Source: an uncultured Thermotogaceae bacterium (lineage in GTDB: Bacteria > Thermotogota > Thermotogae > MWEM01). From it: a stretch of 64,000 nucleotides of DNA. The translations under genes and the position numbers were made by a program. Below, piece by piece: positions 1 through 64,000 of the stretch; position 1 is the stretch's first letter, and each line of letters opens with the position of its first letter. The notes below the pieces were generated by a model that saw nothing but the letters and a program-made list of their open reading frames with translations, was not told the origin of the DNA and did no database searches. Where the stretch lies: positions 15,639 through 79,638 of the forward strand of contig CAZRYM010000002.1 of assembly GCA_964604305.1 (NCBI GenBank). Direction: 5' to 3'.

Positions 1-431
1 CACTTATAGAAAAGGTTGAGCAATCTGTCGATGTGGAAAAAGCCAAACAGATGGAAAAGAAGTTTAAGAAGGCTCAGTTTACGTTTGATGATTTTCTTGA
101 CCAATTAAAACAAATCCAGAAAATGGGATCTCTTTCATCGATATTGGGAATGCTCCCCGGGGCTAACAAAATCAAGAACCTGGATGTTGATGAAACAAGG
201 CTGAATCATATTTCCGCCATCATTCAATCCATGACAAAAAAAGAAAGAAAAAACCCTAAAATTATTACTTATTCAAGAAAAAAGCGAATAGCCAGCGGCA
301 GTGGACAGCAATTAGCGGAGGTAACAAGACTCCTAAAAAACTTTGAAGACATGAAAAAGATGATGAAAAAGATGAATAAAACGGGGATGAGAGGTTTTAA
401 AGGTCTTTCAGGAGGCGGGTTTCCGTTTTAG
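1..431 (+). CDS. ffh: Signal recognition particle protein Ffh, C-terminal M-domain; 5' end lies outside the window
   Basis: Frame is open from position 3; translation ...KAKQMEKKFKKAQFTFDDFLDQLKQIQKMGSL...MLPG is the typical methionine-rich Ffh M-domain; lies upstream of rpsP as in the conserved ffh-rpsP-rimM-trmD-rplS cluster. Confidence 0.85.
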   Translation, partial: LIEKVEQSVDVEKAKQMEKKFKKAQFTFDDFLDQLKQIQKMGSLSSILGMLPGANKIKNLDVDETRLNHISAIIQSMTKKERKNPKIITYSRKKRIASGSGQQLAEVTRLLKNFEDMKKMMKKMNKTGMRGFKGLSGGGFPF

Positions 432-491
432 ACTCACACACCAGCAGCAAAAAATAATGTGAAAAATAAACTCGAGGAGGTAAATTTTAAA

Positions 492-803
492 GTGGTAAGA
501 ATCAGATTAACCCGTATGGGTAAAAAGAAGATGCCATTCTACAGAGTGGTGGTTATTGATCAGAAAAAAAGAAGAGACGGCGCGTATATCGAGTCTTTAG
601 GGTTTTACGATCCCATAAGGGATCCGGCATTAACACGCGTTGATGTTGATAAGGCTGTTGATTGGCTGTTGAAAGGTGCTCAGCCAACAGAAACGGTGAG
701 AAGCCTTTTCAGAAAACACGGAGTCATGGATCGGTTCACCAAGGCGAAAAATGGAGCAGAAACGGTTCAAAAAGCCGAAGACGAGGTTGTTGAAGAAGAA
801 TGA
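492..803 (+). CDS. rpsP: 30S ribosomal protein S16
   Basis: [21 protein letters not shown]...YDP matches the S16 N-terminus; likely GTG start at 492 preceded by GGAGG (475-479); the ORF track starts at 459. Confidence 0.9.
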
Positions 804-1030
804 AGGAAGCACTCGAAACCATCGTAAAGGGTATTGTCAAAAACCCTAAAGAGGTTGACATCTTTGAAACAGAAGAAGAAGGAAACGTGGTGTTCGAGTT
901 GACATTAAACCCGGAAGATGTAGGACAAATTATAGGTAAAAACGGGAGAACCATCAAATCCATCAATATTTTGTTGAATTCCCTGGCGGGTGCGAAAAAC
1001 GAGAAGTTTATTTTGAAAGTAAAGCGGTGA
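800..1030 (+). CDS. KH-domain RNA-binding protein (YlqC/UPF0109 family)
   Basis: 76 aa with [11 protein letters not shown], the GXXG KH motif; ATGA overlap with rpsP; conserved position between rpsP and rimM. Confidence 0.8.
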
Positions 1031-1042
1031 AAAGAACGCGTC

Positions 1043-1609
1043 ATGATAACAGATTTAAGAAGTATCACTTCGGATAAAATTGCAATAGGTATTATAAAAA
1101 GTTCTCACGGTTTAAAGGGTGAGGTAAAGGTTAAGGTCTATACCAATTACCTGTCGGTCTTTGAAAGGGATATAGATTATCTACTTTATAATAGCGATAA
1201 AAAGAGACATTTGATCGTAAAGATGCATACTATCAAAAATTCCGGAAAACACTTGATTATCCATTTTGAAGGTTTTAACAGTATTGAGGATGCAAATAAG
1301 ATTGCCGGATTTGAGATTTATACTGCTCTTGATCAATTGCCTGAGAATGATGAGGATGGATATTATTATTATCAGTTATACGATTGTAAAGTGATTGATG
1401 AAGATGATCATCCCGTAGGTCGTGTTGTTGATGTTATTGAAACAGGTGGGTCGGATGTCCTTTCGATATTTCCTGAAAACTGTGATGTTAAAGAGGAATC
1501 TGAGAAAGAGATTATGATTCCCGTTGTTCGTGACTTCATCATTTACCTGGACAAAGAACGAAAAATCATAAAAGTGCGTTTGCCAAAGTATCATCAAAGG
1601 AATGTTTAA
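1043..1609 (+). CDS. rimM: 16S rRNA processing protein RimM
   Basis: IGIIKSSHGLKGEVKVKVYTN matches the RimM N-terminal beta-barrel; sits in the rimM-trmD context. Confidence 0.85.
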   Translation: MITDLRSITSDKIAIGIIKSSHGLKGEVKVKVYTNYLSVFERDIDYLLYNSDKKRHLIVKMHTIKNSGKHLIIHFEGFNSIEDANKIAGFEIYTALDQLPENDEDGYYYYQLYDCKVIDEDDHPVGRVVDVIETGGSDVLSIFPENCDVKEESEKEIMIPVVRDFIIYLDKERKIIKVRLPKYHQRNV

Positions 1610-1611
1610 GG

Positions 1612-2920
<1,309 letters not shown>

Positions 2921-2989
2921 TCAAATTTGAAACGGGAAAATGAAAAAAAGAAATATGAATAATAAAATAAAAGCAAGGAGGTTACAATT

Positions 2990-3346
2990 ATGTCGGATGC
3001 TCTCATACGTGCAATAGAACAGCCGGATTATAAAACAATTACACCCTTCAGGATTGGAGACACGATCAGAGTTCATCAAAAGATTAAAGAGGGGAACAAA
3101 GAAAGAATTCAGAAATTTGAAGGAATCGTTATTCAAAGGCGTGGCGGCGGATTGGGTAAAACCTTTACCGTTAGAAAAATAGGTGCCAACGGTGTCGGAG
3201 TGGAAAAGATTTATCCTTTTAATTCACCTTCAATTGAAAAGGTTGAGGTTGTGAAGACCGGTAAGGTAAGAAGGGCGAAAATATTCTACATCAGGGATAT
3301 CGTCGGAGTGGTTAAAATCAAAGAAAGAAGAAAGAGAAAGAGATAA
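2990..3346 (+). CDS. rplS: 50S ribosomal protein L19
   Basis: [28 protein letters not shown]...[13 protein letters not shown]; RBS AAGGAGG upstream. Confidence 0.9.
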
Positions 3347-3361
3347 AGATCAATCGTTTAA

Positions 3362-3382
3362 GGGAACCCGGGATGGGTTCCC
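3362..3382 (+). other. Perfect 8-bp GC-rich hairpin (GGGAACCC-gggat-GGGTTCCC) between rplS and lepB, with no U-tract
   Basis: The inverted repeat is visible directly; it is not followed by a T-run, so it is not a canonical intrinsic terminator. Confidence 0.3.
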
Positions 3383-3409
3383 GCTTCCATTACAGGGGCT
3401 GATATTACC

Positions 3410-4246
3410 ATGAATAAAAAAAAGACATCAATCAAGGAAAAGGCAAAACAGGAAACCGTTGAATGGGTAAAGGCGTTGATATATGCCGTTATTGCCGTTG
3501 TTATCATAAGACTTTTTGTTTTTGAAACGATGATGGTGCCAACAGAATCGATGGTTCCCACAATTATCCCTCAGGATCGTTTGTTTGTTGAACGTATCAC
3601 TTATCAGGCCAGAGAACCGGAATATGGAGAAGTTGTTGTATTTTGGACCCCTTTTGTCGATAAAGAAGCTCAAAAGATGCTCAGAGCATTTGATCATTTT
3701 ATGGATATGTTTTCTCCAAAGGAATTCCAGGGACATGTGAAATATGTAAAACGGTTGATTGGAAAACCGGGCGATGTTGTGGAATTGTCACAAAACATCG
3801 GTGGCAGTGGTTACAGAGTGGTTATCAACGGACAAACCCCGGATCTTTTAAAGGACATTAATTATGAACGTGCAGCTATTTTTACAGATCCCAATTTTTA
3901 TAGAAAAATGGCTTTTCCTAAAGAATACCCTTACCTGAGTGCACAGGAAAAAAATCTCTTTAATTATTACAATGAGGCTTTGGATTACGAAATAGCATAT
4001 GAAGAGGTTTTTGGTAAATTGGAAGTTGAAGAATATGCCTGGTACGATAAAGACAGCGGAAAAGTAAAGATCAAGGTACCCGACGGGTTGTATTTTTTCA
4101 TGGGTGATAATTCAGCACATAGTTTTGACGGCAGGTATTTCGGATTTGTACCCGAAAAGAATATTGTTGGAGGCCCGCTTTTGATCTTTTGGCCATTAAA
4201 TCATTTTGGTCCAATAAACAAAGATGTGAAGCCAAATGGAGGATAA
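3410..4246 (+). CDS. lepB: Signal peptidase I
   Basis: N-terminal TM segment; SM(V)PT catalytic Ser box; KRLIGKPGD; GDNSxxSxDGRYFG box E. Confidence 0.85.
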   Translation: MNKKKTSIKEKAKQETVEWVKALIYAVIAVVIIRLFVFETMMVPTESMVPTIIPQDRLFVERITYQAREPEYGEVVVFWTPFVDKEAQKMLRAFDHFMDMFSPKEFQGHVKYVKRLIGKPGDVVELSQNIGGSGYRVVINGQTPDLLKDINYERAAIFTDPNFYRKMAFPKEYPYLSAQEKNLFNYYNEALDYEIAYEEVFGKLEVEEYAWYDKDSGKVKIKVPDGLYFFMGDNSAHSFDGRYFGFVPEKNIVGGPLLIFWPLNHFGPINKDVKPNGG

Positions 4247-5090
4247 ATGGTATCCCGGTCATATAGCAAAGGCTAAACGGAGAATCGGCGAAAAGGTAAA
4301 GGCCGTTAATGCGGTCATAGAAATGATTGATGCCAGAATTCCCCATTCGGGAAGAGCTTATGAGTGGCGTAAATTATTTCATAACAAATATACAATCATC
4401 CTGTTGACTAAAAGTGATTTAGCAGATCAAGAAGTGACAGAAAAATGGAACCGGTATTACAAAAAACAGGGCATCATGTGCCTGTCTGTTTCCTTAAAGG
4501 AAGATCCTGCGAAGATAAAGAAAAGACTTTTTCAGATCAAAGCAGGTATACCCTCTAAATCTCCTTTTAAAAGGGCCATGATTACCGGTATTCCAAATGT
4601 TGGAAAATCAACTCTCATAAATAAAATCTTGAATAAAAAGAGTATGCGAACAGGAAATACACCGGGTGTTACAAAAGGTCTTCAATGGATAAATGTCAGC
4701 GATGATTTTCTTCTCCTTGATACACCGGGTATCCTGTATTCTAACCTCTTCAGTGATGCAATAAAGTATAAATTACTTCTTACTGCAGGAATAAAATCAA
4801 CACCGGATATCATCGATTCTGCACTTGTCTTTGGAATTAGAATTTTGATCGAGAATTATCCCGAGATTCCCTTCAAAATCTTTGGAGAGCATTTCAACCC
4901 TGAGGAAATTGATATCGCTAAAGTCTATGAAAAGCTTTGTCAGAGGAGAGGGTTTTTATTGACGAAAGGTGAACCGGATCTTCAAAGGGCTAGAACGATA
5001 TTCCTAAAAATGTTTCAAGACGGTACAATTGGCCGAATAAGTCTCGAAACACCGGAATTGTTAGATTCTCAAACAGACGAAACATCTTGA
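4236..5090 (+). CDS. rbgA: Ribosome biogenesis GTPase A (YlqF/RbgA)
   Basis: WYPGHIAKAKRR N-terminus; circularly permuted GTPase with TKSDL before GIPNVGKST; DTPGIL. Confidence 0.85.
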   Translation: MEDKWYPGHIAKAKRRIGEKVKAVNAVIEMIDARIPHSGRAYEWRKLFHNKYTIILLTKSDLADQEVTEKWNRYYKKQGIMCLSVSLKEDPAKIKKRLFQIKAGIPSKSPFKRAMITGIPNVGKSTLINKILNKKSMRTGNTPGVTKGLQWINVSDDFLLLDTPGILYSNLFSDAIKYKLLLTAGIKSTPDIIDSALVFGIRILIENYPEIPFKIFGEHFNPEEIDIAKVYEKLCQRRGFLLTKGEPDLQRARTIFLKMFQDGTIGRISLETPELLDSQTDETS

Positions 5091-5092
5091 TT

Positions 5093-5101
5093 ATGTTATA
5101 A
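5093..5101 (+). promoter_or_regulatory. Extended -10 promoter element (TGtTATAAT) upstream of the CheY-like gene
   Basis: tgttataat lies about 24 nt upstream of the ATG, followed by RBS AGGAGGTG. Confidence 0.3.
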
Positions 5102-5124
5102 TCAACTTTTGTAGGAGGTGGAAT

Positions 5125-5502
5125 ATGAAATTTTTGATAGTCGAAGATGATCCCATAACAACGAAGATGTTAAGAACAGTGTTATCGGAATACGGGGAAT
5201 GCGATTGCGCAGACAATGGAATCGAAGGGTTGGATATGGTGATTGAAGCCGGTGCGAAAAATGAACCTTATGATATGGTAACATTGGATATCATGATGCC
5301 AAGAATGGATGGGCATGATGTACTTGCAAGGATCAAAAGGCTTAGAAAAAACAATTCACCAAAAGTAGTCATGATCACAGCTCTTGGTGATAAAAAGAAT
5401 ATTCAAAAAAGTTATGTTCGCGGATGTGATGGGTACCTGATTAAACCCATCGAAAAAGAGGCAATCAAAACAAAACTAAAATCGCTTGAATTGATTGATT
5501 AA
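5125..5502 (+). CDS. Single-domain CheY-like response regulator (receiver only)
   Basis: FLIVEDDP...DMVTLDIMMPRMDG...YLIKP; receiver-domain Asp and Lys signatures; no output domain. Confidence 0.8.
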   Translation: MKFLIVEDDPITTKMLRTVLSEYGECDCADNGIEGLDMVIEAGAKNEPYDMVTLDIMMPRMDGHDVLARIKRLRKNNSPKVVMITALGDKKNIQKSYVRGCDGYLIKPIEKEAIKTKLKSLELID

Positions 5503-5507
5503 ACCAC

Positions 5508-7079
5508 TTATTGTTTTTTGTATCCACCACCACCAGGTGTTTCTATTCTCAGTTTATCCCCATTTTTTAGAAAAAGGTTAAACTTGCCCGATAGTAATTG
5601 TTCGGTTTTGTCTTTCCGGAGTAATTTATTTTTACCGGTCTTTCCGCTATTTCCTCCAAGCAACCCATAAGGAGAATATCTTCTTCTCTCACTCAGCATC
5701 GTGCATTCGGCATCATTTAAAAGGGTGAATTCTCTTATCAAACCATCTCCGCCATTATGCATTCCTTTTCCTCCGCTGTTACGGCGAATGGCATATTTGC
5801 TGATTCTAAAAGGATATTCATATTCTATGGCCTCTATAGGTGTGTTAAGCGTATTCGTCATATGAGATTGGATTGCATTTTCACCGTCTGTTATTGAGCT
5901 GGCTCCCGTGCCTCCTCCCATAGTTTCATAATAAGCAAAGGCCTGTCCTGTGTTCTGTTCTGTACCGCCAATTGTAAGATTATTCATGGTTCCCTGACTT
6001 GCTGCAGGAATTCTCTCAGGAATAGCCTTAGAAAGGGCTCCCAGAAGACAGTCGACAATCCGTTGAGATGTTTCCACGTTGCCCCCTGCAACAGCTGCGG
6101 GATAGGTAGCATCCACTATGGTGCCTTTTTCAGTTATGATCTTCAAAGGATTCATGCAACCGGCATTCGTCGGTATGTTTTCCCTGACCAAACACCTGAA
6201 GACGTAAAGACAGGCAGAGGCTGTGATGGCATAAACGGCGTTTACACTTCCCTGGACTTGTATTGAACTACCTGTGAAATCGATAGTGGCCTGATCTCCA
6301 TTTATTTTAACAACGGTTTTGATCAAAATCGGTTCTTTTTCAACTCCGTCTGAATCCAAAAAATCCTGAAATTTGTAATTCCCATCCGGAATCTTGTCAA
6401 GTGTTTGCCTCATAATCCGTTCAGAATAATCCATCAGCGCATTGGAATACTCGACGGTACTTACATAGCCGTTTTTATCTATGAGTTCGTTAATTCTTCG
6501 AATTCCTGTTTGGTTTGCCATAAACTGAGCCGCAAAATCCCCTTGTCTTTCGATTCGCGTTCTTACGTTGCTTAGTATAAGGTTCATTAAGCCATCATCG
6601 ATCCGATTTGCTTTAATAATTTTCAATGCGGGGATGATGAGACCTTCCTGATAAATAGTCCTTGACAGGGGCATGGAACCTGCGCTCATGCCTCCAATAT
6701 CAGCATGATGTGCTCTGTTTGCGATGTAAAACAACGGGTGTTCGCCATGTTCTTTGGTGAAAACCGGCGCTACAATGGTTACATCCGGAAGATGGGTACC
6801 GCCTTTAAATGGATCGTTTAGAATGATCATATCACCCGGATCCATCTGAATATCATTTATGGCAGCTTTAACAGACATGGGCATAGAGCCAAGATGAACC
6901 GGTATATGTGCCGCTTGTGTAAGCATATCCCCCGATGCATTAAAGATGGCACATGAATAATCTCTTCTTTCTTTAATATTGGGTGAAAACGCGGTTCTGT
7001 TTAGTGTGACGCCCATTTCTTCTGCTACGGCAGAAAATTTGTTTTTGAATATTTCCAATTTTATCGGATCAGCGATCAT
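5508..7079 (-). CDS. hyuB: Hydantoinase B/oxoprolinase family protein (HyuB-like)
   Basis: 523 aa; MIADPIKLEIFKNKF... is the typical HyuB N-terminus; overlaps the hyuA stop (ATGA). Confidence 0.8.
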   Translation of the reverse strand: MIADPIKLEIFKNKFSAVAEEMGVTLNRTAFSPNIKERRDYSCAIFNASGDMLTQAAHIPVHLGSMPMSVKAAINDIQMDPGDMIILNDPFKGGTHLPDVTIVAPVFTKEHGEHPLFYIANRAHHADIGGMSAGSMPLSRTIYQEGLIIPALKIIKANRIDDGLMNLILSNVRTRIERQGDFAAQFMANQTGIRRINELIDKNGYVSTVEYSNALMDYSERIMRQTLDKIPDGNYKFQDFLDSDGVEKEPILIKTVVKINGDQATIDFTGSSIQVQGSVNAVYAITASACLYVFRCLVRENIPTNAGCMNPLKIITEKGTIVDATYPAAVAGGNVETSQRIVDCLLGALSKAIPERIPAASQGTMNNLTIGGTEQNTGQAFAYYETMGGGTGASSITDGENAIQSHMTNTLNTPIEAIEYEYPFRISKYAIRRNSGGKGMHNGGDGLIREFTLLNDAECTMLSERRRYSPYGLLGGNSGKTGKNKLLRKDKTEQLLSGKFNLFLKNGDKLRIETPGGGGYKKQ

Positions 7080-9064
7080 ATATAGCCCCCCAATTTCTTC
7101 TCCACTATCAGATTGTCATATGCGTCAACGGTGAGGGTTCTTGAAGGTGGAATAACGATAGTTGAAGAATACTCCACCAGGATAAGCGGACCATTCAAAA
7201 CATTCCCGAAATGTAATTTGTTTCTTTCTATAACATCGGTTGTGACCATTAATCCGTCAAACACACAATCAGTGGTGAGTAAAACAGCTTCTTCATTCAC
7301 CGGCTTTTTTGGATGATTCTTTTTTTCCATAACCGGTTTTTCTTTTTTTCCATAAGCCCTTATTCTGACGTTTACTACTTCAACATCTTTATCTTTGTTG
7401 TAGTATCCATAACGCTTTTCATGTGCTCTGTCGAAGGCATTCCTGATATCTTCTCCGTAATCAACAATCAATTCATAAGATTGACCTTTGTATCTCATGT
7501 CTAAAAATCTGCTGATGAGGACATCTTCCGGCCTAATTTCTTCAAAAGCAAGATCTTGAGTCGCTTTTTTTTGTAAATTCGAAAATTCACCCTCCAGTGT
7601 TTCTTTAGCAACCGGACAGTCTACCATGATTGTTTTTGAGTAGTCTCGAATGCAATCAGCAAGGAGCATCCCCTTTGCTGATAAAATGCCGGGATCTTTC
7701 GGGACCAGTACACGGGGTATATTCAACAGGTCTGCCAGAAAACAGGCATGCATACCTCCGGCTCCACCAAAAGAACATAAGGTAAAATCAGAAGGATCGA
7801 ATCCCCTGTCTACAGAGATGACTCTGATTGCCTTTTCCATAACTGCATTTGCAATATCACAGATCCCTTCTGCAAGTTTGACCTTAGTCAATCCCGTTTC
7901 TTGTGAAAGGTTTGAGAAATAACGTTCCAATCGGGCTTTAGCCAAGGGCATTGCCCCTCCCAAAAACCGGTCAGGAATCAGCCTTCCCAGAAAAAGATTT
8001 GCATCGGTTACTGTAATCTCTTCACCTGTTCCATAACAAATAGGACCTGGATCAGCACCGGCACTGAGTGGTCCAACTTTTAGTGCGCCACCTTTGTCAA
8101 TATGTGCAATGGACCCACCACCAGCGCCAACGGTGTGTATTTCAATCATTGGAACTTTAAGCGGATAGTTTGAAACAGTTGATTCTACGTTTATGGGTAG
8201 TTCGCCATTGATAAGGGATACATCAGTGGATGTACCTCCCATATCGAAAGAGATGATTTGTTCATAACCAGCAATTTTGGATATCTCAAAGGCACCAACG
8301 GCTCCACCTGCAGGCCCTGATAAAATAGTTCTTACAGGCTCCCTTGCAGCTGTAAAGGAGCTTATTCTCCCCCCATTTGATTGCATAATAATAAGGTTTT
8401 TTTCGCCAATATTCCTTTCAAGTTCACCGATATACTTGCGCATGACCGGTTGTACATAAGCATTGACGACAGTTGTGGAGCAACGTTCAAATTCCCTGAA
8501 TTCAGGCATGATTTCATGAGATAAAGAACAGGCAATACTGTTTTTGCAGATTTCATAGATTACATCTCTCATAGCTTGTTCATGCGTTGGATTTACAAAG
8601 GAGAACAAGAAGCAAACGGCTACGGATTCAACCCCCAGCTCATCTAATCTTTTTGCCACTTTTTTTGCGCTGGCTAAATCAAAAGGTTCTATGATTTCTC
8701 CGTTTTTAGATATCCTCCCCGGAACACCAAACCGCAGTTCGCTTTCTATAAGATGCTTTGGCCTGTTAACAAAAAGATTATACAATTCCGGTCGATTTTG
8801 TCGCCCAATTTCAATAATATCTTCAAAGCCTTTATTCATAATTACAGCAGTTTTAGCGCCTTTTCTTTCCAAAACAGCGTTCGTTGCAACTGTTGAACCG
8901 TGGATTAGTTCATTCAAAGTCCCTTGGCTTATGATTTTTGTCCCTTTTAGTACTGCTTTTGCAGGATTTTCAGGAGTCGACAAGAGCTTTAAAATCTCAA
9001 ATTTACCTTCTTTAGTATAGACAAAATCGGTGAAGGTTCCACCCGTATCAGCACTAATTATCAT
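7076..9064 (-). CDS. hyuA: Hydantoinase A/oxoprolinase family protein (HyuA-like)
   Basis: 662 aa; MIISADTGGTFTDFV N-terminus of the hydantoinase/oxoprolinase family; ASKHT-fold ATPase motifs. Confidence 0.8.
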   Translation of the reverse strand: MIISADTGGTFTDFVYTKEGKFEILKLLSTPENPAKAVLKGTKIISQGTLNELIHGSTVATNAVLERKGAKTAVIMNKGFEDIIEIGRQNRPELYNLFVNRPKHLIESELRFGVPGRISKNGEIIEPFDLASAKKVAKRLDELGVESVAVCFLFSFVNPTHEQAMRDVIYEICKNSIACSLSHEIMPEFREFERCSTTVVNAYVQPVMRKYIGELERNIGEKNLIIMQSNGGRISSFTAAREPVRTILSGPAGGAVGAFEISKIAGYEQIISFDMGGTSTDVSLINGELPINVESTVSNYPLKVPMIEIHTVGAGGGSIAHIDKGGALKVGPLSAGADPGPICYGTGEEITVTDANLFLGRLIPDRFLGGAMPLAKARLERYFSNLSQETGLTKVKLAEGICDIANAVMEKAIRVISVDRGFDPSDFTLCSFGGAGGMHACFLADLLNIPRVLVPKDPGILSAKGMLLADCIRDYSKTIMVDCPVAKETLEGEFSNLQKKATQDLAFEEIRPEDVLISRFLDMRYKGQSYELIVDYGEDIRNAFDRAHEKRYGYYNKDKDVEVVNVRIRAYGKKEKPVMEKKNHPKKPVNEEAVLLTTDCVFDGLMVTTDVIERNKLHFGNVLNGPLILVEYSSTIVIPPSRTLTVDAYDNLIVEKKLGGYI

Positions 9065-9708
9065 ATTACGGCCTCGATGGCCTCTTTTGCTTCTTTGAGA
9101 GATTGGACAAGCTTATCTGATTGGGAAAGATCTTGAGATCCATCATCACTTTGAAAACCTATTACATACATCCCTGCTTTTTTACCACCCTTTACGCCAT
9201 TTGAAGAATCTTCAATAACGATACATTCATTAGAGTTCAAGGACAAATTTCTTGCAGCCTGCAAAAATATGTCCGGTGCGGGTTTTGAATGATTTATGTG
9301 ATTGCCGCAAACAACCGTTTCAAAATAATCCAGGATGAAGAGTTTTTCAAGAATAAGCAAGACGAATTTTTCATCAGTTGAAGAGGCAACGGCTAATTTC
9401 AACCCCCTTTTTCTCGTCCATTTTAAAAGTTCGTAAAGATGTTCCATAGGATGTAAGTCTGCAGATTCAAAATAATTCATATGAACTTCTTCTCGAATTG
9501 CATTCATTTCACCGATGGTTTGATCTAGAAAAAACCGTTCTTTCAAATCTCCCAACATTTTTTCATCTGTCGTTCCCACGAACTGAGAATATTCTTCTTC
9601 GCTTAAAGAAAAGCCCAGCCTTGAAAAAACCTCATTATTTAATTGTCTATAAATCGGTTCGCTGTCAATGAGAACGCCATCCATATCGAATATTAAGCCT
9701 TTTATCAT
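9061..9708 (-). CDS. HAD-IA family hydrolase (beta-phosphoglucomutase/phosphatase-like)
   Basis: LIFDMDGVLIDSEP motif I; K...SS/T motif II; RBS AGGAGG; 4-bp overlap with hyuA. Confidence 0.8.
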   Translation of the reverse strand: MIKGLIFDMDGVLIDSEPIYRQLNNEVFSRLGFSLSEEEYSQFVGTTDEKMLGDLKERFFLDQTIGEMNAIREEVHMNYFESADLHPMEHLYELLKWTRKRGLKLAVASSTDEKFVLLILEKLFILDYFETVVCGNHINHSKPAPDIFLQAARNLSLNSNECIVIEDSSNGVKGGKKAGMYVIGFQSDDGSQDLSQSDKLVQSLKEAKEAIEAVI

Positions 9709-9794
9709 AAATACCTCCTGTCATCATTTACTGGAACGATTATAACAAAAAAAGTCTAAACCACCGTATGATGTCAGGAAGTTTTTTTTACTAA

Positions 9795-10721
9795 TCACAA
9801 AAGGGCTTTGAATGTTTGTTGCGTTTGTTCTCTAATAATCTCAACAGAGTGAAAAAAATGGGTGTTTTCTTCTTCTGAAAGTGATAAACTGATACTTCTT
9901 TCTATTCCGTTTTTCCCCACTACGCTGGGATAACCAATATAAATATCCTGAAAAGGAGAGGATAAGGTAAGAATTCGTTTCTCGTCATTTGCAATTGTTT
10001 GTACTATATGTGCTGTGGCTGATGCTATGGCAAAATTAGTTGCCCCTTTTTTATTGATTATTTCGTATGCAGCATTTTTTGTCTGTTCAAATAACCCTTC
10101 AAGGCACGATTCGCATCTATCAGGATTTGAACATTCTTGGCTGTAAGCACTGATTGGAATACCTCCGATTTTAGCTTGAGACCAAACAGCAACTTCTGAA
10201 TCACCATGTTCTCCAATGATATAAACATGTGCGTTCGAAGCAGAAATGGCACAATTTTTAGAGATTAGCGATCTTAAACGCATTGTATCGAGAACTGTTC
10301 CTGAGCCAACTACTCTGTTTTTGTTCAGTCCGGTCTCTTTTTGAACAACTGCCGTCATAATATCTACAGGATTGGTTAAAACAAGAATAATTGGGTTTTC
10401 ACAGTATTCTTTGATTTTTTTTGCTATTGATATCATTATTTTTGCATTTTTTTCAGAAAGTTCTAATCTTGTTTCACCTTCCTTTTGGGCTGAACCGGCA
10501 GAGATAATCACAATATCACTGTTTTTTAACAATTCAAAACTTCCGGCTTTTACCTTTGTTCTTCTGTAAAAAGGGGTGGAATGCATTAGATCCATTGCTT
10601 CGCCTTTAGCTAATTCCGAATTAATATCGATTAATACAAGTTCAGAAGCAATTCCCTTTTCCAAAATCGAAAACATTGTCGTAGAGCCTACTTTTCCGGC
10701 TCCAATCATACTTATTTTCAT
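9795..10721 (-). CDS. ldh: L-lactate dehydrogenase (LDH/MDH family)
   Basis: MKISMIGAGKVG Rossmann motif; ...IVIISAG...; LTNPVDI; catalytic IGEHGDS. Confidence 0.85.
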   Translation of the reverse strand: MKISMIGAGKVGSTTMFSILEKGIASELVLIDINSELAKGEAMDLMHSTPFYRRTKVKAGSFELLKNSDIVIISAGSAQKEGETRLELSEKNAKIMISIAKKIKEYCENPIILVLTNPVDIMTAVVQKETGLNKNRVVGSGTVLDTMRLRSLISKNCAISASNAHVYIIGEHGDSEVAVWSQAKIGGIPISAYSQECSNPDRCESCLEGLFEQTKNAAYEIINKKGATNFAIASATAHIVQTIANDEKRILTLSSPFQDIYIGYPSVVGKNGIERSISLSLSEEENTHFFHSVEIIREQTQQTFKALL

Positions 10722-10826
10722 ATTACCACCTCAGCAATTAGACGTATGATGTTATAATAATATTATACGATAGATTAAATTTAAAGATGAATGGAGAAGA
10801 AAATTAAGAAAAAAGGGGTGTTAATC

Positions 10827-11675
10827 ATGAAAAAAAGGATTCTTGGAAGAACGGGTGAAGCGTTGTCTATTATAGGATTTGGCGGCATACTAGTCATGGA
10901 TGAGTCCTCCGGTGAATCGGAAAGGCTGGTAAAAAATGCCATAGATCGTGGTATTAATTATTTTGATGTGGCTCCGAATTACGGGAATGCACAGGAGATG
11001 CTTGGACCGGCTTTAAAACCTTATCGGAAAGATGTTTTTCTTGCCTGTAAATCCGAATTAAGGGATTATGATGGTGTGATGAGTGATTTCAGTGAATCAC
11101 TGAAATTACTCGAAACGGATCATATTGATCTGTATCAGCTTCATGCCGTTACAACAGAAGATGATGTGGAAAGAATTTTATCGAAAGATGGAGCCCTTAA
11201 AGCATTTAAAGAATTAAGAGACAGGGGAGCAATTAAATATATTGGATTTTCAGCTCACACTGAAGAAGCCGCTTTAAGACTTTTGGATAGCTTTGATTTT
11301 GATACAATCCTTTTTCCGTTTAATTGGGTGACCTGGAACAAAAACAATTTCGGAAAAAAACTAATGAAAGTTGCACAGGAGAGGAACCTGGGCATACTTG
11401 CATTAAAAGCGCTTGCGAAAAGGGCATTGGCAAAGGGTGAAAAGAAAGTCTATCCAAAATCCTGGTATTATCCGGTAGATACCTTTGAAGAGGCCCAGAT
11501 GGCTTTGAGGTTTACATTGTCATTACCAGTTACTGCAGCGGTCACACCCGGTCATGAACGTTTTTTTGATTGGGCCTGTGAAATAGCTGAAGATTATAAT
11601 CCCATAACAAGTGAAGAGATTGAGGTGTTAAAACAAAAAGCTATGGCATTAAAACCAATCTTTCCGGAGGATTGA
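10827..11675 (+). CDS. Aldo/keto reductase
   Basis: MKKRILGRTGE...IGFG...INYFDVAPNYG is the AKR signature; the likely start at 10827 has an RBS; the ORF track starts at 10791. Confidence 0.8.
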   Translation: MKKRILGRTGEALSIIGFGGILVMDESSGESERLVKNAIDRGINYFDVAPNYGNAQEMLGPALKPYRKDVFLACKSELRDYDGVMSDFSESLKLLETDHIDLYQLHAVTTEDDVERILSKDGALKAFKELRDRGAIKYIGFSAHTEEAALRLLDSFDFDTILFPFNWVTWNKNNFGKKLMKVAQERNLGILALKALAKRALAKGEKKVYPKSWYYPVDTFEEAQMALRFTLSLPVTAAVTPGHERFFDWACEIAEDYNPITSEEIEVLKQKAMALKPIFPED

Positions 11676-11695
11676 GCTTTTTGTAACACTTATAT

Positions 11696-11759
11696 CCACT
11701 TTTATTTTAATGCGTCCAAAAACCTTAATTTTGTTGGTTTTATGGTAAAATAAAAGTGG
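11696..11759. repeat. Perfect 14-bp inverted repeat (CCACTTTTATTTTA ... TAAAATAAAAGTGG) with a 36-nt spacer
   Basis: 11696-11709 is the exact reverse complement of 11746-11759; intergenic between the AKR gene and the secreted-protein gene. Confidence 0.5.
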
Positions 11760-11792
11760 TAATCAATAAAGTCTAACATTAAGGTTGATCAA

Positions 11793-12287
11793 ATGAAAAA
11801 GTCTTTTTGCATTATATTTCTGCTTTTTTTATACGCAAGTTTTTTTGCGGCACAATACAGTGAAGATTATTTTGGATTATCACTTGAGTATCAAAAGCTT
11901 GATTTTATTGATGGGTTCCAAGAAAAAGACTGTATCAGTCAAAGTAATTTCAATTTTCTCTTTACATATGGACCTTCTTTTTCCGGTCCTTTTAGATTCA
12001 GAATTGGCGGCGGTGTTCATGAGCTTTCCGATTATTATCTGAACGGTGGAATCGAACTGAAGGTTCTGGAGTTTTTAAATACTGTCAAGGGTAGAATTTT
12101 TGGCCTTTATTTGAATGCAGACCTCAAATTGGGTCTGGATTATGCAGAGGCTTCCATAAAGGGTGAACTCTTTATTCCATTTTCTGCGGTAGGCGGGATA
12201 CAAATTGGTGTAGGCATCAATCACGATATCAAGCCTCTTTTCACGATTGCTTATTCCGGTGGTGTATATCCTTTAATCACAAAATAA
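11793..12287 (+). CDS. Hypothetical secreted protein, possibly a small beta-barrel/outer-envelope protein
   Basis: Signal peptide MKKSFCIIFLLFLYASFFAA; alternating hydrophobic pattern; aromatic C-terminus. Confidence 0.55.
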   Translation: MKKSFCIIFLLFLYASFFAAQYSEDYFGLSLEYQKLDFIDGFQEKDCISQSNFNFLFTYGPSFSGPFRFRIGGGVHELSDYYLNGGIELKVLEFLNTVKGRIFGLYLNADLKLGLDYAEASIKGELFIPFSAVGGIQIGVGINHDIKPLFTIAYSGGVYPLITK

Positions 12288-12317
12288 TAATCTCACATCA
12301 TAAAAGGGGGAATTAGT

Positions 12318-12689
12318 GTGTTAAAAAAAATCGGTTTACTTATCGCTTTGGTATTGATACTATTTGCATTTAGCAGTTGTTCAGTTGTTTTTCAATCTCA
12401 GGATGGTAATCTTGGTTATTTCCCGCAGGCTTCGGGAAGACCGGTGGGGAGTTTTTCGGAATCAGGAGAATTATGGTATATCATCAGTCCTATGCTTTAT
12501 AATTTAAATGATACAAATCTAAAGCTCGATCAGCTTATAAGAACAGGTTTATCTCCTTATAGAGCTGATTTTGCAAAGAATTTAAAAATCATTGAAGGCT
12601 ATACCTTTATCGATTTTCTTATCAGTTATTTTGTACCCATAATCGGAAGAGAAACCATAACAGTTGAAGGGGAAGCCTATCAACAATAA
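12318..12689 (+). CDS. Hypothetical lipoprotein
   Basis: Signal peptide with lipobox LILFAFSSC; RBS GGGGGAATTAGTG. Confidence 0.5.
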   Translation: MLKKIGLLIALVLILFAFSSCSVVFQSQDGNLGYFPQASGRPVGSFSESGELWYIISPMLYNLNDTNLKLDQLIRTGLSPYRADFAKNLKIIEGYTFIDFLISYFVPIIGRETITVEGEAYQQ

Positions 12690-12719
12690 TTCAAAAGGGG
12701 CTTTTAAGCCCCTTTTTCT

Positions 12720-14066
12720 TTGTTTTCTTATATGAAAAAATTTATCGTTTTAGGACTCGATTGTGCTGATCCAAAATTGGTTTTTGATGAATTCAAAGAT
12801 TTCTTACCAAATATTTCTGCTTTGATGTCAAGAGGTTCATTTGCTCCCTTGAAATCAACTGTTCCACCAATTACCGTTCCCGCTTGGATGAGTATGGTAA
12901 CCGGAAAGGATCCCGGGGAATTGGGATTATACGGCTTTCAAAACAGATTGGACAGATCTTACGACAGGCTTTTAATTCCAAACGCTTCTATGATAAATTA
13001 CGATACCATATGGCAAACTCTATCTAAGATGGATTTTACTTCACTTATCATTGGTGTGCCACTAACCTATCCTCCAAAACCTTTTAAAGGAAACATTATT
13101 ACCAGTTTTCTCACACCTTCGGTTAAAAGTAATTACACATTTCCCAAAAGCCTTAAATATGAAATCTCTTCATGGATCGATCAGTATATATTCGATGTGG
13201 AAAATCTCAGAACAGTCGACAAAAAAAGAGTCTTAAAGGATGTTTATGAGATGACAAACAAACGCTTTGAAGTTGCAAAGAGGCTCATGAAGAACAAAGT
13301 ATGGGATTTTTTTATGATGGTTGAGATGGGAACAGATCGAATGCATCATGCCTTTTGGGCGCACCATGATAAAACACATACGAAGCATGATCCCAAGAGC
13401 CCTTTCAGAGACTCCATTTTAAAATACTATCGATATGTGGATAAGAAGCTGGGAGAGATAATCCGGATGCTACCGGAAGAGACAGCTATTTTAATTGTTA
13501 GTGATCACGGTGTTCAAAAAATGGAGGGAGGCATAGCGATCAATGACTGGTTGATTGATCAGGGACTTCTTTGTTTGAAGAAAAGGCCTACTGTTCCAAC
13601 GAGAATAGAGACCCTGATAGCGATGGATATGATAGATTGGACAAAAACCTCTTGTTGGGCATTTGGCGGATATTATGGCAAGCTCTTTATAAACCTTAAG
13701 GGGAGAGAGTCTCAGGGATTCATTGAAGCAGGCAGGTTAGAAGCCTTTAAGACATCTCTGGAAGAAAAGATTCTTGAAATAAAAGATGAAGATGGCAGAG
13801 AGATCAATACAAAGATATTCAGACCAGAGAACATATACAGGGAACTTCAAAATATCCCGCCTGATCTTATGATTTATTTGGGTAACCTTTCATGGAGAGC
13901 TATCGGAACCGTCGGTAATGATAACATATGGATTCATGAAAACGATACAGGACCCGATGATGCCAATCACGCACAATTTGGTATTTCTATTTTTTCAGGT
14001 AAAAGATGTCCAAGTGAAATTACCCAAGTCTATGATTTTATCCTCAATCATTTCATTAACCCTTGA
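12720..14066 (+). CDS. Alkaline-phosphatase superfamily protein (type I phosphodiesterase/nucleotide pyrophosphatase family)
   Basis: LGLDCADP...VPPITVPAWMSMVTGKDPGELGLYGF...VSDHG are typical PF01663-like metal-site motifs. Confidence 0.7.
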   Translation: MFSYMKKFIVLGLDCADPKLVFDEFKDFLPNISALMSRGSFAPLKSTVPPITVPAWMSMVTGKDPGELGLYGFQNRLDRSYDRLLIPNASMINYDTIWQTLSKMDFTSLIIGVPLTYPPKPFKGNIITSFLTPSVKSNYTFPKSLKYEISSWIDQYIFDVENLRTVDKKRVLKDVYEMTNKRFEVAKRLMKNKVWDFFMMVEMGTDRMHHAFWAHHDKTHTKHDPKSPFRDSILKYYRYVDKKLGEIIRMLPEETAILIVSDHGVQKMEGGIAINDWLIDQGLLCLKKRPTVPTRIETLIAMDMIDWTKTSCWAFGGYYGKLFINLKGRESQGFIEAGRLEAFKTSLEEKILEIKDEDGREINTKIFRPENIYRELQNIPPDLMIYLGNLSWRAIGTVGNDNIWIHENDTGPDDANHAQFGISIFSGKRCPSEITQVYDFILNHFINP

Positions 14067-14141
14067 TGGTTAAAGTTTTTTAAAGAATGAGGAATATGAT
14101 AAAATCAAACCATGATCCTGATTCCTTTGGAGGAGTTCAAA

Positions 14142-15365
14142 ATGAAAATTGGTGAATTTGCCAGAAAATTCGATGCCAGAATCGATACTATTCGCTATTA
14201 TATAGATAATGGGATGTTGTTGCCGGAAAAGCTCCACAGTCAATATCGGTTTGATGATAAATGTGCTGAAGATATGACCCTTATCAAGGAATTGAAGCAC
14301 ATGCGTTTCAAGATAACTGAAATTAAAAAGATTCTTTCATTCAAACGGTTAACGAATCTAATTGATAAAACTAATCTGGAATATTATGCTCAATTTTTTA
14401 TCGAAAAAAGGGATGATCTTCTTGAAGAAAAAAAGGAGATTGAAAAAGCTATCAAAGCTGTAGATGATAAAATAACCGAGATTGAAACAGTAAAAAAAAC
14501 ACTCAAAACAAAGATTGGTATCCCCCTGCAGTTTTTTAACCTTTTGTACTGCCCAAAATGCCAGAAGAATCTTAAATTATATAATGCAATAGTGGATGGA
14601 AATTCGATTTACAATGGAGAACTTCATTGTGACTGTGGTTACCTTGCTATGATTCAAGATGGTATCATAATTGACCATAATATTGGGGAATCCTACAAAA
14701 AGGTGATGGAGGTTAATAAGTTTTCTCCTGAAGAATATCTCGAACAAACGGATACTCTGTTTATCAGTTTTACTCAAAAATCGTTTCAATGGGTTATTAA
14801 GAGATTGGATTTGGAATCTTTGAACAATCAAATGATTATGGAAATCGGAACCGGTAACGGGATGGTCATGACAAATGTTATCAAGGAAATAGCCAAGTCC
14901 AATTATTTTATCGCAACTGATAACAGCTTGGAGCAATTAAAAAGAACAAAACTATTAATGGAAAAGAATGGGATAGGGCAAAATTCTATTTTCATAGCTG
15001 CCGACTATGCGGACATTCCGTTAAAATGGGGGAGTGTTGACATTGTCTTGGATATCTTCGGAACCACTAATCACGTTTTTCATAGTGAAGAATTTTTATT
15101 TAATCACATTAAACCCTATCTAAAAGCTGCGGGAACACTCTATGGTACATATATCTATCTAAAGCCAATCTCATCAGAATTTCAACCTGAATACAGAAAG
15201 TTCAGAAAGTTTTTTATGCTTGAATCAATTAAAACTTCTCTAAACGATTTTGAGATAGTGGATGCCTCCACCTTTGGCTTCACACAATCAAGAGGAGACC
15301 TGAAAAATGTGTTAGGTGACGGATCCAAGATACATCAATGGGCTTGTCAGGCCAAAAAACCTTAG
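14142..15365 (+). CDS. MerR-family HTH fused to a Trm112-like zinc ribbon and a class I SAM-dependent methyltransferase domain
   Basis: MKIGEFARKFDARIDTIRYYIDNGML is a MerR HTH; CPKC...CDCG zinc ribbon; EIGTGNG MTase motif I; start chosen at an ATG with a GGAGGAG RBS. Confidence 0.7.
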   Translation: MKIGEFARKFDARIDTIRYYIDNGMLLPEKLHSQYRFDDKCAEDMTLIKELKHMRFKITEIKKILSFKRLTNLIDKTNLEYYAQFFIEKRDDLLEEKKEIEKAIKAVDDKITEIETVKKTLKTKIGIPLQFFNLLYCPKCQKNLKLYNAIVDGNSIYNGELHCDCGYLAMIQDGIIIDHNIGESYKKVMEVNKFSPEEYLEQTDTLFISFTQKSFQWVIKRLDLESLNNQMIMEIGTGNGMVMTNVIKEIAKSNYFIATDNSLEQLKRTKLLMEKNGIGQNSIFIAADYADIPLKWGSVDIVLDIFGTTNHVFHSEEFLFNHIKPYLKAAGTLYGTYIYLKPISSEFQPEYRKFRKFFMLESIKTSLNDFEIVDASTFGFTQSRGDLKNVLGDGSKIHQWACQAKKP

Positions 15366-15566
15366 GTAAAAGTTTCAGGACTTTGCCACATGGTACAATG
15401 GATGTTTTTTGTGAAAAACTGTTTTTTAAATCTCACCATTATATAATCAAATATTGAGTTCTTTAAATAAATATCCTTATTTGAACTAATAATCAAAAAT
15501 GATACAATCAATTTTTAAATAGCAAAGGTTAAAACAAATTAGGTTTATAAGGAGGAACTATATCTA

Positions 15567-17114
15567 ATGACTCTGGAGGAAATGATAGGTCGCCTATTTC
15601 TAATTGGAATAATGGGTACTGAGTTAACTCAAGAAACAAAGCTTTTATTGGATAAAATACAACCCGGTTTTATCATTCTTTTTCAAAGGAATATCCGGTC
15701 AAAGAATCAATTAAAAAAACTTGTGTCGGATATAAAGAATTATCTGAACAGACCCATTGTCTTTGCAATCGATCAAGAAGGTGGGATTGTAACACGTCTA
15801 GAAGAGGGATTTAGTATTTCGCCCGGTGCGATGGCTTTAAGTGCGACAAATGAATCAAAAAATGCGTTTGATGCAGGCGTTTTATTGGGCAAAGAAATGC
15901 GCGCAATGGGAATAAGTTGGAATTTGGCACCGGTAGTCGATATTAACGATAACTATCTAAACAGAAGTACTGGTGTCAGGTCATTTGGAGATACTTTGGA
16001 AAGGGTTTGTGAATTTTCCCAGGCTTTTTACAACGGCCTCAAACAAGAAGGCTGTGCAGCAACCGCCAAGCACTTTCCAGGAAGCGGAAGCATAGAAGTT
16101 GACCCACACTTGGATATGCCTATCTTGAATAAATCTTTAAATGATCTATTGAAAAATGAGCTCGTTCCATTTAAACAGTTGATTGATAGAGGAATAGAGT
16201 CTATAATGATTTCACATGTATATCTTCCCCAAATCATGAAACAAAAACTGCCGTCAGTACTTTCTTCAGAAGTGATGGAAGATATTTTAATCAAAAGGCT
16301 TGGTTTTAAGGGTGTTTTAATCAGCGATGATTTGACGATGGGTGGAGTAGCCAATTTCTACAACGTTGAAGAAGCTTCATATCATGCCCTAATGGCCGGA
16401 ATGGATGTGATTGACATCTGCCATGATGGCGAAAAGATGATTATGGCACATGATTATCTAATTGAAAAAGCTTCAAATGATCCGAGGGTTATGGCTGCTG
16501 TAAAGAGGTCTTTTGCGAAAGTTGATAGTTTTATAAACAATTTTTCCGTTCCACTTTCCGAAATTGATCCCATTCAAGCAGGCTCGAATGAAAACGTCAA
16601 GCTGATGCAACAAATAGCGGATAAAACCATCACGATATATAAAAACGAAGACCAATTACTCCCTTTACGCCATCTTGGGAAAGGAGATTTGATTTGTTCG
16701 GTCAAACCTTTACGACAATCTCTTGTTGAAGATGGAAAAGCTAGTGCTTATGTGTCTGCCTTTTTGCATGATAGATACCCTGAAGCGGATTATATTCGTT
16801 TTGATGCCAAAATAGAAGAAGCGGTTGTTAAGGAATTAATGAATGGTAAATCAGGCGGAACAGCTGTAGTAATGACAGAAAACGCCTATCTTTTTTCCGG
16901 GCAAAAAGAACTGGTTCAGCAGCTTACCAAATCTTTTGAACGCGTTCTGTTAGTTGCGCTTAGAAATCCTTATGATGCCGGAATTACGGGGATTAAAAAT
17001 GCAATCTTTTCTTATGGATACTCTTTGCCCAATCAAAAGGCGTTGATTAAGGTTTTAAGAGGCGAGATTAAAGCTGAAGGCGTATGTCCGGTTAAAATAC
17101 CGACGATCAGTTAA
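15567..17114 (+). CDS. nagZ: Glycoside hydrolase family 3 beta-N-acetylhexosaminidase (NagZ-like)
   Basis: FAIDQEGGIVTRL; KHFPGSG; the GH3 N-terminal domain plus a C-terminal domain; 515 aa. Confidence 0.8.
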   Translation: MTLEEMIGRLFLIGIMGTELTQETKLLLDKIQPGFIILFQRNIRSKNQLKKLVSDIKNYLNRPIVFAIDQEGGIVTRLEEGFSISPGAMALSATNESKNAFDAGVLLGKEMRAMGISWNLAPVVDINDNYLNRSTGVRSFGDTLERVCEFSQAFYNGLKQEGCAATAKHFPGSGSIEVDPHLDMPILNKSLNDLLKNELVPFKQLIDRGIESIMISHVYLPQIMKQKLPSVLSSEVMEDILIKRLGFKGVLISDDLTMGGVANFYNVEEASYHALMAGMDVIDICHDGEKMIMAHDYLIEKASNDPRVMAAVKRSFAKVDSFINNFSVPLSEIDPIQAGSNENVKLMQQIADKTITIYKNEDQLLPLRHLGKGDLICSVKPLRQSLVEDGKASAYVSAFLHDRYPEADYIRFDAKIEEAVVKELMNGKSGGTAVVMTENAYLFSGQKELVQQLTKSFERVLLVALRNPYDAGITGIKNAIFSYGYSLPNQKALIKVLRGEIKAEGVCPVKIPTIS

Positions 17115-17118
17115 GAAA

Positions 17119-17796
17119 TTACAGATTAAATCGAATTTCGACTGCTCTTCCTAAAAAAAGGCATTCCCTTTCCCACTCTTCAGGTTTGAAGAAGATGGGG
17201 CTGTAGGTGGTATTCTCGCTTAAAAGCCAGATGCCGTTTTTTGTATGATGTAATCTTTTTAACAACGCCTGATCGTTGTTTACGATGACGAGAGCTATCT
17301 CCAAGCTTCGAAGGCTTTCGATCGCTAAACGTTTGATAAGGGCTGTTGCACCGTTTGGTATCAACGGTTCCATGCTGTCCCCGTGAACCTTTACGGCGAA
17401 ATCAGCATCTGCTCCGTAAATATAATCTTCGGCTTGTTCCTGTGCCAGAATATTTGCTCCGGCACCCGTTAACCCAAGAATCGGAATTTGTTCTTGTAAA
17501 TATTCCAAGGCAGTTTGTGCATTGAATCCCTTTTGTTTGAGATAATGATTAATCTGCATCATCTCATCATCATCTGTTGTCTTTATGAAACCATTTTCTT
17601 CACTGGCTCTTAAAAGGTATTCAAGAGATATTTCGAATAAATTGGATAATTTGATCAGGACTTTTTTTGAAGGCTTTCTAATACCCCTTTCATAAGCCGA
17701 AATCGTTGACATATTTAATCCGAGAATATTTGCCAATTCATTTTGGTTTAACCCTCTCTTTTCTCTCATTTCTTTCAAGAGGTTTTCTATCTTCAC
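17119..17796 (-). CDS. XRE-family HTH repressor with a C-terminal S24 (LexA-like) self-cleaving peptidase domain
   Basis: LKEMREKRGLNQNELANILGLNMSTISAYERG HTH_XRE; GDSMEP Ser motif; downstream KR Lys; AG candidate cleavage site; likely GTG start at 17796 with AAGGAG; the ORF track extends to 17853. Confidence 0.75.
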   Translation of the reverse strand: MKIENLLKEMREKRGLNQNELANILGLNMSTISAYERGIRKPSKKVLIKLSNLFEISLEYLLRASEENGFIKTTDDDEMMQINHYLKQKGFNAQTALEYLQEQIPILGLTGAGANILAQEQAEDYIYGADADFAVKVHGDSMEPLIPNGATALIKRLAIESLRSLEIALVIVNNDQALLKRLHHTKNGIWLLSENTTYSPIFFKPEEWERECLFLGRAVEIRFNL

Positions 17797-17829
17797 GTTT
17801 TTGACTTCTCCTTTTTTACCGATGTCATA

Positions 17830-17838
17830 ATTATAGCA
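17830..17838 (-). promoter_or_regulatory. Extended -10 (TGcTATAAT) on the minus strand upstream of the XRE/S24 repressor gene
   Basis: Reverse complement of 17830-17838 is tgctataat, about 30 nt upstream of the proposed GTG start. Confidence 0.35.
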
Positions 17839-17900
17839 CAAAGCCGATGTCATACAAAATGTATGAAAATAATATTATAAAATAAAAAAAAGCAAAAAGC

Positions 17901-17929
17901 TTGACAAATTGTACGAATTGGTATATAAT
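17901..17929 (+). promoter_or_regulatory. Consensus sigma70-type promoter (TTGACA-17 bp-TATAAT)
   Basis: TTGACA at 17901-17906 and TATAAT at 17924-17929 with exactly a 17-bp spacer. Confidence 0.55.
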
Positions 17930-17935
17930 CATTTT

Positions 17936-17992
17936 GAAAGACAAAGACAATAACCCCAATAACTTCCCAACCCCCTCCCCGGGGGTTTTTTT
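17936..17992 (+). ncRNA. Candidate short C-rich transcript (about 55 nt) running from the promoter to an intrinsic terminator; alternatively a leader/attenuator of the hybrid kinase gene
   Basis: Predicted +1 near 17936; sequence ...aaCCCCaauaacuuCCCaaCCCCCuCCCC ends in a terminator hairpin; no ORF. Confidence 0.25.
17971..17992 (+). terminator. Rho-independent terminator (CCCCC-ucccc-GGGGG + U7)
   Basis: 5-bp all-GC stem with a 5-nt loop, followed by 7 T at 17986-17992. Confidence 0.55.
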
Positions 17993-18171
17993 GTAAGGAA
18001 AGAAAAATTCGTTTAGGAGATTTTTTTCGATTTTAACAAACGGATGAAATTCTCTGATATAATATGAGCAAATATAGTCGAAAAGAGAAAGTATTTAGAT
18101 TTACGGGGCGTACAATTTCCGTGAGAAAACGATCGGTTTTTTAAAGTAACTCTAACATTGTGAGGTATCTT

Positions 18172-21039
18172 ATGAGCTTATCTGAACAAATCAAAAAAAG
18201 AATTCTTCAGGATATCACATTAAAGCAATTAATGGATCATTCGGATAGAGCAGTATTTTGCAGAGACTTTTCGGGAACAATCGTTTATTGGGGGAAAAAT
18301 GCTGAGGAGCTCTATGGATATATGAGTAAGGAAATGGAAGGTAGTTCTATCTCTTTAATTAAGCCGGCGAATTATCCTGTTGAATTACCTTTCATTGATG
18401 ACAGGGTAAAGCAAGGAGAGCTGATCAAAGATTTCGAGACTACTCGAATAGATAAAGAAAAGCGAATTTTGAGTGTTTTAAGTTCCATCATACCCCTTGA
18501 AGTAAATGGAAAGTGCGTCGCAGCCATTCATCTGGAAAAAAACATCACTAAAGAAAAGAATAAATCACATGAAAAGCGTTTCAGGAAGATATTGGAAAGC
18601 TTTCCGGATGTAATATTTGAATTGGATAAAGATTTTAAAATCATCTGGGCGAATAAAATCGCATTGGAAATACAACCGCTTGCCATAGGGATGAAGTGTT
18701 ATGAGGCTTATGCAGATTCAAAAACACCGTGTGATGGTTGTGCGATTGTTCAAGCTTTGGAAAATGGTACACCGCAACAAAGTCTTACACATCATCTTCA
18801 ATTTCATGATGAAGAGAAATATTGGGAAAACTTGGCTATACCGGTTAAGGATTCTTATGGCAACATCACCTCCATTATCGAAGTTTCCAGGGATATAACA
18901 ACAAAAAAGATGGCAGAAATGGAACTCTTTAGAACAAAAGAGAGGCTGGAATTATCGATGAAAGCGGGCAATGTCGCCTGGTGGATATGGGATTATCAAA
19001 CCGGTTTCGTCGAGTATGACAAACGTAAAGCCGAAATGGCAGGTTATTCATATGAAGAATTTCCAAAAAATGTCTATAAAATAACGGAGTTGATTCATCC
19101 GGATGATTACGACAAAACGATGAAGGTGATGATGGATCATTTAAAGGGCCATACTCCGGAATACAGGATTGATTACAGATTAAAAACAAAGAACAATGAT
19201 TATGTGTGGTTCCATGACAGGGGAAAAGTTATAGAGCGTCAAGAGGACGGAACGCCGTTAAAACTTTCCGGAGCTGTTATCGATATTACAAAGAGGAAAG
19301 AAGTGGAGGAAAAGCTGAGAACCGCTCTCGATGGGCAAAAAAAAGTTGATGAATCATTAAAGACAGCCAAAAACCAGGCAGAGGAAGCCAATAAGGCGAA
19401 AAGTGAATTTTTGGCTAATATGAGCCATGAAATCAGAACGCCTCTTAACGGTATTGTTGGATTTACAGAATTACTTCTAAAAACCGATTTGACTCAGGCT
19501 CAAAAGAGATATATGGATCATGTCCATAATTCAGCAACTGCTCTGATGGATATTATCAATGATATTTTGGACTTTTCGAAAATTGAGGCTGGTAAACTGG
19601 AGCTTAATTACGAGCAGACGGACCTTGGTGAATTGATTAAAAATTCATTGGATGTCATAAAATATAAAGTTAGAGAAAAAGATATCAGGCTTACCAAGGA
19701 TATCGATAAAAGGATTCCCCTTTATCTTTTAACGGATCCAATCCGATTAAGACAAATCCTGACGAATTTACTCAGCAATGCTGCAAAATTTACTGAACAT
19801 GGTCAAATAAGCCTTTCGGTACATTGTATTCGTTGTTTACATGAAGATTCCATCGTACAACTTCATTTTGCAGTAAAGGATACGGGGATAGGAATTTCTG
19901 CTGAAAATCAGAAAAAGGTCTTTAACTCTTTTTTACAAGCGGATCATTCAACTACAAAAAAATATGGTGGGACGGGGTTGGGACTCAGTATTACCAACAG
20001 CCTATTACAGATGATGGGAAGCAGCCTTAATGTAGAAAGCAAATTGGAAGAGGGCAGTACCTTTTCTTTTGATCTTGAGCTAAAAGCAGTGGAACCTGAT
20101 ACAATAACTTTGACAGAAAACCAGGATATAAGTGAAAATGTTTATTATAAATCAGAATTTTCTGAGAAAATTGAAGAAGCTGATATAAAAGCTTTCAAAA
20201 CACAACCGGTGAAAATATTAATAGCCGAAGATAATGAAGTGAATATGGAACTCACGGAAATTATTCTCAAAGACATTTTCGGCATGTTAGACAAAAAAGA
20301 AGATAACAAAAGCCCATTAAGAATAATAAAAGCTGTGAACGGTAAAGAAGCCATAGAACAGTATTTGAAGGAGTCACCGGAGATTGTTTTTCTGGACATT
20401 CAAATGCCTGTTAAAAATGGTTATCAAGTGGCTAAAAATATCAGAAAGCATGAATCTGAGACTTTAAAACCATTCGTAGTTGCCTTAACAGCAGCTGCTG
20501 TTAAGGGTGAAAGAGAGAAATGTCTTCAAGCCGGTATGGATGAATATATTACAAAACCTGTGGTAAATCAGTCGATAAAGGAGATTCTCCAACGATACCT
20601 TGAAATAAACAACTTAAAAGTAATTATTAAACAACCTAAAAAACCGGAAGCTATAACAAAAGACACAAATCATTCGATTAATGATCAAAATAAGATAGAA
20701 CATTTTAATTCTCAGCAGCTAAAGAAAGTGTTTAACGAAGATCAGGAGATGTTTAATCACATACTCAGTATTGGGAAAAACTCATTAATTGAAGAAGCAG
20801 GTAAATTGAGAGATTATTTATCAAAAGGGCAGATAAGTGGACTAAAAAAAAGTGCTCACAAAGTAAAAGGTATGGCATTAAATCTTAGGTTTGAAAGATT
20901 GCAACAGCTGGCAGAGAAGCTGGAAAAGTCTACTCTTCAAGAAACATCAGTTGAAATATTCCAACCTTTAACTCGAACTGTGATAGAGGAGATCAATTTT
21001 TTAACTAACATGTTGGAAGATAAATTTAATCTGCTATAA
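18172..21039 (+). CDS. Hybrid sensor histidine kinase: multiple PAS/PAC domains, HisKA, HATPase_c, receiver and C-terminal Hpt domain
   Basis: H-box ANMSHEIRTPLNGI; G-boxes DTGIGIS...GGTGLGLSI; receiver KILIAEDNEVN...FLDIQMP...ITKP; Hpt HKVKGMALNL; ATG 18172 has a GAGGT RBS. Confidence 0.85.
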   Translation: MSLSEQIKKRILQDITLKQLMDHSDRAVFCRDFSGTIVYWGKNAEELYGYMSKEMEGSSISLIKPANYPVELPFIDDRVKQGELIKDFETTRIDKEKRILSVLSSIIPLEVNGKCVAAIHLEKNITKEKNKSHEKRFRKILESFPDVIFELDKDFKIIWANKIALEIQPLAIGMKCYEAYADSKTPCDGCAIVQALENGTPQQSLTHHLQFHDEEKYWENLAIPVKDSYGNITSIIEVSRDITTKKMAEMELFRTKERLELSMKAGNVAWWIWDYQTGFVEYDKRKAEMAGYSYEEFPKNVYKITELIHPDDYDKTMKVMMDHLKGHTPEYRIDYRLKTKNNDYVWFHDRGKVIERQEDGTPLKLSGAVIDITKRKEVEEKLRTALDGQKKVDESLKTAKNQAEEANKAKSEFLANMSHEIRTPLNGIVGFTELLLKTDLTQAQKRYMDHVHNSATALMDIINDILDFSKIEAGKLELNYEQTDLGELIKNSLDVIKYKVREKDIRLTKDIDKRIPLYLLTDPIRLRQILTNLLSNAAKFTEHGQISLSVHCIRCLHEDSIVQLHFAVKDTGIGISAENQKKVFNSFLQADHSTTKKYGGTGLGLSITNSLLQMMGSSLNVESKLEEGSTFSFDLELKAVEPDTITLTENQDISENVYYKSEFSEKIEEADIKAFKTQPVKILIAEDNEVNMELTEIILKDIFGMLDKKEDNKSPLRIIKAVNGKEAIEQYLKESPEIVFLDIQMPVKNGYQVAKNIRKHESETLKPFVVALTAAAVKGEREKCLQAGMDEYITKPVVNQSIKEILQRYLEINNLKVIIKQPKKPEAITKDTNHSINDQNKIEHFNSQQLKKVFNEDQEMFNHILSIGKNSLIEEAGKLRDYLSKGQISGLKKSAHKVKGMALNLRFERLQQLAEKLEKSTLQETSVEIFQPLTRTVIEEINFLTNMLEDKFNLL

Positions 21040-21073
21040 TGCTGACGAAGATGATGTTACTGAGTTTTTTTAG

Positions 21074-22339
21074 ATGACTTTTAAAATGGAGATGAATGGA
21101 AGTGATCAAATGGCAAAAAATCTTTTATATGCACAATCAGGAGGGGTAACTCCTGTTCTTAATGCCTCAGCTTATGGTGTTATTTCTGCAGCACTTAATT
21201 CAAATGCCGTGTACAAAGTTTATGCAGCGAAGAATGGCATACAGGGCGTTTTAGATGAAGAACTTTTTGTGATAAACGATGAAAAAAAAGAGGAAATTGA
21301 AAAAATGGCTTACACTCCCGGTGGTATTTTTGGCTCCTGTCGGGTGAAAATAGAAACCGAAGAACAACTTAACCAGGTGTTTTCAGTCTTTAAAGCCCAT
21401 AATATTGGTTATTTCTTATACAATGGAGGAAATGATTCCATGGAAACAGCCCTATCCGTTTCAGAGTATGCTAAAAAGATTGGCTACGATTTAAAGGTTT
21501 TTGGTATTCCCAAAACGGTGGACAATGATCTGATGAATACAGATCATTGCCCGGGGTATGGTTCTGCCGCCAAATTTACAGCAACGGCGATTTTGGAAGC
21601 TACAAGAGATCTCAAATCCATGAGTTTGTCTTCCACGAAGGTATTTCTGATGGAATCAATGGGAAGGCATGCCGGATGGCTTGCAGCCTCAGCAGCATTG
21701 GCACAGGAAGTGGAAGAAGCTGCTGCTTCGGTGATACTCTTACCAGAGGTTGCCTTTTCGAAAGGAAAGTTCCTCGCACGTGTTGAAGAGGAGATTATCA
21801 AGAACGGTTTTTGTTCGATAGTGGCATCAGAGGCATTAACTGATGAGAAGGGTAAATTTATTTCAGATGCTGGATATAAGGATACATTCGGTAATGTTCA
21901 ACTGGGTAAAATCAGTAACGTACTAGAACAGTTGATTAAAGACGAACTGAAATTGAAAATCCATACCGCCTTACCCGATTATCTTCAAAGATCTTCAAGA
22001 CATATTGCAAGCCTGACTGATTGGCAAGATGCCATAGAGGTTGGCGCAAGAGCGGTTCTTTGGATGACAAATCATTCCATGTCCGGGAAGATGGTCAGCA
22101 TTGTCAGAGACATGGATCAACCGTATATCAGACATTTTGAAATGGTAGAACTTAGTGATGTTGCAGGGGAAACAAAGACTTTACCTAATGATTTTATCGA
22201 TGAATCGGGTTTTAACGTTACCCAAAAATTCTGGCAATACGCCAGACCTTTGATTATAGGGGAAACACCAAATCAATACATGTACGGAGTGCCCATGTAT
22301 GCTAAATTAAAATATGTTCTTGAACAGAAAGTCCTTTAA
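21074..22339 (+). CDS. pfp: Pyrophosphate-dependent 6-phosphofructokinase (long PFK-A family; Pfp-like)
   Basis: SGGVTPVLNAS; NGGNDS; PKTVDNDL; MGRHAGWLA; 421-aa long form; the true start may be the internal ATG at 21110. Confidence 0.75.
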   Translation: MTFKMEMNGSDQMAKNLLYAQSGGVTPVLNASAYGVISAALNSNAVYKVYAAKNGIQGVLDEELFVINDEKKEEIEKMAYTPGGIFGSCRVKIETEEQLNQVFSVFKAHNIGYFLYNGGNDSMETALSVSEYAKKIGYDLKVFGIPKTVDNDLMNTDHCPGYGSAAKFTATAILEATRDLKSMSLSSTKVFLMESMGRHAGWLAASAALAQEVEEAAASVILLPEVAFSKGKFLARVEEEIIKNGFCSIVASEALTDEKGKFISDAGYKDTFGNVQLGKISNVLEQLIKDELKLKIHTALPDYLQRSSRHIASLTDWQDAIEVGARAVLWMTNHSMSGKMVSIVRDMDQPYIRHFEMVELSDVAGETKTLPNDFIDESGFNVTQKFWQYARPLIIGETPNQYMYGVPMYAKLKYVLEQKVL

Positions 22340-22421
22340 TGGGCACTAGTTGAAAAAAACAAGAGGCATATAAAATTCGTCAAGATTAATTAAGTTTTAT
22401 TAATTTAAGAGGAGGGCGTAT

Positions 22422-23801
22422 ATGAAATCTTATGAGTTGGTAATAATTGGTGCCGGACCCGGAGGTTATGTCGGTGCAATCAGAGCTTCACAGCTGGGAA
22501 TAAAGACCGCAGTGATTGAAAAGGATAAACCCGGTGGAGTATGTCTTAATATTGGATGTATTCCTTCGAAGGCATTGATACATCAAGCTGAGAAATTTAA
22601 CGCCATTTCAGATCTGGAAAAGATGGGAATAAAAGTAGATACTAGTGAATTTGATTATAAACAGGTTTTTAAAAAGTCAAGACTTGCTGCAAAAAAGCTT
22701 TCCAAAGGGGTTCAATTCCTTTTAAAGAAAAATAAAGTGGATTATATTGAGGGGGAAGCCTCTTTTAAAGATAAAAACACCATTCTGGTCAACGAAGAAG
22801 AAATTCAGGCTAATCAAATTATTATCGCAACGGGATCCAGACCGAAACAGATTCCCGGTTTCGTTATAGATGAAGAAAATATTCTTAGTTCAACCGGCGC
22901 CTTAATGCTTGAAAAGCTTCCAAAGAAGATGCTTATTCTTGGAAGCGGGGCGATTGGTGTTGAATTTTCTCATGTGTTTAGTTCCTTTGGAGTTGAAATA
23001 CATCTCGTTGAGATGCTTGATAATATCATACCAACAGAGGATGAGGATATTAGCAAAGAATTGGAGAAAGCGTTTAAAAAAAGAAAGATAAACTGTTACA
23101 CTTCTACAAAAGCAACTGGTGTTGAGAAAACCGAAAATGGGTTAACGGTCACATTAAAAGATAAAGAAGGCAATGAAGAAAAACTCGAGGTAGATAAAAT
23201 ATTGCTTGCTGTAGGAAGAGATACGAATATTGAAGGACTAGGCCTTGATAAAATTGGGGTCGAATTGGAGAGGGGAAATTTCATAAAAACGGGGGATTAC
23301 TATGAAACTTCAGTGAAAGACGTTTATGCTGTTGGTGATGTAGTCTCATCCCCATTACTTGCGCACGTGGCTTCAAAGGAAGCTGAAATTGCAGTTGAAC
23401 ATATAGCCGGTAAGGAACCGGAGAAAAAATTGGATCCAACTATTATCCCCGGAGCTGTTTATTGTGAGCCCGAGATTGGAAGTTTCGGTTTAAAGGAAAA
23501 AGATATTCAGGATAAAAAGGTCAAAGTATCAAAGTTCCCATATAAAGCGATCGGAAAAGCAACGGCAATAGAACAATCAGAAGGATTTATCAAATTAATT
23601 ACCGATGAAAATTCCGGAGAAATACTTGGTGCAAGTATTATAGGTGCACAAGCAACGGAATTGATACATGAACTGTTATTGGCAAAGGATTCTGGAATCT
23701 TTACAGAGAAAATTGCTCAACTCATTCATGCACATCCCACCCTTTCAGAAGGTCTTATGGAAGCCTCAAGATTATCAAATGGCTGGGCAATACAAGTTTA
23801 G
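22422..23801 (+). CDS. lpdA: Dihydrolipoyl dehydrogenase
   Basis: IIGAGPGGYVGAIRASQLG; redox disulfide GGVCLNIGCIPSK; C-terminal HAHPTLSE dimerization motif. Confidence 0.85.
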   Translation: MKSYELVIIGAGPGGYVGAIRASQLGIKTAVIEKDKPGGVCLNIGCIPSKALIHQAEKFNAISDLEKMGIKVDTSEFDYKQVFKKSRLAAKKLSKGVQFLLKKNKVDYIEGEASFKDKNTILVNEEEIQANQIIIATGSRPKQIPGFVIDEENILSSTGALMLEKLPKKMLILGSGAIGVEFSHVFSSFGVEIHLVEMLDNIIPTEDEDISKELEKAFKKRKINCYTSTKATGVEKTENGLTVTLKDKEGNEEKLEVDKILLAVGRDTNIEGLGLDKIGVELERGNFIKTGDYYETSVKDVYAVGDVVSSPLLAHVASKEAEIAVEHIAGKEPEKKLDPTIIPGAVYCEPEIGSFGLKEKDIQDKKVKVSKFPYKAIGKATAIEQSEGFIKLITDENSGEILGASIIGAQATELIHELLLAKDSGIFTEKIAQLIHAHPTLSEGLMEASRLSNGWAIQV

Positions 23802-23843
23802 ATTTAACTCATCATCTTGAACAATGAGGAGGAGTGAAAAGGA

Positions 23844-24113
23844 ATGCCAAGTTGGCTTTATGTGATACCCTTCCTTTGGTTTGCTATCAGTGGTATCGTT
23901 AAGTTTGTCAAATCAGGCGGGCAGAAGATCGTGATGCTTGGGGATATAGTTATAGCAACAGGGTTTTTATATCAATTAATTTTCCCAACAGGTACCACCG
24001 GTTTTTTTATTGCAGGAGCCGGTGTTATTGTTGATTTGATACTGTATCTAATCGTATTAAAACAAACAAAAAGGAATCAAAGTGAAAAAACAGAAAATGA
24101 AAATCGGAAATAA
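23844..24113 (+). CDS. Small hypothetical membrane protein (2-3 TM)
   Basis: 89 aa, two or three hydrophobic spans; RBS GAGGAGTG; followed by its own terminator. Confidence 0.45.
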   Translation: MPSWLYVIPFLWFAISGIVKFVKSGGQKIVMLGDIVIATGFLYQLIFPTGTTGFFIAGAGVIVDLILYLIVLKQTKRNQSEKTENENRK

Positions 24114-24151
24114 AGAATAGTACTTAATTATATAAACAAAGAAATCATTTA

Positions 24152-24177
24152 AAGATGCTTGAGGGCATCTTTTTTTT
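24152..24177 (+). terminator. Rho-independent terminator (AAGATGC-uugagg-GCATCTT + U-run)
   Basis: 7-bp stem, 6-nt loop, then TTTTTTTT. Confidence 0.6.
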
Positions 24178-24271
24178 AGATCAATAGGGGGACCACTTAA
24201 CATGATATAATTAACAGGTTTTGAAAATCAACAAGTATCAATCAGGTTTTTTTTGAAAGGAAAGTGATTTT

Positions 24272-24658
24272 ATGCCAAAGGTTTTTAGAAAAGAAAGAAT
24301 AGAAGCGGAGATTTTAAGGGTGATGGCCGATGCCCTTGTCAATTGGAAAGAGCCTCCCATCCCAAAAGAATTGATATCATTCACAAGGGTTGAATTAACC
24401 AGAGACAAAAGATATGCCAAAGTATATGTTAGTATTTTTGATGCGGGTAATGAGGATGAGAATGCAGAAGAGATTTTTGAATTGTTAAATAAAAAAACCG
24501 GTTATTTTAGGGGTTTTCTGGGTAAACAAATCAGGCTCTATTACACGCCGGAAGTTAAACTGATTCACGATTATGGCATTAAAGAAAGTGTTAAAATGCA
24601 AAAAATAATTGATAATCTGGATATTAATCAGAAAGATTCAGAAAACACGGAGGATTGA
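24272..24658 (+). CDS. rbfA: Ribosome-binding factor A
   Basis: RIEAEILRVMADAL...FTRVELTRDKRYAKVYVS is the RbfA signature. Confidence 0.85.
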   Translation: MPKVFRKERIEAEILRVMADALVNWKEPPIPKELISFTRVELTRDKRYAKVYVSIFDAGNEDENAEEIFELLNKKTGYFRGFLGKQIRLYYTPEVKLIHDYGIKESVKMQKIIDNLDINQKDSENTED

Positions 24659-24659
24659 G

Positions 24660-25616
24660 TTGGCTTCCATTAATGGCATTCTTCCGCTTTATAAACCAAT
24701 CGGTCCCACGTCGCATGACATGGTGAGCTGGTTAAGAAAAAGGATAAAAACAAAAAAGGTAGGTCATTCAGGAACGCTGGATCCCTTTGCAGAAGGTGTG
24801 CTTGTCATGGGGATTGGGAAAGGGACAAGGATTTTAGAGTTTTTAAAAGATGAGAAAAAGGAATATACCATGACTTTTAGACTGGGACTTCTGACAGATA
24901 CATATGATATAGAAGGACAAGTTGTAACTGATGAACCGGTAAAGATCAGTGAAGAAAAAATTACAGATGCAGTCAAAAGTATGGAAGGTGTTCAAAAACA
25001 GATTCCTCCAATCTATTCAGCCAAGAAGTATAAGGGTAAAAAATTGTATGAATATGCCCGTGAGGGAAAGGTCATTAAGATGCCTCCCAGAGAGATCGAG
25101 ATTTTTTCTATCGATATTTTGAAGATTCATGACAGGGATATCACAATAAACGCCATCGTGACACCGGGTACCTACATGCGCTCACTAGCATTTGATATAG
25201 GATTAAAGCTTTCTACAAACGCTGCAGCAACTGAGCTGGTACGCAATGTCAATGGGCGTTTTACAGCCTCTGACTGTATGAGAGCGGGAGATTCGTCACA
25301 ATTTGATTATGTGGAATTTCATCAGCATTTGAAGACTATCGGTGATGCCCTTTCAGGGCTAAGTCAGGTAAAGATCAAAGCAGGATATGTTAAAAACGTT
25401 TTAAATGGAAATCCGATTAGAATGGACTGGATTACAGATTATGGAGAGTTTAAAAAAGACGAACTAATACAAGTTGTCAATCAGGATAATGACTTGATTG
25501 CTGTTGGTTATGCCCAAAGAAATGCTTCTTTCTTCCGAACATTGAAAGAACAAGACAGGAATGAAATTGTTGTCAAAGCAAAGAAGGTTTTTGGAGAGAA
25601 TGTGAGCAATGATTAA
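24660..25616 (+). CDS. truB: tRNA pseudouridine(55) synthase
   Basis: GILPLYKPIGPTSHDMVSWLR...KVGHSGTLDPFAEGVL with catalytic Asp; TTG start at 24660 after GGAGG; the ORF track begins earlier, at 24609, overlapping rbfA. Confidence 0.85.
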   Translation: MASINGILPLYKPIGPTSHDMVSWLRKRIKTKKVGHSGTLDPFAEGVLVMGIGKGTRILEFLKDEKKEYTMTFRLGLLTDTYDIEGQVVTDEPVKISEEKITDAVKSMEGVQKQIPPIYSAKKYKGKKLYEYAREGKVIKMPPREIEIFSIDILKIHDRDITINAIVTPGTYMRSLAFDIGLKLSTNAAATELVRNVNGRFTASDCMRAGDSSQFDYVEFHQHLKTIGDALSGLSQVKIKAGYVKNVLNGNPIRMDWITDYGEFKKDELIQVVNQDNDLIAVGYAQRNASFFRTLKEQDRNEIVVKAKKVFGENVSND

Positions 25617-26526
25617 GTCCAATTCACTGACTTTAGGAATATTTGATGGTGTTCATATTGGACACAGGCGGCTTATTGAGAAAACAAAAGAAGTTAAAGA
25701 AACAAGCGGAAAGACGATATTGCTGACGTTTGCATATCCATCAACATACTATCTTCATAAAGAGAGTTTCCCGGGACTCATATATTCCCCGCGTAAGAGG
25801 GAGGAGATCATCAAATCATTGGGTATGGATTCTGTTGTTTTTCTTGACTTTAAGCAGTTTTATACAAAAACTCCCCTTGAATTTGTCAGGTATATCACCG
25901 AGCAATTTTCTCCTTCAGAGTTGACTGTTGGGTTTAACTTTCATTTTGGGAAAAATAGGATTGGTGACTCAGAGCTTCTATTAGATTTGGGGCATCGCTT
26001 TGGTTTTCGAACGAATATTGTACCTGCTGTTAACGCCTCTGGTCACAGAGTAAGCAGCTCATTAATTCGATATTTTTTAAAAAATGGAGATATTAAACGG
26101 GCTAATGAAATATTAAAATGTCCTTATTCAATAGAGGGAAAGGTTTTTCAGGATCAGGGACTGGGGAAAAAATTAGGATTTCCTACAGCTAATCTAAAGA
26201 GAGAAGGAAAAGGTTTGCTGACTCCGTGTTATGGTGTATATCTGGGTTATACACCTGGACTGGGTTTTGGTTTATTGAACATAGGCAAAAGACCAACAGT
26301 CAGCCAGGATGATTTGATCCATTATGAAGTACACTATTTAAAGGGCCATTATCAGTTATATGGAACGAAAATTGTCTGTTATCTTCTTGACTTCATTCGT
26401 CAAGAAAAAAAGTTTTTGTCTGTTGATGAGCTGGTTCAAGAGATAAAAAAAGACAGAAAGAAGGCATATCAGAAAATAGAGAGTTTAACAATTGAAGATG
26501 GTTGGTGGAAAAATGAAATTAAATAA
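25609..26526 (+). CDS. ribF: Bifunctional riboflavin kinase / FMN adenylyltransferase
   Basis: LGIFDGVHIGHRRLI FAD-synthetase N-terminus; C-terminal riboflavin kinase domain GFPTANL. Confidence 0.85.
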   Translation: MIKSNSLTLGIFDGVHIGHRRLIEKTKEVKETSGKTILLTFAYPSTYYLHKESFPGLIYSPRKREEIIKSLGMDSVVFLDFKQFYTKTPLEFVRYITEQFSPSELTVGFNFHFGKNRIGDSELLLDLGHRFGFRTNIVPAVNASGHRVSSSLIRYFLKNGDIKRANEILKCPYSIEGKVFQDQGLGKKLGFPTANLKREGKGLLTPCYGVYLGYTPGLGFGLLNIGKRPTVSQDDLIHYEVHYLKGHYQLYGTKIVCYLLDFIRQEKKFLSVDELVQEIKKDRKKAYQKIESLTIEDGWWKNEIK

Positions 26527-28126
26527 ATGGAGTATAATCTTTCTTCTGGTTTTAATTGTGTCTGTGTTCCTTTCTTGGGAATTCTTTATCACTAGCAGGA
26601 TGAATTTGGATGTTTCATTCATCTTTCCCGATGGCATATCGGATGATGTGGAGTTCGAAATGAGAATCTATTCTGAGGAATTTGACAACAAGACGGCGGT
26701 CTTTCCACATGATAAAGAGATTAATTATTCAAGTATGCCATTTGGGGATTATTTCTTTGAACTCTATTTGGACGATCGTTTAATCATCAAAGAATTTCAC
26801 AATTTTCAATCTCAATTTTCAATAAAACGAGCTAAAGAACAAGTTGCTCTGGATATCAGTGAATTGGCCACGATTACTTCAGTTAACTATAAGATTGTCG
26901 ACCCCTATTTAACTATCAAATGGACCGGAAAATACCTTGGTGCTTATAAACCTGCTGAGTATCTTGTTTACCTAAATAATAACGAAAGACTCTTAAGTGT
27001 AAATTATTTAGAATTAGATGTTTTGAAGGAACTGCTTGAGGGTGAGCAAGCGGTAGATATTAGAATAATCCCCCTTACACAGTCAGGTGGAAAATTATTG
27101 AGTTTTGAATATCAGGTGCCAATCAGAATGGAGAGTGTTAGGCTGGATATTCCCGAAGGTTTTAACATCTATGATATGAGTATAAATATCCAGGAAAAGC
27201 GCATTCCAATTGACCCTTATGATTCGCGTATTAGTTTTCCTGTCATCGATTTAAGTGAGAATAGCATACCCTTCGAAATCTATTACTATGAAGATAGAAT
27301 ATGGAAATCAGAATTAGATCTGTCTGAAGTTGTTGAAACTATCAAGATACCGGATATTCCACAAGCTACAGTAACGGAGGTAGACTTGGATGAATCAACC
27401 GTCACAGTGCATTTGAACATCGATCGGGAAAAAGAGTTCTTGTACAATCGGTTTAAATATTTTGAAATTAGTTCCGACACAATTAATACAACTGCTACAG
27501 AATATTTTACCTACAATAATGATAATCAGAATATTTACATCACGCCCCTCTTTGAACCTGATATCCAAGGAGAAACCCTTCTTTTTACAATTCCTCAACC
27601 ACCAATTCCGCATTTGCATACGTATATGTTCGATGAGAACTTGGATTTTGCACCTTCAATTAAGATTTATTCCGATAGTTTTCTAAAACTAACCGGAAAC
27701 TTGCAGATAGATAATACTCTAGTTCACAATATACCTGAATTCAAAGGAGAATATCTCTTTGAATTGGATTTCGAAAAAGATGAGGTTCATTTGATAGAGA
27801 TAAGCCTTGAGGATATTTACGGACAAACTGCTCAAAAGGCAAAATGGATTTCAACCTCAGTTCCGGAGACCTCTTTTTTTATTAAAGCCGAGCTCAACAA
27901 AAACCAGATCCTAGATATCAAATGGGACAGTTTAACGATTTATCAGGAAACCGAACTGATTATTACTGACAATTATAATATTAAGAGATTTTATCCGGAA
28001 GAGTCCGGCTTACAAATTGATCTTTCAGGTACCTTGTTACGTGAACCTCTGAGAGTAATATTAAAGGGTTTTTTAAACGGTGATGAGTATACAGCAGCTG
28101 TCATTGAAGGGATAAGAAGCGAGTAA
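26513..28126 (+). CDS. Hypothetical membrane-anchored extracytoplasmic protein
   Basis: N-terminal TM span WSIIFLLVLIVSVFL, then about 500 aa of beta-rich sequence with no recognised motifs; co-directional with, and overlapping, the ribF end. Confidence 0.55.
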   Translation: MKLNKWSIIFLLVLIVSVFLSWEFFITSRMNLDVSFIFPDGISDDVEFEMRIYSEEFDNKTAVFPHDKEINYSSMPFGDYFFELYLDDRLIIKEFHNFQSQFSIKRAKEQVALDISELATITSVNYKIVDPYLTIKWTGKYLGAYKPAEYLVYLNNNERLLSVNYLELDVLKELLEGEQAVDIRIIPLTQSGGKLLSFEYQVPIRMESVRLDIPEGFNIYDMSINIQEKRIPIDPYDSRISFPVIDLSENSIPFEIYYYEDRIWKSELDLSEVVETIKIPDIPQATVTEVDLDESTVTVHLNIDREKEFLYNRFKYFEISSDTINTTATEYFTYNNDNQNIYITPLFEPDIQGETLLFTIPQPPIPHLHTYMFDENLDFAPSIKIYSDSFLKLTGNLQIDNTLVHNIPEFKGEYLFELDFEKDEVHLIEISLEDIYGQTAQKAKWISTSVPETSFFIKAELNKNQILDIKWDSLTIYQETELIITDNYNIKRFYPEESGLQIDLSGTLLREPLRVILKGFLNGDEYTAAVIEGIRSE

Positions 28127-28138
28127 CACTTCTTATCC
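28110..28138. other. Perfect 10-bp hairpin (GGATAAGAAG-9 nt-CTTCTTATCC) whose loop contains the stop codon of the upstream gene; lies between convergent genes
   Basis: 28110-28119 is the reverse complement of 28129-28138; TAA at 28124-28126 is in the loop. Confidence 0.35.
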
Positions 28139-28167
28139 TCACAGTAGTGTTTTAAATGCTTAATCTG

Positions 28168-29433
28168 TTAATCTATCTTGAATTCCCTGGTTGGATGGTT
28201 TGTGTAATTGATGACACGACCTTCCCAAGTCCTGATTGTAATGTATTCTTTCCCCCTTGAAATAAGGTATTCTGGCAGGATAGGTGTTTTACCATAACCG
28301 CCGGGCGCATTTATGATATATGTGGGGATTGCCAGACCTGAAGTGTAACCCCGCAGGTATTCCATGATTTCCAATCCGTCATCAACTGATGTATTAAAGT
28401 GCGTTGTGCCCTTCACATGTTTGGCATGAAAAATGTAATAAGGTCGCACCCGTACTTTCAATAGCTCTTGATTGAGTAATTTCATAACGTGTTTATCGTT
28501 ATTGATACCATTCAACAATACAGCCTGATTACCAAGTGGTATTCCTGCGTTTGCCAATTTTTCGCAAGCTTCTTTGGCTTCGATTGTAATCTCTTTTGGA
28601 TGATTGACATGTGTGTTGATAAAAAGCGGATGGTATTTTTTTAACATGCTAACAAGCTCATCTGTGATTCTTTGCGGCATGGTTACCGGAGTCCTGGAAC
28701 CTATTCTGATAATTTCCACATGTTCGATCTTTCGCAATTTTGACAGAATGTTTTCCAGGTAGTTGTCAGTCATAGTCAAAGGATCGCCACCGGTGATTAA
28801 TACATCCCTTATCTCTTCATTTTGTGCTATATAATCTATGGATTCATCGATTACGGATATCGGTTGCGGTTCATCTTCCTCTCCAATATTCCGTCTTCTC
28901 TGGCAATGGCGGCAAAACATGGCACATTCATTAGTAACATTAATGATCAATCTGTCGGGATATCGCCTGGTAACTGTTCCGGCCGGATTGGTAAGTTGTT
29001 CGTTCATGGGGTCTAATTTCCCTTCTTTGTCTACGTCTTCAAAGATCGTTGGTATAGCTTGTAATCTGATCGGACAATAAGGATTTGTTTTGTCCATGAG
29101 ACTGGCATAGTAAGGGGAAATTGCCCAGCGGTATCTTTCTCCGATTTTTTCAATGTCTTTTCTGTGCTTATCTGTTAAATCTACTACTTGTGAAAGAGTT
29201 GATACATCAGAGATTCGATTGGCCAGTTGCCAATGATAATCACGCCACTGTTCTAAAGTGCAATTTAATGCAAGCATGATTCGTTCACGATTTCTTTTAA
29301 ATTCCTCTGTGAGATCCATACCTTTTTTGATATGTTTTTTAGCCTCTATGAAGTCCGAAATTCGACTTTTCAGCTCTTGCGCCCTGTCCAAAGAAACACT
29401 TTTCTTTTTATCGTAGTTAGTATTTTTTTCCAT
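28168..29433 (-). CDS. kamA: Lysine 2,3-aminomutase (radical SAM, KamA family)
   Basis: CAMFCRHCQRRR CxxxCxxC radical-SAM motif; KamA-type N-terminal region; start at 29433 after GGGAGGTGG. Confidence 0.8.
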   Translation of the reverse strand: MEKNTNYDKKKSVSLDRAQELKSRISDFIEAKKHIKKGMDLTEEFKRNRERIMLALNCTLEQWRDYHWQLANRISDVSTLSQVVDLTDKHRKDIEKIGERYRWAISPYYASLMDKTNPYCPIRLQAIPTIFEDVDKEGKLDPMNEQLTNPAGTVTRRYPDRLIINVTNECAMFCRHCQRRRNIGEEDEPQPISVIDESIDYIAQNEEIRDVLITGGDPLTMTDNYLENILSKLRKIEHVEIIRIGSRTPVTMPQRITDELVSMLKKYHPLFINTHVNHPKEITIEAKEACEKLANAGIPLGNQAVLLNGINNDKHVMKLLNQELLKVRVRPYYIFHAKHVKGTTHFNTSVDDGLEIMEYLRGYTSGLAIPTYIINAPGGYGKTPILPEYLISRGKEYITIRTWEGRVINYTNHPTREFKID

Positions 29434-29696
29434 ATCAATCACTTGACCACCTCCCAAGGAGTCTGGAAAAACGAGAATATATTGACTATAAACCATTATA
29501 AATAATAAGATTTGCATAGTTTCAGCATAAAAACCAGAAAAGCAATTGTAGTTTACCTCAAAAGATTATAGCTTATTAAAAATGATATGTCAAATCACAA
29601 GGATTTGTTTTTTCTTGTCTTTAGAATTTCTTGTTGTTGGTTTGATTTGATATAATAGATCAGTTTGAAAGATATTAAAAGACGAGGTGAACGGCG

Positions 29697-32000
29697 TTGA
29701 CTATTGGTAAAAAATTGATGCTAGGGTTTGGTTTAATAATTGTGTTGTTGTTGATTGTGATGCTAATTTCTTTCATTTCCAGCCAAAGCATTAAAGACGA
29801 GGGTGAAAGTATTGTGATTCAGGCAAAAGATGCCAGATCTGAATACAAACAATTTACTAACATAGATACTTTTGAATCGGATTTAAAGGATATGCTCCAA
29901 TATGTATTGAGACTGGGTTATGTAACAAATACAGATGAACAGGAAATGATGTTCGAAGAATATAAAAAGATGTTTTCTGCTGTAGAAGAACTGTCGAAGA
30001 CTAATGGATTTTTTTCACTTTTAGAATTAGAATTAACCAAATTGAATGATAGTGTTGAAAAGATCTTCACGCAAAAGGCGTTAGAATTGGATGCCCTTTC
30101 ACAGCTTTCTGCTGACAAAGTAACAGCAGAGGACATCAGAACACAATTGGAATTTTTGTATAAAGAAAAGGAAGAACTGCTAAAGAGGGATGACATGAAG
30201 ATCGTCCGTATCATTCAAACTTTACAAATGATGAAACAGGATTATATTTCCTTAAGACAGCCTGATGAAAAGAAAGAGAATGAAATAAAAGAACGACTTT
30301 TAGAATCAGGTTTAGATGGGTTAACTTTCATTGAGATGGAAGTTTTATGGGACAATGAAGTTTTGGGAGGGCCGCCAATCACTGGATTTCCTATGCTTAT
30401 TCTCTGTGCAAGAGAATTGATGGCAACCGATGGTAAATATCCGGATTTCTTATCAGAGTTGAAACAGGCGAAAGAAGATATTCTGGATTATATAAAATTA
30501 AAAACTCAATTTGGTTATACTACATATGATGCTGTGGCATCCATTTTTGTTCCGTTATCTGTTGAGTTATATGAAAAAAAACTGAAAAAACTGCAGGAGT
30601 CGTTGTTAAAAATAAGCCGTATGGAAGTCAATTTACAAGCAAAGGAAAATATGGTCGGCTACCATAATGAAACTGCTGAGCAAGCCCGAAAAGACTCGCT
30701 AAATACCATTAAAAATGAACTTTCAACAGTATTGAATGATTTGCAGGTACGACTTGAAGCACTTATTTCTGAAAGCGCCACTAGTTTTAATGAAAATCTC
30801 AATCAAGTGGAAGAAAAAAGTGAAGAAAGCGTTACTCTGATAAACAACATGAATTCGTTTATTTTGATCGTGTTGATCACATCCGTTTTGATCAGCATCA
30901 TCATTGCCTACTTTATCTATTCAAGTATCAAAAAACCTATTGTCAACATCCTGAAAAAAACCGAAAAAATCAAAAACCTTGACTTTACTGTTGAATTTGA
31001 AGAAACAAAGAAAAAAGATGAAATGGGACAATTGGAAACTGCGTTGAAAGAGATTGTATGGGCTGTTAAAGAAACCTTGCAGAATGTAAAAAAGGCAATA
31101 GAAGATGTGAAGGAATCCACCGACAAACTGGAACAGGTAGCCGGTGAATCCGAAAACATCTCAAAGGAGCTTAAATCACAGGCAGACAGGACGGAAAACG
31201 ATGTACAAGACACGTCAGCGGCGATTGAAGAGGTAAGTTCGGGAGTAGAGGAAGTGGCGGCATCGGCGAAGAACATCACAGACGTATCGTCAGATCTGTA
31301 CGAAAGGACACAGGAAACGTCCAAATCGGCAAAAAGCGGACAGAAAGAACTGACAAAAGTGGCAGACATTGTCAAGGAAGCGGAAGAGCAGGCAAAGGCA
31401 ACGTCCAGAGTAGTAGAGGAGTTGCAAGCAAATGCGAAGAACGTGGGAGAAATCGTCAAGACGATATCGGGAATCTCAGAACAGACGAACCTGTTGGCGT
31501 TAAATGCTGCGATAGAGGCAGCGCGTGCTGGAGAAGCAGGTAAAGGCTTTGCGGTAGTAGCGGATGAGATCAGGAAATTGGCGGAAGAGAGTCAGAAATC
31601 GACGGAAGACATTGCAAAGATGCTCAAAGAGATTGGAAATGGAGTGGGCGAAGTCAACGATGCTTCGGATAAGACGGTGGAGATTGTAAACAAGATGGAA
31701 GAAAACTCCAGAGAGGCCCTTGAACAATTTGAAAACATACTTGAACGACTGAGCGGGGTAACGGAGTCCGTCCACAATCTCAACAGTACATCAGAGGAAC
31801 AAAGTGCGGCAGCGCAAGAGATAGCGGATGCAATGGATCAATCAGCCCGATCCATGGTTAATGCTTCCGAACAGGTTGAGAATATGGTTCGTGATGTTGA
31901 ACAACAAGTTGATTCAATATCAAAAATGAATGAGATATCACAAACAATGAGGCGTTTAGCAGATGATTTAAGATTGGATATCAGCAAATTTAAATCATAA
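29697..32000 (+). CDS. Methyl-accepting chemotaxis protein 1 (N-terminal TM span, large extracytoplasmic sensor, second TM, HAMP, MCP signalling domain)
   Basis: TM1 [22 protein letters not shown]2 [20 protein letters not shown], then HAMP; highly conserved MCP signalling domain ...[39 protein letters not shown]. Confidence 0.85.
31119..31891 (+). repeat. Copy A of a 773-bp block 100% identical to 33599-34371 (MCP signalling domain), GC-rich relative to its flanks
   Basis: Base-by-base identity with an offset of 2480 bp; mismatches immediately outside both ends. Confidence 0.95.
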
Positions 32001-32176
32001 ACAATAAATTGTCATCGGAAGGAAAAGATCACAGTTGATAATAACCGAAAATCCTATAAACGTATTACTATATTAAACAAAAAACAACGATATAGAAAAA
32101 CTATATTGGAACGTTTTTTGGAAAAGAATAAATGTGATAAAATAGAATAATCAGCGTGCAATCGAGGAGGGAATGA

Positions 32177-34480
32177 ATGAAAATTTCTACCAAGTTATTA
32201 ATGGGATTTACAGTTATTATTATCATTCTTGTTGTAGTTTTATTGGTATCCACCATATCTAACAGAGAAGTTGTTTTGCAAGCAGATACTGTTCTTGAGC
32301 AAACAGATGCTTCTGAGAAAGAGCTTCTTGAATTTAGAAGGTATAATCAGTTGGAAAGTGGTATCAAAGATATGATACAGACTGTATTGAATTTGGGATA
32401 TGTGGCAACGATAGAAGAAGAGAATTTGATTAAAGAACAATACCAAAAAAATGTAGAAAGTTTGAAGGAGATCATATCAAGCTATGAAAGTGCTGAGACT
32501 TACTTACAAACTATTTCTCAGATAGACGAATATGTCAAAGATGTATTCAACTATAAAGAAATAGAGATTCTTTCTCAAAAGGAATTAGAAGAGAATCAGG
32601 AAAAGCAAAAGCAATTCATGGTAAAAAAGACTTCTTTTACTGAAAAGATTCAGAAGATGCAGAAAGTAGATATGCAAAAAGTTGAAAAAACCATGGAATC
32701 GTTTAAACTTATAAAAGACGAGCATGCAGAAATGAAAAAGCCAACCGATGAGCAAAAGCAGATGTTGAATGAAGAGTTGATCAGTAAAACAGATGTCGAA
32801 GAGTTGGGAATGTATGAAATAGAGGAGATTTGGAAACCGGAATTACTTGATATAACCATAAAGGAGTTTTCTGATCTTGAATTCGTAACACGAAATATTA
32901 TCATCAATCCGGAAGATTCGGAGGAATTGCTTCCCAAGGCAGTTGAAATTGCCGAAAAGATAAACAGCAATGTGGGTTTTCAGGTGATGTTTGGTTCAGC
33001 TGTGTATGATCCTGTCTCTGCACAACTGATATCTTTAACCTTGGATAAGTATATTGAGCAGCTGAAAGAAATGGTAAAAATAATCAATGAGAGAGAAGAA
33101 AATGAAAAAGCCATGATCGTAGTACAGGAAGTAATAGAAAATGCAAATCAAAGGGTAGATGAAAGCAGAACTTTGGCTTTTAATATTATCAATACCAATA
33201 TTAAGACTAGCAGTCGGGAGCTGTCATCCATTATCGAGGAAAAAGCCGAAAACCAATATGGAAGTTTGAAACAAAGTTTTGAATCTATCAAAAAGAATAA
33301 CACAACCAGTAAAGAAACAATAGAGAAAAACAATTTCCAAATATTATTGCTGATATCAATCACCATTGTGATTAGTCTGATTGTAGCGGTAGTTATTATC
33401 AGAAGCATTAAAAAGCCAATTAAACGTTTACTTGAGAAATCAACTTTACTTCAAAATCTGGATATGACGGTGGATTTTGAAGCAGATAGCGGTAAAGACG
33501 AAATAGGACAAATCGAACACGCACTGGCACGGGTCGTAGAGGTCATAAAAGATACATTAACCGATTTCAGAAATGCAGTTCAGAACGTTAGAATGGCAAC
33601 CGACAAACTGGAACAGGTAGCCGGTGAATCCGAAAACATCTCAAAGGAGCTTAAATCACAGGCAGACAGGACGGAAAACGATGTACAAGACACGTCAGCG
33701 GCGATTGAAGAGGTAAGTTCGGGAGTAGAGGAAGTGGCGGCATCGGCGAAGAACATCACAGACGTATCGTCAGATCTGTACGAAAGGACACAGGAAACGT
33801 CCAAATCGGCAAAAAGCGGACAGAAAGAACTGACAAAAGTGGCAGACATTGTCAAGGAAGCGGAAGAGCAGGCAAAGGCAACGTCCAGAGTAGTAGAGGA
33901 GTTGCAAGCAAATGCGAAGAACGTGGGAGAAATCGTCAAGACGATATCGGGAATCTCAGAACAGACGAACCTGTTGGCGTTAAATGCTGCGATAGAGGCA
34001 GCGCGTGCTGGAGAAGCAGGTAAAGGCTTTGCGGTAGTAGCGGATGAGATCAGGAAATTGGCGGAAGAGAGTCAGAAATCGACGGAAGACATTGCAAAGA
34101 TGCTCAAAGAGATTGGAAATGGAGTGGGCGAAGTCAACGATGCTTCGGATAAGACGGTGGAGATTGTAAACAAGATGGAAGAAAACTCCAGAGAGGCCCT
34201 TGAACAATTTGAAAACATACTTGAACGACTGAGCGGGGTAACGGAGTCCGTCCACAATCTCAACAGTACATCAGAGGAACAAAGTGCGGCAGCGCAAGAG
34301 ATAGCGGATGCAATGGATCAATCAGCCCGATCCATGGTTAATGCTTCCGAACAGGTTGAGAATATGGTTCGACAGCTTGAAAATCAATCAGCTTCGGTAA
34401 AAGATTTATCTCAGACTTCAAGCGAGTTGACAGTTCTAAACAAAGAACTTGAAGAGGATATCAACAAATTTAAATTATAG
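32177..34480 (+). CDS. Methyl-accepting chemotaxis protein 2; tandem paralog with a divergent sensor domain and an identical signalling domain
   Basis: Same architecture and length (767 aa) as MCP1; N-terminal 470 aa unrelated at sequence level; C-terminal 257 aa identical. Confidence 0.85.
33599..34371 (+). repeat. Copy B of the 773-bp identical block
   Basis: See copy A. Confidence 0.95.
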
Positions 34481-34495
34481 TCAAATAAGATGAAT

Positions 34496-34522
34496 AAGCG
34501 GGTTTATTGCCCGCTTTTTTCT
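34496..34522 (+). terminator. Rho-independent terminator (AAGCGGG-uuuauug-CCCGCUU + U6) after MCP2
   Basis: GC-rich 7-bp stem followed by TTTTTT. Confidence 0.65.
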
Positions 34523-34568
34523 TACTTCAATATGCGGAATCATATGGTATAATTCTCCATCAACTAGA

Positions 34569-34649
34569 AATAACAACTTTTAGACATTAAAGCAGGTAAT
34601 AATCAGCCTGCTAAATATTTTCAAAAATGATTCTGAATAACAACTTTTA
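34569..34649 (+). promoter_or_regulatory. Two copies of the 14-nt direct repeat AATAACAACTTTTA (34569-34582 and 34636-34649) in the leader of the nucleoside-salvage operon; an extended -10 (tggTATAAT) lies at 34544-34552
   Basis: Exact 14/14 repeat 67 bp apart; the second copy overlaps a TTTTAAAAT -10-like element. Confidence 0.4.
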
Positions 34650-34699
34650 AAATGAGGCAGATTTTTTTATTTAAAGGATTTTTAATGAAGGGGGTCTTT

Positions 34700-35629
34700 A
34701 TGTCAAGAAAGATTATCCTGGATTGTGATCCAGGCCATGATGATGCTGTTGCGATACTCCTTGCAGGTATTGCTGAAGAGTTAGAACTTTTGGGAATAAC
34801 AACCGTAGCAGGAAATTCGTATGTTGAAAATACGACAAAAAATGCATTGATTCTTGTGGAAAATGGAAAACTCAACGTTCCGGTTTGTGAAGGTGCCTCA
34901 AAACCTTTGGTTAGAGAACAAATCGTTGCTCCGGATATTCACGGAGAATCAGGTTTAGAAGGAGCCAATCTGCCACAACCAACCATCAAGAAAGATTCAA
35001 GAGGTGCTGTAGAGTTCATTGCACAAAAACTATGTGAATTCCAAAATGAAGTGACACTTGTTGCAGTGGGACCCCTTACGAATATAGCAACATTTGTGAT
35101 CAATTATCCCGAATTGGTAGAGAAAGTCCAAGAACTGGTAATTATGGGAGGGGGTATTGAATTTGGCAATACTACACCCGTAGCCGAGTTCAATATTTTA
35201 GCCGATCCTGAGGCAGCGCAAATTGTATTTAACTCTCATATTCCTCTCACAGTTTTCGGTTTGGATGTAACACATCAAACGAAAATCTTCATGGAGGAGA
35301 TAAAGAAAATGCAAGCCTTTTCCTCATTTATCGTTTCAAAAATGGGATTGCTGCTTGAGTTTTTTCATCAAACCTACTTCGATGTTTTTAAAATTAAAGG
35401 CGCTCCTTTACACGATCCATGTGCAATCGCTTATTTAATTGAACCGGAATTGTTTGAATACAAAGAATATTATTGCCAGATAGAGCTAAAGGGACAATTA
35501 ACTTATGGACAAACGGTTGTTGATTACTGGAAAAACAATGGGAAAACACCTAATTCAAAGTGGGCGATTAAAGCAAATAGAGAAAGATTTATCAATTTAC
35601 TTTTCGATAAACTATCAAAATATGAATAA
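34700..35629 (+). CDS. iunH: Inosine-uridine preferring nucleoside hydrolase
   Basis: KIILDCDPGHDDAVAILLA is the IU-NH aspartate cluster; start ATG 34700 after GGGGG; the ORF track begins at 34652. Confidence 0.8.
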   Translation: MSRKIILDCDPGHDDAVAILLAGIAEELELLGITTVAGNSYVENTTKNALILVENGKLNVPVCEGASKPLVREQIVAPDIHGESGLEGANLPQPTIKKDSRGAVEFIAQKLCEFQNEVTLVAVGPLTNIATFVINYPELVEKVQELVIMGGGIEFGNTTPVAEFNILADPEAAQIVFNSHIPLTVFGLDVTHQTKIFMEEIKKMQAFSSFIVSKMGLLLEFFHQTYFDVFKIKGAPLHDPCAIAYLIEPELFEYKEYYCQIELKGQLTYGQTVVDYWKNNGKTPNSKWAIKANRERFINLLFDKLSKYE

Positions 35630-35646
35630 ATTGGAGGTTTTGTTGA

Positions 35647-36402
35647 ATGGAAAATCCCACCTATCACATTCAAATAGAGGATAGTCAAAAGGTTGGCAGA
35701 TACGTTTTACTGCCGGGAGATCGGGGCAGGGTTAAACGAATGGCAAAGTATTTGGAAAATCCTGTTGTGGTTGGAGACAACAGAGAGTATTTTACAATGA
35801 CGGGACAACTTAACGGTGAAAAGGTTTCCGTTATGTCAACGGGAATGGGAGCACCTTGTATATCCATCGGAGTAGAGGAGATAAGAACATTAGGAGCGGA
35901 TACATTCATACGTGTTGGCACAACCGGTGCTTTACAGCCTCATATCAACCTGGGTGATTCAATTATTGCAACGGCTGCTGTCAGATCAGATGGAACCATG
36001 GTTGAATATGTACCCAGGGAGTATCCCGCTGTTGCCGATTTTAACGTTATCAGTAAAATGAAGAATGCTGCAGAAATCATCGATAATCCCCATCATCTGG
36101 GTATTGTTCACTCTACAGATTCTTATTATGGCAGAAATTTCAATCCGGAAGCGGCATTGGAGTATTCAAAATTGCTTGCGAAGGCAAATGTATTAGCAGT
36201 GGAGATGGAAATATCAGCGCTTTACATTTTAGGGTCAATATATGCTTTAAGAACCGGCGCCATACTCACAATAAGAGAAGCTCGAAAGAAAATTGGAGAA
36301 ACTTATCAACAAGCTGGCGAGGAATATGAACAGGGTATGGAAAAGTCGATTCAGATTGCATTCAAGTCTATAGAATTACTTATCGAGGAAGACAGGGCTT
36401 AA
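35647..36402 (+). CDS. Nucleoside phosphorylase (PNP/UDP family 1; purine or uridine phosphorylase)
   Basis: GDRGRVKRMAKYL...MSTGMGAPCISIGVEEI...VGTTGAL...MEISAL are PNP/UDP family motifs. Confidence 0.75.
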   Translation: MENPTYHIQIEDSQKVGRYVLLPGDRGRVKRMAKYLENPVVVGDNREYFTMTGQLNGEKVSVMSTGMGAPCISIGVEEIRTLGADTFIRVGTTGALQPHINLGDSIIATAAVRSDGTMVEYVPREYPAVADFNVISKMKNAAEIIDNPHHLGIVHSTDSYYGRNFNPEAALEYSKLLAKANVLAVEMEISALYILGSIYALRTGAILTIREARKKIGETYQQAGEEYEQGMEKSIQIAFKSIELLIEEDRA

Positions 36403-36429
36403 TGCCCTTAAAATACAGGAGGTGTATTT

Positions 36430-37506
36430 ATGAAAAAAGCATTAATCGTACTCTTATTAACTGTGTTTGTAGTGAGTGTTTTTTCGGCACCAAGGGTTCT
36501 TAACCTCATCAATGGAACGCTGGGAGACAAATCATTCTTTGATTCAGCTGAACGCGGGATGGTGATGGTTCAAGAAAAACTTGGACTTGAGACAAAGACC
36601 ATTGAAATGGGTTATAACCCCTCAGAATGGAAACCAACTCTTGAGGACATGTCAGACTCGGGTATGTATGATCTGATAGTTGTTGGAACATGGCAAATGG
36701 TCGATACACTTGCTGAGATTGCTCCCTATTATCCTGAAATTACCTACATCATCTATGATACTGACATGCCATTTGACAACGGAAATCTCGATAACGTTTA
36801 TGCCATGACGTACAAACAGAATGAAGGTTCATTCCTTGCCGGTGCTCTTGCAGCAATGGTATCAAAAGATACCGAATTGGCATACAGTAATTCTGATAAC
36901 AAAATTATCGGATTGCTTGGAGGAATGGATATTGCCGTTATCAATGACTTTCTAGTGGGATATATTGAAGGTGCTCAGTATGTTGATCCGGAAATGAGGG
37001 TCACAACTTCTTATGTAGGTGCCTGGAATGACCCTGCAAAGGGAAAAGAATTCACTTTGGCCATGTACAGGCAAGGAGCAGATGTTGTCTTTGCAGTTGC
37101 GGGTGAAACTGGAAATGGCGTACTTGAAGCTGCTAAAGAAATGGATAGATGGTCAATTGGAGTCGATTCAGATATGCAATTAATCTATGAAGAGAAGGAT
37201 ATGGCCATTGTCAACCACATGCTGACATCCATGCTCAAGAATGTTGACCAGTCAGTTTACAGAGCAGTAGAGATGTATCTGAACGATGAGCTTCCTCTGG
37301 GTACAACCGAAGCTTTGGGATTAAAAGAAAACTCAGTTGGACTTGCCAAAAATCAATATTTTGACAAATTCCTTCAAGAGAATCCTGAAATCGCAGAAAG
37401 GCTTGACGAGATAGAAAAAATGATTCTCGATGGAAAGATTTCTGTTTCTTCAGCTTTTGGAATGACTAATGAACAGCTCAATGCCGTAAGGGATGCAGCT
37501 AAATAA
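36430..37506 (+). CDS. BMP-family (PnrA/Med/TmpC-like) ABC substrate-binding protein, nucleoside-binding type
   Basis: Signal peptide; BMP-family fold motifs; operon context with a two-domain ATPase and two permeases. Confidence 0.75.
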   Translation: MKKALIVLLLTVFVVSVFSAPRVLNLINGTLGDKSFFDSAERGMVMVQEKLGLETKTIEMGYNPSEWKPTLEDMSDSGMYDLIVVGTWQMVDTLAEIAPYYPEITYIIYDTDMPFDNGNLDNVYAMTYKQNEGSFLAGALAAMVSKDTELAYSNSDNKIIGLLGGMDIAVINDFLVGYIEGAQYVDPEMRVTTSYVGAWNDPAKGKEFTLAMYRQGADVVFAVAGETGNGVLEAAKEMDRWSIGVDSDMQLIYEEKDMAIVNHMLTSMLKNVDQSVYRAVEMYLNDELPLGTTEALGLKENSVGLAKNQYFDKFLQENPEIAERLDEIEKMILDGKISVSSAFGMTNEQLNAVRDAAK

Positions 37507-37525
37507 ATTTTTTATATTCTTAAAA

Positions 37526-37554
37526 TAGGCTTCCCGGGGGGAGCCTATTTTTTA
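37526..37554 (+). terminator. Intra-operon terminator/attenuator hairpin after the SBP gene (TAGGCTTCCC-gg-GGGAGCCTA + U6)
   Basis: About 10-bp stem followed by TTTTTT; typical high-SBP-expression arrangement. Confidence 0.5.
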
Positions 37555-37569
37555 TCAAGGAGTGATTTA

Positions 37570-39120
37570 ATGGAAGAAAATTGTATCCTTGAAATGAAAG
37601 ATATCTGGAAGATTTATCCTAACGGTGTTGTTGCGAACAAAGCAATGAATCTGAAGGTTAACAAGGGTGAAATACACGCGCTTCTTGGAGAAAATGGTGC
37701 CGGTAAATCGACCTTGATGAAGATTTTATTTGGTATCGAACAACCCACTAAAGGAGAGATTATCTATGAGGGTCAAAATGTGGATATTTCTTCGCCCGGC
37801 AAAGCGATTGAACTCGGAATAGGCATGGTTCATCAGCATTTTATGCTGGTTCCCTCCCTGACCGTTGCTGAGAATATTATCCTGGGGATGGAACCCAAGA
37901 AAGGACTCTCAATAGATATAGAACAGGCATATCATTTTGTTCAGCATCAATCAGATGTTTTTGGGCTTCCCGTCCCTTCAAAAGAAAAAGTTAAGGACAT
38001 ATCGGTGGGGATGAAGCAACGGGTCGAAATCATTAAAACTTTGGTCAGAGGGGCCAATCTCATCATACTTGACGAGCCAACTGCGGTCTTGACACCTCAA
38101 GAAATGGTTGATTTGTTCAAAGCTTTGAAGAATCTTACTGAAAAGGGGAAGACGATCATCTTCATCACCCATAACCTCAATGAGGTTAAAGAAATCGCCA
38201 ACAGAATTACGGTAACTAGAAGAGGTAGGGTGGTTGGAACAGCAGAAGTTAAGGATATTTCTGAAATAGAAATGTCAAAAATGATGGTTGGAAGAGATGT
38301 GGATATTAGAATTGATAAAGAACCTGCTAAAACAGGTGAAAAACTTATGGAAATTAACGATCTGGAGTTCACAAGGGCTGATGGAGTCAAATCACTTAAT
38401 GGAATTTCTTTTTCATTACGAGAAGGGGAAATCCTTGGAGTAGCAGGAGTTGAAGGTAATGGTCAGACTGAATTGGTACAAATCATTACCGGGATTATAC
38501 CAAGGGAAAGCGGGCGAATAAGGTTAAATGCTGTTGATCTTCCCGGTAAGACTAATCCGGGATTTTGCAGAAATGCGGGATTAAGTCATATTCCCTCTGA
38601 TAGAATGGAAAGGGGAGTTGCTTCTGATTCCACCATAGCAGAAAATATCATCAGTGATAGGTTTAAAAAACAACCCTTTTCGAACAAAGGCGTTCTTAGT
38701 TGGAGGGAAATTCATCGCTTTGGAGAAGAAATGGTCAAGGAATTTGATATTCGAACAGACAGCGCAAAGACTGAAATTAAAATGCTATCAGGTGGGAATA
38801 TTCAAAAAGTGGTTGTAGCAAGGGAGTTTACCGCCCATTCGAAGATCACCATTGCAGATCAGCCTACAAGAGGAATCGATATTGCAGCGGCGGATTTTAT
38901 CAGAAGAAGGCTTGTAAAGGAAAGAGAAAATAATCTTGGAGTTTTGCTTGTTTCGGCCGATCTCACCGAACTTTTAGAAGTGGCAGACAGAATCATCGTG
39001 TTGTATAAAGGGGAAACTGTTGCTCATTTTAAAGATATCAAAAAAATTAATGAAACCGTATTAGGGGAATATATGTTGGGAATCAAAAGAATGTCTAATG
39101 AAGAAATGGGTGATTTGTAA
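37570..39120 (+). CDS. ABC transporter ATP-binding protein with duplicated ABC domains (CUT2/BMP type)
   Basis: Walker A GENGAGKST; signature LSGGNIQK; second domain GVEGNGQTEL; 516 aa. Confidence 0.85.
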   Translation: MEENCILEMKDIWKIYPNGVVANKAMNLKVNKGEIHALLGENGAGKSTLMKILFGIEQPTKGEIIYEGQNVDISSPGKAIELGIGMVHQHFMLVPSLTVAENIILGMEPKKGLSIDIEQAYHFVQHQSDVFGLPVPSKEKVKDISVGMKQRVEIIKTLVRGANLIILDEPTAVLTPQEMVDLFKALKNLTEKGKTIIFITHNLNEVKEIANRITVTRRGRVVGTAEVKDISEIEMSKMMVGRDVDIRIDKEPAKTGEKLMEINDLEFTRADGVKSLNGISFSLREGEILGVAGVEGNGQTELVQIITGIIPRESGRIRLNAVDLPGKTNPGFCRNAGLSHIPSDRMERGVASDSTIAENIISDRFKKQPFSNKGVLSWREIHRFGEEMVKEFDIRTDSAKTEIKMLSGGNIQKVVVAREFTAHSKITIADQPTRGIDIAAADFIRRRLVKERENNLGVLLVSADLTELLEVADRIIVLYKGETVAHFKDIKKINETVLGEYMLGIKRMSNEEMGDL

Positions 39121-40280
39121 TGAAGGCTGACAAGCGCTTTACTTTATATAGAATCGGAATTTCTGTAGGAATTGCTCTGCTCATTGGATATATTATTGTA
39201 TTCGTTTCAAGTGTTCCTTCCACAAATATCTCTTTCTTGAAAAAAATGAAAGAGGCGTTTGACAGCGCAAACGAAGCGTATAAATACTTCCTTACCGGTG
39301 CGTTGGTTCGTTGGCGTTCTACCGGTGCCGCTTTTAATCAAAGCGGTTTTATTCAATGGATTAATGAGGCAGTCCCAATTATAATAACCGGTCTTGCTGT
39401 TTCTATGGTATTTACTGCAAAACAATTTAATATCGGTGCAGAAGGCCAGATGTTCCTTGGTGCAGCAGTTGCAACTGCTGTAGCGATTTATTTTCCGGGA
39501 ATCCCGTTTATCTCAACTTTGTTTGTCATCCTTACTGCGATGGCTGTTGGTGCCGGATTTGCATCTATTCCCGGTTATATGAAAGCCAGATTAAAAGCTT
39601 CGGAGCTTGTCACTTCACTTATGCTAAATTATGTTGCCTTTTTTATGGGATTGTTTATCATTAAAACCTTTCTGAGAGATACGGAAGCGGGGTCCCTTGT
39701 ATCCCTTCAGTTCCAGGAGCAGGCCATGCTGCCATTGTTAAACGAAAGGTACAGATGGCATATCGGAATCTTTTTTGCATTGGGGATGACCCTTCTTGTG
39801 TGGTTCATCATGAAAAAGACAACATGGGGGTACAAGGTCAAACTGATAGGTGATAACCTGAAATTTGCCGAATATTCCGGTATTAATTCATCGAAGATGA
39901 TTTTACAGGTTCAAGTGGCTGCAGGTGCTGTTGCAGGATCTGCAGGTATCGTCGAACTACTCGGTTATCACGGCCGTTTCTTATGGTTATATTCTCCGGG
40001 TTATGGTTGGGACGGTATCATAATTGCCACATTGGCAAGGAACAACCCTCTTTTTGTGCCACTGGCTGCATTATTTCTTTCTTATATTCGGGTGGGAGCA
40101 AAAATTATGGGAAGATACACCAGCATAGCTCCTGAAATTGTCGCAATTTTACAGGCTGTGATTATCTTATTGGTAACTGCCGAAGCGTTCTTGGCAAAAT
40201 GGAAACAGAGGTCCGTTAATAAAGAGGCCACAAAGAACGAGAACAGCATTACTGGAGTACAAGTAGGTGAGGCAAAATGA
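39120..40280 (+). CDS. ABC transporter permease (BMP system)
   Basis: Multi-TM; ATGA-type overlap with the ATPase gene. Confidence 0.8.
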   Translation: MKADKRFTLYRIGISVGIALLIGYIIVFVSSVPSTNISFLKKMKEAFDSANEAYKYFLTGALVRWRSTGAAFNQSGFIQWINEAVPIIITGLAVSMVFTAKQFNIGAEGQMFLGAAVATAVAIYFPGIPFISTLFVILTAMAVGAGFASIPGYMKARLKASELVTSLMLNYVAFFMGLFIIKTFLRDTEAGSLVSLQFQEQAMLPLLNERYRWHIGIFFALGMTLLVWFIMKKTTWGYKVKLIGDNLKFAEYSGINSSKMILQVQVAAGAVAGSAGIVELLGYHGRFLWLYSPGYGWDGIIIATLARNNPLFVPLAALFLSYIRVGAKIMGRYTSIAPEIVAILQAVIILLVTAEAFLAKWKQRSVNKEATKNENSITGVQVGEAK

Positions 40281-41230
40281 ATGAAATGCTTCAAGGTATA
40301 TTATCATGGGATTTTATTGCAGCAGGTATAAGAGTTACAACGCCGATTCTTCTTGCTGCGTTAGGTGCTTTAATAGCTGAATCTGCCGGCACACCAAACA
40401 TCGCCCTTGAAGGCATCATGCTGATCTCAGCCTTTATAGGGGTAATTGTCAGCGGATTTACAGGAAGTTTATGGCTCGCCATCATCTTTGGGGTAATCGT
40501 GGGAACGATGATGGCTGCAGTTTTGGCGTATTTTGCTTTAAAACTGAAGACAGATATTATTTTAGCGGCTATTGCGTTGAATATCTTCGCCAGTGGGGGA
40601 ACGATCTTTTTCCTTGCCATGCTCACCGGTGATAAAGGCTCATCAGCTTCGGTTAATTCATTGCTTATTCCCAATCTGACTATTCCGCTGATCGATAAGA
40701 TTCCCATACTTGGTGATATTCTCAGCGGACATCATTCCATTACTTATGTAGCAATTATTCTGATCTTCGTAGTTCAGTATATAATGTACAAGACACCGTT
40801 GGGTTTGAGAATCAGAGCAGTGGGAGAAAATCCGGATGCCGCAGAATCAGTAGGTATATCAGTAATTAAGACAAGATTTATTGCCTTAATGCTAAGTGGA
40901 TTTTTGGCCAGTTTAGGTGGTTTATTTCTTTCAATGGGTTACGTTTCATGGTTTGCCAGAGATATGACTGCGGGGCGAGGGTGGATAGCATTGGCTGCCC
41001 AAGCGCTGGGTGGATTAAATGCCTTTGGCGTAGCTGCCGGGTCTTTCCTTTTTGGATTTACTGAAGCTGCCTCCTACTCATTGCAAATATTTGATATTCC
41101 CTATGAATTCACACAATCACTGCCGTTTATCATTACGATTGTTGTGTTGGGGATTTACGCTTGGCGAAAAGTCAAGGCATCGGGAAAGCTGAATGTGTCA
41201 AATAGTTCAATCGGTCCTACTGAAAAATAA
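40277..41230 (+). CDS. ABC transporter permease (BMP system)
   Basis: Multi-TM; 4-bp overlap with the preceding permease gene. Confidence 0.8.
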   Translation: MNEMLQGILSWDFIAAGIRVTTPILLAALGALIAESAGTPNIALEGIMLISAFIGVIVSGFTGSLWLAIIFGVIVGTMMAAVLAYFALKLKTDIILAAIALNIFASGGTIFFLAMLTGDKGSSASVNSLLIPNLTIPLIDKIPILGDILSGHHSITYVAIILIFVVQYIMYKTPLGLRIRAVGENPDAAESVGISVIKTRFIALMLSGFLASLGGLFLSMGYVSWFARDMTAGRGWIALAAQALGGLNAFGVAAGSFLFGFTEAASYSLQIFDIPYEFTQSLPFIITIVVLGIYAWRKVKASGKLNVSNSSIGPTEK

Positions 41231-41256
41231 ACAACTGCTTAATGTAAAACATAAAG

Positions 41257-41293
41257 CCGGTTATTGAGAAGAAATCTAATAACCGGTTTTTTT
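41257..41293 (+). terminator. Terminator between convergent operons (CCGGTTATT-12 nt-AATAACCGG + U7)
   Basis: Perfect 9-bp stem, then TTTTTTT. Confidence 0.6.
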
Positions 41294-42440
41294 ATTCCTC
41301 TAAAGGAGTACATTTTCCGTAAATCGGTAATGATTTTACCGGTTGTGTCAATTCAAAGGTTCCTGCTTCAATTTGCTTTTTTAATATTTCAGTTATTTTA
41401 TATGCGTCACGAATCTTGGACATGGTCCTTGAAACCGGCTTCTTGCCTGATAATTGTATGTTGTTGTTGTGCAATTGATCATATGTTACCGTTCCAATCG
41501 TTTCTCCTGTTGCAAAATCGTGTACTTGCGTAATAATATCTTTATTTCTTATCGAAAGTGCATGGGCTATATCGGAGTTTAGGACCGGGATTGGGATACC
41601 GATTGAGATGTAAAGGCTCACACCGTACCCTTTGATATATAAGGGGGCGATAAACTCAGGTTTCACTTGTCGGAGATCGGCTGAGATGGCTAAAGTAGCT
41701 GAAGGAGCAATGGGTAAATGAGTTTTCTCGTCCCTCTTTGCATAAGCATTATACTGAGTGCCTTCCCAGCTGATAAATCCTTCTCCACCACAAAAAAAGA
41801 TTCGGGTTCCAATACCGATTGTTTGTAAATAGGGATCGTTCATCAAAGGAGATATGTCTCCGGCTCCTGCAAAATTAACACTGCCCACGTTTGGTAAAAG
41901 GCTGCCCATGTATGTTTTAAGTTCTATCTCTGATGAATTGCAAGCTGCATTGTAATTTTGGTAACAATTTCTGGGATTGAAAAAATACACTTGGTTTAAA
42001 TCATCAATTGTAATTTCCTTTGAAAAATGACTTTTTGGATAACAATCTGTAGAGGTTCCATCTGCTTTAAAAGAGATAGACTTGCCTTTAACCAGTTTAT
42101 CTATCACATGTGCACCACCATAAGTGCTATTGGAAACGCTTTCCTGAGTAGCACCCAGATAAAAGTCAGCACAAGCGATGCCACCATAAGCTTGAACATC
42201 ATCCAAAAAGACTTCTTGCATTTTCATATGAGGATTAGTGTGACCCGTGTTAATAAAAACACCTGATGAACACATGGGACTGTAGGTTGCTGTTGTGACA
42301 ACGTCGCATTTTTCTGCCAAACTCTTTGTCCCTTCTTCTTCAGCCAATTCCTTGGCTTGTGAAGCAGTGAGAATTAACGCCTTATTTTCTTTTATTTTTT
42401 TGTTGATTTCATCTATGCTTTTCATTAAAAAACTCCTCAT
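41292..42440 (-). CDS. COG1900/DUF39-like protein (methanogen-type homocysteine-biosynthesis, L-aspartate-semialdehyde sulfurtransferase-like family); tentative
   Basis: 382 aa; the N-terminus KSIDEINKKIKENKALILTASQAKEL resembles, from memory, the characteristic start of PF01837 proteins; 32-bp overlap with the upstream aspartokinase gene. Confidence 0.4.
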   Translation of the reverse strand: MRSFLMKSIDEINKKIKENKALILTASQAKELAEEEGTKSLAEKCDVVTTATYSPMCSSGVFINTGHTNPHMKMQEVFLDDVQAYGGIACADFYLGATQESVSNSTYGGAHVIDKLVKGKSISFKADGTSTDCYPKSHFSKEITIDDLNQVYFFNPRNCYQNYNAACNSSEIELKTYMGSLLPNVGSVNFAGAGDISPLMNDPYLQTIGIGTRIFFCGGEGFISWEGTQYNAYAKRDEKTHLPIAPSATLAISADLRQVKPEFIAPLYIKGYGVSLYISIGIPIPVLNSDIAHALSIRNKDIITQVHDFATGETIGTVTYDQLHNNNIQLSGKKPVSRTMSKIRDAYKITEILKKQIEAGTFELTQPVKSLPIYGKCTPLEE

Positions 42441-43785
42441 GAATGGATTTTATAGCATCATTTCTTTGTTGGGCATCTACAATAAAATAGCTTGCAACAT
42501 CTGATACTCCCATTGAAACAACCTTTGCATTTATCCCTTTACGAGATATGGCATTGAACAACTTTGCAGCAATTCCGTGGGTATCGTTCAACCCTTCACC
42601 AACTATCGCAATTAGAGAGATATCATCTTTTATCTCCACTTCGTTGACACCATGGACATCAAGATGCTGCAATAACTTGTAAGCCTTATAGAGATCGGAA
42701 GAGGAAAGTAGAATTGAAATAATGGTTTGAGAAGTTAGCACGGACTTGATGTTGATACCTTCTAATTTCATAGCATTTGTCACATCTGCCAGTATCCCGG
42801 GTTTAACTCCTACTCCAGGACCTTTTAGCTTTAGGATCCCAATATCATCTGTGTATGAACAACTTTTTACGATATAGCTGGTTTTGACTGATTTAGAAGA
42901 AATTATTGTTAAGGGTTTGATATGATCCAAATCACCATCTATATTGAAAAGGTTGAGGGGGATATTGTCCGGTTTTAAAGGTTCAAAAGCCCTTGGATGA
43001 ATGATTTCAGCTCCGAAATAGGATAGTTCTGCAGCCTCAAGATAAGTCATTCTTTTTATGTTCCTGGCGTTGGGAACGATTTTTGGATCTGCACTTAAAA
43101 AACCTTTCACATCTTTCCAAAGATCGATTGACTGAGCTTTAACACACCTGGCGATAGCAGCAGCTGAATAATCACTGCCTCCCCTGCCGAAAAGATTAAC
43201 TTTGCCCGATTCTGAAATTCCATAAAAACCGGGAACAATATAGATCAGGTTTTCTTTAAAAAAGGAAGCAACTTTGCATGAACACCTGTCAAAATCAACA
43301 CTGGCATTTCCAAACTCCCCATCTGTGAGTAACCCGATATCTTCAGGCGTGGCTTCTTTGCATATAATGTTCAACTGATTTAAAATTTTATATAGGGTAA
43401 AAGCAGAAAGTCTCTCGCCATAACTAAGAACCGTATCTCTGACGAAATCAGGAGCCTCGCCAATGTAGTGGATCCCTAAAAGAAATCTTTTTAATTCTTC
43501 TATACGTTTTTCCAGTTCAGAAAACGTAGACTGAAGATCTGAAGACTCCAGGAGATAATCCGAAAGGATTTCCTTATGTGCCTTTAAAAGTGTTTGCTGT
43601 AATTGGTCGATAGAATCAAAATTACGATGAACTTTTTCAACTGTGGTTAAAATGGTATCTGTCATACCATAAAGTGCTGAAATCACTATAATCAAAGGTT
43701 TGTCATAACTTCTGATAACTCTTACCAGCTTTGAAATATCTTCTCTTTTTTTTAGGTTGGATCCCCCAAATTTGACTACTTTCAT
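42409..43785 (-). CDS. lysC: Aspartate kinase
   Basis: MKVVKFGGSNL amino-acid-kinase N-terminus; C-terminal ACT domains; 458 aa. Confidence 0.8.
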   Translation of the reverse strand: MKVVKFGGSNLKKREDISKLVRVIRSYDKPLIIVISALYGMTDTILTTVEKVHRNFDSIDQLQQTLLKAHKEILSDYLLESSDLQSTFSELEKRIEELKRFLLGIHYIGEAPDFVRDTVLSYGERLSAFTLYKILNQLNIICKEATPEDIGLLTDGEFGNASVDFDRCSCKVASFFKENLIYIVPGFYGISESGKVNLFGRGGSDYSAAAIARCVKAQSIDLWKDVKGFLSADPKIVPNARNIKRMTYLEAAELSYFGAEIIHPRAFEPLKPDNIPLNLFNIDGDLDHIKPLTIISSKSVKTSYIVKSCSYTDDIGILKLKGPGVGVKPGILADVTNAMKLEGINIKSVLTSQTIISILLSSSDLYKAYKLLQHLDVHGVNEVEIKDDISLIAIVGEGLNDTHGIAAKLFNAISRKGINAKVVSMGVSDVASYFIVDAQQRNDAIKSIHEEFFNEKHR

Positions 43786-43918
43786 CGATTGCCTCCATTG
43801 TCAGATAAAATCTATAGTATCGCTTTCCTTAAATCATACTAACCAGTATCTTCAAATCAATAGTTTCAGCTTTAAATTTTTCAAGAGAAATTATACCATT
43901 TCAATCAACGGATACGTT

Positions 43919-46513
43919 TTACTCAACCCAGATGTATTTTCTCGTGTCTGTTGCCAGGAAAGGTCCGGAATGGGGTATAAAATCCAATATGGCTGCCGGC
44001 GGTAATCTCCCCGGTGCATATAATTTTACTTTTCCCTTTATTGACCCTTTCATATCACTTCCCACCAGGGTTATGGAATGGGAGTACATAGAATCTTTAT
44101 CGGATTGCTTCTGGGTATCCGGTAGAATAAACAATGAAGTATCCGGATACTTTTGATTAAAGATTTGTTCAATGTCCTTTATGGGGTGTCTTTCATATTG
44201 TAGAGTCGGTATGCCATAGAAGGTTTTTCCTTTGTCTTTTGCTTCTTTTTGAACCAAATAAATAGCCTCTTGGAAGGTTTGATAATCAGTGTTTAGAAGA
44301 TCTGAAATGGAAATATCTACAGCTGTTTCAAGCTCTTCTTTAAGCCATTGAGTTTGAAGCGCATACCAGGTTTGCAGATATTTCTGCGTATTTGGCCAAA
44401 AATCCAAAACATTTTTCTCTTTAGTCAAAGTGTTTAAAACCAGTTCAACATCAGATTCAATTCCGGCTGTGATTGCTACTAAAGACAGAATACCCGCTCT
44501 GATACTACCTATACCGGTTATTTCTGTTAAAAGAGAATAATAAGGATGGATTCCATATGAAAGAGAACGCATGATTCGTTGATATTCATTCTCTCCCAAA
44601 TCCGGCCAAAATCCTCTACCAGCACCCTGTCGGATGAAACTCAGCACCAATTGCATATCATTTGCAAGTGAAGATGTCCAGGCAGGAGGTCTTTGTCTCA
44701 TTGCTGTGGCAATATTGTCTTTATAACCCAGCCCTATTCTCATAGCAACAGTTCCCAAACCATATTGCATAATACCGGTATCCGGGAAATTACCGGAAAC
44801 TGTGGCGACATTCCACATTCCCGGAAAGATTGGCAAATAGGGCGGATAATGCGATGGTATGGTACCCGTTGTGGGAATTAAGACTGCTGTTGCTTCAAAT
44901 CTACTCCAAAAAGATGCCTGATCCGGTTCGCCATCATGAGTTTTTGGAATAACACTGAAAAATTGAGAGACCTTTTCAGGATTGAGCATATAAGAGGCAG
45001 TTAGCATTCCCAGGTTGGTAATGTTGTCTTCGTCAAGCATTTTTATTTCCCTTAATCGTTCATACGCCTTTTTTAACACTTTTTTCTTGTCTGAACTTTT
45101 ATAATGTGTATCCAATATTCTTACCGGATCTACTGACATGATTCCCAAGGCGGCCAATTCTATATCTCCAAGTTCTCGAGTAATGGATGCGTTGAAGTTT
45201 CTGGAATAACCTTGTGATACGACACCGAAGGATCTGTCAAGTGCGGTTTCCAGGTGTTCGTCCAGTCCTCGTTTGAGCTTTTCTTCTAAAAGTTCCTGAG
45301 TCCTGCTACCGCGACTACCTGTTGAATACATTACTCTTCCATATCCTCTGACTGTATGTCCCTTTCTGCCGGCCCTTCCTTCAAACTGAAGGATATCGAG
45401 AAAGGTAGGCCAAAGATTGTCTTCGTTGTAAGGAGAATATTTCACAAAAATAAGTATGTCGTCAGTTGGAGAATTAAAACCATAGGCAAGAGTCTGAGTA
45501 GAAACCAGTACTGTGAGAGGGTTTGAGGAATCCTTAAAACATTTCTCTATTTCGTGACGTTCATCAATTGGGATATCAGCATTGTGAAAAGCTGCAATTG
45601 CATTCTTGTCATAAGAGCGTTTGATGTATGGAACAGCATTGTTTAGAACTGGAATTCCCAATTCCTCAAAGCCTTCAAGCAGGTACCAACCACTTTTTTT
45701 TGAAGGAATGATGATCATGGTCTTTATGCCGTTCTTGATATTGTCTTCCAGAATTTGTGTATAAATCTGTTTTGCAATTTTTTTCCTGTTTTTTCTGGAA
45801 GGTGCCGAAATCTTAACAAATGATCGCTGTAAGGGTAAAGGTCTCCAATCACTTTCTATCAATAATGCAGCATCAATCCATTTTGCCATTTCCAATGCAT
45901 CAGGCATTGTTGCAGAGAGCAGGAAAAGAGTCTTTTTATCACCTATGGAATGAACAACACACTCTTCATAGACAATACCACGGGAATTTTGAACAAGCAT
46001 ATGTGCCTCGTCTATGATTACAAGCTCAGCTGCCTGCGTCCAAGATGAATTTGAGTGGCGTGAAGCAAGATAGGCTTCAGGAGTGGCGACGACAATATCA
46101 AAATTTTCCTTCACATCCATCTTGTTTTCACCTGTACGAAGATAGATTCGGAACTTCGTCTCTTTCAAATCCTGGTAGACCTGCCTTGCCAATGCCCTTG
46201 TGGGAGAAAGGTAAATCGTTCTTTTTACCTTTTGCCCTTCTTTCAGGTGTTTTTGCATGGCCATAAAAGCAACAACTGTTTTTCCGGATCCTGTAGGGGT
46301 AGCTATAACAGCATTCCCTCCATTGTAGTAATGGTGAAATGCCTGTTGAATAGGGTTAAACTCAAAAGGAGCAAGTTCTCCTAAAACTGTTTTACCATCC
46401 TCAGATTTTATAAGAGCGTCTTTTCCATTTATCATTACCAGATAATCCTGTCCATTTTGTTGCTCTTTACTGTTTTTATCCGAATTTTTCGCAATATAAA
46501 TACTATCCATCAT
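43919..46513 (-). CDS. Superfamily-2 DEAD/DEAH-box helicase (Ski2/Hel308-like core) with a divergent C-terminal extension of about 400 aa
   Basis: Motif I ATPTGSGKT; motif II IIDEAHM; SAT; QFEGRAGRKG motif VI; 864 aa. Confidence 0.75.
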   Translation of the reverse strand: MMDSIYIAKNSDKNSKEQQNGQDYLVMINGKDALIKSEDGKTVLGELAPFEFNPIQQAFHHYYNGGNAVIATPTGSGKTVVAFMAMQKHLKEGQKVKRTIYLSPTRALARQVYQDLKETKFRIYLRTGENKMDVKENFDIVVATPEAYLASRHSNSSWTQAAELVIIDEAHMLVQNSRGIVYEECVVHSIGDKKTLFLLSATMPDALEMAKWIDAALLIESDWRPLPLQRSFVKISAPSRKNRKKIAKQIYTQILEDNIKNGIKTMIIIPSKKSGWYLLEGFEELGIPVLNNAVPYIKRSYDKNAIAAFHNADIPIDERHEIEKCFKDSSNPLTVLVSTQTLAYGFNSPTDDILIFVKYSPYNEDNLWPTFLDILQFEGRAGRKGHTVRGYGRVMYSTGSRGSRTQELLEEKLKRGLDEHLETALDRSFGVVSQGYSRNFNASITRELGDIELAALGIMSVDPVRILDTHYKSSDKKKVLKKAYERLREIKMLDEDNITNLGMLTASYMLNPEKVSQFFSVIPKTHDGEPDQASFWSRFEATAVLIPTTGTIPSHYPPYLPIFPGMWNVATVSGNFPDTGIMQYGLGTVAMRIGLGYKDNIATAMRQRPPAWTSSLANDMQLVLSFIRQGAGRGFWPDLGENEYQRIMRSLSYGIHPYYSLLTEITGIGSIRAGILSLVAITAGIESDVELVLNTLTKEKNVLDFWPNTQKYLQTWYALQTQWLKEELETAVDISISDLLNTDYQTFQEAIYLVQKEAKDKGKTFYGIPTLQYERHPIKDIEQIFNQKYPDTSLFILPDTQKQSDKDSMYSHSITLVGSDMKGSIKGKVKLYAPGRLPPAAILDFIPHSGPFLATDTRKYIWVE

Positions 46514-46753
46514 TACCCCTTTTATTTCGTTTTGTTGATTTTAACACATCTTAAATTGATTCGGATGACTTACATTAAGGAAAATCAGAAAAAATCATAA
46601 GAATTAAACTTATTTGTATAGAAAACGAACAATAATCGTTTCTTGGGGATTTTTAGAGATACTCTGTTATTATGGATATGATTGAATTATAAGGACTTAT
46701 TCAAATCCATGCTTATGTTAACTGTAAAATCTTTTTCGTTGTATCGATAAAAC

Positions 46754-46782
46754 TTGAAAATGTTTTGTAATTATGTTAAAAT
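46754..46782 (+). promoter_or_regulatory. Sigma70-like promoter TTGAAA-17-TAAAAT upstream of the OmpR-family regulator
   Basis: TTGAAA 46754-46759, TAAAAT 46777-46782, 17-bp spacer; about 58 nt upstream of the ATG. Confidence 0.45.
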
Positions 46783-46839
46783 CTTAATTGAGCGTATACG
46801 GATATTATTTAATTGAAAAAATAAAAGGAGCTGAAGAGT

Positions 46840-47556
46840 ATGAAAAGAAAGATTTTGGTAGTAGACGATGAACCTTCCATAGTCGAACTTTTAAGTTATA
46901 ATCTGAAAAAAGACGGTTATGAAGTTTTGAAGGCATATAACGCTGAAGAAACGATGGAATATGCTGATAATGATGAAGATATTGATCTGTTTATCATCGA
47001 TGTAATGTTGCCTGATGTGGATGGTTTTGATTTAACCAGAAAACTCAGAGCGCATGAAAAACATCAGAACAAGCCCATCATTTTTTTGACTGCAAAAACA
47101 GAAGAATTTGACAAAATCTTGGGATTGGAACTGGGTGCGGATGATTACATCACGAAACCATTCAGTGTCAGAGAAGTGTTGGTTAGAATTAAGGCCATAT
47201 TTAGAAGAATTCAACGTTCTTTGGAACAGAAGGCTGAAAAACCGAAGCGAATAGCCGTTAAAGATTTGGAAATTGATCTGGAAAGATATGAGATTTTAGT
47301 ACGAGGAGAAGCTAAAAATCTTACTCCTTTGGAGTTTGAACTTCTGAGATTTTTGGCTGAAAACGAAGGTAAGGTTTTCAGTAGAGATGTTCTCCTTGAC
47401 AGTCTTTGGGGTTATGATTATTATGGGGATACAAGAACAGTGGATGTTCATATCAGAAGGCTAAGAACTAAAATAGAAGAAGATCCTTCCAACCCACAAT
47501 ACATCATGACTGTTAGAGGAAAGGGTTATAAATTTAAGAACCCCGGGGGAGAATAA
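46840..47556 (+). CDS. OmpR/PhoB-family response regulator (receiver + winged-helix); orphan
   Basis: ILVVDDEPSIVELL...IIDVMLPDVDGF...YITKPFS; trans_reg_C LTPLEFELLRFL...TVDVHIRRLRTKIE. Confidence 0.85.
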   Translation: MKRKILVVDDEPSIVELLSYNLKKDGYEVLKAYNAEETMEYADNDEDIDLFIIDVMLPDVDGFDLTRKLRAHEKHQNKPIIFLTAKTEEFDKILGLELGADDYITKPFSVREVLVRIKAIFRRIQRSLEQKAEKPKRIAVKDLEIDLERYEILVRGEAKNLTPLEFELLRFLAENEGKVFSRDVLLDSLWGYDYYGDTRTVDVHIRRLRTKIEEDPSNPQYIMTVRGKGYKFKNPGGE

Positions 47557-47617
47557 TAAGATTTTCTCTTAATGATTTTAAGAAATATTCTTGTTGAAAG
47601 ACTATGAATGATACGAT

Positions 47618-47650
47618 GGGGATACATGATTTTTATGTATCCCCTTTTTT
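47618..47650 (+). terminator. Rho-independent terminator (GGGGATACAT-gauuuuu-ATGTATCCCC + U6)
   Basis: Perfect 10-bp stem followed by TTTTTT. Confidence 0.7.
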
Positions 47651-47663
47651 GAGGTGATAATCC

Positions 47664-49073
47664 ATGGCTTATCGTGTTGAAAGGCCCTCTTACCAAGATA
47701 AAGAGGGTATCATTGAACTTTGTTCAGGTATTTGGGATGGAAACGATTATATCCCTTATCTATTGGATAAGTGGTTAAATATTTCTGATCCTTTTTTAAT
47801 CGTACGTGATACACAAAACGGGAAGATTTGTGCCATTGATCATGCCACAATCTTCAATGACGTTGCTTATGGAGAAGGGCTGCGGGTCCATGTGGATTAT
47901 AGGGGAAAGGGGCTGGCAAAGCTCATCACAAAAGAGATGATGAGTGAGATTTTAAAGCGTGGTGTGAGTGATTATAAGGCGCTTATTTTTTCACAGACTT
48001 TGGACAGTATTTATCTTTCTGAAAAGGCCTTTTTTGAACAGGTGAACAGTTTTTATTTGCTTGAAAAAGAAGTGGATAAATCCCGAAAAGACATCCAGAC
48101 TATTCAAGAGATAAAAATACGAACAATTTTTCCCGAAGAAATATCAAGGCGCAGAAATGATTTCAGTCAATTACTTTTTGCAACTGGTGGTGCTATTGTA
48201 GATGCTTGGACGTATTATCCCACAACGGAATTTCTTTCTGATAAATTCCTGTTTGAAAGTGATGATGGGAAGCTAATTGCAGGTTTACACGAACATGAAA
48301 AGGAAATTTTTTCTATTTGCCTTTATTCTCAGCCCGGTGAGTGGATTAGGGAAATGATACCTCATCTGGAGGTTTATGCAAATCATTACGGATGTGATGT
48401 TTTAAGTATTGCCGTTCCATATTCACATAAAAATTGGACAGAAGTCTTTTTAAAGGCAGGTTTTACTACTCTTTGGGGTGACGGAGAATTGTCATTGGAG
48501 GAATCTTCAGCCTTTCTTTACTCATTGAATCGAGCCAAAATGGATCAGATCATCCTCCCCAAACAGATGGAAAAAAGTCATTTGCCATCGAATTATTATA
48601 GATGTAAATCAAGGTGTAAATATGGTTTCAGTCGGGTTATTGAAAGTTTTCCCCTAAAAAACGGAGAGCCCTTTCCCACCACTTATTATCTCGTCTGCCC
48701 TCATTTGAACTATCATCTCTCAAAACTGGAAGAATCCGGGGTTATATCCGCTTTAGATGAACTGAAGCATACAACGGAGTACCAACAGGTGGACAGATTT
48801 TACACAAAGGAAAGACACGACAGATTAAATCATTCGTTGATGGTTTATGAGGAAATTAAAGAGCGTTTTTCTGAAGCATTGGATCTTGGTATTGGCGGCA
48901 TAAAGGATAAAAAGGGTATAAAATGTCTTCATCTTCACGTTGCGACTTATCTTGCTTCTCTAAATGATCCGGTTGGTCGGAGGGCTATGGAACTGTTAAG
49001 AGAAAAAGGGATTGAAGAGAATTGTGATAATATAGACTGTTTTAAATATTTTGAAGCCTATTATATGAGGTGA
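47664..49073 (+). CDS. Hypothetical protein: N-terminal GNAT acetyltransferase-like domain fused to a C-terminal domain of unknown function
   Basis: ...RVHVDYRGKGLAKLI is the GNAT motif A region; C-terminal half (CPHL...KCLHLH) of unknown function. Confidence 0.5.
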   Translation: MAYRVERPSYQDKEGIIELCSGIWDGNDYIPYLLDKWLNISDPFLIVRDTQNGKICAIDHATIFNDVAYGEGLRVHVDYRGKGLAKLITKEMMSEILKRGVSDYKALIFSQTLDSIYLSEKAFFEQVNSFYLLEKEVDKSRKDIQTIQEIKIRTIFPEEISRRRNDFSQLLFATGGAIVDAWTYYPTTEFLSDKFLFESDDGKLIAGLHEHEKEIFSICLYSQPGEWIREMIPHLEVYANHYGCDVLSIAVPYSHKNWTEVFLKAGFTTLWGDGELSLEESSAFLYSLNRAKMDQIILPKQMEKSHLPSNYYRCKSRCKYGFSRVIESFPLKNGEPFPTTYYLVCPHLNYHLSKLEESGVISALDELKHTTEYQQVDRFYTKERHDRLNHSLMVYEEIKERFSEALDLGIGGIKDKKGIKCLHLHVATYLASLNDPVGRRAMELLREKGIEENCDNIDCFKYFEAYYMR

Positions 49074-49077
49074 TTCT

Positions 49078-50184
49078 TTGAAAATTGGAATGATTTTTGG
49101 TACGAGACCTGAAGCGATTAAAATGGCGCCTTTGTACCATCAGCTAAAACAAAAGGGAGTTGATGCAAAAGTCATAGCGACTGCTCAACACAGAGAGATG
49201 CTTGATCAGGTTTTGGAATTGTTTTCCGTCAAAGCTGATTATGATTTAAATGTAATGAAACATAGACAAAGCCTTGCGGGTCTAACTGCCAGATTATGTG
49301 ATGCCATCGATTCAGTTTTCAATAATGAAGCCTTTGACTGGATTCTTACACAGGGAGATACCACATCCACCTTTGTTGGCTCTTTGATTGCCTTTTATCA
49401 TAAAATTCCCGTTGGGCATGTTGAAGCGGGATTGCGTTCTTTTCAAATGGACGATCCTTTTCCTGAAGAGTTGAACAGGAGAATGACTTCTCAGTTGGCA
49501 ACCCTTCATTTTGCACCAACCAGCCAGGCAAGGGAAAATCTGATTCGCGATAATATCGATGAGAAACGGATAGCAGTAACCGGAAATACAGTAATAGATG
49601 CTCTCTTGTGGATAATCGGACAAAAGAAATCAGAACTGAATCTCATTGTAAAAAAATACAGATTGCAAAATAAAAAGTACATTCTCATGACCATGCACAG
49701 GCGTGAAAATCATGGTGCCAAGATGGAAAATACCATGCGGGGGATCAGGAAGCTTCTTACAAGATATAATGATTATCACATCATTTTCCCGGTTCATTTC
49801 AATCCTGCGGTCAGAGATGTTGTTTATAAGGAACTGAGAGGTTTAGATAATATAACATTAACTGACCCTGTTGAATATCTTGATTTTTTGGCTTTGATGA
49901 GGGATTGCCGATTCATTATCAGTGATTCCGGCGGGGTACAGGAAGAGGCCCCCACACTGGGTAAGCCTGTGCTGGTGCTCAGGGAGACGACCGAGCGCCC
50001 GGAAGCTATTGAATCAGGGGTTGCGAGATTAATTGGTACCGACACGGAGTCTGTATTCGAAAACTGTGCAAAGTTAATTGAGGATAAAGCAATGTATCAA
50101 GCTATGTCAATCGCTTCAAATCCCTTTGGGCAGGGAAATGCATCAGAAAAAATTACAGAACTTATTTTGAATTTCAATAGATAG
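49078..50184 (+). CDS. wecB: UDP-N-acetylglucosamine 2-epimerase (non-hydrolysing)
   Basis: TTG start after GAGGTG; IFGTRPEAIKMAP; HVEAGLRS; GDSGG. Confidence 0.85.
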   Translation: MKIGMIFGTRPEAIKMAPLYHQLKQKGVDAKVIATAQHREMLDQVLELFSVKADYDLNVMKHRQSLAGLTARLCDAIDSVFNNEAFDWILTQGDTTSTFVGSLIAFYHKIPVGHVEAGLRSFQMDDPFPEELNRRMTSQLATLHFAPTSQARENLIRDNIDEKRIAVTGNTVIDALLWIIGQKKSELNLIVKKYRLQNKKYILMTMHRRENHGAKMENTMRGIRKLLTRYNDYHIIFPVHFNPAVRDVVYKELRGLDNITLTDPVEYLDFLALMRDCRFIISDSGGVQEEAPTLGKPVLVLRETTERPEAIESGVARLIGTDTESVFENCAKLIEDKAMYQAMSIASNPFGQGNASEKITELILNFNR

Positions 50185-50194
50185 GGGTATAAAA

Positions 50195-51196
50195 ATGTCT
50201 TATGATAATAAAATAAAATTGGTCCTTGCGCCCATGGCCGGTGTTACAAATAGAGCGTATCGTCGTTTGATTAGAGAAATAAATTCAACAGCTGTAGACC
50301 ACATTTTTACAGAGATGATAAATGCCACGGGGGTTTCTCGAATGGATAATGGTACACTTAACATGTTGCCTGGAGCTCACGAGGAGTGTATTGTTCAGAT
50401 ATATGGTAATAATGCCATTGATTTTTCCAGAGCATCAGAGTATATTTTATCAAATTATCAGCATGTAACCGGTATAGATATCAACGCTGCATGCCCGGTA
50501 AAAAAGGTTGTCAGAAACGGTTCAGGTGCGGCATTGCTTCACGATATTGATAAGTTAAAAGACATCTTGAGAGAAGTTAGAGCCATTATGAAGGGAACGG
50601 GAAAAACCCTGAGTCTTAAAATAAGAAAGGGTTGGGAAGGATACGAGAATTATCAGGAAGTTATCAGGCTTTGTGAAAAAAATGATGTAGATTTTATTTC
50701 CATACATGGAAGAACAGTTGAACAAATGTATTCAGGAAATGCAGATTTATCAATTCTTGAAAGAATTGATAAATCGGAGCAGTGCCAGATATTCTGGACA
50801 GGTGATGTTTTTAGCATGGAGTCTATAGAAAGGATTCTTAATTATACTGATAAGGTGAACGGGATTCTCTTTGCCAGAGGGACATTTGGAAACCCTTGGT
50901 TAATTAGGGAAGCAAGAGATTTTATCAGCGGCAATATGGTGAAGGAAGTCAGTTTCAAGGAGAAAAAGGGCGCCATAATTAGACATATGGAATTGTTATT
51001 GGAAGATTATGCACATTTAAAAGCTCTCGGACAATTTAAAAGATTTGTTGCAGGTTATACAAAGGGAATACGAGATGTTCGACAAAAAAGGAATGCCATT
51101 TATCGTATGAACGATTTGAATGGATTAGTAAGTTTATTAATCGCCACAATATCCGCTGACTATGATGATAATATGGGAAAAAAAAGATTATCATAA
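50195..51196 (+). CDS. dus: tRNA-dihydrouridine synthase
   Basis: LAPMAGVTNRAYRRL; DINAACP catalytic Cys; TIM-barrel FMN motifs. Confidence 0.85.
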   Translation: MSYDNKIKLVLAPMAGVTNRAYRRLIREINSTAVDHIFTEMINATGVSRMDNGTLNMLPGAHEECIVQIYGNNAIDFSRASEYILSNYQHVTGIDINAACPVKKVVRNGSGAALLHDIDKLKDILREVRAIMKGTGKTLSLKIRKGWEGYENYQEVIRLCEKNDVDFISIHGRTVEQMYSGNADLSILERIDKSEQCQIFWTGDVFSMESIERILNYTDKVNGILFARGTFGNPWLIREARDFISGNMVKEVSFKEKKGAIIRHMELLLEDYAHLKALGQFKRFVAGYTKGIRDVRQKRNAIYRMNDLNGLVSLLIATISADYDDNMGKKRLS

Positions 51197-51331
51197 ATAA
51201 ATTGGTAAAAACCATGCCAATTTTTTCTTTTTTGTAAGATAGAAAAAAACAATAATCCGTTTTTTTGAGTATAATAAAATTATAACAGGGTTCGTTTCTA
51301 AGAATGAAGCGGGCCTTTTTTTAGAGTCTAC

Positions 51332-51847
51332 GTGGGGAGTTGCGTTTCTATTCAGACCAAAAAAGTAACAATACTTGGAATCGATCCGGGATATGGACGG
51401 GTGGGGTTTGGTATCATTCAACTAACGGGAAATAAATTCGTTCATACAGCTCATGGAGTCATCGAGACTTCAAAAAAGGAGAAGCTTTCCTATAGATTAA
51501 ATGAAATATATGAATCCGTCAATGAGATAATAGAAAGGTACAAACCTGAAGAGGTGGCAATCGAAAGATTGTTTTTTTTCAGGAATGTTACTACAGCTCT
51601 TGCAGTTAGTGAGGCAAGGGGAGTTATACAATTGGCATCATTTCGAGAGAGCTTGGATATATATGAATATACGCCTTTCGAAATCAAACAGGCGGTCACA
51701 GGTAATGGACGAGCTGAAAAAGGCCAAATGCAAAGAGTATTGAAAATGTTTCTGTCTCTTCAGTCAACTCCAAAACCGGATGATGCAGCAGATGCTCTTG
51801 CTGCTGCTATTTGTCATGCTAACTCGAGAGGATCCTACAAAAGATAA
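51332..51847 (+). CDS. ruvC: Crossover junction endodeoxyribonuclease RuvC
   Basis: ILGIDPGYGRVGFGI with catalytic Asp; ...PDDAADALAAAICH C-terminal motif; start codon uncertain (GTG at 51332 or downstream non-canonical). Confidence 0.8.
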   Translation: MGSCVSIQTKKVTILGIDPGYGRVGFGIIQLTGNKFVHTAHGVIETSKKEKLSYRLNEIYESVNEIIERYKPEEVAIERLFFFRNVTTALAVSEARGVIQLASFRESLDIYEYTPFEIKQAVTGNGRAEKGQMQRVLKMFLSLQSTPKPDDAADALAAAICHANSRGSYKR

Positions 51848-51911
51848 TGGTTATTATTGAATAGATGATTTTATTTTATAAGGTAATTCAGGTTGTCAGT
51901 TTGGAGGTATT

Positions 51912-54900
51912 ATGGTTGTTGAAATTCCGGAGATTGGGATACCTATTACAAAATTACTTGAAAGACTTGGTCTTGGTGAGATTGAGCTTGAAGGTGTCAT
52001 AAGTAGCATTTCTTTTAACTTTAATGACGAGAAAGAGCAAGGTACCTTGGTGATTAATTGTCAGGATGAGATAGAAAATGATTCTTTAGATATGATTTGT
52101 GGCGCGTTGAATGCCTATTTTAAATGTGACTTAAAAGTGTCGCTTAAAAATGAGCATTTAACTCCTGCTAAGGAAACTGTGTTGAGATGGAAAAAGATTC
52201 TTGATATTTTAAATGGAAGTTTTTCATACGTTACTGATGCCGTTTATATCCGAGCAGAAACGGATGATTGTGTCTGTTGTCATGTCCCTAATGCATTTGT
52301 GTTGAATAAGATCAGAAAGAATAAAACTATGTTGCTAGAAGCTATCGAAAGGGTAGTCAAGCAGAAGGTTGATGTGACTTTCGTCCTGGATGATAATGAA
52401 GAGTCTCAGAATGAATCTTCATATTCTCCGGAAATAACTGTTACGGATGTTTTGATGCAAACTAATCCAGTTCCAAAAAAACCCCCTAAAAAATTGGAGC
52501 AATTGGCCTTTTCGGATTCTCCCACACCAATTTATCAGATGGTATTCAACCGATCAACTTTTACAATAGAAGGGGAGGTTTTTTCGTTTGAATATCGTGA
52601 TAATTCGGGGGTAGCAACTTTAGGTTTGTACGATGGCACCGATTCAGTAAAATGCATCGCTTTTAGGGACTGTGCCAAATGGTTAAATGACAATGTCAAA
52701 AATGGAATAAGAATTGTGGCTTTGGGGAAGGCAACTGTTGATAACAGGACTCAAAAGCCGGCTTTTTTCATCGATCAGGCAAAAACAGCAGCACAAAAAG
52801 AAGAGATAACTGACGAAGAATCTGTAAAGAGGGTGGAATTACATGCCCATACCCAGATGAGTGCCATGGATTCCATCATGAAGATTGATGATTATATCAA
52901 TACTGCCTCAAGGTGGGGATGGGAAGCACTTGCCGTTACAGATCATGGTGTTGTTCAAGCCTTTCCCGATTTGTATGAAAAGTGTATCAAAAAGGGCATA
53001 AAGCCCATTTTTGGAATGGAAGGCTATTTGGTTGATGTGACACCAATTGTTTACAATAAAGAATTGATTGAAGAAACTTCCTTTACGCAAACAGAAATAG
53101 AGAAATTGCAATATGTGGTGTTTGATTTTGAAACAACCGGGTTAAGTCCATTAAATGACACAATCATTGAGTTTGGTGCAGTTAAAATCAAAAATGGTGA
53201 AATAGTAGATACCTTTTCTGCCCTTATCAATCCAAAAAGGAACATCTCGGAAAAAATCACAGAAATTACAGGTATTACCAACGATATGCTAAAAGGAAAA
53301 CCTGAGATTGAAGAAATCCTCCCGGGATTTCTGGATTTCATAAAAGGTAGTATTTTAGTAGCTCATAACGCCAATTTTGATTATCGTTTTTTAAAACAAC
53401 AAGTAAAAAAAGTCTTGAAACAAGAATATCACTGTGCCTATATCGACACACTTTCTCTTTCCAGAGCCCTCTTGAGCATTAGAAGTAATTCTTTAGATAA
53501 GGTCGTAAAGGCACTAAAGCTTGAAGAATTCAATCATCACAGGGCTCTTGATGATGCAGATATTACCGGGAAGGTTTTTTTATCGCTTGTTGATATTGCA
53601 AAAAAACGTGGCAAAACAACCCTTAGCGCGTTGGATTCTTTAAAAAGCGAAATGGACCTGAAAAAACTCTTTGGGAGAGATTTCACGATCTATGTATTAA
53701 ACTCAAAGGGTTTATACAATTTATACAAGCTTGTGACCGAAAGTCATATCAAGTATTTTGGCAAAGGTGTTCCACTGATACCAAAGGAATTACTCTCCCA
53801 AAACAGAGAAGGTTTGCTTGTGGGGACGGGAAGCCCAATGAGTGAGTTATCCTCTGCTTATCGGTATGGTTATGATGAGTCCGAATTGAAGGAAATCGCA
53901 CAATTCTACGATTTTGTAGAAATAATGCCACCGGATGCTTATACAGAAGTAGAAGAGGGTATGAATTACGATAAGATGCTGCATATGTATCAAACTTTTT
54001 ATAAACTCAGTTCTGCGATTGGTCTTGATTGTATCATGACGGGGAATGCCCACTATTTAAAACCTGAGAATAAAAAACCCTGGTCGATCATGAAAATTAG
54101 TGAAAAGGCACTTCGAAGAAGAAACAAAAAATTTTCATCTGACATGTATCAAACAGTGAATTTACAGCTTAGAACAACGAGTGAAATGCTAGCAATCGCT
54201 GAAAAGATCACGGGCTCATCCGAAGCAGCCCGGCAGGTTGTTTTAGAAAACCCCAAAAAAATTGTTGAGAAAACCGATGATATAAAACCCATCACCCGAA
54301 AGCTACATACTCCTGAAATGGAAGGAGCCGATGAAGAGATAAGAGAAATTTCCTATCATAAGATGCACGAAATTTATGGGAAAAATCCTCCTGAAGATGT
54401 TGAAAAACGGTTGAACTTTGAATTGGATGCCATCATAGGGAATGGATATTCTGTACTTTATCTGATTGCCCAGAAGATTGTGAAAAAATCAATGGAAGAC
54501 GGTTACTTGGTTGGATCAAGAGGCTCTGTGGGGTCTTCACTTGTAGCCACAATGCTTGGTATTACCGAAGTTAATCCCCTTGCCCCCCATTATGTTTGTC
54601 CTGTCTGTAAAAAAACCGAATTTGCAATGATAGAGGGATGTTCATCCGGGTACGATTTACCAGATAAGTCGTGTTCCGAATGTGAGACTAAGATGCAAAA
54701 ATTTGGACAGGAGATCCCTTTTGAGACTTTTATGGGATTCAACGGAAACAAAGTGCCGGATATTGACTTGAATTTTTCAGGAGAATATCAGACCAAGGCA
54801 CATAAATATATTGAAGAATTATTTGGTTCTGACCACGTCTTTAAAGCAGGTACCATCAGTACAGTTGCCGATAAGACTGCTTATGGATATGTACTTCGTT

Positions 54901-56180
54901 TTGAGGAGGCCACCGAGCAATCCATCAAAGATATAGAGAAGGAAAGGATCGCTCAGGAAATAGCCGGTGTTAAGCGGACCACCGGTCAGCATCCAGGAGG
55001 ATTAATGATTGTGCCTAAATCCAAAACAGTCTTTGAATTCACTCCGGTACAACATCCGGCAAATGACAGAAATTCAGATATCCAGACTACACATTTCGAT
55101 TATCATTCTATTCATGATGATCTTGTGAAAATTGATGCACTTGGACATGACGATCCCACTTTCATGAGATACCTTCAGGATATTACCAATCTCAATCCGC
55201 TTGATGTGCCAATGGATGATAAAAAGACCATTGAGCTTTTTTCAAGTATGCGACCCATCGGATTAAAAAACGGAGATATTCCCGGAGTAGAGAACGGTTC
55301 ATTGGGTATTCCTGAATTTGGAACGACTTTTGTTCGAAGTATGCTTCTTGACACTCGCCCAAAAACATTTGCGGATTTGGTTAGAATATCAGGTTTATCA
55401 CACGGTACAGGGGTTTGGATTGATAATGCCAAAAATTTAATTAATGACAGAGTAGCAAAGCTGCAAGATGTGATCGCTTGTCGTGATGATATAATGAATA
55501 AATTGATCCACAGCGGGATAGAACATGTTCAGGCATTTCAAATAATGGAAACGGTAAGAAAAGGCAAAGAACTTAAGTTGGAAGACATTGAAACTATGAA
55601 AAAACATGGAATCAAAGACTGGTTCATGAAATCATGTGAATCTATCAAATATCTGTTTCCGAAAGCCCATGCAGTTGCTTATGTTTCTATGGCCTTTCGT
55701 GTTGCTTTCTTTAAGGTTCATCACCCACTTGCTTTTTATTCCACATATTTTACGGTAAAGGGTGGGGAGTTTGATGTTAATCTTATCATGAGTGGTCCTG
55801 AAAAGATTAGAATGTGGTTGAAGGACCCGGAATCATACGCCAGTATGAGTAAACAGAAATTGAACGCATCCAGAATTATCAACGAAATCGGGTTGGAGAT
55901 GCTTCTAAGGGGGTTTGAATTCCTGCCGGTTAATATAAAAAAATCAAGTATAAATACTTTTAAAATAGAGGATTCCAAATTACGGATACCTTTTAACAGA
56001 GTAAGTGGTTTGGGTGACAGAGTTGCAAAATCTATCGTTGCTGAAAGGGAAAAGAGCGATTTTGTATCTATAGATGATTTTAACAATAGAACTTTAGTAT
56101 CAAATTCAACCATAGACATTCTCAGAGAGATGGAGGCTTTTGACGGGTTACAAGAACATGCACAGTATTCACTATTTTAA
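51912..56180 (+). CDS. polC: DNA polymerase III PolC-type (PHP-exonuclease-polymerase)
   Basis: HAHTQMSAMD PHP; YVVFDFETTGLSP DEDDh exonuclease insertion; 1422 aa; RBS GGAGGT. Confidence 0.9.
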   Translation: MVVEIPEIGIPITKLLERLGLGEIELEGVISSISFNFNDEKEQGTLVINCQDEIENDSLDMICGALNAYFKCDLKVSLKNEHLTPAKETVLRWKKILDILNGSFSYVTDAVYIRAETDDCVCCHVPNAFVLNKIRKNKTMLLEAIERVVKQKVDVTFVLDDNEESQNESSYSPEITVTDVLMQTNPVPKKPPKKLEQLAFSDSPTPIYQMVFNRSTFTIEGEVFSFEYRDNSGVATLGLYDGTDSVKCIAFRDCAKWLNDNVKNGIRIVALGKATVDNRTQKPAFFIDQAKTAAQKEEITDEESVKRVELHAHTQMSAMDSIMKIDDYINTASRWGWEALAVTDHGVVQAFPDLYEKCIKKGIKPIFGMEGYLVDVTPIVYNKELIEETSFTQTEIEKLQYVVFDFETTGLSPLNDTIIEFGAVKIKNGEIVDTFSALINPKRNISEKITEITGITNDMLKGKPEIEEILPGFLDFIKGSILVAHNANFDYRFLKQQVKKVLKQEYHCAYIDTLSLSRALLSIRSNSLDKVVKALKLEEFNHHRALDDADITGKVFLSLVDIAKKRGKTTLSALDSLKSEMDLKKLFGRDFTIYVLNSKGLYNLYKLVTESHIKYFGKGVPLIPKELLSQNREGLLVGTGSPMSELSSAYRYGYDESELKEIAQFYDFVEIMPPDAYTEVEEGMNYDKMLHMYQTFYKLSSAIGLDCIMTGNAHYLKPENKKPWSIMKISEKALRRRNKKFSSDMYQTVNLQLRTTSEMLAIAEKITGSSEAARQVVLENPKKIVEKTDDIKPITRKLHTPEMEGADEEIREISYHKMHEIYGKNPPEDVEKRLNFELDAIIGNGYSVLYLIAQKIVKKSMEDGYLVGSRGSVGSSLVATMLGITEVNPLAPHYVCPVCKKTEFAMIEGCSSGYDLPDKSCSECETKMQKFGQEIPFETFMGFNGNKVPDIDLNFSGEYQTKAHKYIEELFGSDHVFKAGTISTVADKTAYGYVLRFEEATEQSIKDIEKERIAQEIAGVKRTTGQHPGGLMIVPKSKTVFEFTPVQHPANDRNSDIQTTHFDYHSIHDDLVKIDALGHDDPTFMRYLQDITNLNPLDVPMDDKKTIELFSSMRPIGLKNGDIPGVENGSLGIPEFGTTFVRSMLLDTRPKTFADLVRISGLSHGTGVWIDNAKNLINDRVAKLQDVIACRDDIMNKLIHSGIEHVQAFQIMETVRKGKELKLEDIETMKKHGIKDWFMKSCESIKYLFPKAHAVAYVSMAFRVAFFKVHHPLAFYSTYFTVKGGEFDVNLIMSGPEKIRMWLKDPESYASMSKQKLNASRIINEIGLEMLLRGFEFLPVNIKKSSINTFKIEDSKLRIPFNRVSGLGDRVAKSIVAEREKSDFVSIDDFNNRTLVSNSTIDILREMEAFDGLQEHAQYSLF

Positions 56181-56192
56181 TGGAGGAGAGAG

Positions 56193-56666
56193 ATGACTGA
56201 GAAGATCAGGATAGGGAAAAAGAAGCATATCGCGTTAATTGCCCATGATTACAGAAAAAAGGATTTAATCGAATGGGTACATTATAACAAAGGAACACTC
56301 TCCACTCACCATCTGTACGGAACAGGAACAACAGGAAGCTTGATAGAAGAAAAGATCGGTTTACCTGTAAAAACATTCAAAAGCGGTCCCCTGGGGGGAG
56401 ATCAACAAATAGGCGCAAAGATTGCAGAAGGGATTATCAATTGTTTGATCTTTTTTTGGGACCCATTATCCCCACATTCTCACGATGTGGATGTTAAGGC
56501 GTTGTTGAGAATTGCCACCGTTTATAATATACCGGTGGCTACCAACCGAGCTACAGCAGATTTTCTCATTAGTTCTCCTTTGATGGAGGAGGTTTACGAA
56601 AGGGATTTATACGATTTTCAATCGAGACATCGGAAGGAAACCTTGAGAGCCCTTAAGGAAGAATAA
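56193..56666 (+). CDS. mgsA: Methylglyoxal synthase
   Basis: [14 protein letters not shown]...LYGTGTTG...[10 protein letters not shown] is the MGS signature. Confidence 0.85.
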
Positions 56667-56918
56667 TCGTGCAAACCCTTGCAAAGATTTTATACTTCTT
56701 TTGATTTAAAAAAGATTTATTGAATAAAAAGACACAATTAAGATAAGCTGCAGATAAACGATTTAGAAATGAACCATGTTTATAGAAAAAAACTTGAAAA
56801 AAGATAAGCTTGTAATTTTTTGGATGGCAGAGGGAATTTCTTTGTGTTATAATAATCTGGGAAAAATAGAAATTCGACTATCATTGACGAGCTGTCTTTT
56901 TTTTTATCAGCTTGTGAA

Positions 56919-57446
56919 GTGAATCACGAATCGGAGGTGTTGCTGTTGTCAACAGGTGAATCAAAAGTTGCTTGTGCAGAACATGAAAAGCTGTACGAAA
57001 AACTTGACGTGTTTATTGAAGAAGTAAAAGATAAACCCGGCGTACTGATCGAGGTACTACATAAGGCGCAAGAGATGTTCGGGTATCTTCCTGTAGAAGT
57101 ACAGAGCCATGTAGCTCAGAAATTAAATCTACCGGAAAGTCAGGTATATGGTGTCGTTACTTTTTACAATTTCTTCACCATGAAGCCCAGGGGAAAGAAT
57201 CAAATCAAGATCTGTCTTGGTACGGCTTGCTATGTAAAAGGCGCTGATAAAGTTCTTGACAGATTTAAAGAAGAACTAAAAGTTGAAATGGATGAAGTAA
57301 CAGAAGATGGTAACTTTTCTCTGCATGGTGTAAGATGCCTGGGGGCATGTTCTATGGCACCGGTAGTGTTAATTGGAGAAAAGGATTTTTATGGAAAAGT
57401 AACAGCGAACGAAATACCAAAGATATTAAAGAAATACAAGGGGTGA
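56919..57446 (+). CDS. NuoE/HndA-like [2Fe-2S] thioredoxin-like ferredoxin subunit (copy 1)
   Basis: KICLGTACYVKG...RCLGACSMAP four-Cys pattern of NuoE 24-kDa family; the start may be the internal TTG about 56943 after GGAGGTG. Confidence 0.8.
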   Translation: MNHESEVLLLSTGESKVACAEHEKLYEKLDVFIEEVKDKPGVLIEVLHKAQEMFGYLPVEVQSHVAQKLNLPESQVYGVVTFYNFFTMKPRGKNQIKICLGTACYVKGADKVLDRFKEELKVEMDEVTEDGNFSLHGVRCLGACSMAPVVLIGEKDFYGKVTANEIPKILKKYKG

Positions 57447-57830
57447 ATGAAGATGGCAAAGATTAAAAGTTTGGATGAGTTGATGAAAATAAAAGAAAAG
57501 GCCGTTAAGGATATCCAGATGAGAGATACAGAGAAGAAAGGGAAAATCGTAGTTGCAATGGGAACTTGTGGAATTGCTGCCGGTGCGAAGGAAACATTGC
57601 AGGCGGTTGTTAACGAATTGGAAAAAAATGGCATCGATGATGTATCCGTCGTTCAATCCGGTTGTATGGGATTATGTGATGTGGAACCCACAGTTGAGGT
57701 AGTCATGGAAGGCAGTGATCCCATCATCTATGGTCATGTTTCACCTGAGCAGGTAGCAAGAATAATTGACCAGCATGTAAAGAATGGAAAAGTTGTCAGT
57801 GATTTGTTAGTTAGAAAGGGCGAAATCTGA
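57447..57830 (+). CDS. HndB-like small thioredoxin-fold [2Fe-2S] ferredoxin
   Basis: VVAMGTCGIAAG...SGCMGLCDVEP; 127 aa. Confidence 0.65.
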   Translation: MKMAKIKSLDELMKIKEKAVKDIQMRDTEKKGKIVVAMGTCGIAAGAKETLQAVVNELEKNGIDDVSVVQSGCMGLCDVEPTVEVVMEGSDPIIYGHVSPEQVARIIDQHVKNGKVVSDLLVRKGEI

Positions 57831-57859
57831 TCAGATAAAAGATTGCGAGGTGAGTAGAG

Positions 57860-59659
57860 TTGCCGGTTGCAACTAATACGATATTAATGTGCGCTGGCGG
57901 AGGATGTATTTCCTCCGGAGAAGAAAGTTGTTTACAAGCACTGCAAAAAGCAGTTGAGAAGTATTCGCTCCACGATGTGGTTAAGGTTGTTGAAACAGGG
58001 TGCATGGGAATGTGTGATGCGGGTCCTTTGATGGTTATCTACCCTGAAGGGGTATATTATCAAAAATTAACACCTGAGGATGTCGAAAAAATCATTTCCG
58101 AACACATTTTGAAGGGTAGAATTGTTGAGGATAAGTTGCTGGACAATCCCGTTTCGAGCTTAAAAACGCATAATCCTTATGATGATCATCCCTTCTTCAC
58201 AAGACAGGTAAAGATTGCCACCAGAAATATGGGGATTGTAGACCCGATGAAAATAGAAGAGTATATTGCCCACGATGGTTATTTTGCACTTCAGAAAGCC
58301 TTGTCCATGAAACCCGAAGAGATCATAGCAGAACTTAAAGAAAGCGGTCTTAGAGGTAGAGGTGGGGCCGGTTTTCCCACATGGTTAAAATGGGAACTGA
58401 CGAGAAAGGTTCCCGGTGATGAAAAATACGTGTTGTGCAATGCTGATGAAGGAGATCCTGGTGCGTTTATGGATCGATCCATACTGGAAGGGGATCCTCA
58501 TTCTTTGCTGGAGGCAATGGTCATAGCCGGTTATGCCATTGGAGCAAACAAAGGATATATCTATATCAGAGCCGAATATCCCCTTGCCATTGAGAGGTTA
58601 AATGAAGGAATCAAACAGGCAAAAGAACTGGGGTTGTTTGGCGAAAACATCATGGGATCAAATTTCTCTTTTGATGTTGAGATCAGAATGGGTGCCGGTG
58701 CATTTGTATGTGGTGAAGAAACTGCTTTAATTGAGTCAATAGAAGGAAAACGGGGACAGCCAAGGGTTAAGCCGCCCTTCCCCGCTCAAGTTGGAGTATG
58801 GGGTAAGCCAACCCTTAATAACAACGTAGAAACTTACGCAAACATTCCGCCAATATTGACAAAGGGAGCCAAATGGTTTTCCAGTATCGGAACTGAAACA
58901 AGCAAGGGAACAAAGGTTTTTTGCCTTGCGGGAAAAGTTAAGAATACCGGTTTAGTTGAAGTTCCAATGGGAATTACATTAAGAGAAGTTGTGTATGATA
59001 TCGGAGGCGGTATTCCAGACGGTAAAGCTTTTAAAGCTGTTCAAACCGGGGGTCCCAGCGGTGGATGTATTCCGAAAGAACACCTGGATACTCCAATCGA
59101 CTATGAAACGTTGAAAGAACTGGGAACTATGATGGGATCCGGCGGTATGATATTTATGGATGAGGATACATGTATGGTGGATGTGGCAAAGTATTTCCTT
59201 GATTTTTCTGTTGAAGAATCTTGCGGAAAATGTCTACCCTGTCGCGAAGGCAATAGAGTCATGCTTGATATGCTGGAGAAAATAACCAGTGGCGAAGGTG
59301 AAGAAGGGGACATTGAAAAACTTGAAGTATTAGGTAAAAATATTATGGACACATCTCTTTGCGGTCTTGGACAATCATCTCCCCAACCCGTCATATCAAC
59401 AATCAGATACTTTAGAGATGAATACGAAGCCCATATAAAAGAGAAAAGATGTCCTGCTAAAGTTTGCAAGCCTTTGATAAGATACCTAATTGATCCGGAA
59501 AAATGTGTTGGGTGTACGGCCTGTGCAAGAGTTTGTCCAGTGTCTGCCATAAGCGGAGAGGTAAAAAAGGTTCATGAAATAGATAGCGAGATTTGCACCA
59601 GATGTGGCAGCTGTATACAAGTTTGCCGATTTGGAGCGATAAGCATTGTTTCACCGTAA
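57860..59659 (+). CDS. NuoF/HndC-like NAD(P)H-binding flavoprotein subunit (copy 1, complete)
   Basis: N-terminal CAGGGC...GCMGMC thioredoxin-like 2Fe-2S; GRGGAGFPTWLKW FMN/NADH site; ESCGKCLPCREG N3 cluster; C-terminal 2x CxxCxxCxxxCP. Confidence 0.85.
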   Translation: MPVATNTILMCAGGGCISSGEESCLQALQKAVEKYSLHDVVKVVETGCMGMCDAGPLMVIYPEGVYYQKLTPEDVEKIISEHILKGRIVEDKLLDNPVSSLKTHNPYDDHPFFTRQVKIATRNMGIVDPMKIEEYIAHDGYFALQKALSMKPEEIIAELKESGLRGRGGAGFPTWLKWELTRKVPGDEKYVLCNADEGDPGAFMDRSILEGDPHSLLEAMVIAGYAIGANKGYIYIRAEYPLAIERLNEGIKQAKELGLFGENIMGSNFSFDVEIRMGAGAFVCGEETALIESIEGKRGQPRVKPPFPAQVGVWGKPTLNNNVETYANIPPILTKGAKWFSSIGTETSKGTKVFCLAGKVKNTGLVEVPMGITLREVVYDIGGGIPDGKAFKAVQTGGPSGGCIPKEHLDTPIDYETLKELGTMMGSGGMIFMDEDTCMVDVAKYFLDFSVEESCGKCLPCREGNRVMLDMLEKITSGEGEEGDIEKLEVLGKNIMDTSLCGLGQSSPQPVISTIRYFRDEYEAHIKEKRCPAKVCKPLIRYLIDPEKCVGCTACARVCPVSAISGEVKKVHEIDSEICTRCGSCIQVCRFGAISIVSP

Positions 59660-59734
59660 GAACAATAATCAGGCTGATTCTTTCTTGTTGGATCAGCCTT
59701 TTGGTTTTTACACCGTAATCAATTAACAGGGGGT

Positions 59735-60238
59735 GTGATAGTGGTTTCAGATAAAGAAATGCAAGTTGTTGAAACTATAGTAAATGGTGTTGTAACAGAC
59801 GATAGTCTGGCAGAGGGTGATGTGTTAATCAACTGTCTGCATGAAATACAGAATCATTTTCACAATTTTGTTCCACCTGAAGCGGCTGAAAAAGTTGCTC
59901 AGATATTGAAGGTTCCCGAATCTTCAGTCTACGAGGTTTTAACCTTTTACACCATGTTTTCTGTTGAGAAAAGGGGAAAGTATGTGATTAGGGTTTGTAA
60001 CAGTTTACCCTGCCACGTGACTGGAGGAAAGGAAATCATTTCAACTTTAAAAAAAGAGTTGGGTTGTGATTTTTATGAAACAACCAAAGATGGTTTATTT
60101 ACTCTTGAAAAGACAGGTTGTCTTGGTTTGTGCGGAGTCTCTCCGGTAATTATGATAAATGAAGAGTTTTACGGAAATTTGACGAATGACAGGGTTTTGG
60201 AGATTATTAACAAAATTCGTGAAGAGGAGCGTGGATGA
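59735..60238 (+). CDS. NuoE/HndA-like [2Fe-2S] subunit (copy 2)
   Basis: RVCNSLPCH...GCLGLCG four-Cys pattern; 167 aa. Confidence 0.8.
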   Translation: MIVVSDKEMQVVETIVNGVVTDDSLAEGDVLINCLHEIQNHFHNFVPPEAAEKVAQILKVPESSVYEVLTFYTMFSVEKRGKYVIRVCNSLPCHVTGGKEIISTLKKELGCDFYETTKDGLFTLEKTGCLGLCGVSPVIMINEEFYGNLTNDRVLEIINKIREEERG

Positions 60239-61866
60239 AAATGAAGATACAGACGGTTTTAGTTTCCGTAGATTCAAGCAGCGCACTTCGCGGAGCGAGG
60301 CAGTTTAAAAAGCAAATTGAAGAGAGCGTCAAAAAATATCAATTATCGGATATGGTTGAAGTACTTGAAACAGGGAGTCTTGGAGTATACAAAGATGGTG
60401 TCATCGTAGCAGTTTATCCTGAGGAGGTCTTTTATGAAATAAATACCTCTGAAGATGTGGAAACCTTAGTGACTGAACACTTTCTCAAAGGCAGAATTGT
60501 AAAAGATTTGATGGTCGAAAGATCAGTCATCAAGCATGATGTAAAAGAGAGTGGAAAACTTAATCGTGAAGAAAGAATCGTGTTAAAAAATATTGGTATC
60601 ATTGATCCCCGTGAGATTGAAGAATATATTGCACGTGACGGATATCTGGCATTAGCAAAAGTTCTCAATGAAATGAACCCCGAAATCGTAATTGATGTGG
60701 TTAAAAAAAGTAACCTAAGGGGACGCGGTGGGGCAGGCTTTCCCACAGGAATGAAATGGGAATTTACCGCAAAAGTCGATAACCCAGAGAAATATGTCAT
60801 CTGTAATGCCGATGAAGGGGAACCTGGTACATTCAAAGACAGATTGATTATGGAAGGTGATCCTCATTCTGTTGTAGAAGCAATGACAATAGCTGGATAT
60901 GCTGTGGGTGCAAATAAAGGTTATATCTATATACGAGGAGAATATTACGGGTCAATCGATAATATCAGAAAAGCCATAAAAGATGCATATGATTTTGGTT
61001 TATTGGGTGAGGACATTTTGGGGAGCGGGTTCAGTTTCGATCTCTCAGTCAGACTTGGAGCAGGAGCTTATATTTGCGGAGAAGAAACCGCCTTGATAGA
61101 ATCCATCGAAGGCAGACCCGGAAGACCTAGATTGAAGCCTCCATATCCTCCTGTAGAAGGATTATACGGTAAACCAACAGTAGTCAATAACGTTGAAACC
61201 TTTGGAAATATTCCATGGATAATCAATAACGGACCAGATGCTTTTAAAGCAATAGGTACTGAAGGTTCTGCAGGAACAAAGGTATTTACCCTGGTTGGTA
61301 ATATTATCAATCGTGGACTGGTTGAAGTACCCATGGGGACCACCATTTTTGACTTGATATATAAGTACGGGGGTGGTATTCCCGAAGGTAAGAAATTAAA
61401 GATTGTTCAAACAGGCGGAACAGCTGGTACCTTTATGAATACCGAAAAATTAGAAATTGGTTTAGATTATGATTCGGGCAAAAACGGAGCTTCTTTGGGC
61501 TCAGGTGTTATTCTTTGTATGGATGAGGAGAGTTGCCCTGTGGACTGTGCCAAAACAGTCATGGAATTTTTTGCTCATGAATCATGTGGAAAATGTACTC
61601 CATGCAGGGAAGGAACAAGGGTATCGGTGAAGTTACTGGAAAAGATCTCCAAGGGACAGGGAAGAGATGAGGAAATTGAACAACTGTTGATGATATCAGA
61701 TGCCATGGAAGAGACTTCTTTCTGTGGACTTGGACAATCTGCAGCGATACCTCTGAGAACCATAGTCGAATCCTTTAAACAAGAGTTTAAAGACCATGTT
61801 CTAAAAAAGCCTTGTGATTCATGTACTTATGAAGAACCAAAAAAGAAAAAGAGGGCAAAAAGATAA
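60235..61866 (+). CDS. NuoF-like flavoprotein (copy 2) lacking the N-terminal Cys ligands and the C-terminal 2x[4Fe-4S] domain
   Basis: GRGGAGFPTGMKWEF and ESCGKCTPCREG retained; the N-terminal domain has SVDSSS / GSLGVY in place of CAGGGC / GCMGMC; ends with a Lys-rich tail instead of the ferredoxin domain. Confidence 0.8.
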   Translation: MKMKIQTVLVSVDSSSALRGARQFKKQIEESVKKYQLSDMVEVLETGSLGVYKDGVIVAVYPEEVFYEINTSEDVETLVTEHFLKGRIVKDLMVERSVIKHDVKESGKLNREERIVLKNIGIIDPREIEEYIARDGYLALAKVLNEMNPEIVIDVVKKSNLRGRGGAGFPTGMKWEFTAKVDNPEKYVICNADEGEPGTFKDRLIMEGDPHSVVEAMTIAGYAVGANKGYIYIRGEYYGSIDNIRKAIKDAYDFGLLGEDILGSGFSFDLSVRLGAGAYICGEETALIESIEGRPGRPRLKPPYPPVEGLYGKPTVVNNVETFGNIPWIINNGPDAFKAIGTEGSAGTKVFTLVGNIINRGLVEVPMGTTIFDLIYKYGGGIPEGKKLKIVQTGGTAGTFMNTEKLEIGLDYDSGKNGASLGSGVILCMDEESCPVDCAKTVMEFFAHESCGKCTPCREGTRVSVKLLEKISKGQGRDEEIEQLLMISDAMEETSFCGLGQSAAIPLRTIVESFKQEFKDHVLKKPCDSCTYEEPKKKKRAKR

Positions 61867-61925
61867 ATTATTATCGGAATATTAACGTTTCAATGTTAAA
61901 TAATGGTAAATTTTTTGATAATAAG

Positions 61926-61965
61926 GCGGGTACTGTTGACAATGTACCCGCTTTAGTAGTAAAAT
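61926..61965 (+). promoter_or_regulatory. Candidate rpsL (str operon) promoter TTGACA-18-TAAAAT, with the -35 embedded in the loop of a perfect 8-bp hairpin (GCGGGTAC...GTACCCGC)
   Basis: TTGACA 61936-61941; TAAAAT 61960-61965; hairpin arms 61926-61933 and 61944-61951; the hairpin plus TTT may also act as a weak terminator for the upstream operon. Confidence 0.45.
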
Positions 61966-62011
61966 ACGCCTGGTTAATTTCAAAATCAAGGAAGGAGGTA
62001 TTTTCTAATAG

Positions 62012-62383
62012 ATGCCGACAATCAATCAGTTAGTCAGAAAAAGCAGGAAGATTATTAAAGACAAATCAAAAGCACCTGCATTACAAAAGAATCCTCAAAA
62101 AAGAGGTGTTTGTGTCAGGGTAACGACGATGACGCCCAGAAAGCCAAATTCAGCACTTAGAAAAATTGCTAGAGTCAGGCTTGCAAACGGAATGGAAGTT
62201 TCCGCATATATTCCAGGTGAAGGACACAACTTACAGGAACATTCTGTTGTAATGGTACGAGGTGGAAGAGTCAAAGATCTGGCAGGTATACGTTACAGAA
62301 TTATTAGAGGAGCACTTGACACTGCGGGTGTTGAAGATAGAAAACAAGCTCGTTCCAAATACGGGACAAAGGCTCCTAAATAA
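62012..62383 (+). CDS. rpsL: 30S ribosomal protein S12
   Basis: [10 protein letters not shown]...PNSALRK...[13 protein letters not shown]-like; unmistakable S12. Confidence 0.95.
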
Positions 62384-62412
62384 GTTAGGTTATGCAGGAG
62401 GGAAATTTATAA

Positions 62413-62880
62413 ATGAGAAGAAGAAGAGCAGAGAAGAGAAAAATCGAACCGGATCCCGTATATAACGATTTGTTGGTTTCAAGATTGATCAACAAGTTGA
62501 TGTATCACGGTAAAAAATCCAAATCTCAAAAAATCGTTTATGGCGCTTTTGAGATAGTCAGGGAAAAAACCGGAAAAGATCCACTTGAGATGTTTAAACA
62601 GGCAATGGATAACATAAAACCAGATGTTGAAGTCAAGCCAAGACGTGTTGGAGGTTCAACCTATCAGGTGCCTGTTGAAGTTGCAGAACCAAGAAAAACT
62701 TCCTTAGGATTAAGATGGCTTTTAGCTGCAGTAAGGTCAAAAAGGGGTAGACCCATGAAATTCAGACTGTCTGACGAGATTATGTCAGCACTTGAAAGTA
62801 CGGGTTCTGCTGTAAAGAAAAAAGAAGATACACACAGGATGGCTGAAGCGAACAGAGCATTTGCTCATTTCAAATGGTAA
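62413..62880 (+). CDS. rpsG: 30S ribosomal protein S7
   Basis: [10 protein letters not shown]...; S7 family; RBS AGGAGGG. Confidence 0.9.
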
Positions 62881-62916
62881 AGAATTATTAATATGATGGA
62901 GGAACAATAGTGTCTT

Positions 62917-64000
62917 ATAAAGAAATTCCTCTCGAAAGAGTCAGAAATATTGGAATTATGGCTCATATTGATGCGGGTAAAACAACAACAACAGAAAGAA
63001 TCCTATTTTATACAGGGCGTAAACATAAACTGGGTAGTGTTGATGACGGAACTGCTACGATGGACTGGATGGAACAGGAAAAAGAACGGGGTATTACCAT
63101 CACCTCCGCTGCAACTACTGCTCTCTGGAAAAATCATAGAATCAATATAATTGATACACCCGGGCACGTTGACTTTACAGTTGAAGTTGAAAGGTCTTTG
63201 AGGGTATTGGACAGCGCGATAGCCGTATTTGATGTTTGTGCCGGTGTAGAACCCCAATCAGAGACAGTTTGGAGACAAGCCGATAAATATAAAGTACCCA
63301 GGATTGCCTTTATGAATAAAATGGATAAACTTGGCGCGGATTTTGATATGTCTGTGAAAAGTATGATAAAAAAACTTGGTGCAAATCCGCTACCGATACA
63401 GCTTCCTGTGGGAGCCGAAGAGACATTTAAAGGTGTTGTTGATCTCGTTCAGATGAAAACACTACTCTGGGAAGAAACTGAAGGAGCTACTTTTATCACA
63501 AATGAGATTCCGGATGAACTTCTGGAGAAGGCGCAGGCAATGCATGAAGACTTAGTTGCAAAGATGTCTTCTTTTGACGAATCAATTATGGAACATTATC
63601 TTGAGGGTGAAGAAGTACCTGTTGATAAGCTGAAGAGCGCGATTAGAAAGGCTACTGTATCTGGTGAATTTGTACCTGTTTTATGTGGAACGGCATTCAG
63701 AAACAAGGCCATACAACCACTTATCGATGCGATTGTTGATTTCCTCCCTTCACCTCTCGATGTACCCCCGATTGAGGCAATTGTTCAAGGTTCAGAAAAG
63801 ACATTGCAGTTAAAGGCAGATCCGGAAGGACCTTTTGCAGCCCTTGCTTTTAAAGTTGCTTCTGATCCATTTGTAGGTAGATTAACCTATTTCCGAGTCT
63901 ATTCAGGAACCTTAAAGAAGGGGAATTATGTTCTCAATATCAACAAAGGGAAAAAGGAACGATTAAGCAGATTAATCTACATGCATTCAGACAAACGAGA
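62917..64000 (+). CDS. fusA: Elongation factor G, N-terminal part; 3' end lies outside the window
   Basis: GTG start after GGAGGA; [19 protein letters not shown]...DTPGHVDF are G-domain motifs G1-G3; the frame is open to the window end. Confidence 0.9.

Follow-up and report, generated by a model that had tools for sequence, protein, structure and literature searches.

The closest described systems are the multimeric [FeFe] hydrogenases HndABCD of Desulfovibrio fructosovorans and HydABC(D) of T. maritima, A. woodii and T. kivui. Schut et al. 2022 define their flavoprotein type, BfuB, by 51K FMN-binding, SLBB, NuoF-type 4Fe-4S and C-terminal ferredoxin-type domains (IPR011538, IPR019554, IPR019575 and IPR017896), and describe the B2 His as conserved in BfuB and absent from non-bifurcating homologs. 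The B2 site (His/Cys) is characteristic of Bfu-type subunits (PMC9304861, PMC11829005), and the B3/B4 domain, which faces ferredoxin in Bfu enzymes, is required for bifurcation (PMC11829005). Losey et al. 2020 separated bifurcating flavoproteins, whose SLBB domain has GGPSG and which carry A/E and M at T. maritima HydB positions 232/234 and F at 367, from non-bifurcating ones, with T/S and K/S/A, then Y, and no GGPSG (PMC7311640). A preprint on Mesotoga prima interprets the genes Theba_0461-0465 as an Hnd that lacks HndD and suggests the distant HydA Theba_0443 as its partner; both are highly transcribed (RPKM 1203-3697 for the operon and 3650 for the lone HydA), and Mesotoga makes little or no H2 (bioRxiv 10.1101/322537).

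The window, the whole 64-kb stretch of DNA analyzed here, carries five co-directional genes on the + strand between mgsA and rpsL, which we call E1, B, F1, E2 and F2. All five open reading frames were found, with intergenic gaps of 0, 29 and 75 nt followed by a 4-nt overlap between the E2 stop and the F2 start, and they form one operon. Open reading frames and Pfam domains bear out the NuoE/HndB/NuoF/NuoE/NuoF order and the two modules of the earlier note, including its claim that the first module is complete, a bifurcating-type HndABC/BfuBC-like set. E1, B and F1 correspond to HndA, HndB and HndC (HydC, HydD and HydB): their order, domains, cluster ligands, B2 His/Cys site and the residues of the bifurcating signature all agree. 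Unlike Hnd/Hyd, however, the operon has no HndD/HydA, a second NuoE/NuoF pair stands where HydA normally comes, and in the operon's relatives HydA is solitary elsewhere. The same five-gene order was present in every Thermotogota locus fetched (L001-L019, L087 and L093), in at least four flanking contexts, with carriers that include Mesotoga, Kosmotoga, Fervidobacterium, Pseudothermotoga and many MAGs. Across the phylum, the genes strictly keep this order and their close spacing, and dN/dS is <0.1 for all five. By position, we take Theba_0461-0465 to be the orthologous M. prima operon. The arrangement is therefore not as non-standard as had been claimed, since it recurs throughout these loci and its M. 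prima counterpart has been described before.

E1 (56919..57446, +) is a NuoE/HoxE/HndA-like [2Fe-2S] subunit of the BfuC type (PF01257, 2Fe-2S_thioredx, 170 bits; best NCBIfam match HoxE, under its cutoff), with four Cys conserved in orthologs. Its start is probably TTG 56946, yielding 166 aa, rather than the GTG 56919 assumed previously: an RBS, GGAGG, lies ahead of the TTG at 56934-56938, and on the identical public contig the gene caller also placed the start at 56946. The stretch 56912-56929 is a conserved palindrome with a variable spacer, and in relatives it contains non-start codons. B (57447..57830, +) is an HndB/HydD-like small thioredoxin-like subunit with a weak PF01257 match (25.1 bits, cutoff 24.8), 36-38% identical to the N-terminal domain of F1; it has three of the four canonical Cys conserved (C41, C73 and C77), the first ligand position being Ala/Val in all orthologs. 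E2 (59735..60238, +), the second NuoE-like [2Fe-2S] subunit (PF01257, 2Fe-2S_thioredx, 167 bits), is 40% identical to E1, with four conserved Cys and a dN/dS of ~0.03.

F1 (57860..59659, +; 599 aa) is a complete bifurcating-type NuoF/HndC/BfuB flavoprotein by Pfam domains and signature residues. It contains an N-terminal 2Fe-2S_thioredx domain, Complex1_51K, SLBB, NADH_4Fe-4S and two Fer4 domains and thus the BfuB set (PF01512, PF10531, PF10589 and two PF00037). Its thioredoxin-like [2Fe-2S] (B5) domain spans 57860..58144 (+; ligands C11, C16, C48 and C52). The C-terminal 2x[4Fe-4S] ferredoxin domain (B3/B4; 59480..59656, +; Fer4 x2, residues 543-594) has two CxxCxxCxxxC motifs, with Cys at 549/552/555/559 and 579/582/585/589. 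The B2 ligands are C438, T, H525, C531 and C536. Among solved structures, A. mobile NiFe-HydB is the closest to F1 (7t2r_B, 862 bits, full length); solved HydB chains as a group score 825-862 bits, and the Nfn-type 9n5u_B and 8oh5_B 777-782 bits. F1 shows every published bifurcating BfuB/HydB signature.

F2 (60235..61866, +; 543 aa) is a NuoF-like protein with an FMN/NADH site, SLBB and the N3/B1 cluster only; its Pfam domains are limited to Complex1_51K, SLBB and NADH_4Fe-4S. It is 50% identical to F1 and, the C-terminal 2x[4Fe-4S] domain being missing, lacks the ferredoxin-domain feature of BfuB. The absence of two cluster-binding regions, as noted previously for this protein, stands, and alignment with solved HydB chains and F1 shows that the N-terminal ligand columns are replaced, not shifted. 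The proposed Ser/Gly/Val/Tyr replacements do not, the actual substitutions being C11S, C16S, C48S and C52Y. The resulting cluster-less thioredoxin-like domain (60235..60519, +; S11/S16/S48/Y52) keeps these S/S/S/Y replacements in 117-118/120 F2 orthologs, and in an AlphaFold2 model residues 6-84 adopt a beta-alpha-beta-beta-beta-alpha fold (block pLDDT 66-90). At 61795..61824 (+), H521, C527 and C530, together with C434, form a 'B2' (Zn or [2Fe-2S]) site, in which the His is found in 120/120 and the Cys in 113-120/120 orthologs, with CxxC spacing in the window's clade. The B2 His is thus present in both flavoproteins (F1 H525 and F2 H521). In place of the ferredoxin domain, F2 ends in a Lys/Arg-rich tail (61825..61863, +), which is of low confidence and disordered in the AlphaFold2 model; the last 14 residues of the family average 5.9 K+R vs 1.3 D+E.

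By the criteria of Losey et al., the predicted type of F1 is bifurcating (A/M, F and GGPSG) and that of F2 non-bifurcating and NADH-only (T/K, Y and GGTAG). The same pattern occurs in all Thermotogota loci, and the F2 residues are invariant or near-invariant in 120 orthologs. F2 thus has the full non-bifurcating signature, yet retains a His/Cys B2 site. Such pairing of bifurcating and non-bifurcating modules appears undescribed: neither this split of the two flavoproteins nor the adjacency of F2 to HydA or FdhA reported below is found in the available parts of Nesbo et al. and Schut et al. 2022. Neither F1 nor F2 reaches the cutoff of TIGR01959, the NuoF model with the highest scores; the only one they pass is NF010120, whose threshold is lower. 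Both also carry the NADH-type glutamates of CGEETAL, invariant in 120 orthologs. Mutagenesis of Glu183 in E. coli NuoF reportedly identified this glutamate as a determinant of NADH specificity. Judged by these glutamates, the use of NADPH, which the earlier note had allowed for, is not supported for either protein.

Two further described systems resemble F2. Like the non-bifurcating NADH-dependent [FeFe] hydrogenases Syntrophomonas wolfei Hyd1ABC and Syntrophus aciditrophicus HydAB (Losey et al. 2020), F2 has T/K, Y, a non-GGPSG SLBB motif and no extra Fe-S domains, and E2-F2-HydA adjacency is found in the F2-family locus L092, with a similar E-F-HydA arrangement in L090. In contrast to these hydrogenases, F2 has a basic tail, the Bfu-type B2 His/Cys site and an N-domain that is thioredoxin-like but holds no cluster, and in the window it comes after a bifurcating module instead of ahead of HydA. 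Starting at its N-terminus, F2 also aligns with FdsB (chains of ~500-520 residues) from the FdsB/FdsG diaphorase of the NAD-dependent formate dehydrogenase FdsABG (PDB 6tg9 and 6vw7); these chains have no C-terminal ferredoxin domain, and 6vw7_B is matched over F2 residues 5-518. Like that of F2, the N-terminal domain of FdsB has a thioredoxin-like fold with no cluster, and F2 orthologs adjoin an FdhA gene in L092 and L096. However, F2 scores 315-365 bits to these chains vs 540-562 bits to HydB, and the window has no FdhA.

F2 was previously proposed to be a duplicated subunit that has lost cluster sites, and one rival reading makes F2 or the whole E2-F2 pair a degenerating, functionally dispensable duplicate. 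The N-terminal ligands and the ferredoxin domain are indeed gone, and F2 is somewhat less conserved than F1 (62-64% vs 67-70% identity to distant genera). Nevertheless, we regard degeneration as effectively refuted. F2 is not decaying, because the five-gene order recurs, dN/dS is <0.1 (~0.025 for F2 itself), the replacements are conserved and the non-bifurcating signature is complete; moreover, its FMN, NADH and B1 residues are 100% conserved, its N-domain is confidently modeled as a thioredoxin-like fold, and E2-F2 is retained in every lineage examined. F1 and F2 fall in different lineages, with F2 family monophyly at 78/100 (NJ bootstrap) and a weak grouping of F2 with non-bifurcating subunits (35-47/100). 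On sequence grounds, F2 is an old, separately evolving lineage under strong purifying selection, not a recent degraded copy of F1.

As the earlier note had observed, no catalytic gene lies nearby. The H-cluster motifs TSCCP, MPCxxK and ExMxCxxGCxxG do not occur in any frame of the window, and the Pfam annotations of all window ORFs of at least 150 aa included neither a hydrogenase nor a formate dehydrogenase nor any other catalytic redox partner. The motif scan likewise found no catalytic gene within 10 kb of the operon in 21 Thermotogota loci; as a positive control, it detected HydA beside BfuB in 27 non-Thermotogota loci. No BfuA (NuoG-like) or other third-substrate module was found in the window or within 10 kb in the 21 loci, no other nuo-type genes (complex I nuoA-N partners) in the window, and no GltD-like FAD/NADPH domain (NfnA/StnA subunit) in the operon. 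The window's only Pyr_redox_2 protein (22422-23801) was rejected as NfnA/StnA: it is of the dimeric disulfide-reductase type and lies 34 kb off.

Relatives, however, do place such genes beside this family. The earlier note had named a HydA/FdhA-type gene in the same operon context elsewhere as evidence that would speak against it, and this is largely what we found. In L092, where the E2-F2 pair is present without E1-B-F1, an F2 ortholog (P0100, 59% identity to F2) and its E2 are flanked by FdhA (TIGR01591, 885 bits) and the HydA P0271, and the FdhA-E2-F2 order appears again in the independent contig L096. L089 encodes a bifurcating-type NuoF and an F2-like non-bifurcating NuoF in tandem, directly followed by HydA; in L090, the E-F-HydA arrangement involves an F2-like protein. 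L089 and L027 contain a GltD-like NADPH domain in fused form. NCBI applies the name 'NADH-dependent [FeFe] hydrogenase, group A6' to the Thermotogota HydA family of P0271 (57-66% identity), which scores above the NF040763 cutoff of 765 (813 and 879 bits) and fails the clostridial ferredoxin-hydrogenase model. In K. pacifica, this HydA stands alone at a distance of ~20 kb from the five-gene operon, and in T. africanus its only neighbors are maturases. Co-occurrence was scored from named matches among the best 120 of each list: both the HydA and the operon family are named in Pseudothermotoga, Thermosipho, Kosmotoga and Fervidobacterium, and among these matches we took both to be in the same genome in K. 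pacifica, T. melanesiensis, T. ferrireducens and T. atlanticus. Thermotoga sensu stricto is in neither list of best 120 matches.

We therefore favor, with a probability of about 0.6, a split [FeFe] hydrogenase, for which the operon provides the electron-input modules and HydA is encoded elsewhere. The operon would encode those electron-transfer subunits of a multimeric enzyme that face NAD(H) and ferredoxin, with the catalytic HydA (group A6, NuoG-like N-terminus) coming from another locus. E1-B-F1 would be an HndA/HndB/HndC-type (BfuC/BfuB) module fully equipped for flavin-based electron bifurcation/confurcation, with FMN, B1, the [2Fe-2S] (C1) of E1, the B2 site, B5 and the B3/B4 ferredoxin domain. 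E2-F2 would be a second NuoE/NuoF module, non-bifurcating and NADH-only, with FMN, B1 and C1 and without a ferredoxin domain. Together with HydA, the modules would link NADH, alone or with reduced ferredoxin, to the reduction of protons, or work in the opposite direction; two alternative complexes might share one HydA, or there might be a single asymmetric complex. From its relatives we assume that this organism has a HydA, we infer the physical association of HydA with the five proteins, and the labor division between the two modules is a prediction from their residues. Counting against a split hydrogenase are the single NuoG-like docking surface per HydA, given two differing flavoprotein modules in the operon, and the 'Type 4' class of Schut et al. 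2022, BfuA-less BfuBC cores to which unrelated subunits may deliver a third substrate. The scant or absent H2 production of Mesotoga also speaks against it, as does the lack of a Rex-like site ahead of the operon in the three genera named below.

A single asymmetric hydrogenase of the five proteins and the distant HydA, in which E2-F2 and E1-B-F1 share one H-cluster, is a tentative and rather unlikely proposal. The F1 ferredoxin domain might then serve the F2 B2 site in trans, and the enzyme could switch between NADH-only and confurcating modes by H2 pressure and redox state. If true, this would be a naturally 'dissected' Bfu system, isolating the contribution of B3/B4/B5 to bifurcation.

Two rival explanations remain to be weighed. 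We consider it unlikely that the operon product is a Bfu enzyme of the BfuA-less 'Type 4' that works on its own, essentially the idea of the earlier note: a soluble NAD(P)H/ferredoxin oxidoreductase or Nfn-like transhydrogenase with E1-B-F1 as bifurcating core and E2-F2 replacing BfuA as the entry of a third, nicotinamide substrate. The absence of a catalytic gene from the window and within 10 kb of any Thermotogota locus fits this, as does the movement of the operon between contexts as a self-contained five-gene unit. The BfuBC core of NfnABC/StnABC is closely related to F1, as seen with the solved Nfn-type enzymes (9n5u NfnB; 8oh5 and 9bov chains), of which we take the 8oh5 and 9bov chains to be StnABC-type transhydrogenases. 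In addition, the BfuA-less, BfuBC-only clade 57 of Schut et al. 2022 includes Thermotogae, and F1 is a candidate member. However, NADH on both flavoproteins would leave no third redox couple to drive bifurcation, the NADH-type residues of F2 (T/K, Y and CGEETAL) are invariant, and NfnABC/StnABC need the GltD-like NADPH/FAD domain of NfnA/StnA that the operon lacks. Furthermore, L092 and L096 encode F2-family pairs together with HydA and FdhA, and host genomes hold a solitary, partnerless NADH-type HydA of the P0271 family, so an enzyme without a catalytic partner is not supported. The operon would not lack a partner, HydA being most likely at another genomic locus, and the arrangement is a known, though uncharacterised, one. 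Quite improbable, in our view, is mere co-transcription of two modules with different catalytic partners, E2-F2 being the diaphorase of HydA and/or a formate dehydrogenase and E1-B-F1 feeding another oxidoreductase. The pair in L092, the different lineages of F1 and F2 and the many third-substrate modules with which Bfu cores pair would agree with it. Against it, order and spacing are strictly conserved across the phylum, a candidate second partner was not seen near any locus, and both module types precede one HydA in L089.

Finally, the palindrome at 56912..56929, just upstream of the E1 RBS, is a candidate operator for Rex, the NADH/NAD+ sensing repressor: TTGTGAAGTGAATCACGA. It is the best match in the window to a Rex operator (TTGTGAA-N4-TTCACAA-like), its half-sites are conserved and its 4-nt spacer is variable in 8/9 loci of the window's clade, and the Rex operator of TM0201 in T. 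maritima, ATTTGAGAAATTTATCACAAAA, is similar to it (PMC8836258). In T. maritima, Rex controls hydrogen-production genes, TM0201 included (PMC8836258). No Rex-like site was detected ahead of the operon in Mesotoga, Kosmotoga or Fervidobacterium, and the window has no rex gene. In the window's clade, this site suggests that operon expression is probably tied to the NADH/NAD+ ratio via Rex. A promoter-like site upstream of the operon (56824..56853, +; ATGGCA-18-TATAAT, extended TG, 10/12 matches) is a consensus match only, of a kind that occurs at chance level in this region; another, with 11/12 matches, lies ahead of rpsL (61936-61965).

Five co-directional genes lie between mgsA (56193-56666) and rpsL (62012-62383) in the window. 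Pfam searches identified E1 (56919-57446) and E2 (59735-60238) as NuoE-type thioredoxin-like [2Fe-2S] proteins and weakly matched the HndB-like protein B (57447-57830) to this fold. The NuoF-like protein F1 (57860-59659) displays an N-terminal [2Fe-2S] domain, FMN/NADH and SLBB domains, an N3-type 4Fe-4S domain and two ferredoxin-type 4Fe-4S motifs; the second NuoF-like protein, F2 (60235-61866), has the FMN/NADH, SLBB, and N3 parts only. These results confirm the domain make-up that the earlier note had proposed for the five proteins. Pairwise alignment gave 50% identity between F1 and F2 and 40% between E1 and E2. The tight spacing of the genes, with successive gaps of 0, 29, and 75 nt from E1 to E2 and an E2-F2 overlap of 4 nt, fits a single operon. 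B keeps three of the four canonical [2Fe-2S] cysteines (C41, C73, and C77), as do all its Thermotogota orthologs. The claim that the window has no gene for a catalytic partner also held: no H-cluster motif was found in any frame, and Pfam annotation of all ORFs of at least 150 aa revealed only housekeeping, transport, chemotaxis, and regulatory functions, with no catalytic redox partner. With no further nuo genes in the window, a complex I reading was rejected.

Alignment of F2 to F1 and to solved HydB chains showed that the four N-terminal Cys ligands (site B5) are lost, as had been claimed, and that they are replaced in register (C11S, C16S, C48S, and C52Y), by Ser/Ser/Ser/Tyr rather than the Ser/Gly/Val/Tyr given before. 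F2 extends 13 residues beyond its final conserved Cys and ends there in a basic tail. Together with the Pfam domains and the absence of a catalytic gene in the window, this in-register loss confirms the original observation, with small corrections. The replacements are highly conserved in 120 F2 orthologs, where the former ligand positions are occupied by Ser (117), Ser (117), Ser/Thr (118), and Tyr (118). The same 120 proteins show no variation in the N3/B1 cysteines, the Gly-rich loop, or the CGEETAL motif; none has a ferredoxin domain, and the Lys/Arg-rich tail is kept, the last 14 residues including 5.9 basic ones on average. In an AlphaFold2 model of F2 (49 orthologs), residues 6-84 adopt a beta-alpha-beta-beta-beta-alpha thioredoxin-like fold and the tail is disordered; that the tail might dock an acidic ferredoxin or a partner subunit is only a guess. 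Across the five genes, dN/dS is 0.02-0.09 where dS is unsaturated (dS was saturated in several comparisons, for some of which dN/dS was not computable), and all five are thus under strong purifying selection. The low dN/dS and the conserved replacement residues speak against F2 being a pseudogene or a decaying copy, and that reading was rejected.

Using the residues that distinguish bifurcating from non-bifurcating NADH-dependent beta subunits (Losey et al. 2020, PMC7311640), F1 is of the bifurcating type (A/M, F, GGPSG) and F2 of the non-bifurcating type (T/K, Y, GGTAG) at every Thermotogota locus. Despite this signature, F2 has kept the Cys/His/Cys/Cys B2 site, which is typical of subunits of the bifurcating Bfu family according to Schut et al. 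2022 (PMC9304861) and binds Zn in later structures (PMC11829005). In the window, this site and the conserved basic tail are encoded at 61795-61863. The minimal bifurcating site has been defined as B1-FMN-C1, with the B3/B4 ferredoxin domain still required for bifurcation (PMC11829005), and since F2 has no such domain, E2-F2 by itself should not bifurcate.

A neighbor-joining tree built from 139 NuoF-like cores recovers the F2 family as monophyletic (78/100) and places it weakly on the non-bifurcating side (35-47/100), which does not settle its origin. The distance of F1 to Firmicutes-type BfuB, the NuoF-type Bfu subunit, is 0.37-0.45 versus 0.67 to F2. Monophyly of the F2 family and the greater proximity of F1 to Firmicutes-type BfuB argue that F2 is an old separate lineage. 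On a 2.5 kb contig, downstream of E and B, one 552-aa NuoF (P0074, at 794-2452 of locus L088) is F1-like with four Cys over its first ~100 residues and F2-like over the rest. Rather than an evolutionary intermediate, this hybrid is probably the product of a deletion by recombination between F1 and F2 or of a chimeric assembly.

F2 has an exact match on one public metagenome contig, where the gene order is identical, and its nearest relatives among the matches listed are all from Thermotogota. The order E-B-F(599 aa)-E-F(~540 aa) was found in Mesotoga prima, Fervidobacterium nodosum, Kosmotoga pacifica, Pseudothermotoga caldifontis, and a dozen MAGs. Only the clade of the window shares the polC-mgsA-[operon]-rpsL context, and the neighbors differ between Mesotoga/Kosmotoga, Fervidobacterium, and Pseudothermotoga; therefore, the five genes travel as a unit. 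The longer polC-mgsA-[operon]-rpsL-rpsG-fusA-tuf synteny (51912-62383 in the window; L008-L017 among the loci compared) extends through this uncultured Thermotogota clade to relatives with 56% PolC identity and is not seen in cultured genera. No hydrogenase gene was detected within 10 kb at any examined Thermotogota locus carrying the five-gene order; as a control, the same scan placed HydA, the catalytic [FeFe] hydrogenase subunit, directly beside BfuB in 27 non-Thermotogota loci. Searching genome contigs with F2 identified only 12 true F2-type loci, the remaining matches being ordinary BfuB, and a metagenome search with P0100, an F2-family ortholog, returned one close relative.

P0100 offers direct genomic support for a link between F2-type pairs and HydA. 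This protein, 59% identical to F2 and sharing its traits (S/S/S/Y, T/K/Y, B2 site, and basic tail), is encoded in locus L092 together with its E2 between FdhA, the formate dehydrogenase alpha subunit, and an [FeFe] hydrogenase, and the order FdhA-E2-F2 recurs on an independent contig (L096). The L092 cluster (6809-13409) comprises FdhA (900 aa), E2-like, F2 ortholog, and HydA genes, with the related L096 genes at 2-2354. These arrangements suggest that an F2-type flavoprotein forms the basis of a formate dehydrogenase/hydrogenase unit linked to NADH. Downstream of the four genes lie NMT1-like, permease, and ABC ATPase genes, which may serve in tungstate or molybdate uptake; the GC content is 34.5%.

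Homologs of the L092 HydA (57-66% identity) are Thermotogota proteins named "NADH-dependent [FeFe] hydrogenase, group A6" by NCBI, which score above the threshold of the group A6 NCBIfam model and below that of the clostridial ferredoxin-hydrogenase model. In K. pacifica, the A6 HydA is solitary, ~20 kb from the five-gene operon, and in Thermosipho africanus it is found with the maturases HydG and HydE, with no NuoE/F genes there. Among the best 120 matches listed for each, the F2 and A6 HydA families are named in the same genera, and in four species they are on contigs of equal length, each pair being taken as one genome. Thermotoga sensu stricto, which bears the classic HydABC operon, is absent from the best 120 matches of both families. 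No T. maritima ortholog of the operon was established, and the literature on candidate T. maritima loci yielded nothing relevant. Outside the phylum, L090 displays the order Rex-NuoE-F2-like-HydA, Rex being an NADH/NAD+-sensing repressor. In L089, two NuoF genes in tandem precede a single HydA: the first product is bifurcating-type and fused with a GltD-like domain, and the second, which comes after another NuoE gene, is F2-like, cluster-less, and non-bifurcating. NuoF proteins of ~1015-1021 aa with a bifurcating signature adjoin HydA in L089 (3863-11373) and L027 (9950-21303), the GltD-like Pyr_redox_2 fusion being seen from Pfam domains in L089 and inferred from length only in L027.

Most economically, the operon can be read as encoding the subunits through which electrons enter a split multimeric [FeFe] hydrogenase, with E1-B-F1 as a complete bifurcating-type module and E2-F2 as an NADH-only module. 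The two may assemble into a single asymmetric complex or belong to two alternative ones that share one HydA. It is unlikely that the operon encodes instead a stand-alone NAD(P)H/ferredoxin enzyme or a transhydrogenase, because F1 and F2 both look NADH-specific, an NADPH-type module is absent, and F2-family pairs are encoded with HydA and FdhA elsewhere. The same points weaken the heteromeric NAD(P)H-ferredoxin module favored in the earlier note.

That note also considered the gene order not to be a standard annotated arrangement, but it had already been noticed in M. prima. According to Nesbo et al. (bioRxiv 10.1101/322537), Theba_0461-0465 are homologous to all Hnd subunits but the catalytic HndD, are highly transcribed, and were proposed to partner with Theba_0443, the only hydrogenase of the genome, ~18 genes off. 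The M. prima five-gene cluster found here is at the same position. The operon probably falls within the BfuA-less clade (no NuoG-like third subunit) of Schut et al. 2022. Relative to the literature consulted, what appears to be new is the pairing of a bifurcating-type with a non-bifurcating-type flavoprotein, the second retaining a B2 site together with conserved Ser/Ser/Ser/Tyr replacements and a basic tail, and the presence of the F2 family beside HydA and FdhA in some lineages.

The classic HydABC operon is absent from many Thermotogota, including H2-producing Kosmotoga, Thermosipho, and Fervidobacterium and low-H2 Mesotoga, in which NADH re-oxidation during fermentation is an unsettled question. 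If both modules serve a separately encoded HydA, this gap would be explained, and "orphan" HydA and "partner-less" NuoEF would have to be paired across loci in metabolic reconstructions. F2 is, moreover, a natural and conserved variant that keeps FMN, B1, C1 (in E2), and the Zn/B2 site and misses B3, B4, and B5; its position next to a complete BfuB in one operon provides a ready comparison for what makes a Bfu enzyme bifurcate.

The sequence in the whole window that best matches a Rex operator, TTGTGAAGTGAATCACGA (56912-56929), immediately precedes the ribosome-binding site of E1. Its half-sites are conserved across eight related loci and the four spacer bases vary, some variants being incompatible with a start codon at 56919. 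This pattern points to a protein-binding site and favors TTG at 56946 as the true E1 start over the previously assigned 56919. The right half of the window site, ATCACAA, is shared with the T. maritima Rex operator that was used in crystallography, which derives from the hydrogenase gene TM0201 (PMC8836258). Rex-box searches ahead of the operon were negative in Mesotoga, Kosmotoga, Fervidobacterium, and a Petrotogaceae MAG; ahead of HydA, K. pacifica showed only a site with two to three mismatches, and T. africanus showed none. Since the site was not detected upstream of the operon in the three genera, NADH/NAD+-responsive control through this candidate operator is a lead rather than a result.

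Elsewhere in the window, two ORFs (26492-28126, 544 aa; 11793-12287, 164 aa) had no Pfam match at E ≤ 0.001. Hydantoinase/oxoprolinase A and B subunits (5508-9064, minus strand), unrelated to the five-gene operon, adjoin a HAD hydrolase and a lactate/malate dehydrogenase. Tandem methyl-accepting chemotaxis protein paralogs of 767 aa each, with the same domain layout, are encoded at 29697-32000 and 32177-34480.
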